In this document: in pieces, positions 1-49,805 of the stretch
How positions within the stretch are numbered: position 1 is the stretch's first letter
How the letters are laid out: the number at the start of each line of letters is the position of its first letter
Source: an uncultured archaeon
GTDB lineage: Archaea; Iainarchaeota; Iainarchaeia; JAADDC01
Assembly: GCA_964451455.1 (NCBI GenBank)
Contig: CAYVHT010000002.1
Location: 1 to 49,805, forward strand
Direction: 5' to 3'
Length of the DNA: 49,805 nt
Notes under the pieces: generated by a model
What the model saw: only the letters and a program-made list of their open reading frames with translations
Told to the model about the DNA's origin: nothing
The model's database searches: none
Translations under genes and position numbers: made by a program

Positions 1-231
1 TGTCCCATCCGTGAGATCTGTCCTTATCCCACGTTTCACGAGTCGTACCTTTTGACGGGCGATCCTCTGCTGCCACCTGCGCGTGCTTGTGCTGTGCATT
101 ATGCCATTGTGCTTGCACTGTATAGTGTTGTCCGTGAACAACGCATAGATTTTTCCAAATGTCCATCAATTAACAATGTGATGCGCCGATTTTACATTAT
201 GGGTGGTGATGATGTTTATTCGGAGTTGTGA
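1..231 (+). CDS. 3' end of an ORF entering from upstream of the window (function unknown)
   Basis: Frame +1 is open from nt 1 to TGA 229-231 (CPIREICPYPTFHES...MGGDDVYSEL*). It is absent from the ORF track because no start lies in the window. No motif recognised. Confidence 0.3.
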   Translation, partial: CPIREICPYPTFHESYLLTGDPLLPPARACAVHYAIVLALYSVVREQRIDFSKCPSINNVMRRFYIMGGDDVYSEL

Positions 232-745
232 CCGTGCTGCAGCGCTTCTGCGCAGGTTTTCGGACATTTTGGATCCGGCACAGCTAAATGCCTTCTCAGA
301 AGCGCTGCAAATCATACGTGCTGATTTTGAGGTAATGCTATCTGGCGGGCGCGTGCATTGTGGTCAAGCACGTGTGGATTCTGTGATTTGTGCACTAACT
401 GAGCTGCAATCTCTTGTGGTTTACGGGCCCTTATCTTCAGATATTTTAGATTTTGTAACGGTGTTCATGAACTGTGCATATAACTGGAACAAGAATGGTT
501 GTAATTCTGCTGTTGTGTACAAGCTCCTTGAAAATACGCAGGGCATTATTGATGGCAATATGTCATTATCTCAGGTGGTGTCTCAAATGTCACGCATATC
601 TGCAACGCTTTTAGCCACTGTCGGGTCTTCCGAGGCTTATAAATTGTCTAAAGAATATTTGCGGGTAATTCTTGGCGGTGGATTTATTGAGGGCGAGCCG
701 ACAGCTTCGCGGGCTCACGATTCAGGATCTTGCGGGGACGATTAA
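203..745 (+). CDS. hypothetical protein (180 aa)
   Basis: ORF track (GTG 203; in-frame ATG 209/212). Looks soluble and helical; no family recognised. Stop TAA 743-745 lies inside the TATA-like element of the next gene. Confidence 0.5.
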   Translation: MVMMFIRSCDRAAALLRRFSDILDPAQLNAFSEALQIIRADFEVMLSGGRVHCGQARVDSVICALTELQSLVVYGPLSSDILDFVTVFMNCAYNWNKNGCNSAVVYKLLENTQGIIDGNMSLSQVVSQMSRISATLLATVGSSEAYKLSKEYLRVILGGGFIEGEPTASRAHDSGSCGDD

Positions 746-757
746 ATTAAATATTTC
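743..757 (+). promoter_or_regulatory. TATA-like element for the His-x-x repeat gene (leaderless mRNA geometry)
   Basis: TTAAATTAAATATTT is centred about 25 nt upstream of GTG 775, the position expected for an archaeal TATA box placing the transcription start at or near the start codon. Confidence 0.45.
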
Positions 758-774
758 CCTGCACTATTATCTTC

Positions 775-1290
775 GTGGCCAAGAAGAACCTGCTTGCTTT
801 CATCAGATCCGAAGACGCCGGTTCTACTGGGGACAAGGTTGCCCGGGCGGGTGCGATCTTGGCAGGAATTGCGGCGGTTCCATTCATGCTCAATGGCGCT
901 TCTGCCGCCCACACAAACAGCATAACTGGCTCCTTTTCGTCTGGAACGATCACCGCAACTCACCAACACCACTCTTCTCATGCTTCCCACGCCTCCCACT
1001 CCCAACATACATCCCACGGCTCTCACGCCTCCCACTCCCAACACACGTCCCACGGCTCCCACTCCTCCCATTCCTCACACTCCTCCCACTCTTCTCACTC
1101 CTCCCACTCTTCCCATTCCTCCCACTCTTCTCACTCCTCACACTCTTCTCACTCATCCCATTCCTCCCATTCCTCACACTCCTCCCACGCCTCCCACTCC
1201 CAACACAGTTCTCACGGCTCTCATGGCAGCTGCGCTTGTGGCGGAGGGTGTGTGACTATTAGTCGTCAAACTACGACAATGCCTGGCTGA
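775..1290 (+). CDS. His-x-x triad repeat protein (171 aa) with signal-peptide-like N-terminus and C-terminal CACGGGC motif; candidate substrate of the adjacent radical SAM enzymes
   Basis: ORF track, GTG start. The N-terminus has a charged 20 aa, then hydrophobic AGAILAGIAAVPFML, then ASA/A. There are 29 consecutive in-frame H-x-x triads (nt 970-1230), followed by CACGGGC (1231-1251). Other-frame ORFs over the repeat are shadows. Confidence 0.8.
   Translation: MAKKNLLAFIRSEDAGSTGDKVARAGAILAGIAAVPFMLNGASAAHTNSITGSFSSGTITATHQHHSSHASHASHSQHTSHGSHASHSQHTSHGSHSSHSSHSSHSSHSSHSSHSSHSSHSSHSSHSSHSSHSSHSSHASHSQHSSHGSHGSCACGGGCVTISRQTTTMPG
970..1230 (+). repeat. In-frame 9-nt (H-x-x) tandem repeat, 29 units; 14 perfect HSS units at 1060-1185
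   Basis: Codon-by-codon reading gives HSS HAS HAS HSQ HTS HGS HAS HSQ HTS HGS, then (HSS)x14, then HAS HSQ HSS HGS HGS. Synonymous codons are mixed (cac/cat; tcc/tct/tca), so the repeat is perfect at protein level and imperfect at DNA level. Confidence 0.95.
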
Positions 1291-1299
1291 GGTGATCGG

Positions 1300-2013
1300 A
1301 TGCGCTTACAGTATCCACATTTTCTCGCGCTGGGCGCGACGGTGTTCGCAGTTGTTCTTATTATCATGGGCACTGCCCCACACAGCAAAATAGTTCTCAC
1401 GTACTCTGGGAGCAGAAGCGATCTTCAATGGCTTATTTCTCCAAACACGGACCTGTTCTACAGGTCTATGTTTGATAAAAATCTTTACGCTGCTTTCATG
1501 AAGATCGCAGAGAATAATATAGCAGAACTCATTCTTTGCAAGGATCCTACGCAGTATTTTTGCTGTATTAATCTCCTGTCCGAGCTTGGTCCAGGAGTTG
1601 ATTCTGCAGCGTTCCCACGCATAGATATTAACACCCTGTGCTTTGACTTGTCCAAGCCAGTGTGTGATTGTCGGATCGCATACTACTTAAAAACAGCCCC
1701 TGATGCCGATATCAATTACTTGCGTGAACATATAATCCTCCCAAGTAGGCGGGATGTGGCCCGTCTTCCATCCCCTGTACGCGGTGCAATGTATTATGCG
1801 CTTGCTCGCATGGACGTGAATGCTTGCCCACTTGTTCCTGGCGATATTGGGGGTCCTGCCTGCGTAGTGCTGCACGACGCTGCAGCCAAGGCGTACTTTT
1901 GCGGAGCATCTCATATTCCCGTAAATTACATTACGGCTTCAACCGAGGCGGATTCTAGGGTCTGCATTCCATTGCTTAGGTACTATTTTGGCTACGGCGA
2001 GGGCAATGCGTGA
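1300..2013 (+). CDS. membrane-anchored Cys-rich hypothetical protein (237 aa)
   Basis: ATG 1300 is preceded by Shine-Dalgarno (SD)-like GAGGTGA (1289-1295), 9 nt after the repeat gene stop. N-terminal TM helix (LALGATVFAVVLIIMG); 10 Cys in the remainder. No family recognised. Confidence 0.7.
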   Translation: MRLQYPHFLALGATVFAVVLIIMGTAPHSKIVLTYSGSRSDLQWLISPNTDLFYRSMFDKNLYAAFMKIAENNIAELILCKDPTQYFCCINLLSELGPGVDSAAFPRIDINTLCFDLSKPVCDCRIAYYLKTAPDADINYLREHIILPSRRDVARLPSPVRGAMYYALARMDVNACPLVPGDIGGPACVVLHDAAAKAYFCGASHIPVNYITASTEADSRVCIPLLRYYFGYGEGNA

Positions 2014-3142
2014 TTTTTCCCTCGCCCTTGACGTGTATTTGAAGGATGCTTGCCCTCTTCGTTGCAAGTATTGCTATCTGCGAAGGCATCCTCATGCTTT
2101 GACCGATTCAAATCGTAATCTCTCTCCGAGTGTGCTGGCGCGTTGGATAGCGGATGCGAGCATTTCAAAGGTGTATATCAATGTGCGTTATGGGGAGCCC
2201 GCTCTCTCTGCGCGTGGTTTGTATAGCTTAATCCAACGCCTTCGTCTGTATGGTGTTGACGTATTGTCAGCAAATGTGGTTACATCCGCTTTTCCATATT
2301 CCCCCGTATTCCCTTTACTATCCACATTGCTAACGACGCGGTTGCAGATATCTGTTGATGGCCCCTACCACGTGAACAGATTTCGAGTTCAGTCCCCCAA
2401 ACTTCATTCCCGCATTGAAGAAAATATTCGCAAGTACTTGGCCCATATGCGTGACAGCAAAATTTCCGCTGCAGTAACCGTCACCGATTTGAATTTGAAT
2501 CGCCTTCAGGATGTTCGGCAGTATTTAGAGGGTCTAGGATTTCCAAGGGCAATGTTTTCTCCTGTTGATGATGGTGTTTCGTTCGTTCTTTCTGGGAGGT
2601 ATGGGGATTATTTGCTACAATCTGCCGAGCTATTTGCTGATGTTTTCTCACGCTGGGAGCGCGGTGAATCCACTTTCCAAGCTCCGATAATGGCTGGACT
2701 AAATTCTCTACTGTATGGAAACTACTCGGAACCGGAAATATGTAATCCCATCAGACGTACTAGCGTTTTTGTTGCTCCGGATGGCAGAGTATTTCCTTGC
2801 ATTCACGCGTATTTATTATATCTTCTAGATCCCGATAATTACTCTAGCTTCCTTCTGGGTTCTATACATCTGGATAGTTTTGAAGATGTTTTTGATCGTT
2901 TTGCAGATGCTGCAGATCTTATTCGCGAGTTCAGATATATGGAGGTGGAACGCTTTTCGGAATATGGTATACTCCTTGGGTGCGAGTTCGCTTTGCACGA
3001 TTTTGCTCAACTTCATAACGTTTCTACAGATTATATTTATCAGCGGGCATCGCCTCAGGTGGAAAAGGTGCGACCGGCAGTTTTGGATCTTCTATCCACA
3101 TTTTCAAAGGATGAACTCTTGCGCTTCGGGTGGCAGTATTGA
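2006..3142 (+). CDS. radical SAM enzyme with twitch/SPASM-type C-terminal Cys motif (peptide-maturase-like), copy 1
   Basis: CX3CX2C (CPLRCKYC), GEP motif (RYGEPAL), ISVDGP..., and C-x13-G-x4-C (CNPIRRTSVFVAPDGRVFPC). ATG 2006 overlaps the upstream stop TGA 2011-2013. The ORF track lists an upstream TTG at 1988. Confidence 0.85.
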   Translation: MRDFSLALDVYLKDACPLRCKYCYLRRHPHALTDSNRNLSPSVLARWIADASISKVYINVRYGEPALSARGLYSLIQRLRLYGVDVLSANVVTSAFPYSPVFPLLSTLLTTRLQISVDGPYHVNRFRVQSPKLHSRIEENIRKYLAHMRDSKISAAVTVTDLNLNRLQDVRQYLEGLGFPRAMFSPVDDGVSFVLSGRYGDYLLQSAELFADVFSRWERGESTFQAPIMAGLNSLLYGNYSEPEICNPIRRTSVFVAPDGRVFPCIHAYLLYLLDPDNYSSFLLGSIHLDSFEDVFDRFADAADLIREFRYMEVERFSEYGILLGCEFALHDFAQLHNVSTDYIYQRASPQVEKVRPAVLDLLSTFSKDELLRFGWQY

Positions 3143-4179
3143 GTAAATATTCAATACAGGTAATGGTTACCCGTAGGTGCCCTCTTGCGTGCCCATATTG
3201 CTATGTTCAGAAGACCCTCCAAGATATGGACGCTCACGTTCTACGCGCGAGTGTTGATTTTATTAATTCAATTGTGCCTAGAAATGCGGTACTTAATCTT
3301 AATCTTACAGGGGGAGAACCATTTCTGCGTCAAGATATCATCATCTCACTGGTGCGAAGGATTTGGAATATGTGTGTATCTAAATCTTGCCTCCTTCGGG
3401 CGTATGTGAACACATCTGCATATTTGCCTGCAAAATTATCAACACTTTTGACGTTAAATAGTCTTAACGTGTCTGGGATGCGATCGTGGGTAGAGATCTC
3501 CTTAAATGGGCCGGAACACATTAATGATTATCATCGTGTGCTTCCCGGCGGTTTTGGCACTTATCGCGCTAGTTATGGGCATGCTAAGCAAATGTTGAAT
3601 TACGTCCCTGTTTTTATCCGCACAGTGCTACCACCAGTAGCTGCGGAGCACTTGGATGATTATTTGATTTGGTTTGAGCGCCGCTTCCGGGAGGGTTTTT
3701 GGCTGGCAGAGGTGGGGACTGCTATCGGGTACTTTAGCTATTCAGATGATTTCGCCAAATTTTACTCAGAGCTTGTTGACGAGTTATTGAAACTCATTGC
3801 CGATTTATATTTGAATGGCCAATTCATCTTGTGGCGCACTGTTGCCGAGAACGCGCTTTTTTCACAGTCTATTGAGCGAACCACCGAGCCGGTTGAGTAT
3901 CTCCCATGTGCTGCAGGGAAACGGCGGTTTTTGATAGATGTGGATGGTATGGTATACTACTGTACGATGTTCCGTGAGTTTGCTCCGGAGTCTGGAAAAA
4001 TCGGTTCGGTCTTTGACGGTGTGACGCTGTCACCTTTACGCGCCCCTTGCCCCTTATCAGTTTGCAAATCCGGCAGTGGTGCCATAACCAATATGCGCAA
4101 GGATTATTTGCTACTAAAAAAGATTCTCGGCAAGGATTTGTTTCGCGCATATTTGAATGATGCCAAGCGGTGGGTGTGA
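3130..4179 (+). CDS. radical SAM enzyme with twitch/SPASM-type C-terminal Cys motif (peptide-maturase-like), copy 2
   Basis: CX3CX2C (CPLACPYC), LTGGEPFL, ISLNGPEHIND, C-x12-G-x4-C (CAAGKRRFLIDVDGMVYYC), then CPLSVC. GTG 3130 overlaps the stop of copy 1 (3142). Alternative ATG at 3163. Confidence 0.85.
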   Translation: MAVLSKYSIQVMVTRRCPLACPYCYVQKTLQDMDAHVLRASVDFINSIVPRNAVLNLNLTGGEPFLRQDIIISLVRRIWNMCVSKSCLLRAYVNTSAYLPAKLSTLLTLNSLNVSGMRSWVEISLNGPEHINDYHRVLPGGFGTYRASYGHAKQMLNYVPVFIRTVLPPVAAEHLDDYLIWFERRFREGFWLAEVGTAIGYFSYSDDFAKFYSELVDELLKLIADLYLNGQFILWRTVAENALFSQSIERTTEPVEYLPCAAGKRRFLIDVDGMVYYCTMFREFAPESGKIGSVFDGVTLSPLRAPCPLSVCKSGSGAITNMRKDYLLLKKILGKDLFRAYLNDAKRWV

Positions 4180-5519
4180 TGTCCCCTTTTTTTGCGTACT
4201 TGTTATTGTTGGTGTTCGTGGGAGCTCTGGTTGTTGCTATCGCCATATTTTATGCACGTAAATTGTTGCGTCGGAAATGTTGTTTGACGTTGAACGTGCG
4301 CTGGGAGCAGGTGATTGTCGGGGCTGCCGCGTTTACCGTGATTTTAATTCTTGGGGCAAAAGCACCATTATTTGGTGATGACTGTTTTGACCCGTTGATT
4401 TTTCCCTTATTGTGGCGAAATGGTTTTGCAGTTCCATATTTCATGCCTATTGGTATTTTTGTATATTATTTATTATATTTGCTGGTTGGCTTGGGCCCTA
4501 TTTATATGTATGTCTTGATCATGCTCAATGCAATTCTCGCATCTTTGGTGATTGCGCATGCGTGGGGCCGGGTTCGCTGGCTCGCGCTCTTACCACTAAG
4601 TATTCCTCTCGTCCCGTATATTTACGGGTCCCCGTATCTTGTGGCTGGCCTTGCTACAGTATTTGGTTATTTCTCTCTGGTGCGTTTTCGTGATGGGGAT
4701 GAGGTGGGTGGTTTTCTTCTTGGTATTTTGGCCACATATACGCGTGAAGAACTCATCTTAATTCCGTTGTTTTACTTATTTCTCTGGCTTCTTCGAAGGA
4801 GCTGGTCAAAGACCATTCTTGCTGCACTGCTTATTCCCTATTCGCTATTTGTGTATGCATATTCGACTGCGTGGTTGCATCCGCACTTTGATGCATCTAT
4901 CATCCACACTAACGTGTTCGTTCATATTTTCCGCGCATTTATGGCGAACATTCTTGCAGTTGCGGCAGATATTCTAACACTAGTTCCAATAGGTTTCATA
5001 GCGTTGTTTGCGTTTATTGGCAATATCTTTTCATACGTGGGTGGGGAATACTTCAAGCAATATGTGGTGGCGTCACTTCTTCTGCTTCCCGTCATGCGCC
5101 GCATGGATGGTCGGACATCTTTCGTACTTTTCGTAAGTCTGGTACTGCTAAATTGTGCGCTTTTGTACGCTGCGCCACAGCTTCCTTCATTATATCGCGC
5201 CGTTTATGTTCATTTGGCTAAAACATATGCACAGACCAGCGATATCTATGTTGCTGCTTTCGCACGTGGGGTGTATCCACGAGTCCTTGGTATTACTGCC
5301 ACTGCGCCAATCTATGTTCTTTCGGGGGGGAGAGCGAATGTTGTCAATGTTGTAGATACCGCATCTGTGCCCCATTTTGCTTGCAAATATAATGCTCTGC
5401 ACAACGTTGACTATATCGTCTGTGATCGGTTTGTTCGCGAAGTGTGTGGGTGCAATTATGGCCCCGTTGTTCAGAGCTATGGGGACGTCTTTATTGTTTT
5501 GAACGATGCCAAAAAATGA
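4179..5519 (+). CDS. polytopic integral membrane protein (about 11-12 TM), last gene of the repeat/radical SAM operon
   Basis: ATG 4179 overlaps the upstream stop by one nt (TGATG at 4177-4181), with SD-like GGTGGGTG upstream; the ORF track start is GTG 4170. Strongly hydrophobic throughout, with a DD pair in the first predicted external loop (PLFGDDCFDP). Family not recognised. Confidence 0.75.
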   Translation: MSPFFAYLLLLVFVGALVVAIAIFYARKLLRRKCCLTLNVRWEQVIVGAAAFTVILILGAKAPLFGDDCFDPLIFPLLWRNGFAVPYFMPIGIFVYYLLYLLVGLGPIYMYVLIMLNAILASLVIAHAWGRVRWLALLPLSIPLVPYIYGSPYLVAGLATVFGYFSLVRFRDGDEVGGFLLGILATYTREELILIPLFYLFLWLLRRSWSKTILAALLIPYSLFVYAYSTAWLHPHFDASIIHTNVFVHIFRAFMANILAVAADILTLVPIGFIALFAFIGNIFSYVGGEYFKQYVVASLLLLPVMRRMDGRTSFVLFVSLVLLNCALLYAAPQLPSLYRAVYVHLAKTYAQTSDIYVAAFARGVYPRVLGITATAPIYVLSGGRANVVNVVDTASVPHFACKYNALHNVDYIVCDRFVREVCGCNYGPVVQSYGDVFIVLNDAKK

Positions 5520-5528
5520 GTTTGGGGG

Positions 5529-7865
5529 CTACCCCCTCCCCCACCTCTTCGCCAGCTCCTGATACTCCTGAATCTGCTCAGGAGTGAGGGAGGGTTTCAC
5601 CTTCTTTAGTGCTTCCTCGAAGTGCTTCATGCGCACAGCATCTATGTGCTTCTTGCCCCCCTTGATCGCCTCGCGTATCGCTGCCATTCCCGCTTCGCGG
5701 CAGACTGCGGCTATGTCTGCGCCAGTGTACCCCTCTGTTCTCTTGGCCAGTTCGCGCAGGTCCACATCGTCCGCCAGCTTCATGCCTCTCGTGTGGACTT
5801 TGAATATTTCGTATCGTCCTTCCTCGTTCGGAGGTGGCACGAAGATTAGCTTTTCTAGCCTGCCCGGACGGAGCAGCGCCGGATCTACCAGGTCTGGCCT
5901 GTTGGTTGTTGCTATGACCACTACGTCCTTCATCTCTGCCACACCGTCCATCTCGGACAGCAACTGTGCAACGATTCTCTCCGTGACTCTGTTTGTGTCA
6001 CTGCCTCGGACCGGCGCTATGGCGTCAATCTCATCAAAGAACACAATGCTGGGCGCCACGAGCTTTGCCCTGCGGAATATCTGGCGCACGGCCTTCTCAC
6101 TCTCACCCACCCACTTGCTCAGTATCTCTGGGCCCTTGATTGCAATGAAGTTGGCATTTGCCTCGTTGGCCACCGCCTTTGCTATGAGTGTCTTGCCCGT
6201 TCCAGGAGGACCGTAGAGCAGTATTCCTCGTGGTGGTTCAATCCCTGCCTCTTTGAAGAGCTCGGGATACTTCAGTGGCCACTCTATCGCTTCTCGGACC
6301 TCGTTCTTCACGCTCTCTAGGCCACCGATGTCATCCCAGCGGACCTTTGGGACTTCTACCATTACCTCTCGCATGGCGGAAGGCTCAACACGCTTGAGGG
6401 CGTCAAGGAAGTCCTGATACTTCACACTCAACGACTCGAGGACTTCCTTTGGCAGCGGGGACTCACCCGCTTTCTTTATATCTGGTATTGCGCGACGCAG
6501 GGCTATCATGCCTGCTTCCTTGCAGAGGGCAGCCAGGTCCGCTCCCGTGTAGCCGACGGTGAGATCTGCGATCTCTGCAAACATTTCATCGCGCAACGCA
6601 TCTTCAAGCTTTCTCTTTTTCTCTTCTGGCAGGTCTTCGGCGAGTTTTCTTGCCTCTTCTAGCGTGTTTGCTTTCGTTATCTTTTCATAGTCTTTGTCTT
6701 TCTCTGCCAGTCGCTCTGCCACTCGTTTCACTGCTGCTAGGTCGTAGTAAACGTCCAGTGGCATCTTGCGGCTGTGGATCTTTAGAATTTCTATTCTGCC
6801 CTCGCGGTCGGGTACGCCTATTTCTATCTCTCTGTCAAATCTCCCGGGCCTGCGGAGCGCTGGATCTATATCATCTGGCCTGTTCGTCGCGCCTATGACT
6901 ATTACGTCCCCCCTGCTCTTCAGACCGTCCATTAGGGTTAGGAGTTGCGCCACGATTCTTCTCTCCACATCTCCCTTCGTTTCCTCGCGCTTCGGCGCTA
7001 TGGCATCTATCTCATCTATGAAGATAATCGCTGGTGCGTTCTTCTGTGCCTCCTCAAATACCTTCCTCAGGTTCTCTTCGGACTGGCCGTAGTACTTGCT
7101 CACGATCTCCGGCCCGTTTATTGTCAGGAAGTGCGCGTTCGCCTCGTTGGCCACGGCCTTTGCCAGGAGTGTCTTTCCTGTGCCAGGGGGACCGTAGAGG
7201 AGCACACCCTTGGGCGGTTCAATGCCCAGTCGCTTGAACACCTCCGGGTGGCGGAGGGGTAGCTCTACCATCTCGCGAATGAGTTCAATTTCTTTCTTTA
7301 GGCCGCCTATGTCTTCATAGGTCACGTCGCTCACGTGGGCCTGTACCGGTTTGTCTGATATGCGCACCTTTGTCTTCTCTGTTATGATTACTGGGCCTGC
7401 GGGCTTCGTCTTGGCGACCACGAAGGGCACGGCGAGGTATTGATATCCGTAGGGAATGTACGTCTGGACTGCATCTCCTTGTATTACTGGTGTATTAAGC
7501 AGAAAGTCCTTTATCTCCGTGCTATAGTCCAGTATCTCCTTGGGATACTCACCCTCTGGCGGCGCTAGGAGCACTTCCGTTGCCGGTTTAGCTTCTACCT
7601 TCTCCACATTAACCATTTCGTCTATGCCCACGCCAGCATTCTGCCTGAGCGTTCCATCCATGCGGATAATGTTGGGGTTCGCATACTCATCGTCTGGTGC
7701 GAGTCTAAGCGCCTTCGCCACCGTTTCTTTCTCTCCCTTGATGAGTATGACGTCTCCCTGTTTTAGCCCTAACTCGTCAAATATGACTGCAGGAATGCGC
7801 GCCACCTTTCTCCCAACGTCTCTATCATAAGCGCGTTTTACCTTGAGCGTAACCATATTTTTCAC
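5529..7865 (-). CDS. cdc48: Cdc48/VCP-type AAA+ ATPase (two AAA modules), paralog 1
   Basis: 778 aa. GPPGTGKT occurs twice (Walker A); Walker B as IIFIDEID and IVFFDEID; N-domain MVTLKVK...[11 protein letters not shown] 7865 (alternative ATG 7856). Confidence 0.95.
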
Positions 7866-8251
7866 CTCCTTGGTAGCCCCATTTTTTCGTCGATCGTACG
7901 GGCCACCTTTTTCAGATCTTCAAACATGCGGATGACATCCCTCTCCATTTCTTCTATGCTTCGAAGAAACGTTGCTGCCCTGAGCCGATAACTGCGCCCC
8001 TCTTTTACGAGGAGCCCCATGTCCACAAGCTTGCTGATGTGATAACTGGTGGAAGTTCTCGGATCCCCTAGGATCTCTGATAGTTCCGTCGCATTCATGC
8101 TTCTTTCTGCCATATGCTCCAGTATCTTTGTATAGCGCTCTAGCATGGCATCAGCCACTCCCAGCGATGATAGTAACCACTGCAAGTTCTCTTCCAGCTC
8201 GTCGCTGTAGGGTCTTTCCCGGTGTATGATTGTTAGAGTTCTTGTTGTCAT
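7862..8251 (-). CDS. winged-helix transcriptional regulator (ArsR/Phr-like), co-oriented with and overlapping cdc48
   Basis: HTH segment [38 protein letters not shown] 8251 (track lists TTG 8257). Stop TGA overlaps the cdc48 GTG (GTGA). Confidence 0.7.
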
Positions 8252-8275
8252 CGACAATAATTTTTCGTCATAAGA

Positions 8276-8286
8276 TTTTTAAATTT
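8276..8286. promoter_or_regulatory. AT-rich TATA-like element in the regulator/hsp20 divergent spacer
   Basis: TTTTTAAATTT is centred about 30 nt upstream of ATG 8251 (minus strand). A second AT-rich box, AAAATAATATT (8296-8306), faces hsp20. Confidence 0.35.
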
Positions 8287-8324
8287 GTCTCTACTAAAAT
8301 AATATTGGATGGAAAGGGGGTGAT

Positions 8325-8361
8325 GGCCATGATGGTCTGGAGGTGGATTACCATCTAGGCC
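8325..8361. promoter_or_regulatory. imperfect palindrome upstream of hsp20 (operator or 5'-UTR hairpin candidate)
   Basis: GGCCATGATGGT-N13-ACCATCTAGGCC. The GATGGT/ACCATC cores and GGCC ends are complementary, with a 2-nt mismatch in each arm. It lies 70-105 nt upstream of ATG 8430. Confidence 0.3.
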
Positions 8362-8429
8362 ATCGGGCCCACCTTCTTTCCATCCGTTCTTTGTTCTTGT
8401 CTTGATCGTGTTCGCACGGGGGTGGTGGT

Positions 8430-8870
8430 ATGATATACGACCCCTTTGAGGAGATCCGCCGCCTGCACGAGTACATTGACCGTATGTTCGAGGACATGAT
8501 GCGTGTTCCCGCTGTCTCGCCCGGCGATATGACGTTTAGAGCTCCACCTGTAGACGTTGTGGATGAAGGAGATAAGATACGTGTGGTCGCAGAAATCCCG
8601 GGTGTTGACAAGGAGGATCTTGACGTTAGAGTCTTCGAGGATTCCGTGGTAATTCGCGCGGAGCGCAAGCACGAAAATGAACGTAAGGACAAAGGGTATT
8701 ACCTCCGAGAACGTAGTTACTCCTCGTATTACAGAACGATAGCGCTTCCGGCGCCCGTGATCCCAGATCAGGCTGAGGCCACGTATCGCAACGGTGTGCT
8801 TGAGCTCGTGCTTCCCAAGAAGATCCCACAGAAGCAGGAAGGTGGCGGTTTCCGAGTGAACGTCAAGTGA
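8430..8870 (+). CDS. hsp20: small heat shock protein, Hsp20/alpha-crystallin family
   Basis: Alpha-crystallin core: PPVDVVDEGDKIRVVAEIPGVDKEDLDVRV...YRTIALPAPV...ATYRNGVLELVLPK. SD-like GGTGGTGG lies before the ATG. Confidence 0.95.
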   Translation: MIYDPFEEIRRLHEYIDRMFEDMMRVPAVSPGDMTFRAPPVDVVDEGDKIRVVAEIPGVDKEDLDVRVFEDSVVIRAERKHENERKDKGYYLRERSYSSYYRTIALPAPVIPDQAEATYRNGVLELVLPKKIPQKQEGGGFRVNVK

Positions 8871-9219
8871 TTGGCACGAATTCGCAGTTCAGCACGCTGA
8901 AGTCCTTCGTTTCCCCCTCTCTTGCTCCTCGGCCGCAGCGGATCTTGTTTATTTTTTCTTCTTTTTCTCCAAGCGAGAATATGACTGTGCTGCCCTCACA
9001 GCGGTAGTGGATGCTGAACGGAAGATGCACGGTGTATCCAGATCCTGAGCAGTTTTGTGCCGCGTCTTTTGCCAGCGCTACCGCGTAATTCAGCCGCTTT
9101 ATTTCTAAGTTCGTTGAAACTGCGTTCCACACCTTATAATACGTTCCCATTATGCCGAACACTGCTGCCGCTATTGCGGTCATTGTGATGAGCGTTTCAA
9201 GAGCTACTTGCGCCTTCAC
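8863..9219 (-). CDS. type IV pilin-like protein (class III signal peptide)
   Basis: N-terminus MKA/QVALETLITMTAIAAAVFGI: short basic n-region, A/Q junction, Glu at +5, hydrophobic helix. Confidence 0.65.
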   Translation of the reverse strand: MKAQVALETLITMTAIAAAVFGIMGTYYKVWNAVSTNLEIKRLNYAVALAKDAAQNCSGSGYTVHLPFSIHYRCEGSTVIFSLGEKEEKINKIRCGRGAREGETKDFSVLNCEFVPIT

Positions 9220-9392
9220 TTCGTATCGCCGAGTTTGTCTAACTCTTTCATCAAGTTATCTGTGGTGTTGTCGTACTTGTCTCCCAGCTTTTTCGCAGAT
9301 GAGTTCAGTTTGTCTATGAGAAACAGCGCCAGAGCAGCCATAGCCGCGATGACAATGAGGAGCTCCGCCGAGACCTGAGCACGGTTGTCCAT
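9216..9392 (-). CDS. small type IV pilin-like protein (class III signal peptide), 58 aa
   Basis: Starts at internal ATG 9392 (MDNRA/QVSAELLIVIAAMAALALFLI). The track start 9464 would overlap the divergent gene. A TATA-like ATAAAAA lies about 30 nt upstream. Confidence 0.65.
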   Translation of the reverse strand: MDNRAQVSAELLIVIAAMAALALFLIDKLNSSAKKLGDKYDNTTDNLMKELDKLGDTK

Positions 9393-9426
9393 TTCAGTTA
9401 AATATTCTTCTCCGTGAGATAAAAAG

Positions 9427-9996
9427 GTGATGCTCAGCAAGCGGGAGCTACAGGATCTTTTCATATCTTGGATAACCTTGTCTGTTGCTTTCGCCTGGGA
9501 TCTGCACTTCCAAGCGTTTCTATTGCGCCTCCCGCTTTACCTGGTCGTGGTTGCCACAGCTTTTATCTTCCACGAGCTTGGGCACAAGTACTCCGCAATT
9601 CGTCTCGGCTACTACGCCGAATATCGCGCATGGACGTGGGGTCTGGTACTCGCAATTCTTCTTGCGGCCACATCTCCCTTTGTATTCGCCGCGCCTGGTG
9701 CGGTATATATCCTTGGCTCTCCCAATCGCCGTGACAATGGGATTATTTCTCTTGCGGGTCCCCTGGTCAATCTCATCATAGCGGTACTTTGTTTTGCTCT
9801 TCTCTTCTTCCAAGTTCTCCCGCAGTTCGCTCTATGGATTTACGCGGTTGGTTATGTCAACACTTTCCTTGGCCTGTTTAACATGCTTCCGGTTTATCCC
9901 TTGGATGGTTCTAAGGTCTTTGCTTGGGACAAGGGTGCTTACTTCGCCACGGTTTTGGCGTTTCTTGCAGCATACGCACTATACGCAGCCATCTGA
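9427..9996 (+). CDS. site-2 protease family (M50) intramembrane zinc metalloprotease
   Basis: HELGH (HExxH) sits in a TM helix and NMLPVYPLDGSKV is the LDG motif. Multi-TM. GTG 9427 / ATG 9430. Confidence 0.85.
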   Translation: MMLSKRELQDLFISWITLSVAFAWDLHFQAFLLRLPLYLVVVATAFIFHELGHKYSAIRLGYYAEYRAWTWGLVLAILLAATSPFVFAAPGAVYILGSPNRRDNGIISLAGPLVNLIIAVLCFALLFFQVLPQFALWIYAVGYVNTFLGLFNMLPVYPLDGSKVFAWDKGAYFATVLAFLAAYALYAAI

Positions 9997-10255
9997 CTTC
10001 TATCATAACGGCCGTTTTTTCTTATGTATAATTGTTTTCACTACTCGGAGTGACACATATTGTTTATATACTCCCTTGCCTTATTCCCTTTGCGGACGGA
10101 GGGGGTGATGTTAAGGTAACACAGGTATTTAGGCAAGCCGGGAGATAGGCTGGCCCGCCTGAGGGTATCTGGGATTGCTACGGACCGTCTCCTGGCTGCC
10201 GCGGGCGGAAATTCTAATAACAACCCCTTTTAAATTCTCATCACGTATTCTCAAC

Positions 10256-10828
10256 ATGGCTGATGTTCTTGAAACGATCAAAGCGATGGTCCGTCAGGGG
10301 GCTTCCTCTGACGAGATAGTCGACACGCTGAAGACTATGGGCATATCTGAGGACGAGGCACGCAAGCTTATACTCCTCGCTGAGAGGGATATGCTCCGCG
10401 TTTTGCGCAATGAGATACGAGAGATTGCTGCCGACGCCTTTGACGAGCGTGCAGAGGCCATGAAAAAGGATCTCGCTGCTGATGTGAACCGTATTGTTGA
10501 TTCTCAGATGAAGTTAACTAAGAAGCTGCTCTTTGATAGCGTTCGCGAGGAGCTTAACAGGTACATTTCTACGGTGTCTCGTCTTGAAGATCGACTTTCT
10601 GTGCTGGAAAGAAAGGTATATGATCTTGAAACCCGTCTTGGGGACTTGGAATCTTCCTATCGCCCCCACCACCATGGCAAGGGTTTGGCAGTTGTAAAGT
10701 ATGTCCTTCTCCTTGCGGGGCTTGCTGCTATGGCTGTCGCGCTGCTCATGCCCATGCCAAAGAATACCCAAATGTTCGTGTTCTTTGGCGGGCTAATAGC
10801 TACACTAGGGGGTGTCTTCTTTGGCTAA
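10256..10828 (+). CDS. coiled-coil protein with C-terminal TM helices, function unknown
   Basis: ATG 10256 (MADVLETIKAMV...) with TTTTAAATT about 25 nt upstream. The track start 10175 would run through the promoter. Heptad-like central region; two C-terminal hydrophobic helices. Confidence 0.65.
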   Translation: MADVLETIKAMVRQGASSDEIVDTLKTMGISEDEARKLILLAERDMLRVLRNEIREIAADAFDERAEAMKKDLAADVNRIVDSQMKLTKKLLFDSVREELNRYISTVSRLEDRLSVLERKVYDLETRLGDLESSYRPHHHGKGLAVVKYVLLLAGLAAMAVALLMPMPKNTQMFVFFGGLIATLGGVFFG

Positions 10829-11450
10829 AAGGGTTCTGGATGCGTGGTCTGCCCAAAGCGCTCTCAGGGACGTTGTTCCTTTCGTTCCATCCATTCTTAC
10901 AAGGGACGTGGAGGAAGCGCTATCCTTTGCGCGCGACTATGGTTATCCCGTTGTCTTGAAGGCTGTTTCCGACCAGATCGTGCACAAGACAGATGCCGGT
11001 GCGGTGGTGTTGAACGTATCTGATGACGACGCGCTTCTTCATCACTTCTACTCGCTCCAACGCACTTTCAATGCGCCCATCCTTGTTCAGAAGCAGGTTT
11101 CTGGTGTAGAACTCTTTCTTGGTGGGAAGCAGGATCCACAGTTTGGCCCAGTAGTGCTTTTTGGGCTGGGTGGTATCTTTGTTGAGGTATACAAGGACGT
11201 TTCCGCCCGTGTTGCTCCCTTCAGCCCAGAAGAAGCGAGAACTATGTTTTTGGACCTCCGCGGTAAGGAGATATTAGAGGGCGCCCGTGGTGTCCGCGTG
11301 AATCTTGATGCCCTCGCCAGTATCGTCTCCAGATTCTCGGAGTTCCTTGCTCAGCACCCCGAGTACCTGGAGGTGGATCTGAACCCGATTTTCGCCACGC
11401 GGGACGGGATCTACGCAGTGGACGCGCGTATAGTTTTACGCGGGAGCTAG
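10812..11450 (+). CDS. ATP-grasp domain protein resembling ADP-forming acetyl-CoA synthetase beta subunit
   Basis: ARDYGYPVVLKAVSDQIVHKTDAGAVVLNV..., FGPVVLFGLGGIFVEVYKDVS and LEVDLNPI are typical of the ACD beta / ATP-grasp_5 region. No alpha subunit is adjacent. Confidence 0.6.
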   Translation: MSSLAKRVLDAWSAQSALRDVVPFVPSILTRDVEEALSFARDYGYPVVLKAVSDQIVHKTDAGAVVLNVSDDDALLHHFYSLQRTFNAPILVQKQVSGVELFLGGKQDPQFGPVVLFGLGGIFVEVYKDVSARVAPFSPEEARTMFLDLRGKEILEGARGVRVNLDALASIVSRFSEFLAQHPEYLEVDLNPIFATRDGIYAVDARIVLRGS

Positions 11451-13565
11451 GAACCCGTGACGAGGTTCAAATATGTCTCCATCCCTCTTCAGTCGCTCTA
11501 TGATGTCCTTCACCTCGTCCATATCCATATTGTAGCTGCTCGCGGCTTCTTCAATCACGTCGTCAATAGGCACCATATCCGTGTCCAAGCACTTTGCTCT
11601 GATTATATTTAGCACGATCTTGGCTTTCTCCCTCTTGCTCTTTGTCTCTCCAGTGGTCAGGACGTCGAAATCAATGGCCCCCGTCTCTGGATCCTTGAGA
11701 ACTTCTTCCATAGATGCTTGCGCCAGGCGTATTGCTCTGTCAGCGTCTTCTCCAGTTACTTTGTTGGACAGCCGAACCCTTGCAGATGCCTCCGCCAGTC
11801 GGATAAGCGCCTCTAGCTGTCTCGCGGTCGTGGGTACTGTATTTTGTTTCTTTCCGAGCTTGCGCAGGTTAACGTAGAAATCTATGATCTTGTCCATTGC
11901 TTCTTTCGTCAGCTCGGGGAAGACGTGGGTGCGCGCGTATGCGATGTATTTCCGCAATAGCTCTATATCTATGGCTGGCTTTACGTGCTTTTCGGCCTCT
12001 TCCACCTCTTCAGCTGTCAACTCTTTGTCCGTGCCCATCTCGTATGCAATTCTTTTCTCTCCTGCGAGGTGCGTTTTCAGTATGTGCTCAGCGATTTTTC
12101 TGTCCCTGTCTTCGTCCAACTGTTCTTTTACGATGAACATGAGGTCAAAACGGGACAGGATCGTCGGCTCTATGTTTATCTGCTCTATAGGGTTCTGATA
12201 CGGGTCGAATCTACCCCTCTTTGGGTTTGCAGCGGAGAGGATGGCCGTATCTGCCTTGAATGTAGTTACTATGCCTGCTTTGGCCACGCTGATGGTCTGC
12301 TGCTCCATAGCTTCATGTAGCGCCGCCCTGTCCTTCTGATCTATCTTCTCGAACTCGTCCACTGCCGCAATGCCTCCAGACGCAAGTACCAATGCTCCTG
12401 CCTTTATTACCCATCCACCTTCACCCATCTCGTCTTTCTCGGCCGTGGCCGTAAGCCCTGCACCGGACGCAGTTTTTCCAGCCACGTATATACTCTTGGG
12501 CGCTATTTTCGCGGCATGCCTTAGGATCTGCGACTTACCAGTACCCGGGTCGCCCATGAGGAGTATGTGTATGTTCCCGCGTATGTGCGTTCCGTCTGGC
12601 AGGTCTTTTTTTACACCGCCAAAGAGTTGGAGCGCTACTGCCTCTTTGATGTCGTCGTGGCCGTAAATTGTCGGAGCTATGGATCTACGGAGCTTGTCGT
12701 AAATCTCGGGATCCTGCGCCAATTTTTTGATCTCCTCTATTTCTTCAGGTGTCGGTTCTAGCTCTTCAAACTCCTTCTGCGTGGGTTCGACCCACAGCGC
12801 GTCTATGTACTTCCCATAGACCGTTCTTCTTGTATCTGGCTGGAGCAAGCGAAGCACTCCCACCACGTTTACCCTGTCCCCTGGCTTTACCTTGTTTGTC
12901 AGATCTCCTTCCAAGTATATGTCTATGAAGCGTGCCTGCTCTCCGCCGCGGAGGTATTCTATGGGCTCTTGAATCTGTATTCTTTGGAAATCCACCCATA
13001 TGGACTGTTCTGGCAGGAGCTCGAAATCTCTGCTGCCGCAAACGCAGACAGGCGGTTTCTTCAGCTTCGGGCCTTCTTGCAGGACGTCATAGGTCCTCCC
13101 ACACTTTCTGCACATCCATTTGGCTACTTTTAGCTTTGGGAGAACCATTGTGGTCTGGCGAACCACACCTTCCGCTGCGATGATCTTGCCTATGTAGTCT
13201 GAGGTTATATTTCTGACGAGGAGTTTCCTTTCGTCTGGAATGTTTGTAAGGCGCACGCGCAGCTTCATGTTTTCAATCCCTGGTATTTCTATACGTCCTA
13301 ACGCGTACTCCATTGCGTCCAGATATTGGTCGGGGTTATCTAGAAGCGCGTCTGCCAGCTCGTAGTCAAAGCTCTCGAGCTTGGCGAAGTCCACAACGAT
13401 ACTCACGGCGTCTGGGTGTGTTGCTATGTATTCTGTGAGTTCTTTCTCATATACGACGCGGAAGAACTGCTCGAACTTGTCCACGATTTCCGAGCTGATC
13501 TCTGATTCGTCCGTATTTGGTGTTGCATCGAAGTTCTCCACGATGTCCTGGTCTCCATCATCCAC
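11436..13565 (-). CDS. mcm: MCM replicative helicase
   Basis: 709 aa. Zn-ribbon CRKCG...CVCG, Walker A GDPGTGKSQ, Walker B IAAVDEFEK, arginine finger SRFDL, C-terminal winged helix. Confidence 0.95.
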   Translation of the reverse strand: MDDGDQDIVENFDATPNTDESEISSEIVDKFEQFFRVVYEKELTEYIATHPDAVSIVVDFAKLESFDYELADALLDNPDQYLDAMEYALGRIEIPGIENMKLRVRLTNIPDERKLLVRNITSDYIGKIIAAEGVVRQTTMVLPKLKVAKWMCRKCGRTYDVLQEGPKLKKPPVCVCGSRDFELLPEQSIWVDFQRIQIQEPIEYLRGGEQARFIDIYLEGDLTNKVKPGDRVNVVGVLRLLQPDTRRTVYGKYIDALWVEPTQKEFEELEPTPEEIEEIKKLAQDPEIYDKLRRSIAPTIYGHDDIKEAVALQLFGGVKKDLPDGTHIRGNIHILLMGDPGTGKSQILRHAAKIAPKSIYVAGKTASGAGLTATAEKDEMGEGGWVIKAGALVLASGGIAAVDEFEKIDQKDRAALHEAMEQQTISVAKAGIVTTFKADTAILSAANPKRGRFDPYQNPIEQINIEPTILSRFDLMFIVKEQLDEDRDRKIAEHILKTHLAGEKRIAYEMGTDKELTAEEVEEAEKHVKPAIDIELLRKYIAYARTHVFPELTKEAMDKIIDFYVNLRKLGKKQNTVPTTARQLEALIRLAEASARVRLSNKVTGEDADRAIRLAQASMEEVLKDPETGAIDFDVLTTGETKSKREKAKIVLNIIRAKCLDTDMVPIDDVIEEAASSYNMDMDEVKDIIERLKRDGDIFEPRHGFLAPA

Positions 13566-13619
13566 GGTATAATCTTGCCACTCACTCGTTATAATCCCGC
13601 CGATAAGATTGCAAAATTT

Positions 13620-13961
13620 TTACTGTGCTATGGTTTGATTTTTCTTCTCCCGTAAGTATGGCTTCCTCCGCCTCGCTCCACATGCAAGGCATATGTATTC
13701 CACGTGAGGCTGCGGTTCCGGCTTGAGACGGATAATTACATTTTCTCCCGGGATCCAGAAGCTGTTACACTTCTTGCAGAATCGGTATTTCCACTCTTCC
13801 GGGATCGGAACGTTGTATCTCTGCCCTATTTTCCTTGCCAGCCACACGTATCTTCTCGCTCGCTCTGGGTGCTCCCTTGCGTTCTTCTCTGCTAGCTGGA
13901 AGAGCCTAACCATCCGTTCTATAGCAATTTTCTGTATCTTTTTCTTCTCCCACTTGCGCAC
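13620..13961 (-). CDS. rnp4: RNase P protein component 4 (Rpp21/Rnp4)
   Basis: KKKIQKIAIERMVRLFQLAEKNAREHPERARRYVWLARKIGQRYNV, plus Zn-ribbon FCKKCNSFW...CLACG. Start reassigned to in-frame GTG 13961 (113 aa). The 245-aa track ORF would overlap bud32 by about 350 nt on the opposite strand. Confidence 0.8.
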   Translation of the reverse strand: MRKWEKKKIQKIAIERMVRLFQLAEKNAREHPERARRYVWLARKIGQRYNVPIPEEWKYRFCKKCNSFWIPGENVIIRLKPEPQPHVEYICLACGARRRKPYLREKKNQTIAQ

Positions 13962-13982
13962 GTATCCATTTTCTTCATTCTC

Positions 13983-13988
13983 TTTAAA
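13983..13988. promoter_or_regulatory. single palindromic TATA element (TTTAAA) shared by divergent rnp4 and bud32
   Basis: Exactly 21 nt separate TTTAAA from GTG 13961 (minus) and from GTG 14010 (plus). No other AT-rich box lies in the 48-nt spacer. Confidence 0.45.
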
Positions 13989-14009
13989 CGGTTCTTCTCC
14001 CCTTGCTTT

Positions 14010-14615
14010 GTGGAGCTCATAAAGAAGGGTGCGGAGGCGGAACTCTACAGGATTATGTATAATGGTCGCCCCGCGGTGCTCAAGCGCAGAATCCCGAAGC
14101 GCTACCGCGTGCCCGAGCTTGACGAGCGGATACGGAAGACGCGGACGCGGAGGGAGGCGAGACTGCTTGAAAGGGCCCGCCGTGTCGGTGTCCTCACTCC
14201 AGAAGTTCTTTCCGTGGACGACAAGCGTATGGAGATCGTTCTCGAGTTCGTGGAGGGTGAGAGGGCCAAAGAGTATCTTCTGCGCACCAGAGACATTAAT
14301 CTCATGCGAGATGTTGGAGAGTTTGTGGCCCGTCTCCATAAGAACAACATCGTTCACGGAGATCTTACGACTTCCAACATCATCCTCTCTCCGAAGGGCA
14401 TATACTTCCTAGACTTTGGTCTTGGAGCGGTTTCTGACTCGGTGGAGGACAAGGCTGTGGATCTCGTGTGCTTTGAGAAGTCCTTCATTGCCACACATTC
14501 TGACATCGCTGAGGAAGGGTGGGCAGCCTTCCGCGAGGGCTATTCAGTTTACTCTGAATCTGATATCGTCTGGAAGCGTGTAGAGCAGGTGAAGAGACGA
14601 GCACGTTACCTCTGA
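14010..14615 (+). CDS. bud32: Bud32/PRPK atypical kinase (KEOPS subunit), stand-alone
   Basis: GAEAELY...VLKRRIPKRYRVPELDERIRKTRTRREARLLERA...IVHGDLTTSNIIL...YFLDFGL. Confidence 0.9.
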   Translation: MELIKKGAEAELYRIMYNGRPAVLKRRIPKRYRVPELDERIRKTRTRREARLLERARRVGVLTPEVLSVDDKRMEIVLEFVEGERAKEYLLRTRDINLMRDVGEFVARLHKNNIVHGDLTTSNIILSPKGIYFLDFGLGAVSDSVEDKAVDLVCFEKSFIATHSDIAEEGWAAFREGYSVYSESDIVWKRVEQVKRRARYL

Positions 14616-14679
14616 GGTTAAGATTTTATAGTGTATCCCTCTCCTGAATACGACCTTCTACTGTATAGAGGGGATAGCG

Positions 14680-15135
14680 ATGGCAAGAATGCACGCACGT
14701 AAGAAGGGAAAGTCAGGGTCCACTCCGCCCACATCCAAGGTTCCGCCGTCCTGGGTGAACGCGAAACCCGAGGACGTTGAGACCTTGGTGGTGGAGCTGG
14801 CTAAGAAGGGTTATTCCCAGGCGCAGATCGGCCTGGTCTTGCGCGATCAGTATGGGATTCCTTCTGTCAAGGCAATCACTGGCAAGAAGATTCGCCAGAT
14901 TTTGAAGGAGCACGGTCTTGCCTCCGAGATTCCGGAGGATCTTATGAATCTCATCCGCCGTGCCGTTAGGATTCGCAAGCACCTCGAGACGCACCGCAAG
15001 GATATGCACAACAAGGTTGCTCTCATCCTCGTGGAGTCCAAGATTCGTCGTCTCGCCAAATACTATAAGAGCATCGGCGAGCTTCCGCCCAACTGGAAGT
15101 ACTCGCCAGATAAGGCTGCGGTGCTGGTGAGGTAA
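14680..15135 (+). CDS. rps15: 30S ribosomal protein uS15 (S15P/S13e)
   Basis: [17 protein letters not shown]...[19 protein letters not shown]...RLAKYY. Confidence 0.95.
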
Positions 15136-15226
15136 TGATAATCACCCTTTGCTACCGCGGAGAGACGCAGACGTATGAAGGAGACGCGTTGGACGTGTTA
15201 CAGAAAGCAGATAAGAAGGTGGTTGA

Positions 15227-15850
15227 ATGGCAAAGCGCGTAAGGGCAGTAGACCCGTGGAAGCTCAAGAAGTGGTATTCCGTCATCTCTCCCAGAATCTG
15301 GGACGAGAAGGAGGTTGGGAGCACCGCTGCTTCCGACGAGAAGTTGCTCTACGGCCGCGTTATGCAGGTGCCCGCATCTTTCCTCACGGGAAGCGTGGGG
15401 CACGCGCAGTACATCCTCAAGTTCAGGATCGTTCAGGTGGTTGGTTCTGAGGCGCGCACGATCTTCGAGGGCTACGAGTTGGACAATGCCTTCATCAAGC
15501 GCCTAACCCGTAGGCACTCATCAAAGATTGAGGTGGTCTTTGACGTCAAGACGCGCGACGACCACGTGCTACACGTTAAGGCGATCACCTGGACGGCCGT
15601 GCATGTTTCTAGGAGCCAGGCGACGGCTATCCGCAAGATCATGCAGCAGATGATCACGGAGCGCGCCCAGAAGTTCAGTGCCGACGAGCTTATGAAGGAG
15701 TTCGTGATAGGCGACTTCACCAGGAAGATAGCGGACGAGGCGTCCAAGATTGCGCCCATCCGCAGGGTGGAAGTGGCCAAGGTGCGCGTGCTCCAGCGGC
15801 CCGAAAAGAAGGAAACTGAGAAGATCACCGCTGCAGAGGCGGCTGCATGA
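15227..15850 (+). CDS. rps3ae: 30S ribosomal protein eS1 (S3Ae)
   Basis: VDPWKLKKWYSVISPRIWDEKEVGSTAASDEKLLYGRV...KFRIVQV. Confidence 0.9.
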   Translation: MAKRVRAVDPWKLKKWYSVISPRIWDEKEVGSTAASDEKLLYGRVMQVPASFLTGSVGHAQYILKFRIVQVVGSEARTIFEGYELDNAFIKRLTRRHSSKIEVVFDVKTRDDHVLHVKAITWTAVHVSRSQATAIRKIMQQMITERAQKFSADELMKEFVIGDFTRKIADEASKIAPIRRVEVAKVRVLQRPEKKETEKITAAEAAA

Positions 15851-16323
15851 ACTGGGAGCTCTTGCTGTGGATCGTCCCGGCCTACGTGGCCAACTCCACG
15901 GCAACCCTCTCCAAATTTTTTCCCAAGCGACACCCCATAGACGCGGGATATGTTTGTAGGGATGGGAGAAGGCTTCTGGGCAACGGCAAGACCTGGGAGG
16001 GTCTCATAATAGGTATAACCTTTGGAACCTTGGCGGGGTGGCCGCTTTTCTGGTATTTCCACATCCCGTACAATGCGTTTCTCGTGGCGTTCGGTGCGCT
16101 TCTGGGAGATATCGTCGGATCCTTTGCTAAGAGGCGTATAGGGCTGGACCGCGGCGCTGAAGCTCCAGTTATAGACCAGTTAGACTTTATATTCGGTGCC
16201 TTCGCCCTTGGCGGCCCGTTGCCTGCAGAATACTCCGCGCTTTTCCTCCTGATCACACCTATCATCCACCGCACGGCCAACATCATTGGCTACATCATCG
16301 GTGTGAAGAATGAGCCGTGGTGA
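15847..16323 (+). CDS. carS: CDP-archaeol synthase (CarS)
   Basis: PAYVANSTATL...GNGKTWEGLIIG...GDIVGSFAKRRIG..DRG...VIDQLDF...NEPW-COOH. This closely parallels the AF1740-type CarS pattern. Confidence 0.8.
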   Translation: MNWELLLWIVPAYVANSTATLSKFFPKRHPIDAGYVCRDGRRLLGNGKTWEGLIIGITFGTLAGWPLFWYFHIPYNAFLVAFGALLGDIVGSFAKRRIGLDRGAEAPVIDQLDFIFGAFALGGPLPAEYSALFLLITPIIHRTANIIGYIIGVKNEPW

Positions 16324-16735
16324 GTACCTGCGCCTCATTGCTCTATTCTTCGTTCTTTACATCGCCCTCAGGTACACACTTGGCTCTCTCCTCATTCGTC
16401 CCACTACTTCTTTTCTATCTTTCCTCCTCGGCTGCTCTGGTAATGGTGAAACGCTCGTCTGCGGTGACTACGCATACGAGATTATTCCCGAATGCACAGG
16501 CATCGTCTCCATTGCCCTCTTCCTCGCTCTGCTATACGTTTTCCGCGTTCCTCGTTCTCGCGCTCTTCGTGTTGTTCTCTTTGGCTCCATTGCGTTATAC
16601 CTCTTGGACGTGGCTCGCGTGTACGCCCTCATCCGTTTCACGCACTCTATATCCGCCTTTGACTTCTGGCATACCGTTTCTTGGTTCGTTGCACCTATTC
16701 TCATCGTGGCATACGTGCTTTGGCTGGCGAAGTAA
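16310..16735 (+). CDS. small exosortase/archaeosortase-family protein (141 aa)
   Basis: Four or five TM helices with a candidate Cys-Arg-His triad in the usual order: IIPECTGIVS, LLDVARVYAL, FWHTVSWF. Overlaps the carS stop by 14 nt. Confidence 0.55.
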   Translation: MSRGEYLRLIALFFVLYIALRYTLGSLLIRPTTSFLSFLLGCSGNGETLVCGDYAYEIIPECTGIVSIALFLALLYVFRVPRSRALRVVLFGSIALYLLDVARVYALIRFTHSISAFDFWHTVSWFVAPILIVAYVLWLAK

Positions 16736-16787
16736 TTTAACCTTTTCTCGCAGAATTCATACTGCTGCGCGTGATGCGCCGTATTGT

Positions 16788-16860
16788 AGCCCCGTGGTGT
16801 AGTGGCCAAGCATGCGGGACTCTGGATCCCGCGACCCCGGTTCGAATCCGGGCGGGGCTA
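16788..16860 (+). tRNA. tRNA-Gln(CUG): tRNA-Gln (anticodon CUG), no intron, CCA not encoded
   Basis: Acceptor AGCCCCG/CGGGGCT, D-arm GTGT-AGTGGCCAA-GCAT, anticodon arm CGGGA-CTCTGGA-TCCCG, T-arm CCCGG-TTCGAAT-CCGGG, discriminator A. Confidence 0.9.
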
Positions 16861-16946
16861 CTATCTCATATTATCTGCTGTCTTCTTTGTTTCTCGCTTC
16901 GTTCTTGTGTATCTGGCTATTGCTTGTCACTCACAGTAATTAGAGG

Positions 16947-17021
16947 CGGGCCCGGGGGGATTCGAACCCCCGACCTTCGGGTCCGAAACCCGACGCGCTG
17001 TCCAGGCTACGCCACGGGCCC
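16947..17021 (-). tRNA. tRNA-Arg(UCG): tRNA-Arg (anticodon UCG), no intron
   Basis: Minus-strand reading: GGGCCCG TG GCGT-AGCCTGGACA-GCGC G TCGGG-TTTCGGA-CCCGA AGGTC GGGGG-TTCGAAT-CCCCC CGGGCCC G. Confidence 0.9.
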
Positions 17022-17171
17022 AACCGCCGTCCCAGTTGACGTGACGGTGAGTAGGACATTCACTGCGTTCAGCCCCACACCCCGCCGGCTGTGCGTCCGA
17101 CCGAGCGGATGAGAGTGTCGGACCCGCTCGCGCTCCACCGAAGCATTCGGTGCAGGCTACGCCACGGGCCC
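17022..17171 (-). other. GC-rich 150-nt leader of tRNA-Arg containing a partial tRNA-like module (acceptor/D-arm copy, D-loop hairpin, CCG-anticodon-like arm) without its own T-arm
   Basis: 17153-17171 is an exact 19-nt copy of 17003-17021. On the minus strand it is followed by the hairpin CACCGAA-TGC-TTCGGTG, then GAGCGCG, AGCGG-GTCCGAC...CCGCT and CGGTC. No TTCGAAT-type loop and no second CGGGCCC acceptor strand are present. Confidence 0.5.
17153..17171 (-). repeat. 19-nt exact direct repeat of the tRNA-Arg 5' end (partner 17003-17021)
   Basis: caggctacgccacgggccc occurs at both positions, 150 nt apart. Confidence 0.95.
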
Positions 17172-17215
17172 GCTACTCTGCTAAAGCATATAAATGACGG
17201 AGTGTTTATATCTGC

Positions 17216-18526
17216 ATGCAGCGACGGGGTCAGACGAATGTAGAGTATCTTTTGCTCACAGGTGGCGTCATTCTCGTGGCAGTAGTTGGTGGGTATTATG
17301 CAGTTTCTGCCACGTCTAACGCATTTCACGAGCTGAATTCTGCTGCTGGCGGAGGAAGTACTGTTATTACGCCACCCGTCTCGGATATGCCCCCCAGCAT
17401 CACGTCGTTTACCGTGAATCCAACATCTGGCGACATTAGCACGACGTTCAACATCTCTTGTAGCGCAAGTGATGATCACGGTATATCTTCCATTACTCTC
17501 TATGACGGCTCTAACGCGATTCATTCCTGCTCGTCGTCTCCCTGTACATATGCCACAAATTTATCATCTGGCACTCACAGTATCTCCTGCAAGGTGACGG
17601 ATACTAGCGGGCATACAGTTTCCGCGACTCCGATTAGCGTCACCGTTTCTACAACTCCTCCTGACACAACTCCGCCTACTGTTAGTGCCAACGTAACGGA
17701 TCTTGGGTCTGGCCAATATACTCTATCCTGCACTGCGTCTGACGCTAGTGGAATATCTTCTGTTACTGTTATACTTGATAATAGTCCCGAAAAGCACTGT
17801 TCGTCTTCCCCCTGTGCGCAGACCGTTACTGTTTCCGCGGGCAGTCACGAGTTGAATTGTGTTGCGGAGGACAGGGCGGGGAACACGAATTACGCAATCA
17901 AGTCCTTTTCTTATACTCCGTGCACCGATGAATGTACGTCTGGTTCTGTTCAGTTCCGCTGTGACGGTAACGTACTCCAGAGACGTTCTTGCGGCAACTT
18001 TGACTCCGATTCGTGTACTGAGTGGTCTTCTTGGTCCGACGTTAATAACTGCGACGACTATGACGGTAAATACGGATCGGAGTACCGGGACTATTACTGT
18101 GACTCTGCAACGCATAGCTGCAAGTACTCGGTCACGTGCACCGATGAATGCACTTCGGACCAGAATCGCTGCAACGGTAGCGTTTTCCAGGTCAGCAAGT
18201 GTGGCAACTATGATTCGGATCCCTGTCTTGATTATGGCGGGTGGCAGGATGTGAATAACTGTGATGACTACGATGGCTGGTATGGAAATGAGTATCACGA
18301 CTACTCTTGTGATACTACGTCTTCAACCGGGTGTTCTTACACCGTGACGCAGACATGTTCTGACGAGTGTACTGAAGGAAATTCTAAGGCCATTTTGTGC
18401 CCGAAATGGGTATGCCAGCATCTTCCTGGGCTTCCAGGGTGCCACTGGAAGCTGAATTGGGTTATATGTGGATATAAGCACTGCAAGACTACCTGTGACT
18501 CCGATCCGTGCACCGAGTGGTGTTGA
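17216..18526 (+). CDS. large pilin-like/adhesin-like protein with class III signal peptide, two Ig-like repeats and three Cys-rich modules
   Basis: N-terminus MQRRG/QTNVEYLLLTGGVILVAVVGG. Two repeats of about 85 aa share SC.ASD..GISS.T...HCSSSPC. Two modules of about 72 aa begin CTDECTS... (nt 17921 and 18137), followed by a truncated third (CSDECTEG...CDSDPCTEWC). Confidence 0.75.
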   Translation: MQRRGQTNVEYLLLTGGVILVAVVGGYYAVSATSNAFHELNSAAGGGSTVITPPVSDMPPSITSFTVNPTSGDISTTFNISCSASDDHGISSITLYDGSNAIHSCSSSPCTYATNLSSGTHSISCKVTDTSGHTVSATPISVTVSTTPPDTTPPTVSANVTDLGSGQYTLSCTASDASGISSVTVILDNSPEKHCSSSPCAQTVTVSAGSHELNCVAEDRAGNTNYAIKSFSYTPCTDECTSGSVQFRCDGNVLQRRSCGNFDSDSCTEWSSWSDVNNCDDYDGKYGSEYRDYYCDSATHSCKYSVTCTDECTSDQNRCNGSVFQVSKCGNYDSDPCLDYGGWQDVNNCDDYDGWYGNEYHDYSCDTTSSTGCSYTVTQTCSDECTEGNSKAILCPKWVCQHLPGLPGCHWKLNWVICGYKHCKTTCDSDPCTEWC

Positions 18527-18534
18527 GGTGTTGC

Positions 18535-18990
18535 ATGATGGCGACAATACGCAGCAAATATATGGTCGTTGCTGGGGCTGTAGTAGTGATTCTTGCGATT
18601 CTGGCGGTTGCGGCGATATCTTCGCATCCTGCGAAGTCCCCTGCCTTTAGCTGTGCCCCCTTGGACTATAACTACTATGATGCCAACTTTACAGAAGTGT
18701 CTAATGCCCCCGCATACCTCTCGAGCGTTTTACCACAGTACTTTTCGGACGTTCACTATGTAGTCTGCTACCCTGGTTTTGCAGTGGCCGTGTATGGAAA
18801 GGGTCCGTGTGGTTCTGCTTCCGCGATCTGTAATGTTCAGGTAAATGTGGACAACAATACTGCGTACACTCGCTGCGTCGTTCTTTCGGATGCTAATGGG
18901 CATGCAAATCGCTGGGCCGCGGCGCAGTGCAGTGATATAAATGCGCAGATTCACCGGGCGATGGAAGGTAATCTCACCACCACTCCGTGA
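18535..18990 (+). CDS. membrane-anchored hypothetical protein (151 aa)
   Basis: ATG 18535 lies just after the upstream stop (track start 18508 overlaps it). N-terminal TM helix VVAGAVVVILAILAVAAI; Cys-containing ectodomain. Confidence 0.55.
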   Translation: MMATIRSKYMVVAGAVVVILAILAVAAISSHPAKSPAFSCAPLDYNYYDANFTEVSNAPAYLSSVLPQYFSDVHYVVCYPGFAVAVYGKGPCGSASAICNVQVNVDNNTAYTRCVVLSDANGHANRWAAAQCSDINAQIHRAMEGNLTTTP

Positions 18991-20194
18991 TTTTTCTTTG
19001 ATTCACACTTTCTCTTATCAAAACGCTTCTTGATACCCATCTCTCCACAGGAATCCTCATCTTCGGCCGTATGTGGTCAAGGACTTCATTTAGTGATCCG
19101 AACCGTTCATATCCATTCTCTAACGCTTCCCTCACATTTTCCCTCACTTGCCATACGCCCAAGGGGATGTAGTATCCCTCGTGTACCTCGCGGAAAATCA
19201 CCACGCGTGCCTGCTTTTGCATTTTTAGCAGATGCTCAATCACGGCGATCCGTGCGGCGTAGTATGATCCACCCACATTCTCTGCATAGCCCTTTCTCCC
19301 GTTGTGGCCTTCCCAGTCGTTTACCAAGTAAGGCTGCGTTCCCGAGTACCAGACGGAGCCGGGTGCCCATGCTTCGATCAGTTCAAAGCCCCAGACGTCG
19401 GGCATGAAGATTATGTAGAAATGATTGTCAAATAGGTGGCTCTCGTAGAGATAATAGCTATCCACTGGCTTGAACCTCTTTATCTTGTCAATTTCTTTTC
19501 TGTATATGATGTCGTCCGTTGCTGTTATTGCCCATCTCGTCGGTACCAGCTTCCTGTTGCGCGGTATTCCCAGGACGCCAGCGGAGAGTATGCGAGAGAG
19601 CACATAAACATCGTAGCCCCTCTCAAATAGCTGTATCACTGCGTCCTCTGCCTTTACCTCGTCGTAATAAAATTTCTCCACTTTTTTGTCGGTTTTTGGG
19701 TTTTCCTGCGGGATGATCTTTTTTGCAGGGGCTTTTGGGCCCATAGGTGCCACGAACTGACCAAATTCCACCCGCGGTTTTGGTTCTTTTTCCAGGATTG
19801 CCTCCACTGTTACTGGCTTCTTGCTCATGGCCAGTTCTTGCAACGTTAGTACGTCGTTCGTGGGGTTTGCTGCCGTGTATACATCGGCGCGTATTGTGGG
19901 ACGTATGAGTGAGGATCGTATGCCCACAATTTCGTCTATGCTCATCTCCGTCCAGTACCGCGGATCGTCTGCTATGCTAACGAACTGGGACGTTTCCATG
20001 GGTGCAACTTCGACCTTCGGGTAGTTTCTCCAACTAATGAAGATGGCGGGGGGCGTGGGTGCGTTAATCTCCGTGCTTTTGGGTATTGTCGCCTCCATAA
20101 TTTTTTTCTGCTCAAGTATTGGGCATTTTGGCAGTCCACACCAGAGGCGGCCCTTGCAGCGAACGCAGAGCTTTGGATCAATGATCTTTACCAC
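18974..20194 (-). CDS. Nre-family protein (DUF650/DUF651; putative DNA repair), archaeal
   Basis: N-terminal CVRCKGRLWCGLPKCP motif and size of about 400 aa match my recollection of the Nre_N/Nre_C family. GTG start. Confidence 0.5.
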   Translation of the reverse strand: MVKIIDPKLCVRCKGRLWCGLPKCPILEQKKIMEATIPKSTEINAPTPPAIFISWRNYPKVEVAPMETSQFVSIADDPRYWTEMSIDEIVGIRSSLIRPTIRADVYTAANPTNDVLTLQELAMSKKPVTVEAILEKEPKPRVEFGQFVAPMGPKAPAKKIIPQENPKTDKKVEKFYYDEVKAEDAVIQLFERGYDVYVLSRILSAGVLGIPRNRKLVPTRWAITATDDIIYRKEIDKIKRFKPVDSYYLYESHLFDNHFYIIFMPDVWGFELIEAWAPGSVWYSGTQPYLVNDWEGHNGRKGYAENVGGSYYAARIAVIEHLLKMQKQARVVIFREVHEGYYIPLGVWQVRENVREALENGYERFGSLNEVLDHIRPKMRIPVERWVSRSVLIRESVNQRKITEWW

Positions 20195-20213
20195 GATGTA
20201 AAGACGTCGTTAG

Positions 20214-20222
20214 TATTAAATA
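20214..20222. promoter_or_regulatory. single central TATA element (TATTAAATA) between divergent nre-like gene and pilus ATPase
   Basis: Centre 20218 is 24 nt from GTG 20194 (minus) and 26 nt from GTG 20244 (plus). The spacer is 49 nt. Confidence 0.4.
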
Positions 20223-20243
20223 CGGGTTTCTCGTTATGGAAAC

Positions 20244-21836
20244 GTGGGGTATCTCAAGGATTTGCTTGAGGAAGCCAAGGGCAAGAACAAGAATGGAGAG
20301 TCCACTTTGGACTCTGAAGCGGCTGTTAAGAAGCAGAATGATGCGTCAATTTCATCCTCTGAGCCGTCCGGCATTGAAGGGAAGGAGAAAGTGCTCGTGG
20401 ATTCCTACGGAGATGTCAAAATCTATCGTGTGAAGGGCGATCCGCTATTCTGGTATGTCGTTCCCGTTCCGCGACCGACGTCGGGTGAGCGCAAGATTAT
20501 AAACCTTTTGAAGGAGGCTACAACCCGTATAGTATCTCTCACGACGTCTCAGATCCGTGATCCTGAGGCGAAGAAGAATGTATATCGCCAGAAAGTCCTT
20601 GAGATCATCGATTCAGTTCCTGAGCTGGGTATCCCTCGGACGAAAAGAGAGTTCTACGCAGAGGTCGTTGTAAGGGAAATGGTTGGCTACGGCGTGTTAG
20701 ATCCCCTCGTGAACGATGAGCTGCTGGAAGAGATCATGGTTATCGGCCCCAAACGCCCTGTTTACGTCTTCCACCGCAAGTATGGGATGATGAAAACCAA
20801 TGTGGAGTTTTACGAGGACAAAGAGATTCAAGCAATCATCGAGAAGATTGCCAGAGATGTTAACAGGCATATCGATGCGATGAATCCGCTCCTTGATGCT
20901 CGCCTGCCCGACGGCTCTCGTGTGAACGCTACTATTCCACCTGCTTCTGTGGATGGTTCTACGATCACTATTAGAAAGTTCCGCAAGGATCCGTACACCG
21001 TTCTTGATCTTATCGGGTTCGGGACAATGTCCCCAGAGCTCGCTGCATTTCTCTGGTTGGCTGTTGATGGTATGGGTGCTAAACCAGCCAACATTCTTGT
21101 CTCTGGTGGTACCGGTTCTGGAAAGACCACAACGCTAAACGTTCTTGCTACGTACATTCCCGCTCACGAACGTATTATTACAATAGAGGACACTGCAGAG
21201 CTTAATTTGCCTTTGGAGCACTGGGTGCGTTTAGAGGCTCGCCCGCCAAGCATAGAAGGAACTGGAGAGATCTCCATGGACGTTCTCGTGAAGAACGCCC
21301 TGCGCATGCGCCCGGACCGCATCATAGTGGGGGAGGTACGTCACAAGGAGGCGTCTACTCTGTTTACAGCTATGAACACTGGCCACGATGGTTGTATGGG
21401 CACAATTCACGCCAACAGTGCTGAGGAGACCATGGTGCGCATCATGTCACCACCCATGAACGTTCCGAAGGTTATGGCAAGCGCGCTAGATTTCATACTC
21501 GTTCAGAACCGCATCCATGATCGTAGAAAGGGTACTATCCGTCGCGTTGTAGAGTTTGCAGAGGTTCGCGAGGTGGATGGGGATCCCAGAACGTTCACGA
21601 TATTCTCATGGGATGCTGCCAAGGACGAGCAGGTGTTGGTGGACGAGGACATACGTTACTTGAAGACTCTTTCAGACTTTACTGGCTTGAGCATTGATGA
21701 GTTGCGGGACGAGTGGAAAAGGAGAAAGGACTACCTGGAGAGGTTGAGGAACAGCGGCGTCAAGGGCATTAAAGCCGTCAAGTCTGCAATTCAGGAGTAT
21801 TACGAGGGGGCTGAGAAACGATGGAAGAAGATGTAG
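20244..21836 (+). CDS. type IV pilus/archaellum-type secretion ATPase (VirB11/PilB/ArlI family)
   Basis: Walker A VSGGTGSGKTTTLNVL, Walker B RIITIEDTAEL, RMRPDRIIVGEVR, HDGCMGTIHAN. Confidence 0.9.
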   Translation: MGYLKDLLEEAKGKNKNGESTLDSEAAVKKQNDASISSSEPSGIEGKEKVLVDSYGDVKIYRVKGDPLFWYVVPVPRPTSGERKIINLLKEATTRIVSLTTSQIRDPEAKKNVYRQKVLEIIDSVPELGIPRTKREFYAEVVVREMVGYGVLDPLVNDELLEEIMVIGPKRPVYVFHRKYGMMKTNVEFYEDKEIQAIIEKIARDVNRHIDAMNPLLDARLPDGSRVNATIPPASVDGSTITIRKFRKDPYTVLDLIGFGTMSPELAAFLWLAVDGMGAKPANILVSGGTGSGKTTTLNVLATYIPAHERIITIEDTAELNLPLEHWVRLEARPPSIEGTGEISMDVLVKNALRMRPDRIIVGEVRHKEASTLFTAMNTGHDGCMGTIHANSAEETMVRIMSPPMNVPKVMASALDFILVQNRIHDRRKGTIRRVVEFAEVREVDGDPRTFTIFSWDAAKDEQVLVDEDIRYLKTLSDFTGLSIDELRDEWKRRKDYLERLRNSGVKGIKAVKSAIQEYYEGAEKRWKKM

Positions 21837-22987
21837 ACTTGAACGATCTTAAGAAGACTATTCTTGGCGATTCTAAAAAGAACGCTCCCAAACAGCCAGT
21901 GTCGGATAGGAAACAGGAAAAGAAGACAATAGATAGCGTTGATGAGATTGTACAGAGGATAGAGGAGAAGTACAGGCAGGAAGGGGCCTATATTCGGCGC
22001 GAAAACGCCGAGCCGGAGATCGATATTAACAAGGTGTTGGCTCCAGAGGTTACGGTCTCGGGCAGCCCTGCAGATCTTGCCGAGTCTGACAGCGGTTTCA
22101 TACGTTTTGCGGGAAAGATCTACTTGAAGTTCCAATCTTTCTTTGACTCTCTTGCGAATCGCATATCCAGTTCAGATTTCCTAAAAAAGCTGGATTGGGA
22201 CCTCTATGCTGCGGGTCTTCCCTTTACGGGCTCGCAGTACCTGATACTCACCCTTGTCATCGCATCCGTGTTGGCGTTGATAGCATTCTTCATCTCTATT
22301 CCCATCTTTTTGGTCCGCGGAAACCCCGTACTTGTGGCTATCGGCCCAATCCTGCTATCCTTTTTGGTGTTTCTGTTTACATACGGCTTTGCCCGCGTGT
22401 ATCCACAATCCATAGCCTCTAACCGTTCCCGCGCAGCTGAGCGGTATCTCCCCTTTGCTCTTCGCCATCTCGCTGTGGAGATCCGTGCAGGCATGGGTCT
22501 ATATCAGGCCATGCGTGCAGTGGCTGTCGCTAACTATGGAGAGCTTTCAGAGGAGTTTAAGCGCACCCTTCGTGAGATCGATGAAGGGAAGCCTATGGAG
22601 GTAGCTCTCTCAAACCTTGCAGCCCGTTCGAAGAGCAAGGGCATGCGCAGGGCGGTTGCTTCCATTCTTCGTGCTGTCAGGATTGGTGGGAACTTGTCAG
22701 ATACGATTATGAGCATCGCGAAGGACGTCTCATTTGAGCAGAGGCAGAAAGTGGCTGCTTACAGTGAGAAGCTGAATTTCTTTGGCGTACTTTTCATGTT
22801 CGTAGGTGTCGTGTTTCCTGTGATGCTAGCCATGCTGTCCACGATCGGATATGCACCAACGTCCGGTAAACTCCTTGCCGCGTTTCGTTTCCCGCCCGCC
22901 CTCCTTATGGTGGCGTTCTTGATAGCGTTTCCAGGATTCCTGTTGCTGTTCTACATGTTCGTGAGGATGTCGGATCCAATGAGGTGA
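21821..22987 (+). CDS. T2SS-F domain membrane protein (TadB/TadC / ArlJ-half-like), copy 1
   Basis: YLPFALRHLAVEIRAGMGLYQAMRAV...EFKRTLREIDEGKPMEVAL and flanking TM helices. Overlaps the ATPase stop. Confidence 0.8.
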   Translation: MEEDVDLNDLKKTILGDSKKNAPKQPVSDRKQEKKTIDSVDEIVQRIEEKYRQEGAYIRRENAEPEIDINKVLAPEVTVSGSPADLAESDSGFIRFAGKIYLKFQSFFDSLANRISSSDFLKKLDWDLYAAGLPFTGSQYLILTLVIASVLALIAFFISIPIFLVRGNPVLVAIGPILLSFLVFLFTYGFARVYPQSIASNRSRAAERYLPFALRHLAVEIRAGMGLYQAMRAVAVANYGELSEEFKRTLREIDEGKPMEVALSNLAARSKSKGMRRAVASILRAVRIGGNLSDTIMSIAKDVSFEQRQKVAAYSEKLNFFGVLFMFVGVVFPVMLAMLSTIGYAPTSGKLLAAFRFPPALLMVAFLIAFPGFLLLFYMFVRMSDPMR

Positions 22988-22991
22988 AGTT

Positions 22992-23888
22992 ATGGCGATG
23001 TTTGAGGGCTATCGCAAGGTGCTTCGGCTGGCGGGTATTTACACTGAGCCGCTTCTTCTATTTGGATCTGCTGCGGCAGTCGTGATAGCATCTATCATTT
23101 TGTCTGCTGCTCTTTTTAGCATCTGGCCTCTACTCATAGGTTTGCTCATTGCTGATCTCATTGTAGTTTATCCGTACAGCAAAGGCGAGGCGATTCTTCG
23201 GAGTGTCGAGGAGAATTTGCCGGATGCGCTTAAACAGATGGCCACAACGCTTCAATCTGGCGGTACCTTTGAGATGGCTGTGCGCGAAGTGGTTTCTTCA
23301 GATTATGGGGCGCTTTCCAAGCAATTTAGGTATGTTCTGGATGATTTGCAGAGCGGCGCCACTGTGGATACTGCTCTTTACAAGCTTTCTCGCCGTGTTC
23401 CGTCTCCCCTTCTTGAACGCACCACCACAATAATTTCCGATGCGGTTCGAGCAGGTGGCGGCCTTGCCAAGGTTCTCGCGGATGTAGCCGACGATGCCGC
23501 GGAATCTAACCGGCTTCTGGTGGAGCGTCACACGAAAACGACTATGCAGGCGATGTTTATTGTCACCGCTTCTGTCCTTCTTGCTCCGTTTATTGTTGGA
23601 GCAGCAATGGGGATCACGTCGTTCTTCATTACCCTTGGAAAGGAGTTTGTAGCTAATGGTATGATTAAGCCGGCTGATTTCAAGGATATGGTCGATGGTA
23701 TTCGCCTTCTTCAGAATCTTTTGACGTTCTACGTGCTCTTCCAGGCAGGGCTTTCTGCATATATGCTTGCTGCAATTCGTGGAGACTCTACGACCTCTGC
23801 AACTCGCTACCTTCCAGTTTTCCTAATAGTTGCATATGTTGTGCTCGTGGGTTCCGCGGGATTCGTCAGAGGCTTGCTCGGAGGCTAA
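22992..23888 (+). CDS. T2SS-F domain membrane protein (TadB/TadC / ArlJ-half-like), copy 2
   Basis: LPDALKQMATTLQSGGTFEMAVREV...QFRYVLDDLQSGATVDTAL plus TM helices. Confidence 0.8.
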   Translation: MAMFEGYRKVLRLAGIYTEPLLLFGSAAAVVIASIILSAALFSIWPLLIGLLIADLIVVYPYSKGEAILRSVEENLPDALKQMATTLQSGGTFEMAVREVVSSDYGALSKQFRYVLDDLQSGATVDTALYKLSRRVPSPLLERTTTIISDAVRAGGGLAKVLADVADDAAESNRLLVERHTKTTMQAMFIVTASVLLAPFIVGAAMGITSFFITLGKEFVANGMIKPADFKDMVDGIRLLQNLLTFYVLFQAGLSAYMLAAIRGDSTTSATRYLPVFLIVAYVVLVGSAGFVRGLLGG

Positions 23889-23937
23889 TCTTTATATACT
23901 CCCTTTTCGTTATACTCACGTCATTGGAGGTGGTATT

Positions 23938-24135
23938 ATGGATAATCGCGGTCAGACCACATTTGAGTACCTTTTGCTCGTGGGCGGCGTAGTCGTGCTC
24001 GGCGTCCTCGTGGTCTATCTGTTGACCACTAGCGTGAAGAGCAGTGCAACGGATATAAATGAGCAGCTGAAGCAGACGACCACGGCGCTGAATACGGCAA
24101 CCAACAGGTATGCGAATAACATTGCGAATATCTAA
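23938..24135 (+). CDS. small type IV pilin (class III signal peptide), 65 aa
   Basis: ATG 23938 is preceded by GGAGGTGG. N-terminus MDNRG/QTTFEYLLLVGGVVVLGVLVVYLL. Confidence 0.8.
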   Translation: MDNRGQTTFEYLLLVGGVVVLGVLVVYLLTTSVKSSATDINEQLKQTTTALNTATNRYANNIANI

Positions 24136-25072
24136 GCTTTCTATACCTTTCGGGCCATTTCTTTTTGTGCCCACCCTTTTCCCATTGTTTGCTTTTCCCA
24201 TTCTCCTCGTAGCGGCGTACACAGACCTTCGTTCCCGCGTCATACCTGACTGGTTAACCCTTGGCACCATTGCAGTTTTTCTCCCAATGGATCTCTATCT
24301 TTACGGCGTTTCGGCATTATTTCACGTTGGTGCAACATTCCTTGTTGCCTATGCGCTCTATAAGATTGGTGTTTGGGCTGGTGGGGATGTTAAGCTTTTT
24401 ACTGCCCTTGATGCGGTTTACCCGCACAGTGTCACCATTTTTGGCTACTCTGCGCCTTTTGTTCTCTGGCTTTTCATAGCAGCTGTCTTTGTCGGCCTTG
24501 TTGTCACTCTCTTTGTTCTTCTTCACCGTGTTTTTTCCGACCGTGCACTCCGCCGTGATTTCCTCAAGGCCCTGCTTCTCGCCGCTCGTAAATCATTTAT
24601 TCTCGCCGTCTTTACGCCCCTCTTCGGTTGGGCCGCAATTCTCGTGACGTTCGTTCCGTACCCTCTTGATCTCTTCGCTTCCATCGTTCTCTTGCCGTAT
24701 GTTTCTCTTCGTGCAGCTTTAACAGGCTTGGCGTACCTTTTTGCGGCATCTCTCGTGTTTATTGTTCTTGCATTCCGTACGTCTGCTTTTGTCCGTGAGA
24801 AGCCTGTTGATGAGTTGAAGGAGGGGGATATTGTAGCGGATTTCATTTTGAACGACGGCTCTGTCGTGCCCTTTTCTTGGCGTGCTGCTCTTAGCCTTTC
24901 ACATAATTCACGTGTGCGCCTTTCGCCTTTTCGCGCGGCCGGCCTATATAAAGACGATATTGTTTGGTTGAGGGCGCGTGGATTTGAGCGCGTCCGGGTG
25001 AAGTACTCTCTTCCCTTCGTTCCTTTCGTTCTAGTGGGCTATCTTTTTATCCTAGCGGCGCTCTATTTATAG
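24110..25072 (+). CDS. prepilin/preflagellin peptidase (A24 family, PibD/FlaK-like) with C-terminal extension
   Basis: Two catalytic Asp motifs: AAYTDLRSRVIPDWL and GVWAGGDVKLFTAL. Polytopic. The start may lie downstream of 24110, which overlaps the pilin gene. Confidence 0.8.
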   Translation: MRITLRISKLSIPFGPFLFVPTLFPLFAFPILLVAAYTDLRSRVIPDWLTLGTIAVFLPMDLYLYGVSALFHVGATFLVAYALYKIGVWAGGDVKLFTALDAVYPHSVTIFGYSAPFVLWLFIAAVFVGLVVTLFVLLHRVFSDRALRRDFLKALLLAARKSFILAVFTPLFGWAAILVTFVPYPLDLFASIVLLPYVSLRAALTGLAYLFAASLVFIVLAFRTSAFVREKPVDELKEGDIVADFILNDGSVVPFSWRAALSLSHNSRVRLSPFRAAGLYKDDIVWLRARGFERVRVKYSLPFVPFVLVGYLFILAALYL

Positions 25073-25360
25073 GTGCGCGCGGTTCTTGCTGCGGTTGCCT
25101 TACTCTTCTTCATGTTGTTCGCATCTCTCGCTCTATACGTCTCTGACCCTGTGGCTTCGGGCGTCTTCGTTCGGGTCTGTGGCCATGTTGTCGGTGTGAG
25201 GCACCTGAATCACGGCTGCGCATACACGATCATCTCTTCTGGCCACGTGTATACTGTTCTGGACTTTTACAGGTCCTGTTCCGGTGTCAGCAAAACCTGC
25301 TTCATGGGCAGGCTCGTAGGAGATGGTGAGGATACAGTATACTGTCCATTCTTTGGCTGA
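25073..25360 (+). CDS. small hypothetical protein with N-terminal TM/signal segment
   Basis: ORF track, GTG start directly after the peptidase stop. N-terminus MRAVLAAVALLFFMLFASLALYV. Confidence 0.4.
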   Translation: MRAVLAAVALLFFMLFASLALYVSDPVASGVFVRVCGHVVGVRHLNHGCAYTIISSGHVYTVLDFYRSCSGVSKTCFMGRLVGDGEDTVYCPFFG

Positions 25361-26429
25361 GGCGCTCTTTGCCGGCATCTTTGGCATCCTTCCTGCATAT
25401 CATCCCATTCTCTTATCATTTTCGCGTCCGGAGTTTGCTGTTTTCACATACTTTTTCTACTATGTTGTCTCCGGCCCGATGTCTTTCTTGCTCGGCGCGT
25501 ATTCGTCCGTTGTTCTTTTCTCTCGATTGGCTGCCCACTCACTCGTGGTGTCTGGACGGACTGAGCGTGCTGTTTTCTTGTATCTCGCGGGTTTTCTTGG
25601 TGGCCTTCTTCTCTCTTTTCTTTACTATCCAGTGTCAGGCATATTTTCACTCCATGTGCCACATCTTGTCATTTTTTCCATTCTCTTTGTAGCAGCTCTT
25701 CTTCTTATCTGGCGTTCGGAGTGCAGGTTACGGGCGCTTTTGGTCTTTCTTCTCTCGGCGTGCTGGGGTGTTGCTCTCCTAACTTCTGTGAATCCTGTTC
25801 GTAATCCCTTGCAGGTTGGGGTTTCTGGGATTTTTGGTCTCGGTGCAGTTCTACCTTCTGTTTTCTCCAAGCGCCGGCTTTCATACCATGCGATTAACGA
25901 TACATCTGTTCCCTATGCAGGGATCGTATTTGGGATTCTAGCAGCGCTTCTTGTCGCATATTTTCCAGCTCTATCTCCCGCGGTGGCCGCGTTGTTCGTT
26001 CGACTTTTTGTCCGCTTGGATTCGGACGGTGTTGTGGCTGCATCGGGTTCTACAGCGTCATCTGCTCTGGTGTTTTCTATGTACTCTCGCCGTTATGGGT
26101 TGGTGCGCTCCTCCCTTGCGGCTCAGCTCCCCGACAGCTTTTCCGTCGTTTCTCTTGCACCGTACTTGATTTTGGCCGTGGCTCTTGGAGCCATTTTTGT
26201 CTGGATTGTATTTCCCTTGCTTTATCGCATATATTCTAGACGCTTTGCACGGGCCACCGCAGTTTTATTCATTGCGGTGTTTATTCTTGCTCTTTTTGGA
26301 TGGCCTGCCCTGTTTGCAGCCCTTGCGGGAGCTGCCCTGTCTATTTTTGCGAGAAGCCTCGGTGTGGATCAGAGTGTTCTCATGGCGTTCCTAATTGTTC
26401 CTACCATGCTCTACTATGCTCCCATGTAG
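25323..26429 (+). CDS. polytopic membrane protein (368 aa), function unknown
   Basis: ORF track. About 10 hydrophobic helices. Same strand as, and contiguous with, the pilus locus. Confidence 0.6.
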   Translation: MVRIQYTVHSLAEALFAGIFGILPAYHPILLSFSRPEFAVFTYFFYYVVSGPMSFLLGAYSSVVLFSRLAAHSLVVSGRTERAVFLYLAGFLGGLLLSFLYYPVSGIFSLHVPHLVIFSILFVAALLLIWRSECRLRALLVFLLSACWGVALLTSVNPVRNPLQVGVSGIFGLGAVLPSVFSKRRLSYHAINDTSVPYAGIVFGILAALLVAYFPALSPAVAALFVRLFVRLDSDGVVAASGSTASSALVFSMYSRRYGLVRSSLAAQLPDSFSVVSLAPYLILAVALGAIFVWIVFPLLYRIYSRRFARATAVLFIAVFILALFGWPALFAALAGAALSIFARSLGVDQSVLMAFLIVPTMLYYAPM

Positions 26430-28171
26430 TAGTATTGGCCTTTCTTCTTTTGCTCCCTGTCTTTCTGCGATCCTGGCTTGTTCACGCGCGGCCGGCCTGT
26501 GGTCGGGTCTCTCCTGAACGTAATTCCTAGATCCCTTAAGAACTGGTTCATTCCGTCTGCCATATGGAGCGGGGCGGATGCGTGTCCCTCCACGCTCGGT
26601 TCGCCGGAGAAGACGATGAGCCTGTCTGCTAGGTAGTCAATCATTGCCACGTCGTGCTCTACGACGAACGCAGCCTTCTTTTTGGAAGCTATCACTCGCT
26701 TTATGGTTTTTGTTGCGGAAAGGCGCTGGTCGACGTCCAGAAATGCAGAAGGCTCGTCCAGTAGATATATGTCGGCGTCCTTTGCCAGACATAATGCTAT
26801 TGCAACCCTTTGTCTCTCTCCACCCGATAGTTCCGATGCTTTGCTGTCCCAGAGTTCGTCCAGTTCAAATGCCCGCCTAAGCTCTGTTCTAAGAAGCTCC
26901 TGGTCGATGTCCTTGGCGTTGAATAGGTCTCTGACGACAGTATCCCCAAAGTTGATGTATTGCGGCTTGTAGGAGATTTTGAGACTGTGGCTTATCTCTG
27001 TGTTGTCTGGCTTCAATTCTCCCGCCAGCATTCGCACAAAAGTAGTTTTTCCCGTCCCATTTCTTCCTAGGATGCCTATGATCTCGCCCTCTTTTATCTC
27101 TCCCGCTTCTGCAGTCATGTGGAAGTCTCCGAGTTTCTTCTCTAGTGCTGGATATGACAGATAGGTCTTTCCAGTCCACTCTCCGGGAGGGCGGACTTCA
27201 AAGCGTATGGGTTCGTCTCGAATCTTCATGTTCTCTTCCTTGAGCACGCCGTCCAAGAACTGGTTAATGCCTTCTCGCACGCCCTTGTAGCCCGAGAAAA
27301 TACCGTATGCACCCGGCTTGCCGTATACGATGAAAACGCCATCGGATATGTAGTCTAGAACGGCCAGATCATGCTCAACGGTCATTACGTCTGCGTTCTC
27401 TGCGATCGAACGTATAATCTTGGCCACCTTTAACCTCTGGTAGATGTCTAGGTACGAGGTGGGCTCGTCAAAGAAGTATATGTCCGCCTTCTTCATGTAT
27501 GCTGCTGCTAGGGCTACTAGCTGCAATTCTCCCCCTGATAGTTTTGATATGTCTCTATCCGCGATTTTTTCTAGCCCAAAGAGCTCCACCACTTCGTCTA
27601 CTCTTTCATTGTCTACTCTAGAGAGAAGGGCTCTCACTGTCCCCTTGAACAGCTTTGGGATTGGTTCTATCTCTTGTGGCTTGTACGAGATTGTTACGCC
27701 CTTTTCTTTCAGATCTTGGAAGTATCCTTGGAGCTCCGTCCCCTTGAAATGATCAATGACTTTATCCCACGTTGCCTCTTCGTCAAACTTTCCGAAATTC
27801 GGAACAAGTTGCCCAGAAAGGATCTTTATTGCAGTGCTCTTTCCCGTCCCATTTCTTCCTAGGATGCCTATGACTTTGCCCTCTCTTGGATACGGGAGGC
27901 CGTATATGCGGAACATGTTTGGTCCGTACTGGTGTACGGGTGTTCCGACCTCTTCAGGCAGATTTACGATTGTTATGGCACCGAAAGGGCATTTTTTCAC
28001 GCAGAGCCCGCAGCCTATGCAGAGGGTTTCACTTATTCGCGGTTTTCCATCTGTATCATCAATGGTTATGGCGGGATCTCCACCGCTACGGTTGACTGGG
28101 CAGATGTGTGCGCAGGCATAGCCACACTTCTCTGGTTTGCACTTGTCGTAATTGATTACTGCAACTCGCAT
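26414..28171 (-). CDS. abce1: ABCE1 / RNase L inhibitor (ribosome recycling ATPase)
   Basis: N-terminal 4Fe-4S ferredoxin motifs (CGYACAHICP; CIGCGLCVKKCP). Two ABC modules (GRNGTGKST / GRNGTGKTT; LSGGELQ / LSGGERQ). Confidence 0.95.
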   Translation of the reverse strand: MRVAVINYDKCKPEKCGYACAHICPVNRSGGDPAITIDDTDGKPRISETLCIGCGLCVKKCPFGAITIVNLPEEVGTPVHQYGPNMFRIYGLPYPREGKVIGILGRNGTGKSTAIKILSGQLVPNFGKFDEEATWDKVIDHFKGTELQGYFQDLKEKGVTISYKPQEIEPIPKLFKGTVRALLSRVDNERVDEVVELFGLEKIADRDISKLSGGELQLVALAAAYMKKADIYFFDEPTSYLDIYQRLKVAKIIRSIAENADVMTVEHDLAVLDYISDGVFIVYGKPGAYGIFSGYKGVREGINQFLDGVLKEENMKIRDEPIRFEVRPPGEWTGKTYLSYPALEKKLGDFHMTAEAGEIKEGEIIGILGRNGTGKTTFVRMLAGELKPDNTEISHSLKISYKPQYINFGDTVVRDLFNAKDIDQELLRTELRRAFELDELWDSKASELSGGERQRVAIALCLAKDADIYLLDEPSAFLDVDQRLSATKTIKRVIASKKKAAFVVEHDVAMIDYLADRLIVFSGEPSVEGHASAPLHMADGMNQFLRDLGITFRRDPTTGRPRVNKPGSQKDREQKKKGQYYYMGA

Positions 28172-28172
28172 G

Positions 28173-28376
28173 CTACCAGGCCGTTATGAAGAGAATTCCT
28201 ACCACGACGAGCAGGACGCCTACGCCGGCGATGCCCCCGATGATCATATCCTTGAGCGTGTATAGGAGCGTGGTCCAAAGCGTCCCTCCGCTGAGGTATG
28301 CTTCTGCAGCCCATGCTACGCCAAAGAGAATAAGCCCGATGAGTATGGTGATTATCCCGTCCTTGTCCACTTGCAT
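28173..28376 (-). CDS. small two-TM membrane protein (67 aa) immediately upstream of abce1
   Basis: Internal ATG 28376 (MQVDKDGIITILIGLILFGVAWAA...IAGVGVLLVVVGILFITAW). The track start 28523 would overlap pelota. The stop is 1 nt before the abce1 start. Confidence 0.55.
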   Translation of the reverse strand: MQVDKDGIITILIGLILFGVAWAAEAYLSGGTLWTTLLYTLKDMIIGGIAGVGVLLVVVGILFITAW

Positions 28377-28407
28377 GATAAAATATGTTTCCGTTTTTGT
28401 TTTAAAC
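28377..28407. promoter_or_regulatory. 31-nt divergent spacer with two crossed TATA-like boxes (leaderless geometry)
   Basis: ATAAAATAT (28378-28386) lies 26 nt before ATG 28408. TTTTAAA (28400-28406) lies 27 nt before ATG 28376 on the minus strand. Confidence 0.45.
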
Positions 28408-29427
28408 ATGCAGCTGGTCTTTGTGGACCGAAAGAATAAAAGCTTCTCCGTGGTTCCCGAGACGTTGGAGGATCTCTGGGTGCTCGAAAAAGCCATAGAG
28501 CCAGGGGATGAGGTAGAAGGCACTGTGCTGCGCAGGATTAAACGAGAAGGCGAGAGGGGCTCGGGGGAGGTGCGTAAGGTCTTCGTGCGCCTTCGCGTTG
28601 AAGACGTGAAGTTCCACGAGTATTCTGGCGCTTTAAGGGTTGTGGGCGTCGTTGTTGAGGCACGTCCAGAGGACGTTGTTGGAAAGGGGAAGCATCAGAC
28701 GTTGGAGCTGCGTACTGGTCGAAGTATTGTGGTTCGCAAGGCTACCTGGTCTGATTACATACTTGATCAGATCCGCCAAGCCGTGAACGAGTCTCAAAAA
28801 CCGAGGGTGCTCTTAGTCTCTATGGACGACGAGGCTGCGACGATATTTGTTCTCTCACAATCTCTACGCCGTCTCGCAGTTGTTCGGAATCCTCGTCGCG
28901 GTAAGAGACTTGGTTCTGGAGATTTTTCTGAGTATTATGGACAGGTTTACCGTGTTGTTGAGGATTCTGAGCCCGAGATCGTTCTAGTTGGCGGCCCTGG
29001 CTTCTTCTATGAAGAGTTCATCCGTTTTGCCCAATCTAAGGGTTCAAAGAAGCGATTCATTGGCGTCAGGACGTCTATGGCTGGTACGAAGGGAATCCAC
29101 GAGCTCGTTGCGGACCGATTAGACTCAGTTCTTAGGGATCACCACCTCGCTCAGATTTCTCACGCCCTTGAGGAGTTCTTACGGCGGCTGGCGAAAGGGG
29201 AACCCGTGGCGGTGGGGGATGAAGTGACGGCTTACGCGCAACAGGGGGCCGTGGATACGATTCTCATGCATGAGGACTACTTTCTGAAGAACCGCGAGGA
29301 TGCCAGGGCTATTCTGGACGCGGTAAAGAATGGTGGCGGCAGGATATTCATAGTCCCGCGGGGTTTTTCCTCGGCATCTGTCGTTGAAAAGATGGGGGGG
29401 ATGGTGGCGCTTCTACGCTACCGTTAG
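28408..29427 (+). CDS. pelA: Pelota (aPelota/Dom34 homolog, mRNA surveillance/ribosome rescue)
   Basis: MQLVFVDRKNKSFSVVPETLEDLWVLEKAIEPGDEV... and C-terminal eRF1-like domains (GGPGFFYEEF; GGMVALLRY). Start at internal ATG 28408. Confidence 0.9.
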   Translation: MQLVFVDRKNKSFSVVPETLEDLWVLEKAIEPGDEVEGTVLRRIKREGERGSGEVRKVFVRLRVEDVKFHEYSGALRVVGVVVEARPEDVVGKGKHQTLELRTGRSIVVRKATWSDYILDQIRQAVNESQKPRVLLVSMDDEAATIFVLSQSLRRLAVVRNPRRGKRLGSGDFSEYYGQVYRVVEDSEPEIVLVGGPGFFYEEFIRFAQSKGSKKRFIGVRTSMAGTKGIHELVADRLDSVLRDHHLAQISHALEEFLRRLAKGEPVAVGDEVTAYAQQGAVDTILMHEDYFLKNREDARAILDAVKNGGGRIFIVPRGFSSASVVEKMGGMVALLRYR

Positions 29428-29687
29428 AACGTTTCCTCGTATTCCTTTAAGAATTCCGCACCTTTCTTTGAAAGCCAGACTTTCTCGCCGTCTCCTTCGA
29501 TTACTCCAAGTGTTTTGAGTACGTAGAGAGCGTAAGCGATGTCATCATCTGTTAGCTTGCTGTATTTCTCGTGGATCTCGTCTATGCTGTGTGGGTCCTG
29601 CAAGTATTTTACCAGTTCCATGAGTATTTTTGACTTCGGTATGTCTGCTGCCCACGGGTTGTCCATAACAAACTCTTCCATGCTCAT
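29424..29687 (-). CDS. small hypothetical protein (87 aa), possibly winged-helix
   Basis: ORF track. 4-nt overlaps at both ends. ...IAYALYVLKTLGVIEGDGEKVWLSKKG resembles a wing region. Confidence 0.5.
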   Translation of the reverse strand: MSMEEFVMDNPWAADIPKSKILMELVKYLQDPHSIDEIHEKYSKLTDDDIAYALYVLKTLGVIEGDGEKVWLSKKGAEFLKEYEETF

Positions 29688-30436
29688 TTTCCGACCACCA
29701 TGGCGAGCAGCGTCATTATGGGCTGGAGAATTGGTGCAGACACCGGAACGCCCCAGCGGAGGGCACCCATATCGTTCCTTATGCTCGGCGTGAATACTAG
29801 CGTTACGGTTTTCTTTATCTGATCGCCGCTACCCATGTCTGTTATTCGCAGATCCATAGTGTATATCCCCGGGAAGGGATAGGATACGGGGTATTCTATG
29901 AGTTTTGCCTTTTCTGTGGCTATGTGGACTGTGCTTTCTGTGCAGTATGGCTTTCCAAGGCTACAGTTTATGGAAACGTCTGTTTCCCCTATAGACTTGC
30001 TCTTTATAAGTGTCTTTATCTTGGCGTAGTCCCCAGCCTCTGCGATCGTTTGGGGGTTTCCGATCTCAGCAGACAAGAGGCCGTTGGCTATAAGGATTGC
30101 TGGACAGAACGTTTCGGCGGATGATTGTCCGTATGTGGTAATGCAGACGTGTTTTGCACCCAGCTGCACGTCTTTTGGTATCGTTATGTATATGTACATT
30201 CGATCTCCCGAGATCTCCACTCGATATGGCCAGTTTCTATCTAACTTTGCACCGATCCATGGGTCATTCTGTGGCCCGCGGTCTATTATGATGCTTAGCG
30301 TGTGCCCAGGGGCGATCGTGCCGATGCTGTAGCTTTCCCCATCTCCAAATACGTGTGCGACGGGATAGTACATCTGTACGGCAAGAGCCGAGCTAATTGC
30401 CATCAGCAATGCTGCGAATACGCTCCAATACCTCAT
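29684..30436 (-). CDS. secreted protein with N-terminal signal peptide and C-terminal hydrophobic anchor (250 aa)
   Basis: N-terminus MRYWSVFAALLMAISSALA/VQ. C-terminus ...VPVSAPILQPIMTLLAMVVGK-COOH (motif, short TM, terminal Lys). Confidence 0.6.
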   Translation of the reverse strand: MRYWSVFAALLMAISSALAVQMYYPVAHVFGDGESYSIGTIAPGHTLSIIIDRGPQNDPWIGAKLDRNWPYRVEISGDRMYIYITIPKDVQLGAKHVCITTYGQSSAETFCPAILIANGLLSAEIGNPQTIAEAGDYAKIKTLIKSKSIGETDVSINCSLGKPYCTESTVHIATEKAKLIEYPVSYPFPGIYTMDLRITDMGSGDQIKKTVTLVFTPSIRNDMGALRWGVPVSAPILQPIMTLLAMVVGK

Positions 30437-30782
30437 CTACATCCCCCCTTATTTCTACCCAGATTGGCGGCACGGCGCTATCCTCCCCGTAGGATATACG
30501 CCCTACGGTTAATGGATCTCTTTCCAGCGGGAATACAATGGAATCTCCTTTCTTTCGCGATTTAAATAGAAAGTACGTTCTGGCGGCTATTTTTTCCCGG
30601 GATATTGCCCGTATTAGTGAGTCCACGGCGTCTTCTCCACCTTCAGCAACTATTTTATCGTCATATTCTGTGACAGACACATCTCCAAATACTTTGCGTA
30701 TTGCTGCTGCTATCCTTTCCCGGGATTCCGTGGGAAGCACGTTGCAGACGATAGTCACGCTAAGAGATGGCATTGAATACAC
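30393..30782 (-). CDS. hypothetical protein (129 aa)
   Basis: ORF track. Lies between the second secretion ATPase and the secreted protein. No motif recognised with confidence. Confidence 0.5.
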   Translation of the reverse strand: MYSMPSLSVTIVCNVLPTESRERIAAAIRKVFGDVSVTEYDDKIVAEGGEDAVDSLIRAISREKIAARTYFLFKSRKKGDSIVFPLERDPLTVGRISYGEDSAVPPIWVEIRGDVDEVLERIRSIADGN

Positions 30783-32289
30783 CCTCCGGGTCGCTATAAT
30801 ATGCGCTTATGAGCTTTATTAGCTCTTGCCTGTTCTTCACATGGTTTACTGCCCAACGGATTACTCTTTCGCGTCTTACAATTTCTATGTTGATCTCTTT
30901 CTTTGTGAGGCCCGTAATCTCGGCAAGTTCGTCTATCGTATGGGCAGGTACGTCTGTTCTGACGATCTTCCCTGCTCGTGGATCCCATTTGAATATGTCC
31001 GAGAGCAGTACCTGCTCGTCCATCCTCCCGACTTCTGCCACTTCCATGACCCTTCTGACAATTCCGCTAGGCGTTCTTATCCTGTGCTGGACGACAATTA
31101 GGTTCATCAGCGGTAGTAGGTCTTCTGGGACGTTCATAGGTGCGGATCTCAAGCGTATCAACACCTCCCTCGCGCTATTTGCGTGGAGCGTCCCCATTGT
31201 TCCCTGGTGGCCCACGTCCATCGCCACGAAGAGGGTTTCTGCTTCTGCTCCACGTACCTCCCCCACTATGATGCGGTCCGGGCGCATGCGCAGGGCGTTC
31301 TTTAACAGGTCATTCATGGTTACTGCAGGGGTGTCTTGCGTGGGCGGTCTTGTGATGAGCGGAATCCAGTTTTCGTGCATGGGCAAGTCTAGTTCTTTGG
31401 TATCCTCCACCGTGATAATTCTTTGGTCTAGAGGGATGAAGTCTAGGAGCGCGTTGAGCGTTGTAGTCTTTCCTGCGCCTGCGCCGCCGGCGATCAGTAT
31501 GTTTCTGGGGGCTACCTCGAACCCCTCCACAGCCACCCAGAGAAATGCAGCCACTTCAGAGGGAAGCGTTCCATTCCGTATGATATCTACTAACGTGAAC
31601 GGGGTTTGCTTGAACTTTCTTATCGTTATTGTTGGCCCTCTAACAGATATTGGTGGAATTGTCGCGTTAAATCGGTCGCCGTTGGGCAAGTGTGCGTCTA
31701 GCAGCGGATTTTTTTCTGAGATTTTTCTGTTGGCCCATGTTGCTACCTTTTTGATTGTTTCTATTATCTTCTCGCGCGAAAGGACGATGTTCGTTTTGCA
31801 CATTCCTATTTTTCGGTGATAGACAAAGATCGGAAGATTTTCACCATTTACCATGATCTCTTCGAGGTCATCGTCCTCCAAGATGTCCTCTAGCGGCCCC
31901 ATCCCGAAGACCTCGTTTGCTATATGCTCAGCCACCCATTTTATGTTCTTCACGGGAAACTTAGATATGTACTCGCCCAGAATTGCTACGATCTGCTTCT
32001 TTTCTTCTTCTTTAGGGAGTTTGCTGAATGCTTGCGGCGGAATTTTCAATAATACTTCGTCGCGGAATGTGTTCTTGAAAAGTTCCTCGTATTCTTTCTC
32101 TAGATGCTTGAACTTGACGTAAACAATAGAGTTCTTCTTTTTGAGAACGTCTATGATTGTTCGGACTAGCTCGTCCTCTTCGGGGGTGAGAATGCGCTGT
32201 TTTATCACGTATTCGGGGTAGGGCCAACCCGCAATGATCTCGGCGTACTTTGATTCGGCGAGTGTTTTTTGGGCGCCCGGCATATCCAT
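30760..32289 (-). CDS. second type IV pilus/archaellum-type secretion ATPase (VirB11/PilB/ArlI family)
   Basis: Walker A IAGGAGAGKTTTLNAL, RIITVEDTKEL, RMRPDRIIVGEVR, HQGTMGTLHAN. Confidence 0.9.
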   Translation of the reverse strand: MDMPGAQKTLAESKYAEIIAGWPYPEYVIKQRILTPEEDELVRTIIDVLKKKNSIVYVKFKHLEKEYEELFKNTFRDEVLLKIPPQAFSKLPKEEEKKQIVAILGEYISKFPVKNIKWVAEHIANEVFGMGPLEDILEDDDLEEIMVNGENLPIFVYHRKIGMCKTNIVLSREKIIETIKKVATWANRKISEKNPLLDAHLPNGDRFNATIPPISVRGPTITIRKFKQTPFTLVDIIRNGTLPSEVAAFLWVAVEGFEVAPRNILIAGGAGAGKTTTLNALLDFIPLDQRIITVEDTKELDLPMHENWIPLITRPPTQDTPAVTMNDLLKNALRMRPDRIIVGEVRGAEAETLFVAMDVGHQGTMGTLHANSAREVLIRLRSAPMNVPEDLLPLMNLIVVQHRIRTPSGIVRRVMEVAEVGRMDEQVLLSDIFKWDPRAGKIVRTDVPAHTIDELAEITGLTKKEINIEIVRRERVIRWAVNHVKNRQELIKLISAYYSDPEGVFNAIS

Positions 32290-32320
32290 GCTTTAAATCA
32301 GGGATTACTACATTTTAAAC
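32290..32320. promoter_or_regulatory. 31-nt divergent spacer with two crossed TATA-like boxes
   Basis: TTTAAAT (32292-32298) lies 26 nt before GTG 32321. TTTTAAA (32313-32319) lies 27 nt before ATG 32289 on the minus strand. Confidence 0.45.
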
Positions 32321-33697
32321 GTGCCAGGGTATGACGATGTGTTCTCGGAGGTTCTTGCACGGGTTCGTCCCACCGAGGAAGAGCAGCGGCATATACTTTC
32401 CGTGGCGGACCGCGTCGTCTCTCAGATTCGTGATTATGGGGGTAGGTTCTCAGACGTTATCGTGGCTGGCTCTGCGGCCCGCGGAACGAATTTGCGGGGT
32501 TCTTCAGACGTTGATGTGTTCATAATATACCCCCGCGACGTGCCACGCAATGTAATGGAGGCGGAAGCACTGGAAATTGGCAAGTCTCTATCGTCCAAGT
32601 TCGAGATACGCTACGCGGAACACCCCTACGTTACGGTCTGGATAGAGGGTGTGGAGGTAGATGTTGTTCCTGCATATGAGATGCAACCAGGCCAAAATAT
32701 ACAAAGTGCTACGGACAGAACGCCACTACATCAGAGGTTTTTACAGGAGCGCTTCCCACCAGAGTTGAGGGATGACGTTCGCATTATGAAGGCATTTCTC
32801 AAGGGCATTGGCGTTTACGGTGCAGAGATTCGTGTAGAGGGTTTTTCAGGCTATTTGGTAGAGCTCCTCATTCTTCACTATGGCGGAGCTTTGCCGCTTC
32901 TCCGAGCTGCCGCTAACTGGAAGCCTCCAGTTTTTGTGGATATTCTCGACCACGCCAAGGCTAAGTTTGATGATCCGCTTGTGGTCATAGACCCTGTTGA
33001 TCCGTACCGTAACGTGGCATCTCCAGTATCTGTGCAATCCCTTGCCACATTCGTTGCGGCCGCCCGGGAATTTCTCGTACATCCTAGTCTCGAGTTTTTC
33101 TTCCCAGATCGGCAAATTCTTTCTCCAGACGACGTGAAGAGGGTATTTGTTCAGAGAAAAACCAAACCACTTTTCTTAATTGCTGGCTACCCGCCAGGGG
33201 TTTCCCCTGACATCGTTTGGGGTGAAATCAAGAGGAACCTCAGGATGATACACAAAAAATTGGAGCAATCTGGCTATTATGTGGTTCATTCGGGCGTCTG
33301 GACAGACGAGCTTGCTCATATTGTTTGGTACTTTGAAATCGCGGGTGGGTACGACGCTTTTGTTGAGACGCGCCAGGGTCCACCTGTGTTTGACCGTCAA
33401 AACAGTGAGCGCTTTCTTGAGAAGCACAAGGATGCATTTTTTGGCCCGTATATCCGATGGGAGCGTTGGTATGTGGACGTGATTCGTCCAGCCACTACTC
33501 CCGAGCTGGCTCTTTTATACATCGTTGAGGATATGAAACGGAGGGGCTCTTTCCGCAAGCACATCAGATCGTCTCTAGATATGGGTTACGAGATCCAGAA
33601 AGGGCGAGGCATCCTGGATTTTTACGTTAAAAACAGGGAATTTGCGCGCTGGCTGTCCTCTATGCTTGTTCCACGACCTCCTTGGTTAAAACGGTAG
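32321..33697 (+). CDS. cca: CCA-adding enzyme (archaeal class I tRNA nucleotidyltransferase)
   Basis: GSAARGTNLRGSSDVDVFI (nucleotidyltransferase motif), TDRTPLH, and GFSGYLVELLILHYG. Confidence 0.9.
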   Translation: MPGYDDVFSEVLARVRPTEEEQRHILSVADRVVSQIRDYGGRFSDVIVAGSAARGTNLRGSSDVDVFIIYPRDVPRNVMEAEALEIGKSLSSKFEIRYAEHPYVTVWIEGVEVDVVPAYEMQPGQNIQSATDRTPLHQRFLQERFPPELRDDVRIMKAFLKGIGVYGAEIRVEGFSGYLVELLILHYGGALPLLRAAANWKPPVFVDILDHAKAKFDDPLVVIDPVDPYRNVASPVSVQSLATFVAAAREFLVHPSLEFFFPDRQILSPDDVKRVFVQRKTKPLFLIAGYPPGVSPDIVWGEIKRNLRMIHKKLEQSGYYVVHSGVWTDELAHIVWYFEIAGGYDAFVETRQGPPVFDRQNSERFLEKHKDAFFGPYIRWERWYVDVIRPATTPELALLYIVEDMKRRGSFRKHIRSSLDMGYEIQKGRGILDFYVKNREFARWLSSMLVPRPPWLKR

Positions 33698-34477
33698 CTT
33701 CTCCCTCGGAACGCCCTTTCCGTAAGCCACTGCTTCAATATACCCCTTGCGTATGAGTGTCTTTATCGTGTCTGCTGTGAGATTATGGGCCAGATAGAAT
33801 GGAACGTGGTATGCGGGGACCTTTTTTTTCCTAAGTATTATTGGTATGAACTCGTTCGCGTAGTATGAGAGCCCAATTGTGAGGTATGGCTTGAACTTTA
33901 CTTGTTTGCCCAGCGCAGCTACTAGTGTGAGGGCGGCAAGGTCGTAGCTTACTGTTCCACGAACCTCGTAGGAGATGTATGGAATCGTGGCGTCCACGGG
34001 GAAATCATGGGTTGCCTCTATATGTATCTTTGGTTCTACGCCAAGTTCTTCCGCAAAGCTGTGCGCTGCTCGGACCATCGTTCCTATCGTTCCCGGCGAC
34101 GTTGGAGCCACGCTTCTTGGGGCATAGTTTGCTGCCAAGACGTCCTTTCCCGTCAGGTTTCCAGCACTGTGTACGAAGATCCCTTCTCTCATGTCTGCGA
34201 GGTGTGGATTTATCGAAACGATGACGTCTGGCGTGCCTATTGCTTCTTTTATCTGATTCTCCATTTCTTCCACGTGGAGCTCGTAGGACTGGCGAAGGGG
34301 TATGAAATATATGCTGGCATGCGGTGTTTCGTATCGATCCACTGTTCCAAGCCCTCTGATTTCCACGCTTTCCGTTCCGAAGAGTTCTCTGATTGATTCA
34401 ATCAGCGGTTCGGCGATCTTTCCTGGGCGGTACACCACAGCAGATATCACGGGAAGCACACCCCACAGAGCGAGCAT
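33686..34477 (-). CDS. dtdA: D-aminoacyl-tRNA deacylase DtdA (DTD2)-like protein
   Basis: The pattern FVHSAGNLTG ... IEATHDFP ... IGLSYYA ... YHVPFY parallels archaeal DTD2 motifs (H.TGN, EATHHGP, GGGHYA, GHILPKY), but with substitutions. Confidence 0.5.
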   Translation of the reverse strand: MLALWGVLPVISAVVYRPGKIAEPLIESIRELFGTESVEIRGLGTVDRYETPHASIYFIPLRQSYELHVEEMENQIKEAIGTPDVIVSINPHLADMREGIFVHSAGNLTGKDVLAANYAPRSVAPTSPGTIGTMVRAAHSFAEELGVEPKIHIEATHDFPVDATIPYISYEVRGTVSYDLAALTLVAALGKQVKFKPYLTIGLSYYANEFIPIILRKKKVPAYHVPFYLAHNLTADTIKTLIRKGYIEAVAYGKGVPREKLPF

Positions 34478-35958
34478 CTTTCATGGCAGGGAGGAGTGTA
34501 TTCGCCTGTCTGGATTTTCTCCCACTCTTTGTGCAGGAACTCGTCCGTAACTCCAGTGTCTATCAGCTCTCTCCAAGGTGTCTCTCGTCCTTCCTGTAGA
34601 TACTTTGAAATGTCTATTTCCAGCTTCTTTGCAGCGTTCATCCAGTGGGCGTAGTTGAGATCTCTATATGCATGGAGAAGAAGCTCCCCGATCTTTTCAT
34701 CACCAACGGAGATAAGCGTTTGTATGAGTGCGCGCTTGGGATTCATCGTGTTTGCTTTAACCCTCTTTTCTAACAGCTTGTTTGCCTGTTTTACGTATTC
34801 TATGCCTGCAAATGCGGCCCATTGCATTGGCGTGTGCGGTTTTGGTATCATCGGGTTTGCGGATATACGTACTTGCACTCCTGCTTTCTTGACCGCATCT
34901 GCTAGCCTCACGATTTCCAGCACGTCTTCCTCTGCTTCTCCGGGTACACCGAACATGACGTACAGTTTCATGGATCTGAATCCCTTTTTCCTCGCTCGTT
35001 TTGCCAAGTCTATGATTCCTTCATTCGGGATCGGTTTGTTGATCCGTGACTTTAGCCGCGCGCTTGCTACCTCGGGCGCGACGGTTATGCTCCGCAGCCC
35101 CCCTCCGCGCAAGACTTCCAGCATTTCGTCGTTCAGTCTGTCGTATCGCATTGACGATAGCGAGAAGGGTATTTTCAGATCCCCGAGCACTTCGAGTGTC
35201 TTTTGTATGTGTGGGTGGCCGAGTATGTCCGATGCGAAGAAATACACCTTTTCTCCGTTGTTTTCCAGCCCCTCTGTTATCCATTCCAATATCTGCGATA
35301 GTTTTCTATCTCGTCTTGGCCGCTTCGTCCATCCAATCAGGCAAAAGCGACAACCGAAGTTGCAGCCCCGCGATGGTTCTACGTAGATTGCTTTTCGCCC
35401 ATAGGCACTCTTTTCTACCACCATCGCAGGTGGTCTGTAGCTCAAATCGTGGCGTGCAAACCTCGCCCTGTTTTTGACCCACGTGTTGAGGACGTTTTCA
35501 TGGGTCCATTCCTTTTTCTGCTCCAGCATGCCACGGACTGCATCCGCTATGTGGTCCTCTCCGTCCCCCACGGATACGGCGTCTGCTATGTTTATCAATG
35601 GGAGTGGGTTCCACGTCGCTGGCCCCCCTACGATCATCGGTTGTTCTCTCTCTGCCTTCCGCAAAGATATTCTCTGTGTGGCCAAATACCTAAGCAAGTG
35701 TGGGATCTGCAGGTCAAAGTGGATAGATGCCACAATTACGTCGTAGCTGCGAATTGGAGTGCCCTCCTCCAGAGAGAACGGAGAATCTAGCACGAATCTA
35801 TGTGCTACGATATCCTCTGCTTCGTTTAGCCTGCTGAATATTGTCATATATCCGAGGGATGCCATCGCTTCCTCGTAGCTTCCCGGGTACACATGTGCGA
35901 CTCGGATCGCCCCTGTTTTCGCCTCTGTTTCAGGAAGCCCCCACTCCTTTCTTTGCAC
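34447..35958 (-). CDS. radical SAM protein with N-terminal B12-binding-like domain
   Basis: SRGCNFGCRFCLIGW (CX3CX2C), 503 aa, N-terminal Rossmann-like region. Specific function not assignable. Confidence 0.75.
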   Translation of the reverse strand: MQRKEWGLPETEAKTGAIRVAHVYPGSYEEAMASLGYMTIFSRLNEAEDIVAHRFVLDSPFSLEEGTPIRSYDVIVASIHFDLQIPHLLRYLATQRISLRKAEREQPMIVGGPATWNPLPLINIADAVSVGDGEDHIADAVRGMLEQKKEWTHENVLNTWVKNRARFARHDLSYRPPAMVVEKSAYGRKAIYVEPSRGCNFGCRFCLIGWTKRPRRDRKLSQILEWITEGLENNGEKVYFFASDILGHPHIQKTLEVLGDLKIPFSLSSMRYDRLNDEMLEVLRGGGLRSITVAPEVASARLKSRINKPIPNEGIIDLAKRARKKGFRSMKLYVMFGVPGEAEEDVLEIVRLADAVKKAGVQVRISANPMIPKPHTPMQWAAFAGIEYVKQANKLLEKRVKANTMNPKRALIQTLISVGDEKIGELLLHAYRDLNYAHWMNAAKKLEIDISKYLQEGRETPWRELIDTGVTDEFLHKEWEKIQTGEYTPPCHERCSLCGVCFP

Positions 35959-36047
35959 GAGAATATTATGTTGCTACCGTTTAAACTCCTGCCAGCTTGT
36001 TGGTTTTTAAACGCTCCGCCACTTTATTGAGAATGCTGCTTGTTTGG

Positions 36048-36120
36048 GCGCCGGTAGTCTAGCCTGGTAGGACGTCGCCCTGCCACGGCGACGACCCGGG
36101 TTCGAATCCCGGCCGGCGCA
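36048..36120 (+). tRNA. tRNA-Gly(GCC): tRNA-Gly (anticodon GCC), no intron, CCA not encoded
   Basis: Acceptor GCGCCGG/CCGGCGC, D-arm GTCT-AGCCTGGTA-GGAC, anticodon arm TCGCC-CTGCCAC-GGCGA, T-arm CCGGG-TTCGAAT-CCCGG, discriminator A. Confidence 0.9.
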
Positions 36121-36356
36121 TAGCCGCAAAATCGGCTAGCGCTTCGCACCGACTGCGTCGGGCGCACCGGGATGTAATCCCGGAGCCGCGAGGCCGGCTG
36201 CTCCACAGCCGACCACACACTCTTCTTTGCTTCTTATGCGTTTTTATAGTGGCCGATAGCAGGGTGCTGAAAGCACCCTCTGTCACGTTAGCCAGGATGG
36301 CGGCTGACCGCCATATCGGTTAACGCTGGCGCGCGGCCGGCCTTGCGGCCGACTAC
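36121..36356. ncRNA. GC-rich, hairpin-dense non-coding block (one or two unidentified structured RNAs)
   Basis: Perfect or near-perfect hairpins at 36121-36138, 36149-36161, 36167-36183, 36192-36214, 36261-36279 and 36297-36314. Possible closing helix 36247-36255 / 36346-36355. No credible ORF. Strand and family undetermined. Confidence 0.4.
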
Positions 36357-36393
36357 ATAATTCTACCTGTTCTTGTAGCTTGTTCAGAGCGGA

Positions 36394-37197
36394 TTATTTC
36401 TTGCCATCTTTATTGGCGTTGTCCGCCTCGTCCAGTGTGTTTGCCATCTTCATCATGAGATCTGCTAGCTTTGCTATCCTTTCTGGATCGGCAAAGGAGA
36501 TAATGATCTTTGGCGTTCTCGTGCTCCACGGGGGGCGCGTGAGTGCATCCATTTCCTTCAAGAGTTTCACGTACGCATCGGCTAGCTTCGGTTTTTCATA
36601 GAACGAGAAGTATTTTCCCGCAGCTCGTAATGGGACGCCTTGTTTTCTTGCCCCTTTATACTGCTCGTAGAATTCGCGTATGTCCTTTGGTTTTAGGAAC
36701 CATAGTGCTTTCCATCCGATGAATCTGCGCCATTTGGTCTTTATTTCGTTGTTGCTTAGCAGATCCACGTTTTTGGCAAGCGACTTGGAATTCTTTTTTA
36801 CGTCCTTTAGTGTGCCCAGAATGCCCCTTGCTAGGCGCGGGTTGCGTTTAGCACGCAGGATCATGTCCATTGCAAGCTCTTTTTGTTCTTTATCGAGCTT
36901 TAGCTGCGCCATCTTCTGTTCAATTGCCATGATGCTTTTGAGCTGTTCATGCATCTCTGTCAGGCGTTTTTCTACCTCGCTAGCTGGCCTATCGTATATT
37001 TCTGCAGGAATCACTGCGCCAGGGTGTGATTTCTCAAACTCTTTGATTTTTGCCAGTTTTGCCTCAGCATCCTTGCTACCGACCTTGCTTGCGAGAACTA
37101 GTTTTGTTTTCTTTAGTTTTCCCCTCGTCGCTTCTTTCCACAGGCCGAGGCTGTATCGGAGGCCGTGGTACTTTTCCCACATCTTTTCCAGGACCAC
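36394..37197 (-). CDS. Lys-rich, coiled-coil-like hypothetical protein (267 aa)
   Basis: ORF track. No motif recognised. Confidence 0.55.
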   Translation of the reverse strand: MVLEKMWEKYHGLRYSLGLWKEATRGKLKKTKLVLASKVGSKDAEAKLAKIKEFEKSHPGAVIPAEIYDRPASEVEKRLTEMHEQLKSIMAIEQKMAQLKLDKEQKELAMDMILRAKRNPRLARGILGTLKDVKKNSKSLAKNVDLLSNNEIKTKWRRFIGWKALWFLKPKDIREFYEQYKGARKQGVPLRAAGKYFSFYEKPKLADAYVKLLKEMDALTRPPWSTRTPKIIISFADPERIAKLADLMMKMANTLDEADNANKDGKK

Positions 37198-37231
37198 GAT
37201 AGTATTTTGTTGCGGTGGTTAAAATGTGTTT

Positions 37232-37470
37232 GGGCAGCGACCCGTAGGCCGCCTTCTGTTCTTGGTGGCATTGGACTGAGCGGCAACGCCTTGCACCCGT
37301 CCGGAGGCCGTTTCACCTTCCCCCGCTTCTCAGCTCTCTTACGGTCATCCGCTCCACGGGGAAAGTGTCGTTTCTGCTCCTCCGGCGCTCCTCTCGGAGC
37401 GGGGGTGTTCCCCTTTGTGCTGTGGGTGGGCGGACCTTCCTCCCTCTGGGGGGCCACCCGGTCGCTACCC
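37232..37470 (-). ncRNA. rnpB: RNase P RNA (about 239 nt, compact form)
   Basis: Minus-strand reading shows GGGAGGAAGGTCCGCCC (CR-I, compare GAGGAAAGUCC), GTAAGAG, GGTGAAACGG, GCAAGGC and AACAGAAGGCGGCCTA (CR-V, compare ACAGAAnnCGGCUUA). Terminal P1 pairing is GGGTAGCGACC / GGTCGCTGCCC. TATA-like TTTATACATAA lies about 25 nt upstream. Confidence 0.85.
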
Positions 37471-37496
37471 GTATAATTTGGGAGATTATGTATAAA

Positions 37497-38129
37497 TTAC
37501 TTCTTCCTCGTGGGCACGTATATATTCACTCCGTAGCGTTTGCCGTTTATTTCGATGCCCACCGCTTTTTTGTGGAAAAGCCTGTGCATCTTTGAGTATC
37601 TATCTGTTTGGATGCCCAGAACCCGTATCTTGTGTCGCGGCATCTCGTTAAGGTTTATGATTGCGTCGAATTCAATACCTATTCTCTTTGCGATGTTTTC
37701 GTATGCATTTTGCGTCTCTCCTTTGTTCCGCACGGCGTCCACGTAGATGATCTGTGCTCCATTAGCCTTAGCCCCCTTTATCTCCTTCAGCAGCTGCCGG
37801 TTCATTAGTGCAAGCCCCACGTCCACTCTTGCTCCCGGTTCAACGCTGCGTAGACTTGCAGGGATACGCACGATCGGGATCCTGTGAAACTTGTGCGTGT
37901 TCCTGAGCAGCGCCATTAGTTCGTGCGCGGCAAGGTCTCCCGAGCGCCCGGGTCCCACTAGTATTATCGGCCGTTCTGGGTCCAGCATTTTTCCTACTGT
38001 TTCCTTCACGTCTTTTTCTGCTCTTCTGGTTAGCTGCATAAGGAACTCCGCGTTCTTTTTTCCAACGTGCTTGGACAGTATTTTTCTCAACCGCGAGTAT
38101 CTTTGCTCAGAGTAGGTCAGTTTCATCAT
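37497..38129 (-). CDS. hypothetical protein, weakly phosphoribosyltransferase-like
   Basis: ORF track. AQIIYVDAVRNKGET resembles a PRPP-binding loop. The assignment is weak. Confidence 0.5.
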   Translation of the reverse strand: MMKLTYSEQRYSRLRKILSKHVGKKNAEFLMQLTRRAEKDVKETVGKMLDPERPIILVGPGRSGDLAAHELMALLRNTHKFHRIPIVRIPASLRSVEPGARVDVGLALMNRQLLKEIKGAKANGAQIIYVDAVRNKGETQNAYENIAKRIGIEFDAIINLNEMPRHKIRVLGIQTDRYSKMHRLFHKKAVGIEINGKRYGVNIYVPTRKK

Positions 38130-38215
38130 CTACGCCACCTTCAGTGTGGTGCGTGCTCATCATCGCGAGATGATCTGGTGCTTGGTTTTTATTAAGCGGG
38201 CCCATATCTAATTTC

Positions 38216-38767
38216 ATGCGCAGAGCCCTCTTGATTCTTCTTATGGCCGCGTTGTTGGCCAATTTTTCTGAGGGCATATATACTCCACTGTATGCTGCCT
38301 ACGTTGAGCACGTGGGTGGCGGATTGTCCGATGCTGGGGTGAGCTGGTCCCTGAACCTCATAGCCTACGGTGTGCTTGCTATTGTTTTCTCGCGCCTCGG
38401 TATTCGCCAGAAATACCGTGTGGGGCTGCTAGCATTTGGTTACGGGCTTGCAGCTCTTGCTACTGCCCTTTTTGCATTCATACACACGCCCGCTCTGCTT
38501 TACGTTGCTCAGATAATCCGCGGCGCGTCGTTGGCTATTCTTGCGCCCGTGTGGGATGCATTTTACTCACTCTTTGTGGATAAGCGCCGTGCTACGGAGG
38601 AATGGGGCTACTATGAAGGCGGTTGGTCTATTGCAATGGGCTTGGGTTCTGCTCTCGGGGGTTTGATCATCGGAGCTACCTCTTTTGCGTTCTTGTTCCT
38701 TCTCTCAGCCATCTTGACTGCTCTGGCCGCGGTCCTCGTTCTCGTGTACCGTGATGAGTTCTATTAG
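38216..38767 (+). CDS. six-TM membrane protein (half-size MFS-like)
   Basis: ORF track. Hydrophobic helices throughout. No signature motif verified. Confidence 0.5.
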   Translation: MRRALLILLMAALLANFSEGIYTPLYAAYVEHVGGGLSDAGVSWSLNLIAYGVLAIVFSRLGIRQKYRVGLLAFGYGLAALATALFAFIHTPALLYVAQIIRGASLAILAPVWDAFYSLFVDKRRATEEWGYYEGGWSIAMGLGSALGGLIIGATSFAFLFLLSAILTALAAVLVLVYRDEFY

Positions 38768-39534
38768 ATCTTTGTGGCGAGGTACACTATTGCATGCGCA
38801 TCTTTTCTCGGACTGCGGAATTCGTAGCGCCCGAACATCTTCAGCAGTTGGAACCCATTTTTTTCCAACAGTGCCGCTATTTCCTCTGGAGTGTACATGT
38901 GTAGATCTACGTTATTCTCCCTCAGTTTTACCAGTTTGTCACCCTCGTCGCGGTAAAGCTTGATGTGGATGTGTCTCACGTTGTCTTCCGATTCTTCTTC
39001 CATTATCTCCACGATGTTGTTATCGTACCTCGCGAATCCACTGAATGGATCTTTGTGCGGCGTTGCGAGATCCATTATGAGCAGTCCGCCTGGCCTTACG
39101 TGCTCGCTCCATATCTGCAATGTTCTTTCGTTCTCCTCCTCGCTGAGGTAGCCGAAGGATGTGAACCAGTTCAGTATGATATCGTATTTCTTGGCTGAGT
39201 ACGCTTCGGGATCTGCCATGTTTCCTATCCAGCAGTTCCTTCCGTTTTCTCTAGCCTCTGCCACCATTTCCTCGGAACGATCAAGGCCCTCCACTTCGTA
39301 GCCCAGCTTCTTTAGCCATGGATGTAGGCGTCCGTTTCCACAAGGAACGTCCAAGATTGTCTTGTACTCTTGGTTCGTCTGGAAGCGCACCCACGTAATT
39401 AGTCCGTGGATGTACGCCGCGTCCAGCGCTGCCCGATTCTCTGCATGTGTCACGTGCCAGGCGTATTTGTCCAGGCTGCCTTTGTGATCGTGCATATCAA
39501 TAACTGATTTTTCCGAAATATAATTGCCGCGCAT
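38764..39534 (-). CDS. class I SAM-dependent methyltransferase
   Basis: Motif I ILDVPCGNGRL, then EVEGLDRSEEMV. ATG 39534 has ATTTTTAG-type AT-rich box about 30 nt upstream. The track start 39603 lies only 11 nt (39604-39614) from the 23S processing-stem arm. Confidence 0.8.
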   Translation of the reverse strand: MRGNYISEKSVIDMHDHKGSLDKYAWHVTHAENRAALDAAYIHGLITWVRFQTNQEYKTILDVPCGNGRLHPWLKKLGYEVEGLDRSEEMVAEARENGRNCWIGNMADPEAYSAKKYDIILNWFTSFGYLSEEENERTLQIWSEHVRPGGLLIMDLATPHKDPFSGFARYDNNIVEIMEEESEDNVRHIHIKLYRDEGDKLVKLRENNVDLHMYTPEEIAALLEKNGFQLLKMFGRYEFRSPRKDAHAIVYLATKI

Positions 39535-39614
39535 AGGGAGCCTACCGGCTAGTTCTGCTAAAAATCGAAAATTCGGAGAAAGGCAGACAGCAACGCCGCG
39601 CATAGGGATAGGTC

Positions 39615-39624
39615 TGGACCGGAA

Positions 39625-39630
<6 letters not shown>
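39615..39630 (-). other. 3' arm of the 23S processing stem
   Basis: TGGACCGGAAACGCAG (plus) is the perfect reverse complement of 42605-42620. Confidence 0.8.
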
Positions 39631-42604
<2,974 letters not shown>

Positions 42605-42610
<6 letters not shown>

Positions 42611-42620
42611 TTCCGGTCCA
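42605..42620 (-). other. 5' arm of the 23S processing stem
   Basis: CTGCGTTTCCGGTCCA (plus). Forms a 16-bp perfect helix with 39615-39630, enclosing about 2974 nt. Confidence 0.8.
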
Positions 42621-42781
42621 TTTGACCCCCTATGCGCGGCGTCATCCTGCCGTCTGCCCTTCCCCCGCGACGAGTGTCACGAGGTGCATCTTTGTGAGTG
42701 TGATACCCACCACGTGCCGAAGGGTTAAAATTCGTAACCGCGTCACCCCTCGGCTCCGGTAGTATGTGGGTATCATAGCGC

Positions 42782-42789
42782 TTTTAAAA
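42782..42789. promoter_or_regulatory. candidate TATA element (TTTTAAAA) upstream of the 23S leader
   Basis: Palindromic AT box about 165 nt upstream of the processing stem. An alternative AT-rich box lies at 42857-42865. It is uncertain which one is used. Confidence 0.3.
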
Positions 42790-42868
42790 CTTCCTCGGCG
42801 GTTGCCGAACTGCTTTCACCTCTCTGTTAGACTATTGCAAATATTAACGATATCATCGTATTATTTAC

Positions 42869-43558
42869 ATGACCCTTGCTGGTACTTCCATACGCATCGC
42901 TTACCGTAACAGGTCGCGCCCTCTGCAGCTATCCTACTTACTTATTTTCATTGCTCTTTTCGCGTACATGGGTGGCTACTTTCTTGCAGGACAGGCTGTG
43001 GTGCCTTACGATTTCAAGCTCTGGCCCACTGTAGCGGCTGTTTTCATTCTCTTAGTCTTTGCATATGTCTTTGCCTGGTTCGCTGACGAACTTGCGAGGG
43101 ATTTAGGCCACGAGACGTATATGAATCGCGAGGCGTTCTTCATCCGTGGTTTTAACATATTCCTGCTTTGGCTCGTCCTGGATGCTCTTGTCTTCGCTTT
43201 TTACACATTCCTTCCAGTCTGGCTCGCGTCGATTTTAGCCTTCATCCTTAGTATTCTCGCGGTCTATGCCTCTGCAGCCATCGCTGTTGATGGTGCCAGC
43301 ATACTTGCCTCATTCTCTTACGCTTGGAACACAATCGTGAAGAATCCGTATCACGTTCTTGAATTCTTAGTCCTGTCCTTTTTCCTGCTCATATTTGTCC
43401 TTGTCTTGGACGCTTACAGCGGGTTCCTTGGTGTCTTTCTATCTGTTCTCATTATAAACTACGTAGTTCTGCCCTGGCTTATGGCCCACGCAATTCTCAC
43501 GTATCTCTACAAGTATCCTATCGTTGTTTCATCACTCCTCAAGTTTGAACGGTCGTAG
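42869..43558 (+). CDS. polytopic membrane protein (229 aa), function unknown
   Basis: ORF track. AATATTAAC box about 24 nt upstream of the ATG. Five or six TM helices. Confidence 0.6.
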   Translation: MTLAGTSIRIAYRNRSRPLQLSYLLIFIALFAYMGGYFLAGQAVVPYDFKLWPTVAAVFILLVFAYVFAWFADELARDLGHETYMNREAFFIRGFNIFLLWLVLDALVFAFYTFLPVWLASILAFILSILAVYASAAIAVDGASILASFSYAWNTIVKNPYHVLEFLVLSFFLLIFVLVLDAYSGFLGVFLSVLIINYVVLPWLMAHAILTYLYKYPIVVSSLLKFERS

Positions 43559-44650
43559 CGGGGCCAGAATTTCCCTTATTTTATCTTCATCCACCATTAG
43601 CGCGCTCTCTGCCTTCTTCACTCCCTTCACGATAATTGGATACTCTCCCTTCTTCACGTAGCGGTTCTTAAACTCAATGTACTTTTCTACACCGTTTTGT
43701 ATAGTTCCAATAATGCTCTTTGTGGCGTTTATGCTCTCTTTACTTTCTGCTATTTGCCCAATGTCGATTTCTATGACGTCTCCCACGACCTTCGCGTCAT
43801 ATGGGCCGAATGAGTATATGGGTACATCGCTGTGCGCAATACCCCTCGCGTCGTAGTCCTCATTGGTCCATAGAATTACGTTCTCTCTAATCGCTTCTAT
43901 GATCTCTTGGCCAGCTGGGGATTTATAGACGTTTTTTGGCACGTGGATGGAGGGTGTGTCTACGTAATCACTAGATGCTAGGAACTTTATGAGGCTCTTA
44001 ATCCATGCCCGTACGCTGGGGGTTCTGTATATGAAAGCACGGGCATACGCCTTGTTTGGGCGTGTCATCCCCCTTATTTTCCAGGATCCGTCCAAGTATA
44101 GCTCTGCGGCTTCTCTGGGAAGCACCTCGAAGAGCACGTATTGCTGAAGGATGCTGTCCAGTACTTCATTCTCTACATCTCCTTTTTCCATGGCTTTCTC
44201 CAGGTCGTAGACAGGTATACCGAGGCGCATGTACCTCGTGTATTCATCCATAAGGCCCAGTTCTATCAGCCTTCCAAGTACTAGCTCTCTTATGAGTGGC
44301 GCGGTGATTATGGATAGGTCCATGCTCTTTATCTTTTCCTCTACCTCCTTCGCTATCTTCTCAGCCATCCCGCGTCCGATCTTTGCCTCTCTGTGTAGGG
44401 ACTCCACGATGCGCTTGCGGTTGAAATGCTCCTTGCGCAGGTCGGAACGCCACACCTTTATACGCATCTCCTTGAAGAAGCGCTCTGCGAGTTGGGGATT
44501 TATCTCTTTTAGTGCTTCGTGGATTCTGTGGTCGTCAAGGTATCCCCCATCTTCCGCCGTCTTGTCCCATATGTATGCGATGTCCAGGTTCGTGGCTCCC
44601 ATTTCTCTGAGCTTTTCTGCGAGGGATAGAAATCTTTCTGGAATGGGCAT
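43532..44650 (-). CDS. ATP-cone domain-containing protein
   Basis: KVWRSDLRKEHFNRKRIVESLHREAKIGRGMAEKIAKEVEEKIKSMDLSIITAPLIRELV fits the ATP-cone pattern. ATG 44650 (track lists TTG 44668). Confidence 0.55.
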   Translation of the reverse strand: MPIPERFLSLAEKLREMGATNLDIAYIWDKTAEDGGYLDDHRIHEALKEINPQLAERFFKEMRIKVWRSDLRKEHFNRKRIVESLHREAKIGRGMAEKIAKEVEEKIKSMDLSIITAPLIRELVLGRLIELGLMDEYTRYMRLGIPVYDLEKAMEKGDVENEVLDSILQQYVLFEVLPREAAELYLDGSWKIRGMTRPNKAYARAFIYRTPSVRAWIKSLIKFLASSDYVDTPSIHVPKNVYKSPAGQEIIEAIRENVILWTNEDYDARGIAHSDVPIYSFGPYDAKVVGDVIEIDIGQIAESKESINATKSIIGTIQNGVEKYIEFKNRYVKKGEYPIIVKGVKKAESALMVDEDKIREILAPLRPFKLEE

Positions 44651-44672
44651 GTATAGATAGGAATGCAAACCG

Positions 44673-44679
44673 TATAAAT
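44673..44679. promoter_or_regulatory. single central TATA element (TATAAAT) shared by divergent ATP-cone and Lrp genes
   Basis: Centre 44676 is exactly 26 nt from ATG 44650 (minus) and from ATG 44702 (plus). Confidence 0.45.
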
Positions 44680-44701
44680 GCTTGTGGCAAAGATTCTATA
44701 T

Positions 44702-45190
44702 ATGGCAGAATCCTCCCTTGATCCCATGGACGTGAAGATTCTTCGCTTCCTTTCGGATGATGCGCGCATACCATACTCACATATCGCTCGTTCGCTCAAT
44801 ATATCGGACGTGGCTGTGAAAAAGCGCGTGGAGAAGCTCGTTCAAAGGGGAATAATAAAGGGTTTCCGTGTCTCCGTGGACTTCAGAAAAATAGGGTATA
44901 AGTACGTGGCATTTTTCGAAATCAAACCTGACCCTAGCTATGCCAACGATGTCTTCTCCAAGATTTCCCGCCTGCCGAACGTATTGGAGACGTATATGCT
45001 TGTAGGGGATTATCCCATCGTTGCAAAGGCTGTTCTTCCAACCACTGATGATATAAGGAACCTCAGCACAGTTATAGGTAGGATGGACGGTGTGTTGGAC
45101 ATGAAGACATCAATCGCCTTGGATTACGTTGAGAAGCCATTAGATATATCTCAGAAGCTCTCCCAGCGCTCCCTCGGTGGTGCGCAATGA
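44702..45190 (+). CDS. lrp: Lrp/AsnC family transcriptional regulator
   Basis: MDVKILRFLSDDARIPYSHIARSLNISDVAVKKRVEKLVQRGIIKGF plus a C-terminal RAM-like domain. ATG 44702 (track start 44678). Confidence 0.85.
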   Translation: MAESSLDPMDVKILRFLSDDARIPYSHIARSLNISDVAVKKRVEKLVQRGIIKGFRVSVDFRKIGYKYVAFFEIKPDPSYANDVFSKISRLPNVLETYMLVGDYPIVAKAVLPTTDDIRNLSTVIGRMDGVLDMKTSIALDYVEKPLDISQKLSQRSLGGAQ

Positions 45191-46941
45191 TTCTTATACT
45201 TGCAGAGAAGCCTATCGCGGGTGCGCGCATCGCGGCAATCCTCTCTGGCGGCAAGGCGACTAAGAAGCAGTATAAAAAACACCCATACTGGGAGTTTGAG
45301 TTCAACGGGACGCCCGCCGTTCTAGTCCCGCTGAAAGGGCACATAATAGATATAGACTTCCCACCCGAGCTGAACAAGTGGTCAGAGGACACCCTTGACG
45401 TGCTTCCAGGCGCGCCCTTGCAAACTGTTGTCACTGATCGCGTCGTGGCATCCCTTCTCAAGTCCCTGGCGCCGAAGATCTCTGAAATAATTATCGCAAC
45501 GGATGCAGATCGTGAGGGGGAAGCAATTGGCCTTGAATCCGCGGAGCTCGTCATGAAGTATGCTGGTAAGCAGATTCCAGTCAAGCGCGCATACTTCTCA
45601 GCATTGACGAAAAAGGATGTTCTTCGTGCCTTTGAACAGCTACGGGAGCCCAGGCGCGCCCTTGCAGAGTCTGCATTCACCCGCAGGGAGATAGATCTTA
45701 TATGGGGTGCTGCTCTTACCCGTGCGATATCTCTATACTCTGGCCGTAGGGGCAAGAATTTCCTATCTATCGGTCGTGTTCAGTCTCCCACTCTTGCTAT
45801 TATCGTGGAGCGAGAAAGAGAAATAGAGCGCTTCGTTCCTATCCCTTACTGGGTGATCGAGGCAGCTCTCGAGCATTCCGGTGAGAAATTCTCGGCCCGT
45901 TATGCAGAGGGGCAGATATGGCAGGAGCCAATGGCCCAAATGTTGTATAAGACTGCCAAGGCTGCAAAACACGGTATTGTTACCCGCGTTGAGATTCGTC
46001 AGGACAAGATCGCCCGTCCTGTCCCATTTGATACCACCACATTTCTTCGTGAGGCTAACAAGCACCTGCATATTTCTACTTCTGAGGCTCTGAAGGTCGC
46101 TGAGTCGCTCTATATGAAGGGGCTCATATCTTACCCTCGTACGGATAACCAGACGTACCCATCGTCCCTTGACTTCCGTACTATCCTTTCCAAGCTTCAA
46201 ACGATTCCTGACTACAAAGAGTTTGCCTCTGAACTGCTCCAGCAAGACGTGTTCCGTCCGTCTTCTGGTAGGAAGGCTGAAGATCACCCGCCAATTCACC
46301 CTGTTGGCGTACCTAAGGGGAAACTCTCTGAGAAGGAGCGCAAGATCTATGACCTCATCGTTCGAAGGTTCCTCGCTACTCTTATGGCTCCTGGAACTCT
46401 CGAGCGCCGTAATGTACATATAAACATTAATGGGGTGCCGTTCGTTGCAGAGGGGCGTAAGATCATCCAGAAGGGCTGGACGGCGGTTTATCCCGCATCT
46501 CTCCGCGAAAATGATGTGCCCGCACTGTCCGATGGTGCAAAGGTTGATGTTGTTTCCGTGAAGCTCTCAAAATCCCAGACGAAACCACCCTCTCGCTATT
46601 CGGAGGGCGAACTTGTCAAGCGCATGGAGGCCCTGGGGCTTGGCACTAAGAGTACCCGTGCTGAAATCATTGCAAAGTTGTTTGCCCGCAAGTACATCTC
46701 TGGTCGCAAGGCGATAAAGCCCACTGAGCTGGGCGAGAAGATTGTGGTTGTCCTGGAGCGATATGCTCCCGAGCTTGCCACACCCGACATGACTGCAGAG
46801 CTGGAACAGGCCCTTGATGCCATTGCCCGCGGGGAGAAAGCGCGGAGCGAGGTATTTTCTGTTTCTGCGGAACGACTAAAGCAAGTATTGGGCGAATTGA
46901 AGCAACACAAGGCTGAAATTGGCCAGCAATTGGGGGATTAG
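45187..46941 (+). CDS. topA: type IA DNA topoisomerase (short, no C-terminal Zn-finger region)
   Basis: TOPRIM (MILILAEKP...TDADREGE), active-site Tyr context ISYPRTDN, and GRVQSPTL. 584 aa. Confidence 0.9.
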   Translation: MILILAEKPIAGARIAAILSGGKATKKQYKKHPYWEFEFNGTPAVLVPLKGHIIDIDFPPELNKWSEDTLDVLPGAPLQTVVTDRVVASLLKSLAPKISEIIIATDADREGEAIGLESAELVMKYAGKQIPVKRAYFSALTKKDVLRAFEQLREPRRALAESAFTRREIDLIWGAALTRAISLYSGRRGKNFLSIGRVQSPTLAIIVEREREIERFVPIPYWVIEAALEHSGEKFSARYAEGQIWQEPMAQMLYKTAKAAKHGIVTRVEIRQDKIARPVPFDTTTFLREANKHLHISTSEALKVAESLYMKGLISYPRTDNQTYPSSLDFRTILSKLQTIPDYKEFASELLQQDVFRPSSGRKAEDHPPIHPVGVPKGKLSEKERKIYDLIVRRFLATLMAPGTLERRNVHININGVPFVAEGRKIIQKGWTAVYPASLRENDVPALSDGAKVDVVSVKLSKSQTKPPSRYSEGELVKRMEALGLGTKSTRAEIIAKLFARKYISGRKAIKPTELGEKIVVVLERYAPELATPDMTAELEQALDAIARGEKARSEVFSVSAERLKQVLGELKQHKAEIGQQLGD

Positions 46942-47707
46942 CGTGGAACTGCGTCTGGATCTTTCCAAGTCGCTTTGGGAGAATCTGGGAGAGTACCATG
47001 AGCGTGCAAAGAAGCTGAAGCGAAAGATAGCGAAGCTGGAAGAGCTCATAGCAAATCCGCCGCAGAAAGAGAAAGCTCCTCAGCGTGTAAAGCCCGTTCT
47101 CGTCAAGAAGCGCAAGCGTGACTGGTATGAGAAGTTCCACTGGACCTTTACTCCCTCTGGGCTTCTGGCCATTGGCGGAAGGGACGCGCGGAGCAATGAG
47201 TCAATTGTTCGGAACTACATGGAACAGAAGGATCTCTACTTCCACGCAGACGTATCCGGAGCTCCATCTGTGGTCTTGAAGAACGGACAAGAAGGCGACG
47301 AGAATGATATACGTGCGGCTGCAGCTCTCAGTGCAGTTTACTCCAAGGCGTGGAAGAATGGCCTTGCCGCCGTGGACGTTTTTTATGCCCTGCCCGATCA
47401 GGTTTCTTTGGCACCGCCTTCGGGCGAGTACAGGCCGAAGGGAGGCGTTATGATATATGGTAAGCGTGAATGGATTCGTAATTTGCCCTTGAAAGCATAT
47501 GTGGGCTTTGACTCGGAGAAAAACCGTTTCTTCATATCGTTCTTCCCACCCGTTGGGAAGTACGTGGTGCTCGTCCCTGGCCAAACCCCCCGTAGCGATG
47601 TGGCACGCCAGATATTGAAAATATTTGGGAAAGGAAATGAATTCATTGATGATCTGAATTCAATTCTACCTCCAGGCGGCTCAAGTGTTCTGGAGGAATC
47701 TTCTTGA
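46919..47707 (+). CDS. NFACT-R (DUF814) domain protein, short Rqc2/FbpA-related
   Basis: DWYEKFHWTFTPSGLLAIGGRDARSNESIVRNYMEQKDLYFHADVSGAPSVVLK is the DUF814 core. Only 262 aa, with a coiled-coil N-terminus. The start overlaps the topA end. Confidence 0.7.
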   Translation: MASNWGISVELRLDLSKSLWENLGEYHERAKKLKRKIAKLEELIANPPQKEKAPQRVKPVLVKKRKRDWYEKFHWTFTPSGLLAIGGRDARSNESIVRNYMEQKDLYFHADVSGAPSVVLKNGQEGDENDIRAAAALSAVYSKAWKNGLAAVDVFYALPDQVSLAPPSGEYRPKGGVMIYGKREWIRNLPLKAYVGFDSEKNRFFISFFPPVGKYVVLVPGQTPRSDVARQILKIFGKGNEFIDDLNSILPPGGSSVLEESS

Positions 47708-48116
47708 TGATGCCCATTGCCTGACGCACTGTGTTCTTCTCCTCGTTGAAGCGTAACATCCTTATGGCTGTTCTGTAGTCAACCCACTTCGCTCCATTTA
47801 TCTCCTCGTTGTCAGGTGTGACTTTTGGCTTTCCAGGGACGAAGACCAGAAATGCGTTCGGGTTATGGAGGATTTCGGCTTTTGCATCCTCGTACATGTA
47901 CTCGTTGAACTTCTCCAGAACGTGGACACGGCCGGGCATTATGCTGACTTCTTCCCAGAGCTCTCTTTTTATTGTTTCCTCGAAGCTCTCTCCCTCCTCA
48001 ACTCCGCCTCGGGGAATCCTCCAGCCGTTGCGCTTGTGGACCAACAGGAACAGTATTTTTTTGTCTTCACGCGTGAACACCACGGCCTGCGCTTCTTTCC
48101 TAAGAACCCAACTCAT
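47643..48116 (-). CDS. NUDIX hydrolase
   Basis: Nudix box GGVEEGESFEETIKRELWEEVSI. ATG 48116 is preferred over track start 48179, which would leave only 2 nt to the divergent cdc48 paralog. Confidence 0.85.
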   Translation of the reverse strand: MSWVLRKEAQAVVFTREDKKILFLLVHKRNGWRIPRGGVEEGESFEETIKRELWEEVSIMPGRVHVLEKFNEYMYEDAKAEILHNPNAFLVFVPGKPKVTPDNEEINGAKWVDYRTAIRMLRFNEEKNTVRQAMGIIKKIPPEHLSRLEVELNSDHQ

Positions 48117-48181
48117 GTGAAAAATTACAGCGGAATCGTTTATAAGGGGGTTTTTTATCCACTTGTTGCCTGTATTCACAC

Positions 48182-49805
48182 ATGACGGAGGCTACCGCGG
48201 GTGCCGCTAAGGACAGAAAGGAAGTTGTTCTCCGCGTTCATGAGGCTCTCCCGTCCCACGTGGGTAGGGGGATCGTGGCTATCGACATGCAAACGAAGCA
48301 GGAGCTGGGGCTTTCTTCTGGAGACATTGTGGAGATAGAGGGAAAGAAGACAACTGCAGCCATCGTTTGGCCGTCTCGCGTGGAAGATGAAGGGAAGGGC
48401 ATCATTCATATGGACTCTATAATTCGTAGCAACGCAGGTGTCGGAATCGGAGACAAGGTCATTGTTAGGAAGGCAAACTGGAAGAATGCAGAGAAGATAA
48501 CGCTTGCTCCGGCTTCCGAGAACGAGATCATTGTCCGTGGCTACGAGAACTACCTGCTTAAGCACTTTATGGGTAGGCCCTTTGTCAAAGGCGACAAGGT
48601 AATCATCCCGTTCTTTCGCAAGAGCGTTTACGTTGTAGTGTCCACTAAACCCTCTGGAATCGTTCGTGTATCACCACAGACGGAGATCGTGATCCTTGAC
48701 AAGCCCGTCAAGACGAGTAACGTACCCAACATCACCTACGACGATATTGGGGGGCTTAGGGAGCAGGTTCAGAAGATACGAGAGATGATAGAGATACCTC
48801 TGAAGCACCCGGAGCTTTTCCACCGCCTTGGTATTGAACCGCCCAAGGGTGTGCTCCTCTACGGTCCCCCTGGCACAGGAAAGACACTCCTGGCAAAGGC
48901 CGTAGCCAACGAGACTAACGCGTACTTTATCCCCATCAACGGACCCGAAATCATGAGCAAGTTCGTGGGCGAAGCAGAAGAACGGCTAAGAAAGGTCTTT
49001 GAGGAGGCCCAGGAGAACGCCCCTGCAATAATTTTCATCGACGAGATAGATGCAATCGCGCCCAAGAGGGAAGATGTTCTGGGGGAGGTGGAACGCAGGG
49101 TCGTAGCTCAGCTCTTAACCCTTATGGATGGTATGGAGAGTAGAGGCGATGTTGTAGTCATTGCAGCGACTAACAGGCCTAACGCAATAGATCCTGCCCT
49201 TCGAAGACCGGGACGCTTCGATAGGGAGATAGAGCTACCCGTTCCTGACCGTCAGTCCCGAAAGGAGATACTCCAGATCCATACGAGGAACGTGCCACTT
49301 GCGAAGGACGTTGATATGGATTGGTTGGCTGACGTGACCCATGGTTTTGTGGGTGCCGACCTTGCCGCCCTCGTTAAAGAAGCTGCAATGAAGGCATTGC
49401 GCCGTATCTTGCCCGAGATAGATCTTGATCAGGAAACTATACCTCCGGAGGTTCTTGATAGGCTACAGGTAACTCGCAGGGACTTTGAAGAGGCACTTAA
49501 GGAAGTGAAGCCCTCTGCCCTTCGTGAGGTGTTCGTGGAGGTGCCTTCGGTTCACTGGGATGATGTGGGTGGCTTGCACGACGTGAAGCGTCTTCTTACA
49601 GAGTCCGTGGAGCTCCCATTGAAGAAGAGGCACTCTTTTGAAGCAATGGGCATTAAGCCACCGCGTGGTATCCTCCTCTACGGTCCCCCCGGCACAGGAA
49701 AGACACTCCTGGCAAAGGCCGTGGCCACGGAATCAGAGGCGAACTTCATTTCCGTTAAGGGCCCAGAGGTTCTTTCTAAGTGGGTGGGCGAGAGTGAGAA
49801 GGCCA
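48182..49805 (+). CDS. cdc48: Cdc48/VCP-type AAA+ ATPase, paralog 2 (3' end beyond window)
   Basis: Open frame from ATG 48182 to the window edge, so it is not in the ORF track. Begins [22 protein letters not shown]... Both Walker A sites are GPPGTGKT (48865-48888, 49684-49707), and IIFIDEID is present. Confidence 0.9.

Follow-up and report, generated by a model that had tools for sequence, protein, structure and literature searches.

Proteins carrying His-Xaa-Ser repeats (HxsA) and their paired radical SAM maturases were defined in 2011 by Haft & Basu, as cited in PMC9062424. In 2026 antiphage activity was shown for the HXS system (HxsA/B/C/D; TIGR03979/03978/03977/03976) in E. coli, where it blocks phage DNA entry (Li et al., PMC13128918). 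Both radical SAM enzymes are required for the processing of bacterial HxsA, which is exported and modified site-specifically in an HxS motif, with one measured modification of +8 Da; for the E. coli protein an electrostatic DNA-trapping model was put forward (PMC13128918). The survey in the same study places 99.7% of HXS systems in Pseudomonadota, archaea being unmentioned (PMC13128918). A further cluster, described as uncharacterised, was reported from Mucilaginibacter lappiensis, where a His-Xaa-Ser precursor occurs with two radical SAM enzymes unrelated to HxsB/C (Kostenko et al. 2022, PMC9062424).

We compared with these systems a locus at one end of a 49,805-nt stretch of archaeal DNA (the window). 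The first-pass annotation had considered its precursor type undescribed; this did not hold, since the type has been a named family from 2011 onwards, in the account of Haft & Basu cited above, and is represented in NCBIfam by HxsA and HxsA2-A4.

A close-packed locus near a contig edge

The ORF listing of the window gives five close-packed genes on the same strand, spanning 775-5519 (+). The features used below are as follows.

1-231, +: ORF truncated at the contig edge, of which the 3' end (76 aa) is present, beginning with C-x5-C (CPIREIC); membership uncertain (ORF)
203-745, +: g0, upstream ORF, 180 aa, 6 Cys, without TM segment; membership uncertain (ORF)
743-757, +: TATA-like box, A/T-rich TTAAATTAAATATTT, about 18-30 nt before GTG 775 (read from sequence)
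775-1290, +: g1, HxsA-like His-x-Ser repeat protein precursor, 171 aa (ORF, sub-threshold NCBIfam matches, ortholog)
853-906, +: signal-peptide hydrophobic core AILAGIAAVPFML and signal-peptidase-type site A-S-A/A of g1 (hydropathy)
961-1230, +: 30 consecutive His-x-x triads, the presumed modification target (direct reading, repeat analysis)
1231-1251, +: Cys tail C-A-C-G-G-G-C, then VTISRQTTTMPG (read from sequence)
1289-1295, +: Shine-Dalgarno-like GAGGTGA ahead of g2 ATG 1300 (read from sequence)
1300-2013, +: g2, membrane-anchored orphan protein with a 10-Cys extracytoplasmic domain (ORF, TM prediction, database searches)
1988 or 2006-3142, +: g3, radical SAM enzyme (CPLRCKYC) with a 3-Cys twitch-like/partial SPASM C-terminal domain (Pfam)
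3130-4179, +: g4, radical SAM enzyme (CPLACPYC) with a 3-Cys twitch-like C-terminal domain (Pfam, NCBIfam, structure model)
4170 or 4179-5519, +: g5, polytopic membrane protein with a small C-terminal Cys-containing beta domain (ORF, one relative)

Direct reading of the sequence confirmed all junctions of the first-pass annotation: a 9-nt gap between g1 and g2 (1290 to 1300), ATG 2006 overlapping TGA 2011-2013, GTG 3130 (or TTG 3139) overlapping TGA 3140-3142, and TGATG at 4177-4181. The start of g3 may be TTG 1988 or ATG 2006, and that of g5 is likely ATG 4179. Such close packing, in which stop and start codons overlap, favours co-expression of the five genes. The TATA-like box is also present as claimed, and its closeness to the g1 start suggests a leaderless or short-leader mRNA. 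The five-gene boundary drawn earlier is uncertain, since the contig begins only 770 nt upstream of g1. The truncated ORF at 1-231 matches neither HxsB nor HxsC profiles significantly, nor any NCBIfam model. g0 has no Pfam, NCBIfam or PADLOC match, is not HxsD-like, and no counterpart was found in the related cluster described below.

The genes flanking the operon are housekeeping genes (CDC48, MCM, ribosomal proteins). PADLOC found no defence genes in the window, and profile and sequence searches of its 49.8 kb returned no HxsB, HxsC or HxsD homologues. An ArsR-family regulator lies at 7862-8257, 2.3 kb from the operon.

The repeat protein and its ortholog in an Hxs cluster

The near-total H-x-x array and the CACGGGC motif of g1 were found as first described, with a count of 30 triads rather than 29. 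Strict H-x-S makes up 26 of the 30, the remainder being HSQ (three) and HQH (one). At the DNA level, Tandem Repeats Finder gives a period of 9 with 24 copies (985-1200), and a 6-triad DNA pattern has 12 matches in the window versus 0 in 100 shuffles. Eight different DNA versions, all entirely synonymous, encode the 16 HSS units, and the other five frames of the array give heterogeneous peptides or stops.

An uncalled ortholog of g1 was found in four contigs (L261-L263 and L265) of a related metagenomic cluster, L261-L265, with 72.6% identity over the N-terminal 62 residues (tblastn, E 2e-23). Of these 62 codons, 31 show synonymous differences only and 17 show non-synonymous ones, corresponding to 65% nucleotide versus 73% amino acid identity. 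The conserved part includes the 26-residue n-region before the hydrophobic core (KKNLLAFIRSE[DE]AG...), and the AxA site is kept as AQA/A; in L262, TTTTTATAT is located 21 nt before the ATG of the ortholog. The tail of the ortholog is not visible because the contigs break inside the array. g1 is thus a real, selected gene under purifying selection.

Cleavage at A-S-A/A would leave a predicted mature protein of 127 residues with 25% His, three clustered Cys, no acidic residues, one Arg and no Lys; Pfam detects no peptidoglycan-binding domain in g1. The g1 repeat is the motif by which the Hxs family is defined, and the only non-generic NCBIfam matches are HxsA4 (23 bits) and HxsA3 (20 bits). Although these rare variants are the sole family matches of g1, and short canonical HxsA2-type proteins have the same layout (signal peptide, linker, C-terminal HxS array), none of the scores reaches its curated cut-off (55, 65 and 500) and the window is without an HxsC4-like enzyme.

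Encoded in the related cluster are a bona fide HxsB (453.7 bits vs a cut-off of 370), HxsD-domain or HxsD-like proteins, and four HxsC- or HxsC4-like radical SAM enzymes, for which HxsC4 is the best match (151-193 bits). It also has Cys-rich TM-anchored proteins of 213 aa (14 Cys), 197 aa (14 Cys) and 139 aa (6 Cys). The only relative of g5 sits in these contigs as well; this is the decisive connection, linking the g1 and g5 families to a true HxsB/HxsD cluster elsewhere. The evidence of conservation is slim, in that g1 and g5 have one ortholog lineage, g4 has one homologue and g2 has no homologue.

Two orphan radical SAM enzymes and two membrane proteins

g3 and g4 are radical SAM enzymes. 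The CX3CX2C and Cx12-13Gx4C motifs noted previously are present, as CPLRCKYC with Cx13Gx4C in g3 and CPLACPYC with Cx12Gx4C in g4. The HMM search proposed at first pass placed both above the Pfam Radical_SAM gathering score of 29.5 (31.2 and 32.4 bits, respectively), and SPASM passes its own in g3 only (22.6 bits). The best NCBIfam match of g3 is PapB (44 bits vs a cut-off of 340), with HxsB at 24 vs 370, and g3 matched no curated family and no PDB sequence. For g4 the values are PapB 86 vs 340, HxsB 39 vs 370 and HxsC 27 vs 268. The two share 25% identity over 129 aa. Among 5.8 billion proteins, g4 has one real homologue (P0002, 40% identity). Neither is closer to HxsB than it is to the remaining SPASM maturases (18-26% identity), and the distant neighbours of both come from a mix of families.

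The structure model of g4 (pTM 0.74) is nearest to anSME (PDB 4K36-4K39; E 2e-15, TM 0.62-0.67 for the predicted model), CteB, ChlB, SuiB and SkfB, all of which modify proteins or peptides, and no curated NCBIfam housekeeping model comes near its cut-off for either enzyme. The earlier assignment to the peptide/protein-maturase type rather than to housekeeping enzymes is therefore upheld, and we propose that g3 and g4 are an orphan twitch-like pair forming a new clade of this branch. The likeness to anSME includes similar length to g4, the lack of an RRE domain, and action on Ser/Cys C-beta in a protein before its export. However, g3 scores 27 bits vs 349 on TIGR03942, this model is outside the top 25 matches of g4, the locus has neither a sulfatase nor a C/S-x-P/A-x-R motif, and the SPASM domain of anSME is complete, carrying two auxiliary clusters.

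The membrane proteins have no family match in Pfam, NCBIfam or PADLOC. g2 has a single N-terminal TM helix (residues 8-26), no homologue among 5.8 billion proteins, and only marginal similarity to the 213-aa, 14-Cys protein of the related cluster. g5 has about 12-14 helices and, among 1.84 billion representatives, one relative (P0010, 30% identity, E 5e-29) sharing the motifs FGDD.F.P and LGILA..TR.EL..IPL; its structure model is unusable (pLDDT 46).

A possible archaeal Hxs variant and its alternatives

We lean towards reading the locus as an archaeal variant of the Hxs protein-maturation system. In common with bacterial HXS, a signal-peptide HxS-triad protein lies beside two divergent radical SAM enzymes, and maturation is presumed to come before export. 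The differences are considerable: the host is archaeal, there are 30 triads rather than 5-8, the Cys tail has no counterpart in bacterial HxsA, the substrate gene is first in order, HxsD is missing, and two orphan membrane proteins are added. g3 and g4 are not HxsB/HxsC: they score 24-39 bits where 268-370 would be required, the N-terminal extension is missing from both, and their C-terminal Cys number 3 instead of 7. The M. lappiensis cluster is a precedent for an HxS motif with two non-Hxs radical SAM enzymes, although it comes from a bacterium and its several short precursors occur with a dehydratase and an alcohol dehydrogenase.

In this archaeal Hxs variant, g1 would be both substrate and effector, with its conserved long n-region, Sec-type signal peptide, 30 triads and CxCxxxC tail. 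That it is modified before export, as first proposed, is the best inference from the HXS analogy and the clustering of its ortholog with true HxsB; the pairing of g3/g4 with g1 is drawn from adjacency only. g3 and/or g4 would act in the cytoplasm, where a 5'-deoxyadenosyl radical would most likely first take the C-beta hydrogen of a triad Ser, or of a tail Cys in the case of the second enzyme, giving a His-Ser crosslink or Ser oxidation. After export and cleavage following A-S-A, the 127-residue His/Ser-rich product may act at the cell envelope with g2 and g5, by analogy with bacterial HXS as a barrier to incoming viral DNA. The earlier expectation of a classical RiPP product is thus better replaced by maturation of a secreted 127-residue protein effector. 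Because mature g1 has one Arg, no Lys and no peptidoglycan-binding domain, unlike its bacterial counterpart, the electrostatic DNA-trapping model of E. coli HxsA is not directly transferable.

For g1, a metal-binding role appears about equally likely as an antiviral barrier. As an account of the whole locus, a secreted metal-binding protein is unlikely. The His ladder and CxCxxxC tail would serve as ligands for Ni, Zn, Cu or Co at the envelope for capture, storage or detoxification, with radical SAM crosslinks pre-organising or stabilising the ligand array in a thermophile. This fits the His-rich mature composition with clustered Cys, one basic and no acidic residues, the potential amino-terminal metal site that cleavage would expose (A-H-T...), the ArsR-family regulator, and, by its title, a report on a His-crosslinked copper-binding ribosomal peptide (PMC10206099). 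However, NCBIfam and Pfam searches of the operon turn up no gene for metal transport, chaperoning or resistance, the related genes elsewhere lie in an Hxs-type cluster, and the one Hxs function that has been tested is an antiviral one (PMC13128918).

Rather more doubtful is a triceptide-type RiPP, a reading near to that of the first-pass annotation, in which a synthase staples each H-x-S triad from His-C2 to the C-beta of residue 3 (-2 Da per triad), giving a poly-cyclophane peptide or protein. Triceptide synthases (ChlB, HaaB, HtkB) act on aromatic-X-X triads, with His at position 1 in HaaB (on HAA) and HtkB (on HTK) (PMC11499958), and resemble g3/g4 in size. ChlB is the best PDB sequence match of g4 (E 3e-5) and a top fold match (E 2e-12), g3, g4 and ChlB alike lack an N-terminal RRE extension, and there are weak matches to the cyclophane families AmcB, YhhB and FxsB. 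Yet the cyclophane-family models reach 17-31 bits vs cut-offs of 370-445, so that g3/g4, with their 3-Cys C-terminal domain, pass none; anSME and CteB fit the g4 fold better; and the sole mass shift measured for an Hxs modification is +8 Da instead of -2 Da (PMC13128918). Triceptide precursors are leader-core peptides with 1-3 motifs, whereas g1 is a secreted 171-aa protein with a signal peptide and 30 motifs. As this alternative concerns the chemistry only, it is compatible with the system-level Hxs explanation.

It is improbable that the enzymes modify g2, or the Cys domain of g5, as QhpD does QhpC or as in ranthipeptide/sactipeptide thioethers, leaving the HxS protein an unmodified partner. 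Although the best NCBIfam matches of both enzymes are thioether-forming (PapB, also QhpD, CcpM and the CXXX-repeat family), CteB is among the top folds of g4, and the related cluster again has Cys-rich proteins with a TM anchor, the PapB match is generic because true HxsB also scores 105-158 bits on that model. Moreover, the conserved element is g1, with no g2 homologue detected, and it is the HxS protein that serves as substrate in the characterised system (PMC13128918). Finally, that g1 is a low-complexity ORF arising spuriously from a simple DNA repeat, with an overlapping ORF real or none, would agree with the JGI pipeline calling two antisense 68-aa ORFs instead of g1 and with many (CAYNNNTCN)n matches in other collections being non-coding simple repeats, but it is effectively refuted by purely synonymous variation in the H-x-S frame only (antisense frames have stops) and by the conserved non-repetitive N-terminal domain (dN<<dS at only 65% DNA identity), with the signal peptide and the fitting promoter and Shine-Dalgarno context also against it.

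We infer the enzyme-substrate pairing, chemistry, export and physiological role of the archaeal Hxs variant from these comparisons. On this reading, Hxs-type repeat-protein maturation would occur here in an archaeon, with two unusual radical SAM enzymes.

Operon structure and the His-x-Ser repeat protein

Direct reading of the sequence confirmed the five ORFs and the junctions described in the first-pass annotation. A convergent CDC48 gene (5529-7865) lies 9 nt beyond the end of g5 at 5519, and only 770 nt of window sequence lie upstream of g1.

Operon features. Each line gives coordinates, strand where it applies, and description.
743-757, A/T-rich TATA-like box, 18-30 nt before GTG 775
775-1290, +, g1, His-x-Ser repeat protein, GTG start at 775
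1300-2013, +, g2, Cys-rich anchored protein, 9 nt after g1, the gap containing GAGGTGA
ATG 2006 (alternative TTG 1988) to stop 3140-3142, +, g3, radical SAM (rSAM) enzyme, its ATG overlapping the end of g2 (TGA 2011-2013)
GTG 3130 (or TTG 3139), +, g4, second rSAM enzyme, its start overlapping the g3 stop 3140-3142
Start within TGATG 4177-4181, end 5519, +, g5, polytopic membrane protein

The protein encoded by g1 begins with a 26-residue n-region, followed by a short hydrophobic core, AILAGIAAVPFML, and an A-S-A/A site. A 17-residue Ser/Thr-rich linker then leads into the triad array. As had been stated at first, the repeat consists almost entirely of H-x-x and ends in C-A-C-G-G-G-C; the count, however, is 30 consecutive triads and not 29. 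Strict His-x-Ser accounts for 26 of these 30 His-x-x triads, and C-A-C-G-G-G-C with a 12-residue tail closes the protein. The predicted mature form is 127 aa long and contains 50 Ser, 32 His, 3 Cys and one Arg, with no Lys, Asp or Glu. A class III (prepilin) signal was considered in view of an A24-like peptidase in the related cluster described below and one at 24110-25072, but a short hydrophobic core with a conserved AxA site directly after it makes this unlikely as the main reading.

The DNA array of g1 is not a simple repeat, and the gene is real. Eight DNA versions, which differ from one another purely synonymously, encode its 16 HSS units, the remaining five reading frames over the array give heterogeneous peptides or stops, and the repeat DNA pattern has 12 matches in the window against none in shuffles. 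Four related metagenomic contigs (L261, L262, L263 and L265) carry, at their broken ends, an uncalled ORF that shares 72.6% identity with g1 residues 3-64 (tblastn E 2e-23). Both sequences contain the nearly invariant segment AAHTNSITGSFSSGTITA[ST]HQHHSSH, and of the 62 codons compared 14 match exactly, 31 carry only synonymous changes and 17 carry non-synonymous ones. A TATA-like box also precedes the ATG of this ortholog, at a distance of about 21 nt. The conservation of g1 rests on this one other lineage, in which the contigs stop inside the repeat, before the ortholog tail and downstream genes.

In each of the assemblies examined (L261-L265 and L082, the JGI equivalent of window positions 4-4197), automatic annotation had left out the His-x-Ser ORF, so that HxS-repeat systems are likely under-represented in protein databases. 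The annotation of L082 places two antisense 68-aa ORFs where g1 lies, and cuts g4 to 317 aa with loss of the CX3CX2C motif.

The radical SAM enzymes and the membrane proteins

Both g3 and g4 proved to be members of the radical SAM superfamily, as first proposed, with PF04055 scores of 31.2 and 32.4 (gathering threshold 29.5) and the motifs CPLRCKYC in g3 and CPLACPYC in g4. Their C-terminal motifs are Cx13Gx4C and Cx12Gx4C, respectively, with one further conserved Cys each, and the SPASM Pfam model is passed by g3 (22.6, threshold 21.5) and failed by g4 (15.6). Since there are three rather than seven C-terminal Cys, this domain is twitch-like or partial-SPASM, unlike the seven-Cys SPASM of HxsB. 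Identity between g3 and g4 is only 25% over 129 residues, which marks them as an old pair.

Among curated families (NCBIfam), neither g3 nor g4 passed any model cut-off. The PapB model NF047865 gave 86 bits for g4 and 44 bits for g3, short of its cut-off of 340, and this match is generic, given that true HxsB proteins themselves reach 105-158 bits against it. Among 5.8 billion proteins a single true homologue of g4 was found, P0002, with 40% identity on a 1.7-kb contig; more distant neighbours are a mix of maturase families. The structure model of g4 (pTM 0.74, core pLDDT 85-95) is nearest in fold to anSME (E 2e-15, TM up to 0.67), CteB, ChlB, SuiB and SkfB. These are all protein or peptide modifiers, most of which abstract a hydrogen from the side-chain C-beta or a neighbouring carbon. 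The enzymes are thus not housekeeping, and the refuting condition set by the first-pass annotation comes out in favour of its own proposal.

On L001, the contig carrying P0002, a convergent second rSAM/SPASM gene fragment (1155-1727, minus strand) follows P0002, and the end of another gene, 20 nt upstream of P0002, is dissimilar to the g3 C-terminus. No HxS ORF was present in the contexts of the distant g4 matches P0003, P0006 and P0007. The P0003 locus (L269/L270, 961-9458) holds another arrangement of tandem rSAMs plus polytopic membrane protein, in which a GT2, two PMT_2 (GT-C) polytopic glycosyltransferases and a B12-rSAM come before the tandem rSAM/SPASM pair, with pilin-like genes nearby. 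A genome-collection scan with the g4/P0002 alignment was uninformative: generic CPLxCPYC enzymes (PqqE-like, from Proteobacteria) dominated the matches, and neither a close relative nor the window's own genome was among them.

The product of g2 combines a single TM helix with an ectodomain that contains 10 Cys, and g5 has about 12-14 helices and a small Cys-bearing beta domain; searches of a word-indexed protein database found no homologue of either. An exhaustive HMMER search of 1.84 billion representative proteins found exactly one relative of g5, P0010 (30% identity, E 5e-29). The single-sequence AlphaFold model of g5 is unusable (pLDDT 46). One idea would make g5 a candidate GT-C-type transferase, its sole basis being an FGDD loop motif and the PMT_2 genes beside the distant tandem-rSAM locus.

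Relation to the His-Xaa-Ser systems

The first-pass annotation had put the operon forward as a candidate undescribed one, with a precursor type that it did not recognise. The type is a known one: His-Xaa-Ser repeat proteins with paired rSAMs form a named system, whose components HxsA, HxsB, HxsC and HxsD were defined in silico by Haft & Basu 2011, as cited in PMC9062424. The E. coli HXS system was shown in 2026 to be an antiphage defence, in which HxsB and HxsC, with HxsD, are required for N-terminal processing of HxsA and are the proposed installers of its +8 Da modification (SHRSS motif), and HxsA is exported and then blocks phage DNA entry (PMC13128918). In the same survey 99.7% of HXS systems are in Pseudomonadota, and archaea are not mentioned (PMC13128918). 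The only comparable report of an HxS precursor with non-Hxs rSAMs in the literature searched is a single uncharacterised cluster of Mucilaginibacter, with two such enzymes (PMC9062424).

We compared each Hxs component to the window. At the level of motifs g1 resembles HxsA, in that 26 of its triads are strictly HxS and its hydrophobic signal has an AxA site; at the level of models it passes none, with 23.3 bits for HxsA4 (cut-off 55), 20.3 for HxsA3 (cut-off 65) and no match for TIGR03979. For reference we used four canonical HxsD-HxsB-HxsC-HxsA loci (L084, L143, L158 and L160, on IMG/VR contigs classified viral), which came from a viral-contig scan for six HxS triads in which most matches were simple repeats. 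The short secreted HxsA of L084 passes no NCBIfam HxsA model. Canonical HxsA has, like g1, a signal peptide, a linker and a C-terminal HxS array, but with 6-8 triads in these four loci compared to the 30 of g1.

The window's enzymes are neither HxsB nor HxsC. On the HxsB model (TIGR03978, cut-off 370) g3 and g4 score 24 and 38.9 bits; they are 18-26% identical to four reference HxsB proteins, and lack the N-terminal extension of about 90 residues and the CxxCxxxxxCxxxC block. HxsC (TIGR03977, cut-off 267.9) gave 27.4 bits for g4 and no match for g3, and a profile built from 7 HxsC-like proteins matched the CX3CX2C region only. Downstream of nt 1, no window ORF matched HxsD (TIGR03976 / PF27806). 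The upstream ORF g0 (203-745) was tried as HxsD and was not significant by profile (E 0.42; 0.8 for g00). The truncated ORF at the contig edge (1-231) opens at a Cys codon with CPIREICPYP, and its C-x5-C is similar to the end of the CxxCxxxxxC tail found in HxsC-like rSAMs; as an HxsB or HxsC C-terminus its match is not significant. Since the window begins 770 nt upstream of g1, HxsB, HxsC and HxsD could sit just beyond the contig edge. In L082, a second assembly, the contig is broken no more than 3 nt away from this edge.

The genomic neighbourhood of the g5 relative P0010 corresponds to the following feature.

Related cluster. The line gives contig, coordinates and description.
L261 1-15265 (also L262-L265), expanded Hxs-type cluster

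Within 12 kb, this neighbourhood holds a true HxsB (453.7 bits, cut-off 370), an HxsD-domain protein and a second weak HxsD-like ORF, four HxsC or HxsC4-like rSAMs (92-193 bits), one pseudo-rSAM, an A24-like peptidase, three Cys-rich membrane-anchored or secreted proteins, a second polytopic membrane protein, the g5 relative, and the g1 ortholog at the contig end. The ortholog lies 1-9 kb from HxsB, the HxsD-like protein and the four HxsC/HxsC4-like rSAMs. In at least one further organism, therefore, the g1 and g5 families are part of an expanded Hxs-type system, and the 12-gene cluster appears to be undescribed. Of the five contigs shown, four stop within the HxS array, suggesting that assembly broke at the repeat. 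A metagenome DNA scan for the (HxS)4-CxCxxxC junction was likewise uninformative. All 56 of its matches were spurious (HCC)n trinucleotide repeats, which arise since Cys, too, is encoded by WSN; as the scan missed the JGI contig of the window itself, the collection is incomplete and this negative is weak.

The window places this substrate family next to another pair of rSAMs. A triceptide (3-CyFE) assignment of that pair would draw on ChlB, which matches g4 with E 3e-5 by sequence and ranks 12 by fold, on the 30 occurrences of the aromatic1-X2-X3 motif in g1, and on HaaB and HtkB as precedents for His at motif position 1 (PMC11499958); the curated family models score below their cut-offs (AmcB 30.6 against 425, FxsB 19.2 against 370, YhhB 17-27 against 445). 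An anSME is the top fold match of g4, but at 19% identity; the anSME model TIGR03942 (cut-off 349) gave g3 27 bits, and the window contains no sulfatase. The locus represents a substantial variant of the Hxs type rather than a system new in kind: it is archaeal, with 30 triads and a Cys tail, an orphan twitch-type rSAM pair replaces HxsB/C/D, and two near-orphan membrane proteins are added.

Genomic setting and proposed role

The window is archaeal. It contains an archaeal LSU rRNA and RNase P RNA, together with the archaeal genes MCM, Nre, S3Ae, RLI and eRF1.

Other features of the window. Each line gives coordinates, strand where noted, and description.
13620-14357, Rpr2/Rpp21 protein subunit gene
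17216-18526, class III signal-peptide protein with Ig-like domains
20244-21836, T2SSE ATPase
21821-23888, two T2SSF proteins
24110-25072, A24 prepilin peptidase (an A24-like peptidase is also inside the related Hxs cluster)
30760-32289, second T2SSE ATPase
37233-37469, -, archaeal RNase P RNA, 237 nt against a 288-position model
39621-42614, -, complete archaeal LSU rRNA, G+C about 0.65 against about 0.50 elsewhere in the window

The G+C excess of the LSU rRNA hints at a thermophile. The rRNA genes appear unlinked, as protein ORFs start at 42869 and no SSU rRNA is adjacent. The segments 17216-25072 and 30760-32289 form a type-IV-pilus-like assembly locus. The G+C content falls to 0.45 over 2001-5000 (g3-g5), against 0.50-0.54 in flanking housekeeping genes, which is compatible with horizontal acquisition of the operon.

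We propose that the long conserved n-region of g1 may delay export or recruit the maturases, and that g3 and/or g4 would act on g1 in the cytoplasm, a pairing that we infer. The fold neighbours suggest that the shared first step is C-beta hydrogen abstraction, at the Ser of H-x-S or at a tail Cys. The outcome could be addition to the His imidazole, as in triceptides (-2 Da, with HaaB/HtkB as precedent), an anSME-like oxidation (-2 Da), or the unexplained Hxs-type chemistry (+8 Da). A division of labour is suggested by the presence of two enzymes alongside two classes of motif, namely the array and the CxCxxxC tail. The product would then be exported, cleaved after ASA, and work at the envelope with g2 and g5.

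Homology of context suggests that this product may be an antiviral barrier. The E. coli DNA-trapping model transfers less directly, because the basic residues of mature g1 are only His and one Arg, g1 has no peptidoglycan-binding domain, and the neighbourhood is housekeeping, PADLOC giving only generic viperin-model matches to the rSAM core. A metal-binding role, through the His ladder and the Cys tail, has about the same likelihood. The boldest reading, which we hold to be possible though rather unlikely as a whole, is that archaea own large Hxs-type envelope systems, and that here the His-x-Ser ladder has been re-paired with an unseen twitch-type rSAM clade. This clade would carry out a new processive modification (His-Ser stapling, Ser oxidation or +8 Da chemistry) on up to 30 triads and a second reaction on the CxCxxxC tail, giving a new type of archaeal cell-surface effector that would serve as an antiviral barrier or a metal ladder and depend on two membrane-protein families without relatives elsewhere.

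To our knowledge, archaeal envelope-level antiviral defences are essentially unknown, and the locus extends Hxs-type systems to archaea. It also reveals an annotation blind spot, in which repeat ORFs are skipped and such systems are under-counted in protein databases. The same repeat family occurs with unrelated maturases across genomes, which makes the His ladder, and not a particular enzyme, the conserved core. Even in E. coli HXS, the only system for which antiphage function, rSAM-dependent processing and a +8 Da modification are known, the chemistry on His-x-Ser motifs and the structure of the +8 Da modification are undefined (PMC13128918). With 30 near-identical motifs and two small enzymes without HxsD, the present locus could be unusually tractable for solving HxS chemistry.

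What the first reader, a model, noticed from the sequence alone, without database searches (positions are those of the whole stretch)
970..1251. Protein-level-perfect, DNA-level-imperfect HSS repeat: 29 in-phase His-x-x triads followed by CACGGGC
Seen: nt 970-1230 encode HSS HAS HAS HSQ HTS HGS HAS HSQ HTS HGS, where the 12-aa unit HASHSQHTSHGS occurs twice. Then come 14 perfect HSS (1060-1185), then HAS HSQ HSS HGS HGS, then C-A-C-G-G-G-C and a 13-aa tail. The 14 HSS units mix cac/cat and tcc/tct/tca.

Inference from this: the repeat is maintained by selection on the peptide rather than by recent slippage. The N-terminus is 20 charged residues, then AGAILAGIAAVPFML, then ASA/A, which looks like a Sec signal or leader.

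Established: His-rich tracts bind Ni/Zn/Cu (Hpn-like proteins). Period-3 aromatic-x-x motifs are what three-residue cyclophane-forming radical SAM enzymes process iteratively. To my recollection His can serve as the aromatic position in some members, but I cannot verify that here.

Inference: this is either an iteratively crosslinked or oxidised core, or a secreted metal-binding polymer whose Cys cap is crosslinked.
Basis: partly seen in the sequence, partly recalled or inferred. Interest (0 to 1): 0.8.

Follow-up and report, generated by a model that had tools for sequence, protein, structure and literature searches.

The report
Archaeal His-Xaa-Ser repeat protein operon
The His-x-x tract is the core of an unannotated secreted-type protein of the known "His-Xaa-Ser repeat" class, whose bacterial members are matured by radical SAM enzymes into an anti-phage effector; here it sits in a DPANN archaeon, carries the longest repeat array found in this search, and is paired with two maturase-like enzymes that have almost no relatives.

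Summary
ORF 775-1290 (+), 171 aa, carries 30 in-phase His triads (HQH plus the 29 reported). Twenty-six of the 29 are His-x-Ser. They are followed by CACGGGC and a 12-aa tail. In the 14 HSS units all 15 DNA differences are synonymous.

This is the His-Xaa-Ser (Hxs) class, not an unknown kind. The non-repeat N-terminus is homologous to at least 39 small proteins, the named ones from DPANN archaea. These align end to end with the NCBIfam HxsA4 and HxsA3 models. In related loci they sit beside HxsB above cut-off, HxsC-like and HxsD-like genes.

The window differs from those loci. It has no HxsD. Its two adjacent radical SAM enzymes fail the HxsB and HxsC cut-offs, lack the HxsB N-terminal domain, and have a half-SPASM (twitch-like) C-terminus. 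They have zero and one relative in 5.8 billion proteins.

Most likely the precursor is modified in the cytoplasm by the two enzymes and then exported to the envelope. The chemistry (His-Ser crosslink or Cys-cap thioether) and the role (antiviral barrier or metal binding) are unresolved.

Verdict: new variant of a known kind, moderate interest.

The parts
746..753 (+). Possible archaeal TATA box (TTAAATAT), about 26 nt upstream of the GTG start. This would imply a leaderless transcript.
   Evidence: Read by eye. This is inference only. The sigma-70 scan does not apply to archaea.
775..1290 (+). Precursor gene, 171 aa, GTG start. It encodes a His-Xaa-Ser repeat protein like HxsA3/HxsA4 and is unannotated in public gene calls.
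   Evidence: Searches give the ORF. An in-frame stop at 748-750 excludes a longer N-terminus. JGI called antisense ORFs here instead. The exact protein is absent from the 15-billion-protein collection. It gives weak hits to HxsA4 (23.3 bits) and HxsA3 (20.3 bits).
775..846 (+). Polar N-terminal leader, residues 1-24 (AKKNLLAFIRSEDAGSTGDKVAR). It corresponds to the family motif IKKKISxFLxEEGKISK.
   Evidence: Alignment A2. A phmmer search with the N-terminus alone gave 39 hits, the best at 36.9 bits.
847..909 (+). Hydrophobic helix AGAILAGIAAVPFML (residues 25-39) followed by NGASAA (residues 40-45). This is a putative signal-peptide h-region and A-x-A cleavage site placed just before the conserved His46.
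   Evidence: Kyte-Doolittle hydropathy peaks at 2.14 over residues 25-39. The AAH(T/S)N motif is conserved across the family. Cleavage itself is inferred.
910..960 (+). Conserved spacer HTNSITGSFSSGTITAT (residues 46-62), lying between the putative cleavage site and the repeats.
   Evidence: It aligns with AAHTNSxxxSYxxGTITxTH in the relatives.
961..1230 (+). The repeat array: 30 in-phase His triads (HQH plus 29). Twenty-six of the 29 are His-x-Ser, and 14 are perfect HSS (1060-1185).
1231..1251 (+). Cys cap CACGGGC (residues 153-159).
   Evidence: Similar CAC...GGG caps occur in the relatives P0019, P0029 and P0116.
1252..1290 (+). C-terminal tail VTISRQTTTMPG (12 aa) plus the stop codon.
   Evidence: P0009 also ends in ...TPG.
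1300..2013 (+). 237-aa protein with one N-terminal transmembrane helix and a domain carrying 10 Cys, likely outside the cytoplasm. It starts 10 nt after the precursor stop. Its function is unknown.
   Evidence: It matches no Pfam, NCBIfam or PADLOC family. A protein of the same architecture but no detectable similarity holds the same position in locus L169.
1988..3142 (+). rSAM1, 384 aa. It has a CPLRCKYC radical SAM cluster motif at residues 22-29 and a half-SPASM (twitch-like) motif, C251-x13-G-x4-C270, plus C331. It overlaps the previous gene by 26 nt.
   Evidence: Pfam gives Radical_SAM at 31.2 bits and SPASM at 22.6 bits. The best NCBIfam hit is PapB at 44 bits against a cut-off of 340. 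It has no homologue among 5.8 billion proteins and no sequence match in the PDB.
3130..4179 (+). rSAM2, 349 aa. It has CPLACPYC at residues 17-24 and a half-SPASM motif C260-x12-G-x4-C278 plus C307. It is a remote, truncated HxsB-like enzyme and overlaps rSAM1 by 13 nt.
   Evidence: NCBIfam gives PapB 86.2 bits (cut-off 340), HxsB 38.9 (370) and HxsC 27.4 (267.9). It has one real homologue, P0002, at 40% identity. It is 26-28% identical over about 320 aa to archaeal HxsB proteins, with E-values of 1e-14 to 1e-10. The AlphaFold model has pTM 0.74, and Foldseek's top hits are CteB, anSME, ChlB, SuiB and SkfB.
4170..5519 (+). Polytopic membrane protein, 449 aa (446 aa if it starts at the ATG at 4179), with a C-terminal soluble domain of about 70 aa. 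It overlaps the end of rSAM2. Its function is unknown.
   Evidence: It matches no family. It has one relative, P0130 at 30% identity, among 1.84 billion representative proteins. The AlphaFold model is poor, with pLDDT 46. An hhalign comparison with the PMT_2 proteins of related loci was negative.

Best explanation
**What it is.** The tract is the core of a ribosomally made His-Xaa-Ser repeat protein. It is a divergent archaeal relative of HxsA3/HxsA4. Its gene is the first of a tightly packed five-gene operon (775-5519) in a probable Diapherotrites (DPANN) archaeon.

**How it most likely works.** These steps are inferred.
1. The 171-aa precursor is made with a conserved polar leader and a hydrophobic helix.
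2. While it is still in the cytoplasm, the two radical SAM enzymes encoded two and three genes downstream abstract hydrogen from side chains of the core. Both are peptide-maturase-type enzymes with a single auxiliary-cluster (twitch-like) domain. They install covalent modifications on HxS motif(s) and/or on the CACGGGC cap.
3. The protein is then exported through its hydrophobic segment and cut near ASA|AH. This leaves an extracellular or envelope-associated array of about 30 imidazoles spaced every third residue.
4. The co-transcribed single-pass Cys-rich protein and the polytopic membrane protein act on the outer face, in handling, anchoring or further modification.

**Likely role.** By analogy with the only studied member (E. 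coli HXS), the mature array may be an envelope-located barrier against incoming viral DNA. Metal capture is the main alternative.

**Shown versus inferred.** Shown: the repeat, its purifying selection, homology of the leader to HxsA4-type proteins, the family-wide linkage to radical SAM genes, and the peptide-maturase fold of rSAM2. Inferred: that these two enzymes act on this protein, the chemistry, the export and cleavage, and the biological role.
For: - **Repeat and selection.** A relative (L163) encodes the same HxS repeats mainly with AGT/AGC serine codons, whereas the window uses TCN. Conservation is therefore at the peptide level, not the DNA level.
- **Leader homology without the repeats.** A phmmer search with the N-terminus alone gave 39 hits, up to 36.9 bits (alignment A2).
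- **The relatives are HxsA-type.** All 39 hit HxsA4 and HxsA3. The matches cover the full length of the profile (positions 1-91 of 93). P0009 (78.6 bits) and P0019 (67.7 bits) exceed the 55-bit cut-off.
- **The relatives' loci hold Hxs machinery.** HxsB scores 483.8, 423.9 and 386.8 bits against a cut-off of 370. HxsC-like proteins score 200-208 bits, which is their best hit. HxsD_rel scores 55.9 and 41.5 bits against a cut-off of 41.
- **Linkage to radical SAM genes.** They lie next to the precursor in all 9 relatives' loci examined.
- **Matching gene order.** L169 shows the same local order as the window: precursor, single-pass Cys-rich protein, then two radical SAM genes.
- **rSAM2 identity.** Among all radical SAM proteins of these loci, its closest relatives are the HxsB proteins. 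Its model superposes on peptide-modifying SPASM/twitch enzymes.
- **Operon structure.** The gaps and overlaps are +10, -26, -13 and -10 nt.
- **Function of the prototype.** PMC13128918.
- **Organism.** Archaeal rRNA and RNase P RNA are present. A protein at least 90% identical to a window protein is named Candidatus Diapherotrites.
Against: - The precursor fails every curated HxsA cut-off. It scores 23.3 bits against 55 and 20.3 against 65, and has no TIGR03979 hit.
- Neither enzyme meets the HxsB or HxsC cut-offs. Both lack the roughly 90-aa N-terminal domain of HxsB.
- No HxsD is present anywhere in the 49.8 kb.
- The enzymes have essentially no orthologues, so co-evolution with the precursor cannot be shown.
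- The neighbouring genes are housekeeping genes (CDC48, MCM, Hsp20), not a defence island.
- The contexts of related loci (PMT_2, DUF2079 and GT2 glycosyltransferases, very large Ig-like proteins) suggest cell-surface biogenesis rather than defence.
- The E. coli mechanism relies on a peptidoglycan-binding domain and basic residues in the repeats. Both are absent here.
- Canonical HxsBCD genes could exist elsewhere in the genome.
Confidence: 0.62

Rival explanations
1. Iterative three-residue cyclophane (triceptide-like) formation. One or both enzymes link His-C2 to Ser-C-beta in each H-x-S unit. This would turn the array into a stiff chain of up to about 26-30 small rings. It is a specific chemistry within the best explanation, not a separate system.
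For: - His is a proven aromatic position. HaaB links His-C2 to Ala-C-beta on HAA, HtkB acts on HTK and YhhB on HNR.
- Period 3 is strictly kept. Position 3 is Ser in 85% of triads and position 2 is a small residue (S/G/A) in 90% across 39 relatives.
- The best PDB sequence hit of rSAM2 is the triceptide synthase ChlB, at E = 3e-5. ChlB is also among the structural neighbours.
Against: - The scores against every cyclophane-synthase model are far below cut-off. AmcB gives 30.6 bits against 425, FxsB 19 against 370 and YhhB 27 against 445.
- CteB (thioether) and anSME are closer structural neighbours than ChlB.
- The only experimental datum for an Hxs system is a single +8 Da change on one SHRSS motif. 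It is not -2 Da per repeat.
- Both enzymes have only a half-SPASM domain.
Confidence: 0.15
2. A secreted metal-binding polymer. The poly-His/Ser array chelates Ni, Zn or Cu outside the cell. The radical SAM enzymes act only on the CACGGGC cap, forming thioether (sacti- or ranthi-type) links that knot or anchor the C-terminus.
For: - The protein is 19% His and has an export-type N-terminus.
- The best family hits of both enzymes are thioether-forming Cys-peptide maturases: PapB, CcpM, the CXXX-repeat family and QhpD.
- The closest structure is the sactipeptide synthase CteB.
- Cys-rich tails are frequent in the family. They occur in 17 of 39 relatives, and in 10 of the 12 with 16 or more repeats.
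- CAC-type caps recur in P0019, P0029 and P0116.
Against: - 14 of 39 relatives have no Cys in the tail yet still sit beside radical SAM genes. L164, with the tail GGGRADDL, has six.
- HxsB proteins also have PapB as their second-best hit, so the PapB similarity is clade-level and does not point to a chemistry.
- The PapB cut-off is missed by a wide margin.
- No acceptor Asp or Glu lies near the cap, as ranthipeptides require.
Confidence: 0.2
3. The adjacent radical SAM enzymes serve another substrate, for example the Cys-rich 237-aa protein. The HxS protein is then either matured by canonical HxsBCD encoded elsewhere in the genome, or not modified at all.
For: - The enzymes lack an HxsB-type N-terminal peptide-binding domain, and there is no HxsD.
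- The window starts only 200 nt upstream of the operon, so the left flank and the rest of the genome are unseen.
- Many relatives carry true HxsB, HxsC and HxsD.
Against: - The genes overlap in a tight operon.
- The gene order recurs in L169.
- rSAM2's nearest relatives among the locus enzymes are HxsB proteins.
- The 237-aa protein has a membrane anchor and an extracytoplasmic-type Cys-rich domain. That is an unlikely substrate for cytoplasmic radical SAM enzymes.
Confidence: 0.13
4. A non-functional low-complexity ORF, or the real gene lies on the opposite strand, as the JGI gene caller assumed.
For: JGI called two antisense ORFs across the region. The protein is absent from all public gene calls.
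Against: - All 15 differences among the HSS units are synonymous in this frame only. The antisense frames are irregular or contain stops.
- The non-repeat leader is conserved in 39 proteins.
- The gene lies on the same strand as, and 10 nt from, the next gene.
Confidence: 0.02

Closest known systems
HXS anti-phage system, HxsA/HxsB/HxsC/HxsD (defined in silico by Haft & Basu 2011, J Bacteriol 193:2745, which is not held in the library; function shown by Li et al. 2026, Nat Commun, PMC13128918)
   Same: - The target protein has an N-terminal export signal and tandem His-Xaa-Ser repeats.
- Two adjacent radical SAM genes lie in the same operon.
- Modification is expected in the cytoplasm before export.
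- rSAM2 is remotely HxsB-like.
   Different: - The host is archaeal, whereas the paper reports 99.7% Pseudomonadota (it surveyed bacteria only).
- There are 29-30 repeats instead of 5.
- The repeats carry no basic residues, and there is no peptidoglycan-binding domain.
- There is no HxsD.
- Both enzymes fall far below the HxsB and HxsC cut-offs and lack the HxsB N-terminal domain.
- The gene order is precursor first, whereas the prototype order is D-B-C-A.
- There are two extra membrane proteins and a Cys cap.
NCBIfam HxsA4 (NF038313) and HxsA3 (NF038309) repeat-protein subfamilies, with HxsC4 (NF038332) and HxsD_rel (NF038315)
   Same: The architecture is the same: a K-rich leader with an FLxEEGxISK-like motif, a hydrophobic helix, AAH, and then HxS repeats. 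The DPANN relatives of the window protein match these profiles end to end, and some pass the cut-off.
   Different: - The window protein scores only 23.3 and 20.3 bits, and only over the repeats.
- Its leader is degenerate (AFIRSEDAGSTGDKVAR).
- Its array is longer than in any of the 39 relatives.
- The partner enzymes are not HxsB, HxsC, HxsC4 or HxsD.
Triceptides, the three-residue cyclophane RiPPs made by 3-CyFE radical SAM/SPASM enzymes, including the His-modifying HaaB, HtkB and YhhB
   Same: An aromatic-x-x motif with His at position 1 is repeated in phase. A radical SAM maturase of the same broad SPASM clade lies next to it.
   Different: - The maturases are not members of any 3-CyFE family by curated models.
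- The target is a 171-aa exported protein with 30 motifs rather than a short peptide with a few.
- Position 3 is Ser, for which no cyclophane has been reported in the papers read.
Sactipeptide and ranthipeptide maturases (CteB, PapB, SkfB) and anSME
   Same: These are the closest structural neighbours and the best family hits of rSAM2. A Cys-bearing C-terminal motif is present in the substrate. SkfB also has a reduced (twitch) auxiliary domain.
   Different: The scores are 4- to 8-fold below the family cut-offs. There is no Cx3D/E acceptor pattern. The Cys cap is not conserved in the precursor family.
His-rich metal-storage proteins such as Helicobacter Hpn and Hpn-like (recalled from general knowledge, not tested here)
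   Same: Very high His content.
   Different: Hpn-type proteins are cytoplasmic. They have no leader, no strict period-3 H-x-S register, and no dedicated radical SAM partners.

Membership tests
His-Xaa-Ser (HXS) system | A target protein with tandem His-Xaa-Ser repeats downstream of an N-terminal export signal | tested here: met
   26 of 29 triads are H-x-S. A hydrophobic helix plus an A-x-A site precedes them.
His-Xaa-Ser (HXS) system | The target protein reaches a curated HxsA model cut-off (TIGR03979 121.65, NF038296 48, NF038309 65, NF038313 55 bits) | tested here: not met
   NF038313 scores 23.3 bits and NF038309 scores 20.3 bits. TIGR03979 and NF038296 give no hit at E <= 0.1.
His-Xaa-Ser (HXS) system | Homology of the non-repeat leader to recognised HxsA-type proteins | tested here: met
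   A phmmer search with the N-terminus alone gave 39 hits (14-37 bits). Those proteins match HxsA4 and HxsA3 over their full length, and two exceed the cut-off.
His-Xaa-Ser (HXS) system | HxsB radical SAM/SPASM maturase (TIGR03978, at least 370 bits) | tested here: not met
   rSAM2 scores 38.9 bits and rSAM1 scores 24.0 bits, over the N-terminal core only. The relatives' loci score 387-484 bits.
His-Xaa-Ser (HXS) system | HxsC radical SAM maturase (TIGR03977, at least 267.9 bits, or HxsC4 NF038332) | tested here: not met
   rSAM2 scores 27.4 bits and rSAM1 gives no hit. No other radical SAM gene in the window resembles HxsC.
His-Xaa-Ser (HXS) system | HxsD or HxsD-like small protein (TIGR03976, NF038315; Pfam PF27806) | tested here: not met
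   NCBIfam gives no hit for the flanking proteins. A phmmer search with five archaeal HxsD proteins against all window ORFs found nothing. The hhalign probability is below 0.1 for the 180-aa and 237-aa proteins. PF27806 itself is not in the Pfam copy available here.
His-Xaa-Ser (HXS) system | Two radical SAM genes adjacent to each other and to the repeat-protein gene | tested here: met
   rSAM1 (1988-3142) and rSAM2 (3130-4179) overlap by 13 nt. They start 0.7 kb downstream of the precursor.
His-Xaa-Ser (HXS) system | Peptidoglycan-binding domain on HxsA (the E. coli prototype) | tested here: not met
   The precursor has no Pfam domain. Archaea of this kind lack peptidoglycan (general knowledge).
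His-Xaa-Ser (HXS) system | Radical-SAM-dependent covalent modification and N-terminal processing of the repeat protein, and an antiviral phenotype | not testable with these tools
   This needs expression, mass spectrometry and infection assays.
Triceptides (3-CyFE cyclophane RiPPs) | Aromatic-X-X motif(s) in the core | tested here: met
   There are 30 in-phase H-x-x triads. His is accepted by HaaB, HtkB and YhhB.
Triceptides (3-CyFE cyclophane RiPPs) | Maturase belonging to a cyclophane-synthase family (XyeB, GrrM/OscB, FxsB, YhhB, AmcB models) | tested here: not met
   The best scores are AmcB 30.6 against 425, FxsB 19.2 against 370 and YhhB 27.3 against 445 bits.
Triceptides (3-CyFE cyclophane RiPPs) | A crosslink from the aromatic carbon to C-beta of residue 3 (-2 Da per motif) | not testable with these tools
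   This needs MS and NMR.
Sacti-/ranthipeptides | Maturase reaching the PapB, SCIFF or sactisynthase family cut-offs, with a full seven-Cys SPASM domain | tested here: not met
   PapB scores 86.2 and 44.4 bits against a cut-off of 340. Only the CX12-13GX4C half of SPASM plus one conserved Cys is present.
Sacti-/ranthipeptides | Cys donors in the core peptide | tested here: met
   CACGGGC at residues 153-159. The Cys tail is absent in 14 of 39 relatives.

The most novel reading that the evidence does not exclude
A minimal pair of twitch-type radical SAM enzymes, with essentially no relatives and with neither a leader-binding domain nor HxsD, processively crosslinks about 30 His-x-Ser units. It also knots the CACGGGC cap. 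The product would be a rigid, protease-resistant poly-imidazole rod displayed on the surface of a DPANN archaeon. This would be a new protein-scale RiPP chemistry. It could also be the first archaeal envelope barrier against viral genome entry, or a metal or host-contact fibre of an episymbiont.
Probability: 0.1. Interest if true: 0.85.

Novelty: new variant of a known kind. Interest (0 to 1): 0.55.

Why it matters
- **Wider distribution of the class.** The His-Xaa-Ser class has just acquired a function, blocking phage DNA entry in E. coli. Its chemistry is unsolved, and it was reported as essentially proteobacterial. This locus and its relatives show the class is widespread in DPANN archaea, with longer arrays (up to about 30 repeats), Cys-rich caps and rich enzyme sets.
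- **A tractable substrate.** A 29-repeat substrate would multiply any per-repeat mass change. It is also a natural His-tag. That makes it a convenient handle for working out what Hxs-type radical SAM enzymes do.
- **Modular recruitment.** The window shows the precursor can be paired with radical SAM enzymes outside the HxsB and HxsC families. This suggests maturases are recruited in a modular way.
- **Annotation gap.** The gene is missed by the public gene calls checked: the JGI caller placed antisense ORFs over it, and the exact protein is absent from the 15-billion-protein collection. Low-complexity precursors of this kind may therefore be under-counted more widely.

Tried and rejected
1. 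**Orthologue hunt for the enzymes.** The rSAM2 protein search found one 40% relative on a 1.7-kb contig. The rSAM1 search found none. Scans of 185,579 species genomes and of JGI metagenomes with the rSAM2 alignment returned only generic radical SAM genes (PqqE-like and others), not even the source contig. I compared the precursor family instead.
2. **A syntenic contig reached through the MCM cluster.** L173 proved to be the same population, 99.9% identical, and stops before the precursor. It gave no information on repeat-number variation.
3. **Membrane protein as a GT-C/PMT-like glycosyltransferase.** PMT_2 genes occur in three related loci. However, there was no Pfam hit even at E = 10 and no phmmer hit to the PMT_2 or DUF2079 proteins. 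The hhalign probability was 0.2. The single-sequence AlphaFold model was too poor to search with (pLDDT 46). The exhaustive search found one relative with no family assignment. The idea is unsupported, though not excluded.
4. **HxsD analogue among the flanking proteins.** Negative.
5. **The 237-aa protein against the 230-aa protein at the same position in L169.** No similarity. They share only architecture and position.
6. **Defence annotation.** PADLOC gave only generic viperin-level radical SAM hits. PADLOC 2023 predates HXS.
7. **Promoter and terminator scan.** It was at background level and is not applicable to archaea.
8. **Base composition.** The operon has slightly lower GC (45-50% against about 50-51%). 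This is too weak to call an island.
9. **Codon tally across relatives.** The script failed because the script service stopped responding. I replaced it by reading one relative's DNA directly.
10. **Class III (pilin-type) signal idea.** A24 peptidase-like genes occur in two Hxs loci. The leader lacks the usual [KR]-[GA]|hydrophobic cut site, and no A24 gene lies in the operon. This remains a side note.
Full report
**1.

Window 775-1290 (+) is a 171-aa ORF with a GTG start. An in-frame stop at 748-750 rules out a longer N-terminus. The protein reads:

MAKKNLLAFIRSEDAGSTGDKVAR-AGAILAGIAAVPFML-NGASAA-HTNSITGSFSSGTITAT-HQH-(29 H-x-x triads)-CACGGGC-VTISRQTTTMPG

The triads, their order, the duplicated 12-aa unit and the 14 perfect HSS units (1060-1185) are exactly as reported. 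Tandem Repeats Finder gives period 9, 24 copies and score 194.

Small corrections:
- The tail is 12 aa, not 13.
- The first 24 residues are polar with 8 charged residues, not '20 charged'.
- HQH is also in phase, giving 30 triads (residues 63-152).
- 26 of the 29 triads are specifically His-x-Ser.

A JGI metagenome contig (L002) is 99.88% identical to window 4-4196 and has no difference inside the ORF. The array is therefore not an assembly artefact.

**2. Selection acts on the peptide.**

The 14 HSS units occur in 7 DNA versions. They carry 15 differences from CACTCCTCC, all at third codon positions and all synonymous. Only 7 of the 27 possible single substitutions are synonymous. Even the minimum of five independent events therefore gives p of about 1e-3.

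All other frames give irregular or stop-containing peptides. A Diapherotrites relative (L163) writes the same HxS repeats mostly with AGT/AGC serine codons, whereas the window uses TCC/TCT/TCA. That relative also shows a recently duplicated 54-nt block. The arrays therefore grow by unit duplication but are held by purifying selection on His at position 1 and Ser at position 3.

**3. What it is: a His-Xaa-Ser repeat protein.**

NCBIfam gives only weak hits, confined to the repeats: HxsA4 (NF038313) at 23.3 bits against a cut-off of 55, and HxsA3 (NF038309) at 20.3 against 65.

A protein search with the whole ORF found 234 proteins. The best are small proteins of 95-200 aa. Those that carry an organism name come from Candidatus Diapherotrites, Aenigmarchaeota and Micrarchaeia. 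They share one architecture:
- a K-rich start,
- an FLxEEGKISK-like motif,
- a hydrophobic helix,
- AAH(T/S)N,
- a short spacer ending GTITxTHxHH,
- HxS repeats,
- a variable C-terminus.

To exclude a low-complexity artefact, I searched with residues 1-62 only against the pre-repeat parts of these proteins. That gave 39 hits at 14-37 bits (alignment A2).

All 39 hit HxsA4 and HxsA3. The ten scanned individually all match them, seven over essentially the whole profile (for example positions 1-91 of 93). P0009 (78.6 bits) and P0019 (67.7 bits) exceed the cut-off. A bacterial protein that NCBI names HxsA3 (P0061, Oscillospiraceae) has the same leader logic.

The window protein is thus a divergent member of the HxsA3/HxsA4-like branch. 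It is homologous by transitive evidence but is not a member by curated thresholds.

**4.

Across the 39 leader-sharing relatives:
- Period 3 is kept. On average 88% of His residues are in phase.
- Position 3 is Ser in 410 of 483 triads.
- Position 2 is S, G or A in 437 of 483.
- Repeat number varies from 5 to 27, with a median of 11. The window's 29-30 is the longest.

The Cys cap is frequent but not defining. The tail has 2 or more Cys in 17 relatives, one Cys in 8 and none in 14, and the spacing is not conserved. Ten of the 12 relatives with 16 or more repeats have Cys-rich tails. CAC...GGG caps like the window's recur in P0019, P0029 and P0116. Short members often end in W or Y.

**5. Genomic company of the family.**

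I examined nine relatives' loci. Every one has radical SAM genes within about 3 kb of the precursor.

| Component | Locus | Bits | Cut-off |
|---|---|---|---|
| HxsB | L169 | 483.8 | 370 |
| HxsB | L164 | 423.9 | 370 |
| HxsB | L166 | 386.8 | 370 |
| HxsC-like (best hit) | L163, L164, L170 | 200-208 | 267.9 |
| HxsD_rel | L169, L166 | 55.9, 41.5 | 41 |

Precomputed Pfam HxsD (PF27806) hits are also recorded in L163, L164, L166, L167 and L172.

Extra genes recur:
- PMT_2 (GT-C) glycosyltransferases in L163, L164 and L165.
- DUF2079.
- B12-radical SAM enzymes.
- GT2.
- A24 prepilin-peptidase-like genes in L166/L167 and in the bacterial L172.

DPANN archaea therefore possess genuine His-Xaa-Ser systems. 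I found no paper describing this. The functional study reports 99.7% Pseudomonadota, but it surveyed bacteria only.

**6. How the window differs.**

The operon has this layout:

| Gene | Coordinates | Junction with the previous gene |
|---|---|---|
| Precursor | 775-1290 | - |
| 237-aa single-pass protein with 10 Cys | 1300-2013 | 10-nt gap |
| rSAM1 | 1988-3142 | 26-nt overlap |
| rSAM2 | 3130-4179 | 13-nt overlap |
| 449-aa polytopic membrane protein | 4170-5519 | 10-nt overlap |

A convergent CDC48 gene follows.

Both enzymes begin directly with the CX3CX2C motif, so they lack the roughly 90-residue N-terminal domain of HxsB. Both carry only the CX12-13GX4C half of a SPASM domain plus one further conserved Cys, which makes them twitch-like. 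Their best NCBIfam hits are PapB, at 86.2 and 44.4 bits against 340. HxsB scores 38.9 and 24.0 against 370, and HxsC scores 27.4 against 267.9.

rSAM1 has no homologue among 5.8 billion proteins and no PDB sequence match. rSAM2 has one, P0002, at 40% identity. Genome and metagenome scans found nothing closer.

Among all radical SAM proteins of the Hxs loci, rSAM2 is nonetheless closest to the HxsB proteins. It is 26-28% identical over about 320 residues, with E-values of 1e-14 to 1e-10. Its AlphaFold model (pTM 0.74, core pLDDT 80-95) superposes best on CteB, anSME, ChlB, SuiB and SkfB, which are all peptide- or protein-modifying enzymes.

No HxsD, HxsB or HxsC is encoded anywhere in the 49.8 kb. 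The membrane protein has a single 30% relative among 1.84 billion representative proteins and no family.

Locus L169 shows the same local order: precursor, single-pass Cys-rich protein, radical SAM, radical SAM. Its proteins are not detectably similar in sequence to the window's.

**7. Host.**

The window carries an archaeal 23S rRNA, archaeal RNase P RNA and three tRNAs. A protein in the same 90% cluster as a window protein is named Candidatus Diapherotrites. Two further assemblies of the same population exist, L002 and L173, both at 99.9% identity.

**8. Mechanism.**

Shown:
- a strongly constrained H-x-S array behind a conserved leader;
- family-wide linkage to radical SAM maturases;
- an operon here with two peptide-maturase-type radical SAM enzymes.

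Inferred:
- The enzymes modify the precursor in the cytoplasm, since radical SAM enzymes need reducing conditions and SAM.
- The K-rich leader keeps the N-terminus inside the cell.
- The hydrophobic helix drives export.
- Signal peptidase cuts at ASA|A or SAA|H, immediately before the conserved His46.
- The two membrane proteins act on the exported product.

[quoted passage not shown] Mature periplasmic HxsA binds DNA and blocks phage genome entry. That is the only functional precedent.

It transfers imperfectly. The archaeal repeats lack basic residues and a peptidoglycan anchor. The archaeal gene neighbourhoods look like surface-biogenesis loci rather than defence islands. I therefore put about 0.6 on 'Hxs-type precursor matured by the adjacent radical SAM pair and exported'. 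I put only about 0.3 on an antiviral role.

The chemistry is open. His-to-Ser cyclophanes are compatible with the known His triceptides HaaB, HtkB and YhhB, but no family membership supports them. Cys-cap thioethers are compatible with the best family and structural neighbours, but the cap is not conserved in the family.

**9. Novelty and value.**

The kind is known: Haft & Basu 2011, the NCBIfam models, and Li et al. 2026. New here:
- the archaeal (DPANN) distribution;
- the extreme repeat number;
- the recurrent Cys caps;
- in this window, the pairing of an HxsA-like precursor with two orphan twitch-type radical SAM enzymes and two orphan membrane proteins, without HxsD.

The gene is also unannotated in the public gene calls checked: the JGI caller missed it, and the exact protein is absent from the protein collection. 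I rate it a new variant of a known kind, with interest 0.55.

Noticed in passing
window 8863-9219 (-) and 9216-9464 (-): Two small proteins have class III (type IV pilin-like) signal peptides: MKAQ|VALETLIT... and ...DNRAQ|VSAELLIVIAAM.... They are probably archaeal pilins. T2SSE/T2SSF-type genes lie at about 20244-23888 and a CpaF-like ATPase at 30760-32289 (-).
   Followed up: partly
window 9427-9996 (+); L166 8355-8915: The window encodes a 189-aa HExxH (FHELGHK) M50-like intramembrane metalloprotease about 4 kb from the operon. An M50B-like protein sits immediately after the HxS precursor in the Micrarchaeia locus L166. This could be a processing protease for the family.
   Followed up: partly
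L166 4740-5807; L167 723-1790; L172 1132-2148; window 24110-25072: A24 prepilin-peptidase-like genes lie inside Hxs loci of a Micrarchaeia archaeon (26.6 bits) and of a bacterial HxsA3 system (20.3 bits). A weakly A24-like ORF exists far from the operon in the window. This hints that the conserved leader might be cut by an A24-type peptidase.
   Followed up: partly
L163 11753-12670; L164 12090-13535; L165 6305-7990 and 1919-3385: PMT_2 (GT-C) glycosyltransferases and a DUF2079 protein recur next to archaeal HxS precursors. This suggests O-glycosylation of the Ser-rich arrays on the outer face of the membrane.
   Followed up: partly
window 742-1177 (-); L002 744-1153: The JGI gene caller missed the precursor and called two antisense ORFs through the repeat. 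The true protein is absent from the 15-billion-protein collection.
   Followed up: yes
window 39621-42614 (-), 37233-37469 (-): An archaeal 23S rRNA gene has no 16S gene within the remaining ~7 kb on its upstream side, and none was detected anywhere in the window. Archaeal RNase P RNA lies 2 kb away. An rRNA operon split in this way would be consistent with a DPANN genome.
   Followed up: no
window 16310-16735 (+): A 141-aa exosortase/archaeosortase EpsH-like protein is present, by the annotation of the identical contig L173. The HxS protein has no matching C-terminal sorting signal.
   Followed up: no
L168 3025-3447 and 8001-8435: One contig carries two HxS precursors (P0029 and P0019) with (CA)n-type Cys caps. 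They sit next to a 463-aa radical SAM enzyme that is also not HxsB, and next to a TPR protein. This is a second case of an HxsA-like precursor with non-canonical partners.
   Followed up: partly
L001 1155-1727 (-): The only relative of rSAM2 (P0002) is followed by a convergent gene for another SPASM-type radical SAM protein (...CGGCWTPCE...). The contig is too short to show a precursor.
   Followed up: no
window 203-745 (+): A 180-aa protein lies on the same strand and ends 30 nt before the precursor. It matches no family and has no similarity to HxsD. Whether it belongs to the operon is unknown.
   Followed up: partly

Follow-up and report, generated by a model that had tools for sequence, protein, structure and literature searches.

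Conserved hairpin cassette between duplicated tRNA 5′ ends upstream of tRNA-Arg(UCG) genes in DPANN archaea

The tRNA-Arg(UCG) gene examined here is preceded by a conserved, covarying cassette of hairpins that lies between two copies of the gene's own 5′ end. The gene is part of a 49,805-nucleotide stretch of DNA from an uncultured archaeon of the Iainarchaeota (contig CAYVHT010000002.1 of assembly GCA_964451455.1), and this whole stretch is called the window below; related loci are referred to by number (L001 and so on). The module upstream of the tRNA is not a second tRNA, and no hidden tRNA-Arg(CCG) is encoded there. Judging from the DNA sequence and its comparison among relatives, we see about an even chance that the cassette is a small non-coding hairpin insert that duplicated a tRNA terminus, and whose transcript would form a self-folding 5′ leader to be cut off by RNase P.

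The duplicated tRNA terminus and the anatomy of the leader

An earlier note on this locus described a leader that opens with an exact 19-nt copy of the tRNA 5′ end. This copy (copy A, GGGCCCGTGGCGTAGCCTG) is indeed exact. It begins 150 nt before the 5′ end of the intact gene, just behind the promoter-like AT boxes, and all the other sequence elements listed in that note are likewise present on the minus strand (Table 1). Copy A comprises the 5′ acceptor strand, U8 and G9, the 5′ strand of the D-stem and the start of the D-loop. With up to three mismatches allowed, GGGCCCGTGGCGTAGCCTG has two matches in the window against 0.01 expected, and two matches were reached in 0/100 shuffles. In L007, L014, L016 and L027 the copy measures 17-20 nt; it is partial in L001, the closest relative, where GGGCCC has been lost. 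Contigs from DNA metagenomes break at tRNAs, and only strain variants were gained from them; in one of these, position 17156 within copy A is substituted.

As the note had observed, no AT-rich box lies directly upstream of the tRNA: the 150 nt from copy A to the gene are free of AT boxes, with a GC content of 67% against 51% for the window. The TTTATAT that it placed at 17205-17211 exists and is the plus-strand reading of ATATAAA at 17211-17205 (AT box A), but it is not the sole TATA-like element, as the tRNA strand carries two boxes. A promoter role for box A is deduced from archaeal TATA spacing, and the leader-tRNA transcript is predicted to start near 17181. On the plus strand, box B stands about 25 nt before an ATG at 17216 that opens a divergent class III signal peptide (pilin-like) gene with Class_IIIsignal and Big_7 domains, and is probably the TATA box of that gene. 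As the stretch from copy A to the tRNA is free of further promoter-like boxes, the leader is most likely transcribed together with the tRNA and then cleaved away. In L003 and L005 the promoter block GATATAAA(C/T)ACTCC...TTTATAT is found directly 5′ of the tRNA; relative to the promoter boxes, copy A thus occupies the site that the tRNA's own 5′ end has in the cassette-free relatives.

Table 1. Positions in the window of the tRNA gene, its promoter-like boxes and the elements of the cassette
Feature	Positions	Strand	Basis or remark
tRNA-Arg(UCG), intact	16947..17021	minus	ARAGORN; Rfam tRNA, 66 bits
Copy B, right direct repeat	17021-17003	minus	First 19 nt of tRNA-Arg(UCG)
GC-rich insert, 131 nt	17022..17152	minus	5′ leader body between the direct repeats
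H4, CCGUC-11 nt-GACGG	17027..17047	minus	Hairpin just 5′ of the tRNA; folds
H3, GGGGCU GA ACGCAGU GAA UGUCCU	17053..17076	minus	Stem, GA, mini-hairpin, GAA, closing stem
GCACA	17090..17094	minus	Conserved single-stranded tail after H2
H2, GUCCGAC, 15-nt loop, GUCGGAC	17095..17123	minus	Covariation
Linker GAGCGCGAGCGGGUCC	17120..17135	minus	After H1; invariant columns of the module alignment
H1, CACCGAA-UGC-UUCGGUG	17136..17152	minus	7-bp hairpin; UGC loop invariant
Copy A, left direct repeat	17153..17171	minus	Exact duplicate of tRNA-Arg nt 1-19
AT box B, TTTATAT	17188..17194	minus	Sequence
AT box A, ATATAAA	17205..17211	minus	Putative TATA element of the leader-tRNA transcript

Behind copy A the cassette runs in the order H1, GCGC, GCGGGU, H2, GCACA and variable hairpins. 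H1 is the perfect 7-bp hairpin of the earlier description. The linker that follows it carries the invariant GCGC (17133-17130), a possible pairing partner of GCGU in copy A, and the invariant GCGGGU (17127-17122). The suggestion that GAGCGCG (17129-17135) could complete a D-stem holds, and the D-stem-closing GCGC is kept in five related modules. Directly after this D-like region, CGGGUCC (17126-17120) and GGGCCCG of copy A form helix P1, of 7 bp including one G-U. The module had been said to contain neither a second T-arm nor a 3′ acceptor strand: the former is indeed lacking, but CGGGTCC does act as a partner of the acceptor-like GGGCCCG in the minimum-energy fold. For the window, L007, L014 and L016, the minimum-energy folds contain P1 and the D-like pairs, as does the RNAalifold consensus; in L001, P1 is broken.

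Further along, both the AGCGG...CCGCT helix and the alternative GTCCGAC/GTCGGAC pairing (17117-17123 with 17095-17101) noticed earlier were found. H2 overlaps the 3′ strand of P1 by 4 nt, so that the two helices are mutually exclusive, and the P1 and H2 folds are nearly isoenergetic. An architecture like that of H3 can be read by eye in L001, L007, L016 and L027, and H4 is common to the window and L001 only. A candidate helix between leader and trailer (17052-17044 with 16937-16929, 8/9) was dropped because it is absent from L001.

The question of a hidden tRNA-Arg(CCG)

Split, tri-split and multi-intron tRNA genes are known from Nanoarchaeum equitans and from Caldivirga and other Thermoproteales. 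The earlier note had proposed an arrangement of this kind, in which a partial second tRNA-like module begins a tRNA-Arg(CCG) and is spliced to the downstream gene, whose T-arm and 3′ acceptor strand complete it, as in a split tRNA or one with an exon shared in cis. We consider this extremely improbable. The sole tRNA that ARAGORN reports in the region is the one at 16945-17021, Rfam 15 returns neither a tRNA nor any other family in 17022-17215 at an E-value limit of 10 or at the gathering threshold, and the upstream module contains no T-arm. Past nucleotide 19, the similarity of the leader to the tRNA is not significant (345/500 shuffles equal it).

The triplet that was taken for an anticodon, displayed as U-CCG-A, fares no better. 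It lies at 17121-17119 in the 5′ strand of H2, a covarying stem, and reads CCG in four of seven modules (window, L016, L027 and L030), GCG in L001 and GGG in L007 and L014. A scan of five precursors for hBHBh′ motifs yielded no bulge-helix-bulge (BHB) common to the loci at any junction; the one perfect hBHBh′, around H1 in L001, would release a product that is not tRNA-like. Excision from copy A to copy B as a BHB intron was also considered and rejected, as it needs a palindromic 4-mer in the repeat and flanking helices, both of which are absent.

What speaks for a shared exon is the 5′ acceptor strand, the closable D-stem, the U-preceded CCG of the window, L016, L027 and L030, and the intact tRNA-Arg(CCG) that is syntenic in L009, which points to anticodon switching in the gene family; broad-specificity splicing endonucleases moreover occur in some DPANN archaea (PMC3239211). 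Against these points stand not only the changing triplet and the unconserved hBHBh′, but also three features of the relatives. The L001 copy lacks GGGCCC and therefore cannot supply an acceptor strand, the L030 module has no tRNA-Arg downstream of it at all, and the cassette precedes tRNA-Arg(GCG) genes as well, where borrowing yields no new isoacceptor. With split and multi-intron tRNAs (reviewed in PMC4090602) the locus shares a reduced-genome archaeal lineage and a promoter-proximal tRNA 5′ part next to GC-rich structure. It differs from them in lacking a BHB and a conserved anticodon, and there is no missing isoacceptor to account for; the cassette is followed in cis by a complete tRNA, which the 5′ piece duplicates instead of complementing a 3′ half. 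A false lead is thereby removed, and duplicated tRNA ends can mislead searches for split tRNAs.

Conservation and covariation among related loci

The locus was compared among relatives, as the earlier note had suggested. The window leader is homologous to those of L001, L007, L014 and L016 (0/100 shuffles each), and the cassette is missing at the same site in L003, L005/L006 and L011, where the promoter abuts an identical tRNA-Arg(UCG); the 75-nt tRNA sequence has the same letters in L001, L003, L005 and L007. From H1 to GCGGGT the genomes are 84-100% identical, against a baseline of 50-65% for tRNA trailers, and this segment is the same at 31/31 positions in L007 (UCG) and L014 (GCG), which come from one MAG. 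The genomes that have kept the cassette possess CarS proteins that are only about 65% identical, and their MAGs are labelled Iainarchaeum, Diapherotrites or Micrarchaeota. In several DPANN MAGs the host genes are tRNA-Arg genes with UCG and GCG anticodons, and the cassette probably also precedes a tRNA-Arg(CCG) gene. A module is also found after a tRNA-Gly. The gene syntenic with the window's tRNA-Arg in L009 is an intact tRNA-Arg(CCG); the contigs of L009 and L010 stop inside the leader, as duplicated tRNA ends break metagenome assemblies.

Covariation was assessed in seven modules (window, L001, L007, L014, L016, L027 and L030), two of them from one genome, with an alignment (A4) that had been fitted to the model. 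Matches to the covariance model score 84-94 bits in the window, L001, L007, L014 and L016 and about 32 bits in L027 and L030. Paired cells make up 95-98%, against 31-49% with the partners slid, and changes on both sides occur at eight pairs of H1 and H2, a number equalled in 2/500 shuffles. Four of the seven H1 pairs change on both sides across the seven modules, with a G-U pair on the tRNA strand in L007 and L014. In H2, four of the seven pairs show compensatory changes (C-G to G-C twice, A-U to G-C, C-G to U-A). The sequence (G/A)CACA follows H2 in 6/6 modules (window, L001, L007, L014, L016 and L027), and in the window the covariance-model match ends at 17090. P1 and the D-like pairs are invariant among the modules, and covariation is silent on them either way.

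Two other candidate relationships were discarded. Pattern matches in bacteria (L013, L018 and L019) fall inside coding sequence, have no hairpin and are attributed to chance, and a dispersed REP-like family of 'hairpin plus CACA' would comprise 10 sites in the window against about 11 in shuffles.

These data bear on the other origin named in the earlier note, a decaying tandem duplicate. That a partial duplicate is present is correct; the decay is not borne out. The cassette is conserved across genomes with CarS identities of about 65% and stands at other tRNA-Arg genes, and is therefore not simply decaying. In its plain form this view holds that the leader is an immobile, unconstrained remnant of a tRNA-Arg tandem duplication, or of a deletion within a tandem pair, and that the likeness between loci reflects only recent ancestry and gene conversion with the tRNA. 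The identity of the 5′ copy to the tRNA, the collinear AGCGCG and CGGGU after H1, the erosion of the copy in L001 and a degenerate T-arm copy in the trailer of the window's tRNA-Gly, which suggests that partial tRNA duplicates are common here, would all fit. Yet the cassette, including parts for which gene conversion has no tRNA donor, is 84-93% identical between genomes whose other intergenic DNA is saturated, compensatory changes maintain the pairing of H1 and H2, the same cassette is found at UCG and GCG loci and after tRNA-Gly, and similarity to the tRNA is not significant past nucleotide 19. We regard such a remnant as quite unlikely.

Origin and fate of the leader

An origin by insertion is suggested by homologous hairpin inserts that lie 3′ of tRNA-Arg(GCG) and tRNA-Gln genes in the same lineage and are bounded by repeats of 19-20 nt from the tRNA 3′ end. 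At L020 (tRNA-Arg) a 167-nt insert is followed by the repeat TTCGAATCCCCGCGGGCCC, and at L022 (tRNA-Gln) a 129-nt insert by TTCGAATCCGGGCGGGGCTA; the two inserts are homologous to each other (score 71). The L009 leader matches the reverse complement of the L020 insert at 33/37 positions, and the right ends of the L007 and L022 inserts match at 22/25, while the right end of the window leader has no homology to the right ends common to the other inserts.

Several features expected of integration at a tRNA gene are present. Direct repeats of a tRNA segment bracket the insert, the tRNA is intact on one side, repeats of the 5′ end occur at six tRNA-Arg loci, and empty sites exist in L003, L005/L006 and L011. 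No integrase or recombinase ORF or domain was detected in the neighbourhood in the window or at the syntenic loci, and the cassette arms have no parent element in IMG/VR, the INPHARED phages or the PLSDB plasmids. A MITE or other DNA transposon was rejected: comparison of the insert ends by eye revealed no terminal inverted repeats, and the duplications measure 17-20 bp where 2-10 bp are expected.

Known archaeal integrases mostly use about 40-50 bp in the 3′ half of a tRNA, and 5′-end sites are rare (PMC7253208). Like the partial tRNA duplications at attL and attR of SSV- and pT26-2-type elements (PMC7253208), for which tRNA-Arg genes are frequent targets, the cassette has a tRNA-segment repeat that reaches exactly to the terminus, an intact tRNA on one side and an empty site in relatives. 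It departs from them in its repeat of 17-20 nt instead of about 40-51 bp, in its atypical 5′ site, and in what lies between the repeats: 74-230 nt without an integrase, any other gene or a parent element, organized as a hairpin cassette that is conserved and covaries. A second archaeal case in which a tRNA end forms a long target duplication is the casposon inserted at the tRNA-Pro 3′ terminus, where the target-site duplication measures 14-15 bp (PMC5137440), but casposons are large and carry Cas1, PolB and terminal inverted repeats, none of which the cassette has.

Under the insert reading, the cassette would have entered by an event that duplicated a tRNA terminus: a small element may have integrated or recombined there, or the cassette may have spread between near-identical tRNA-Arg paralogues, with homology arms provided by the 5′ copy and the tRNA body. 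Its removal without a scar could follow from recombination between the two repeats. Transcription would be driven by AT box A, and the leader would fold on itself: P1, the D-like pairs and H1 would form a rod that contains copy A, and H2, H3 and H4 would come after it. Confined in this way, copy A would leave the 3′ acceptor strand to the genuine 5′ end, and RNase P would cut between 17022 and 17021 to release an ordinary tRNA-Arg(UCG) and no second tRNA. Competition for the acceptor strand is seen in nearest-neighbour minimum-energy folds of the whole precursor, in which that strand pairs with copy A and not copy B in four loci; where copy B does take it, copy A is locked in P1. The window contains an RNase P RNA gene (37233-37469, 117.9 bits), and the gene at 13620-14357, next to the tRNA region, corresponds to an Rpr2-family gene of the relatives.

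Besides the missing recombinase and parent element, the atypical repeats, the unmatched right end of the window leader and the small number of modules, further points weigh against parts of this account. Local partial tandem duplication with gene conversion could give the same picture as an insertion. The proposed sequestration involves helices that are invariant and lack support from covariation, and P1 overlaps H2. Finally, the conserved UGC and GCACA, like the G-U pairs of the tRNA strand, suggest that selection acts on the RNA for more than merely staying out of the way, which favours a functional RNA.

The leader may accordingly be a structured RNA in its own right, with the duplication as nothing but its evolutionary origin, a reading that we hold tentatively and as a minority one. 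It might act as a mimic of the tRNA-Arg 5′ half or acceptor stem, freed by RNase P (and by RNase Z if a tRNA lies upstream) and bound by a tRNA-Arg-specific or general RNA-binding protein. Alternatively, it might be a switch in cis that tunes tRNA-Arg maturation, through the choice between P1 and H2 and between copies A and B for the acceptor strand. Besides the covariation of H1 and H2 and the G-U pairs on the tRNA strand only, this reading can draw on the invariant unpaired motifs (UGC loop, GCGC, GCGGGU and GCACA), and on a GC content of 67% in a 51%-GC genome from a hydrothermal vent, as is seen in tRNA and rRNA. The retention of the cassette across lineages at about 65% CarS identity, though the repeats ease its loss, the mutual exclusion of nearly isoenergetic P1 and H2, and the competition of copy A with copy B also agree with it. 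Dispensability counts against it, as L003, L005 and L011 have the identical tRNA-Arg(UCG) without the cassette; so do the loss of GGGCCC and P1 in L001 and the strain substitution at 17156 within copy A. Related hairpins in tRNA trailers, one of them inverted, resemble mobile DNA more than a single RNA gene, and no Rfam family, C/D boxes or H/ACA pocket is associated with the leader.

Structured RNAs linked to archaeal tRNAs have precedents in dicistronic transcripts of tRNA and C/D box sRNA and in the C/D box guide of the tRNA-Trp intron. A tRNA-Trp intron can be seen in L014, L016 and L027. Common to these and the leader is a structured non-coding RNA co-transcribed with a tRNA, whose ends RNase P and RNase Z would set; the leader differs in having no C/D boxes, H/ACA pocket, K-turn, Rfam match or targets above chance. 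A guide sRNA of the H/ACA or C/D type was rejected on these grounds: an ACA does follow H2, but H2 is a plain hairpin. Complementarity of the leader to rRNA and tRNA nowhere exceeds chance, the longest stretch, 10 nt to 23S rRNA, being of a length that shuffles also reach. A pairing between RNase P RNA and the H2 loop was likewise set aside as chance (a 10-nt complement equalled in 22/500 shuffles, with a loop that is not kept in L001). More speculative, and in our view unlikely, is a combination in which a class of undescribed miniature elements at tRNA termini, duplicating 17-20 nt, carries a tRNA-mimic RNA that controls tRNA-Arg maturation as a switch or as a trans-acting decoy.

What takes the place of a hidden tRNA in this poorly known archaeal lineage is a hairpin cassette, as RNA or as DNA, that is conserved, covaries and accompanies duplicated tRNA termini. 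A mobile cassette would represent a new way to hit tRNA genes without destroying them; if its RNA is functional, it would be a new tRNA-linked leader motif that is absent from Rfam.

A duplicated tRNA 5' end at filled and empty sites

The leader on the minus strand, between the promoter-like AT boxes and the intact tRNA-Arg(UCG), opens with copy A, an upstream duplicate of the first 19 nt of the tRNA (copy B). The window contains this 19-mer exactly two times, where 0.01 occurrences would be expected, a result that none of 100 shuffles gave; the insert behind copy A is embedded in a window of 51% GC overall. A sequence check found all of the hairpins and short motifs listed in the earlier note at their coordinates. 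One vent-metagenome contig carries a strain variant within copy A (17156, plus-strand G to T), so the identity of copy A to the tRNA is not strictly maintained; in another, one nucleotide is inserted and one deleted immediately 5' of copy A (17171-17175).

Features of the tRNA-Arg(UCG) locus, the cassette core and related loci
Feature	Position	Strand	Source or detail
AT box A, ATATAAA	17211-17205	minus	sequence
AT box B, TTTATAT	17194-17188	minus	sequence
Spacer, 16 nt	between AT box B and copy A	minus	sequence
Copy A, GGGCCCGTGGCGTAGCCTG	17171-17153	minus	sequence
Insert, 131 nt, 67% GC	between copy A and tRNA	minus	sequence
Intact tRNA-Arg(UCG), 75 nt	17021-16947	minus	ARAGORN and Rfam; opens with the same 19 nt as copy A
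Class III (archaeal pilin-type) signal peptide protein, 436 aa	17216-18526	plus	Ig-like domains; divergent neighbour
Archaeal RNase P RNA	37233-37469	minus	Rfam, 117.9 bits
Copy A, 17-20 nt	conserved core 1		
H1, CACCGNN-UGC-NNCGGUG	conserved core 2		
G(G/A)GCGC, 2 variable nt, GCGGGU	conserved core 3		
H2, variable stem	conserved core 4		
(G/A)CACA	conserved core 5		
tRNA-Arg(CCG) of L009/L010	7117-7192	minus	3 positions different from window tRNA-Arg(UCG)
tRNA-Arg(GCG), 167-nt insert	L020 (= L016) 1330-1515		repeat TTCGAATCCCCGCGGGCCC
tRNA-Gln, 129-nt insert	L022 4078-4226		repeat TTCGAATCCGGGCGGGGCTA

Relatives were compared through the neighbourhood of CarS, at 93% to 61% CarS identity. 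The gene order is MCM, Rpr2, Bud32, S15, S3Ae, CarS, a small exosortase-like protein and tRNA-Gln, then the convergent tRNA-Arg; beyond it lie the class III signal peptide protein, Nre and type IV pilus genes. The nearest CarS homologues belong to MAGs labelled Candidatus Micrarchaeota, Iainarchaeum or Diapherotrites, and the locus is present in hydrothermal-vent metagenomes.

This comparison, which the earlier note had proposed, revealed two states upstream of the syntenic tRNA-Arg. A homologue of the leader is conserved between promoter and tRNA in L001 (93% CarS identity) and L007/L008 (66%); it is absent from L003 (75%), L005/L006 (65%) and L011 (63%), where the tRNA stands immediately behind the same double AT-box block. 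Since tRNA-Arg(UCG) is 100% identical across L001, L003, L005 and L007, an identical tRNA has both filled and empty sites. The leader starts with the first 19 nt of the tRNA in the window and the first 17 nt in L007, and in both it is the copy that lies next to the promoter, in place of the real tRNA. GGGCCC has been lost from the L001 copy, and the L001 leader is ~100 nt longer. L009/L010 have tRNA-Arg(CCG) as the syntenic gene, an anticodon switch inside a near-identical tRNA-Arg family, and GC-rich hairpins make up its leader of 96 nt or more. Both contigs stop within this leader, as expected if assembly broke at a repeat.

Several further features of the neighbourhood were recorded. The 85-nt gap between tRNA-Gln and tRNA-Arg in the window is occupied in L001 by a 168-aa ORF (7171-7677, minus) with a weak winged-helix match (HVO_A0261_N, HTH_24), which marks another indel at the same hot spot. 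MCM contains an intein in L009, L012 and L024 (1154-1212 aa; Intein_splicing and LAGLIDADG domains) and is intein-free in the window (11436-13565, 709 aa), L001, L003 and L007. The class III signal peptide protein has two cysteine-rich repeats (CTDECTS...C...NFDSDxC) in its C-terminal half; its gene appears to be leaderless, and the tRNA promoter interleaves with its probable TATA box (17188-17194).

A conserved cassette at several tRNA-Arg paralogues

GTDB species genomes and JGI metagenomes were scanned with a pattern to locate further modules. The cassette lies 5' of tRNA-Arg(GCG) in L014, which belongs to the same MAG as L007, and in L016 (= L020) from a second MAG; one more GCG locus, L027, came from a look-up anchored on ProRS, and its module is divergent. 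Five modules were used to build a covariance model, which gives them 84-94 bits, L027 31.7 bits and L030, an orphan module behind tRNA-Gly(UCC), 32.3 bits. Three bacterial pattern matches were dismissed as chance.

At L014 the module sits between tRNA-Arg and an intron-containing tRNA-Trp. The tRNA-Trp(CCA) genes of L014 (3683-3826, minus), L016/L020 and L027 (2065-2207) are co-oriented, ~20-40 nt upstream of module and tRNA-Arg(GCG), and were overlooked by ARAGORN in default mode. Their introns carry C/D-box-like motifs (GAUGA...CUGA), a known archaeal arrangement.

The hairpin cassette bracketed by the duplicated tRNA 5' end is conserved and covaries; 3' of its core comes a variable region of 21-170 nt with additional hairpins. 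In a hand-checked alignment of five sequences, 98% of the cells are paired, against 34-49% with partners slid; both sides have changed in four of the seven pairs of H2, and H1 shows one such pair and a G-U. Once the model is used to add L027 and L030, H1 reaches 4/7 covarying pairs and the total eight, which 2 of 500 shuffles attain; this extended alignment leans towards the model. Two sets of invariant pairs, GCGGGU(CC) with GGGCCCG(U) of copy A (helix P1) and GCGC with GCGU, are predicted to form a rod with H1 in minimum-energy folds and the RNAalifold consensus. Because they never vary, the comparison is silent for or against them. P1 and H2 overlap by 4 nt, and folding makes the two alternatives nearly isoenergetic. 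In nearest-neighbour minimum-energy folds of whole precursors, which ignore tRNA tertiary structure, the 3' acceptor strand pairs with copy A, not copy B, in four loci, by 2-7 kcal/mol, and copy A is predicted to be a genuine competitor.

The earlier note had offered two readings of the leader, a decaying tandem duplicate or a tRNA-Arg(CCG) that must borrow the downstream T-arm and acceptor. The duplicated 5' end bears out a partial duplicate. The idea of a second tRNA with a CCG anticodon does not hold: the 'U-CCG-A' loop is actually the 5' strand of H2, and its triplet is not conserved, reading CCG, GCG or GGG by locus. Neither ARAGORN nor Rfam found a tRNA or other Rfam family in the leader, no BHB (bulge-helix-bulge) motif common to the loci was found, similarity to the tRNA is not significant past nt 19, the acceptor strand is missing in L001 and the L030 module has no tRNA-Arg behind it. 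A split or borrowed-T-arm tRNA-Arg(CCG) is therefore not supported.

The window also encodes 23S rRNA. Its RNase P RNA gene spans only 237 nt yet covers the full Rfam model, and may be a shortened form. The H2 loop (UCAUCCGCUC, 17103-17112, minus) is perfectly complementary over 10 nt to this RNA (37345-37354, nt 116-125); 22 of 500 shuffles match that length and L001 does not conserve the loop, which makes chance the probable cause.

Related inserts at tRNA 3' ends

A scan for duplicated termini covered 45 tRNA predictions, many redundant, from the window and all loci. Besides the tRNA-Arg 5' cases it found two on the 3' side, in L020 and L022, showing that the lineage holds related inserts with duplicated tRNA 3' ends. 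In each, the tRNA is followed first by the insert and then by a 19-20-nt direct repeat of its 3' end, starting at the T-loop TTCGAA, and tRNA-Arg(GCG) of L016/L020 has a duplicated terminus on both sides. The two inserts are homologous (score 71, 0/100 shuffles) and contain pieces also seen in Arg leaders: the L009 leader matches the reverse-complemented L020 insert at 33 of 37 positions, and the final 25 nt of the L007 leader and the L022 insert, each abutting the second repeat, agree at 22. L014 and L020 also appear to share a terminal hairpin (CCGGCCAAA.AA..TGGC). In the window, the trailer of tRNA-Gly(GCC) (36121-36225, plus) is a ~105-nt run of GC-rich hairpins ending in ...GACCACACA, in which the T-arm of that tRNA recurs in degenerate form (CCGGG-ATGTAAT-CCCGG); the trailer significantly resembles the L009 tRNA-Arg(CCG) leader and part of the L001 leader (0/100 shuffles each). 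A search for a parent element, an integrase, or a viral or plasmid copy found none.

Origin and possible function of the cassette

We infer that the cassette arrived by an event that duplicated a tRNA terminus. A small element may have integrated or recombined there, or the cassette may have spread among near-identical tRNA-Arg genes, in which case copy A and the tRNA body would have served as homology arms. At present, transcription would start from the AT box at 17211-17205, the leader would fold on itself and RNase P would cut it off at 17022/17021. The main rival explanation is a leader RNA functional in its own right. It is favoured by loops that never vary, by G-U pairs that lie on the tRNA strand and by long retention though loss is easy; against such an RNA being essential stand the three relatives without the cassette and its decayed form in L001. 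For arrival through a terminus-duplicating event, the nearest precedents are the att scars known from archaea (PMC7253208) and the target duplications of casposons (PMC5137440); the cassette differs from both in the length of its repeats, the size of the insert and the genes carried. Whether it is a variant of tRNA-targeted insertion or of a tRNA-linked leader RNA, the cassette is undescribed.
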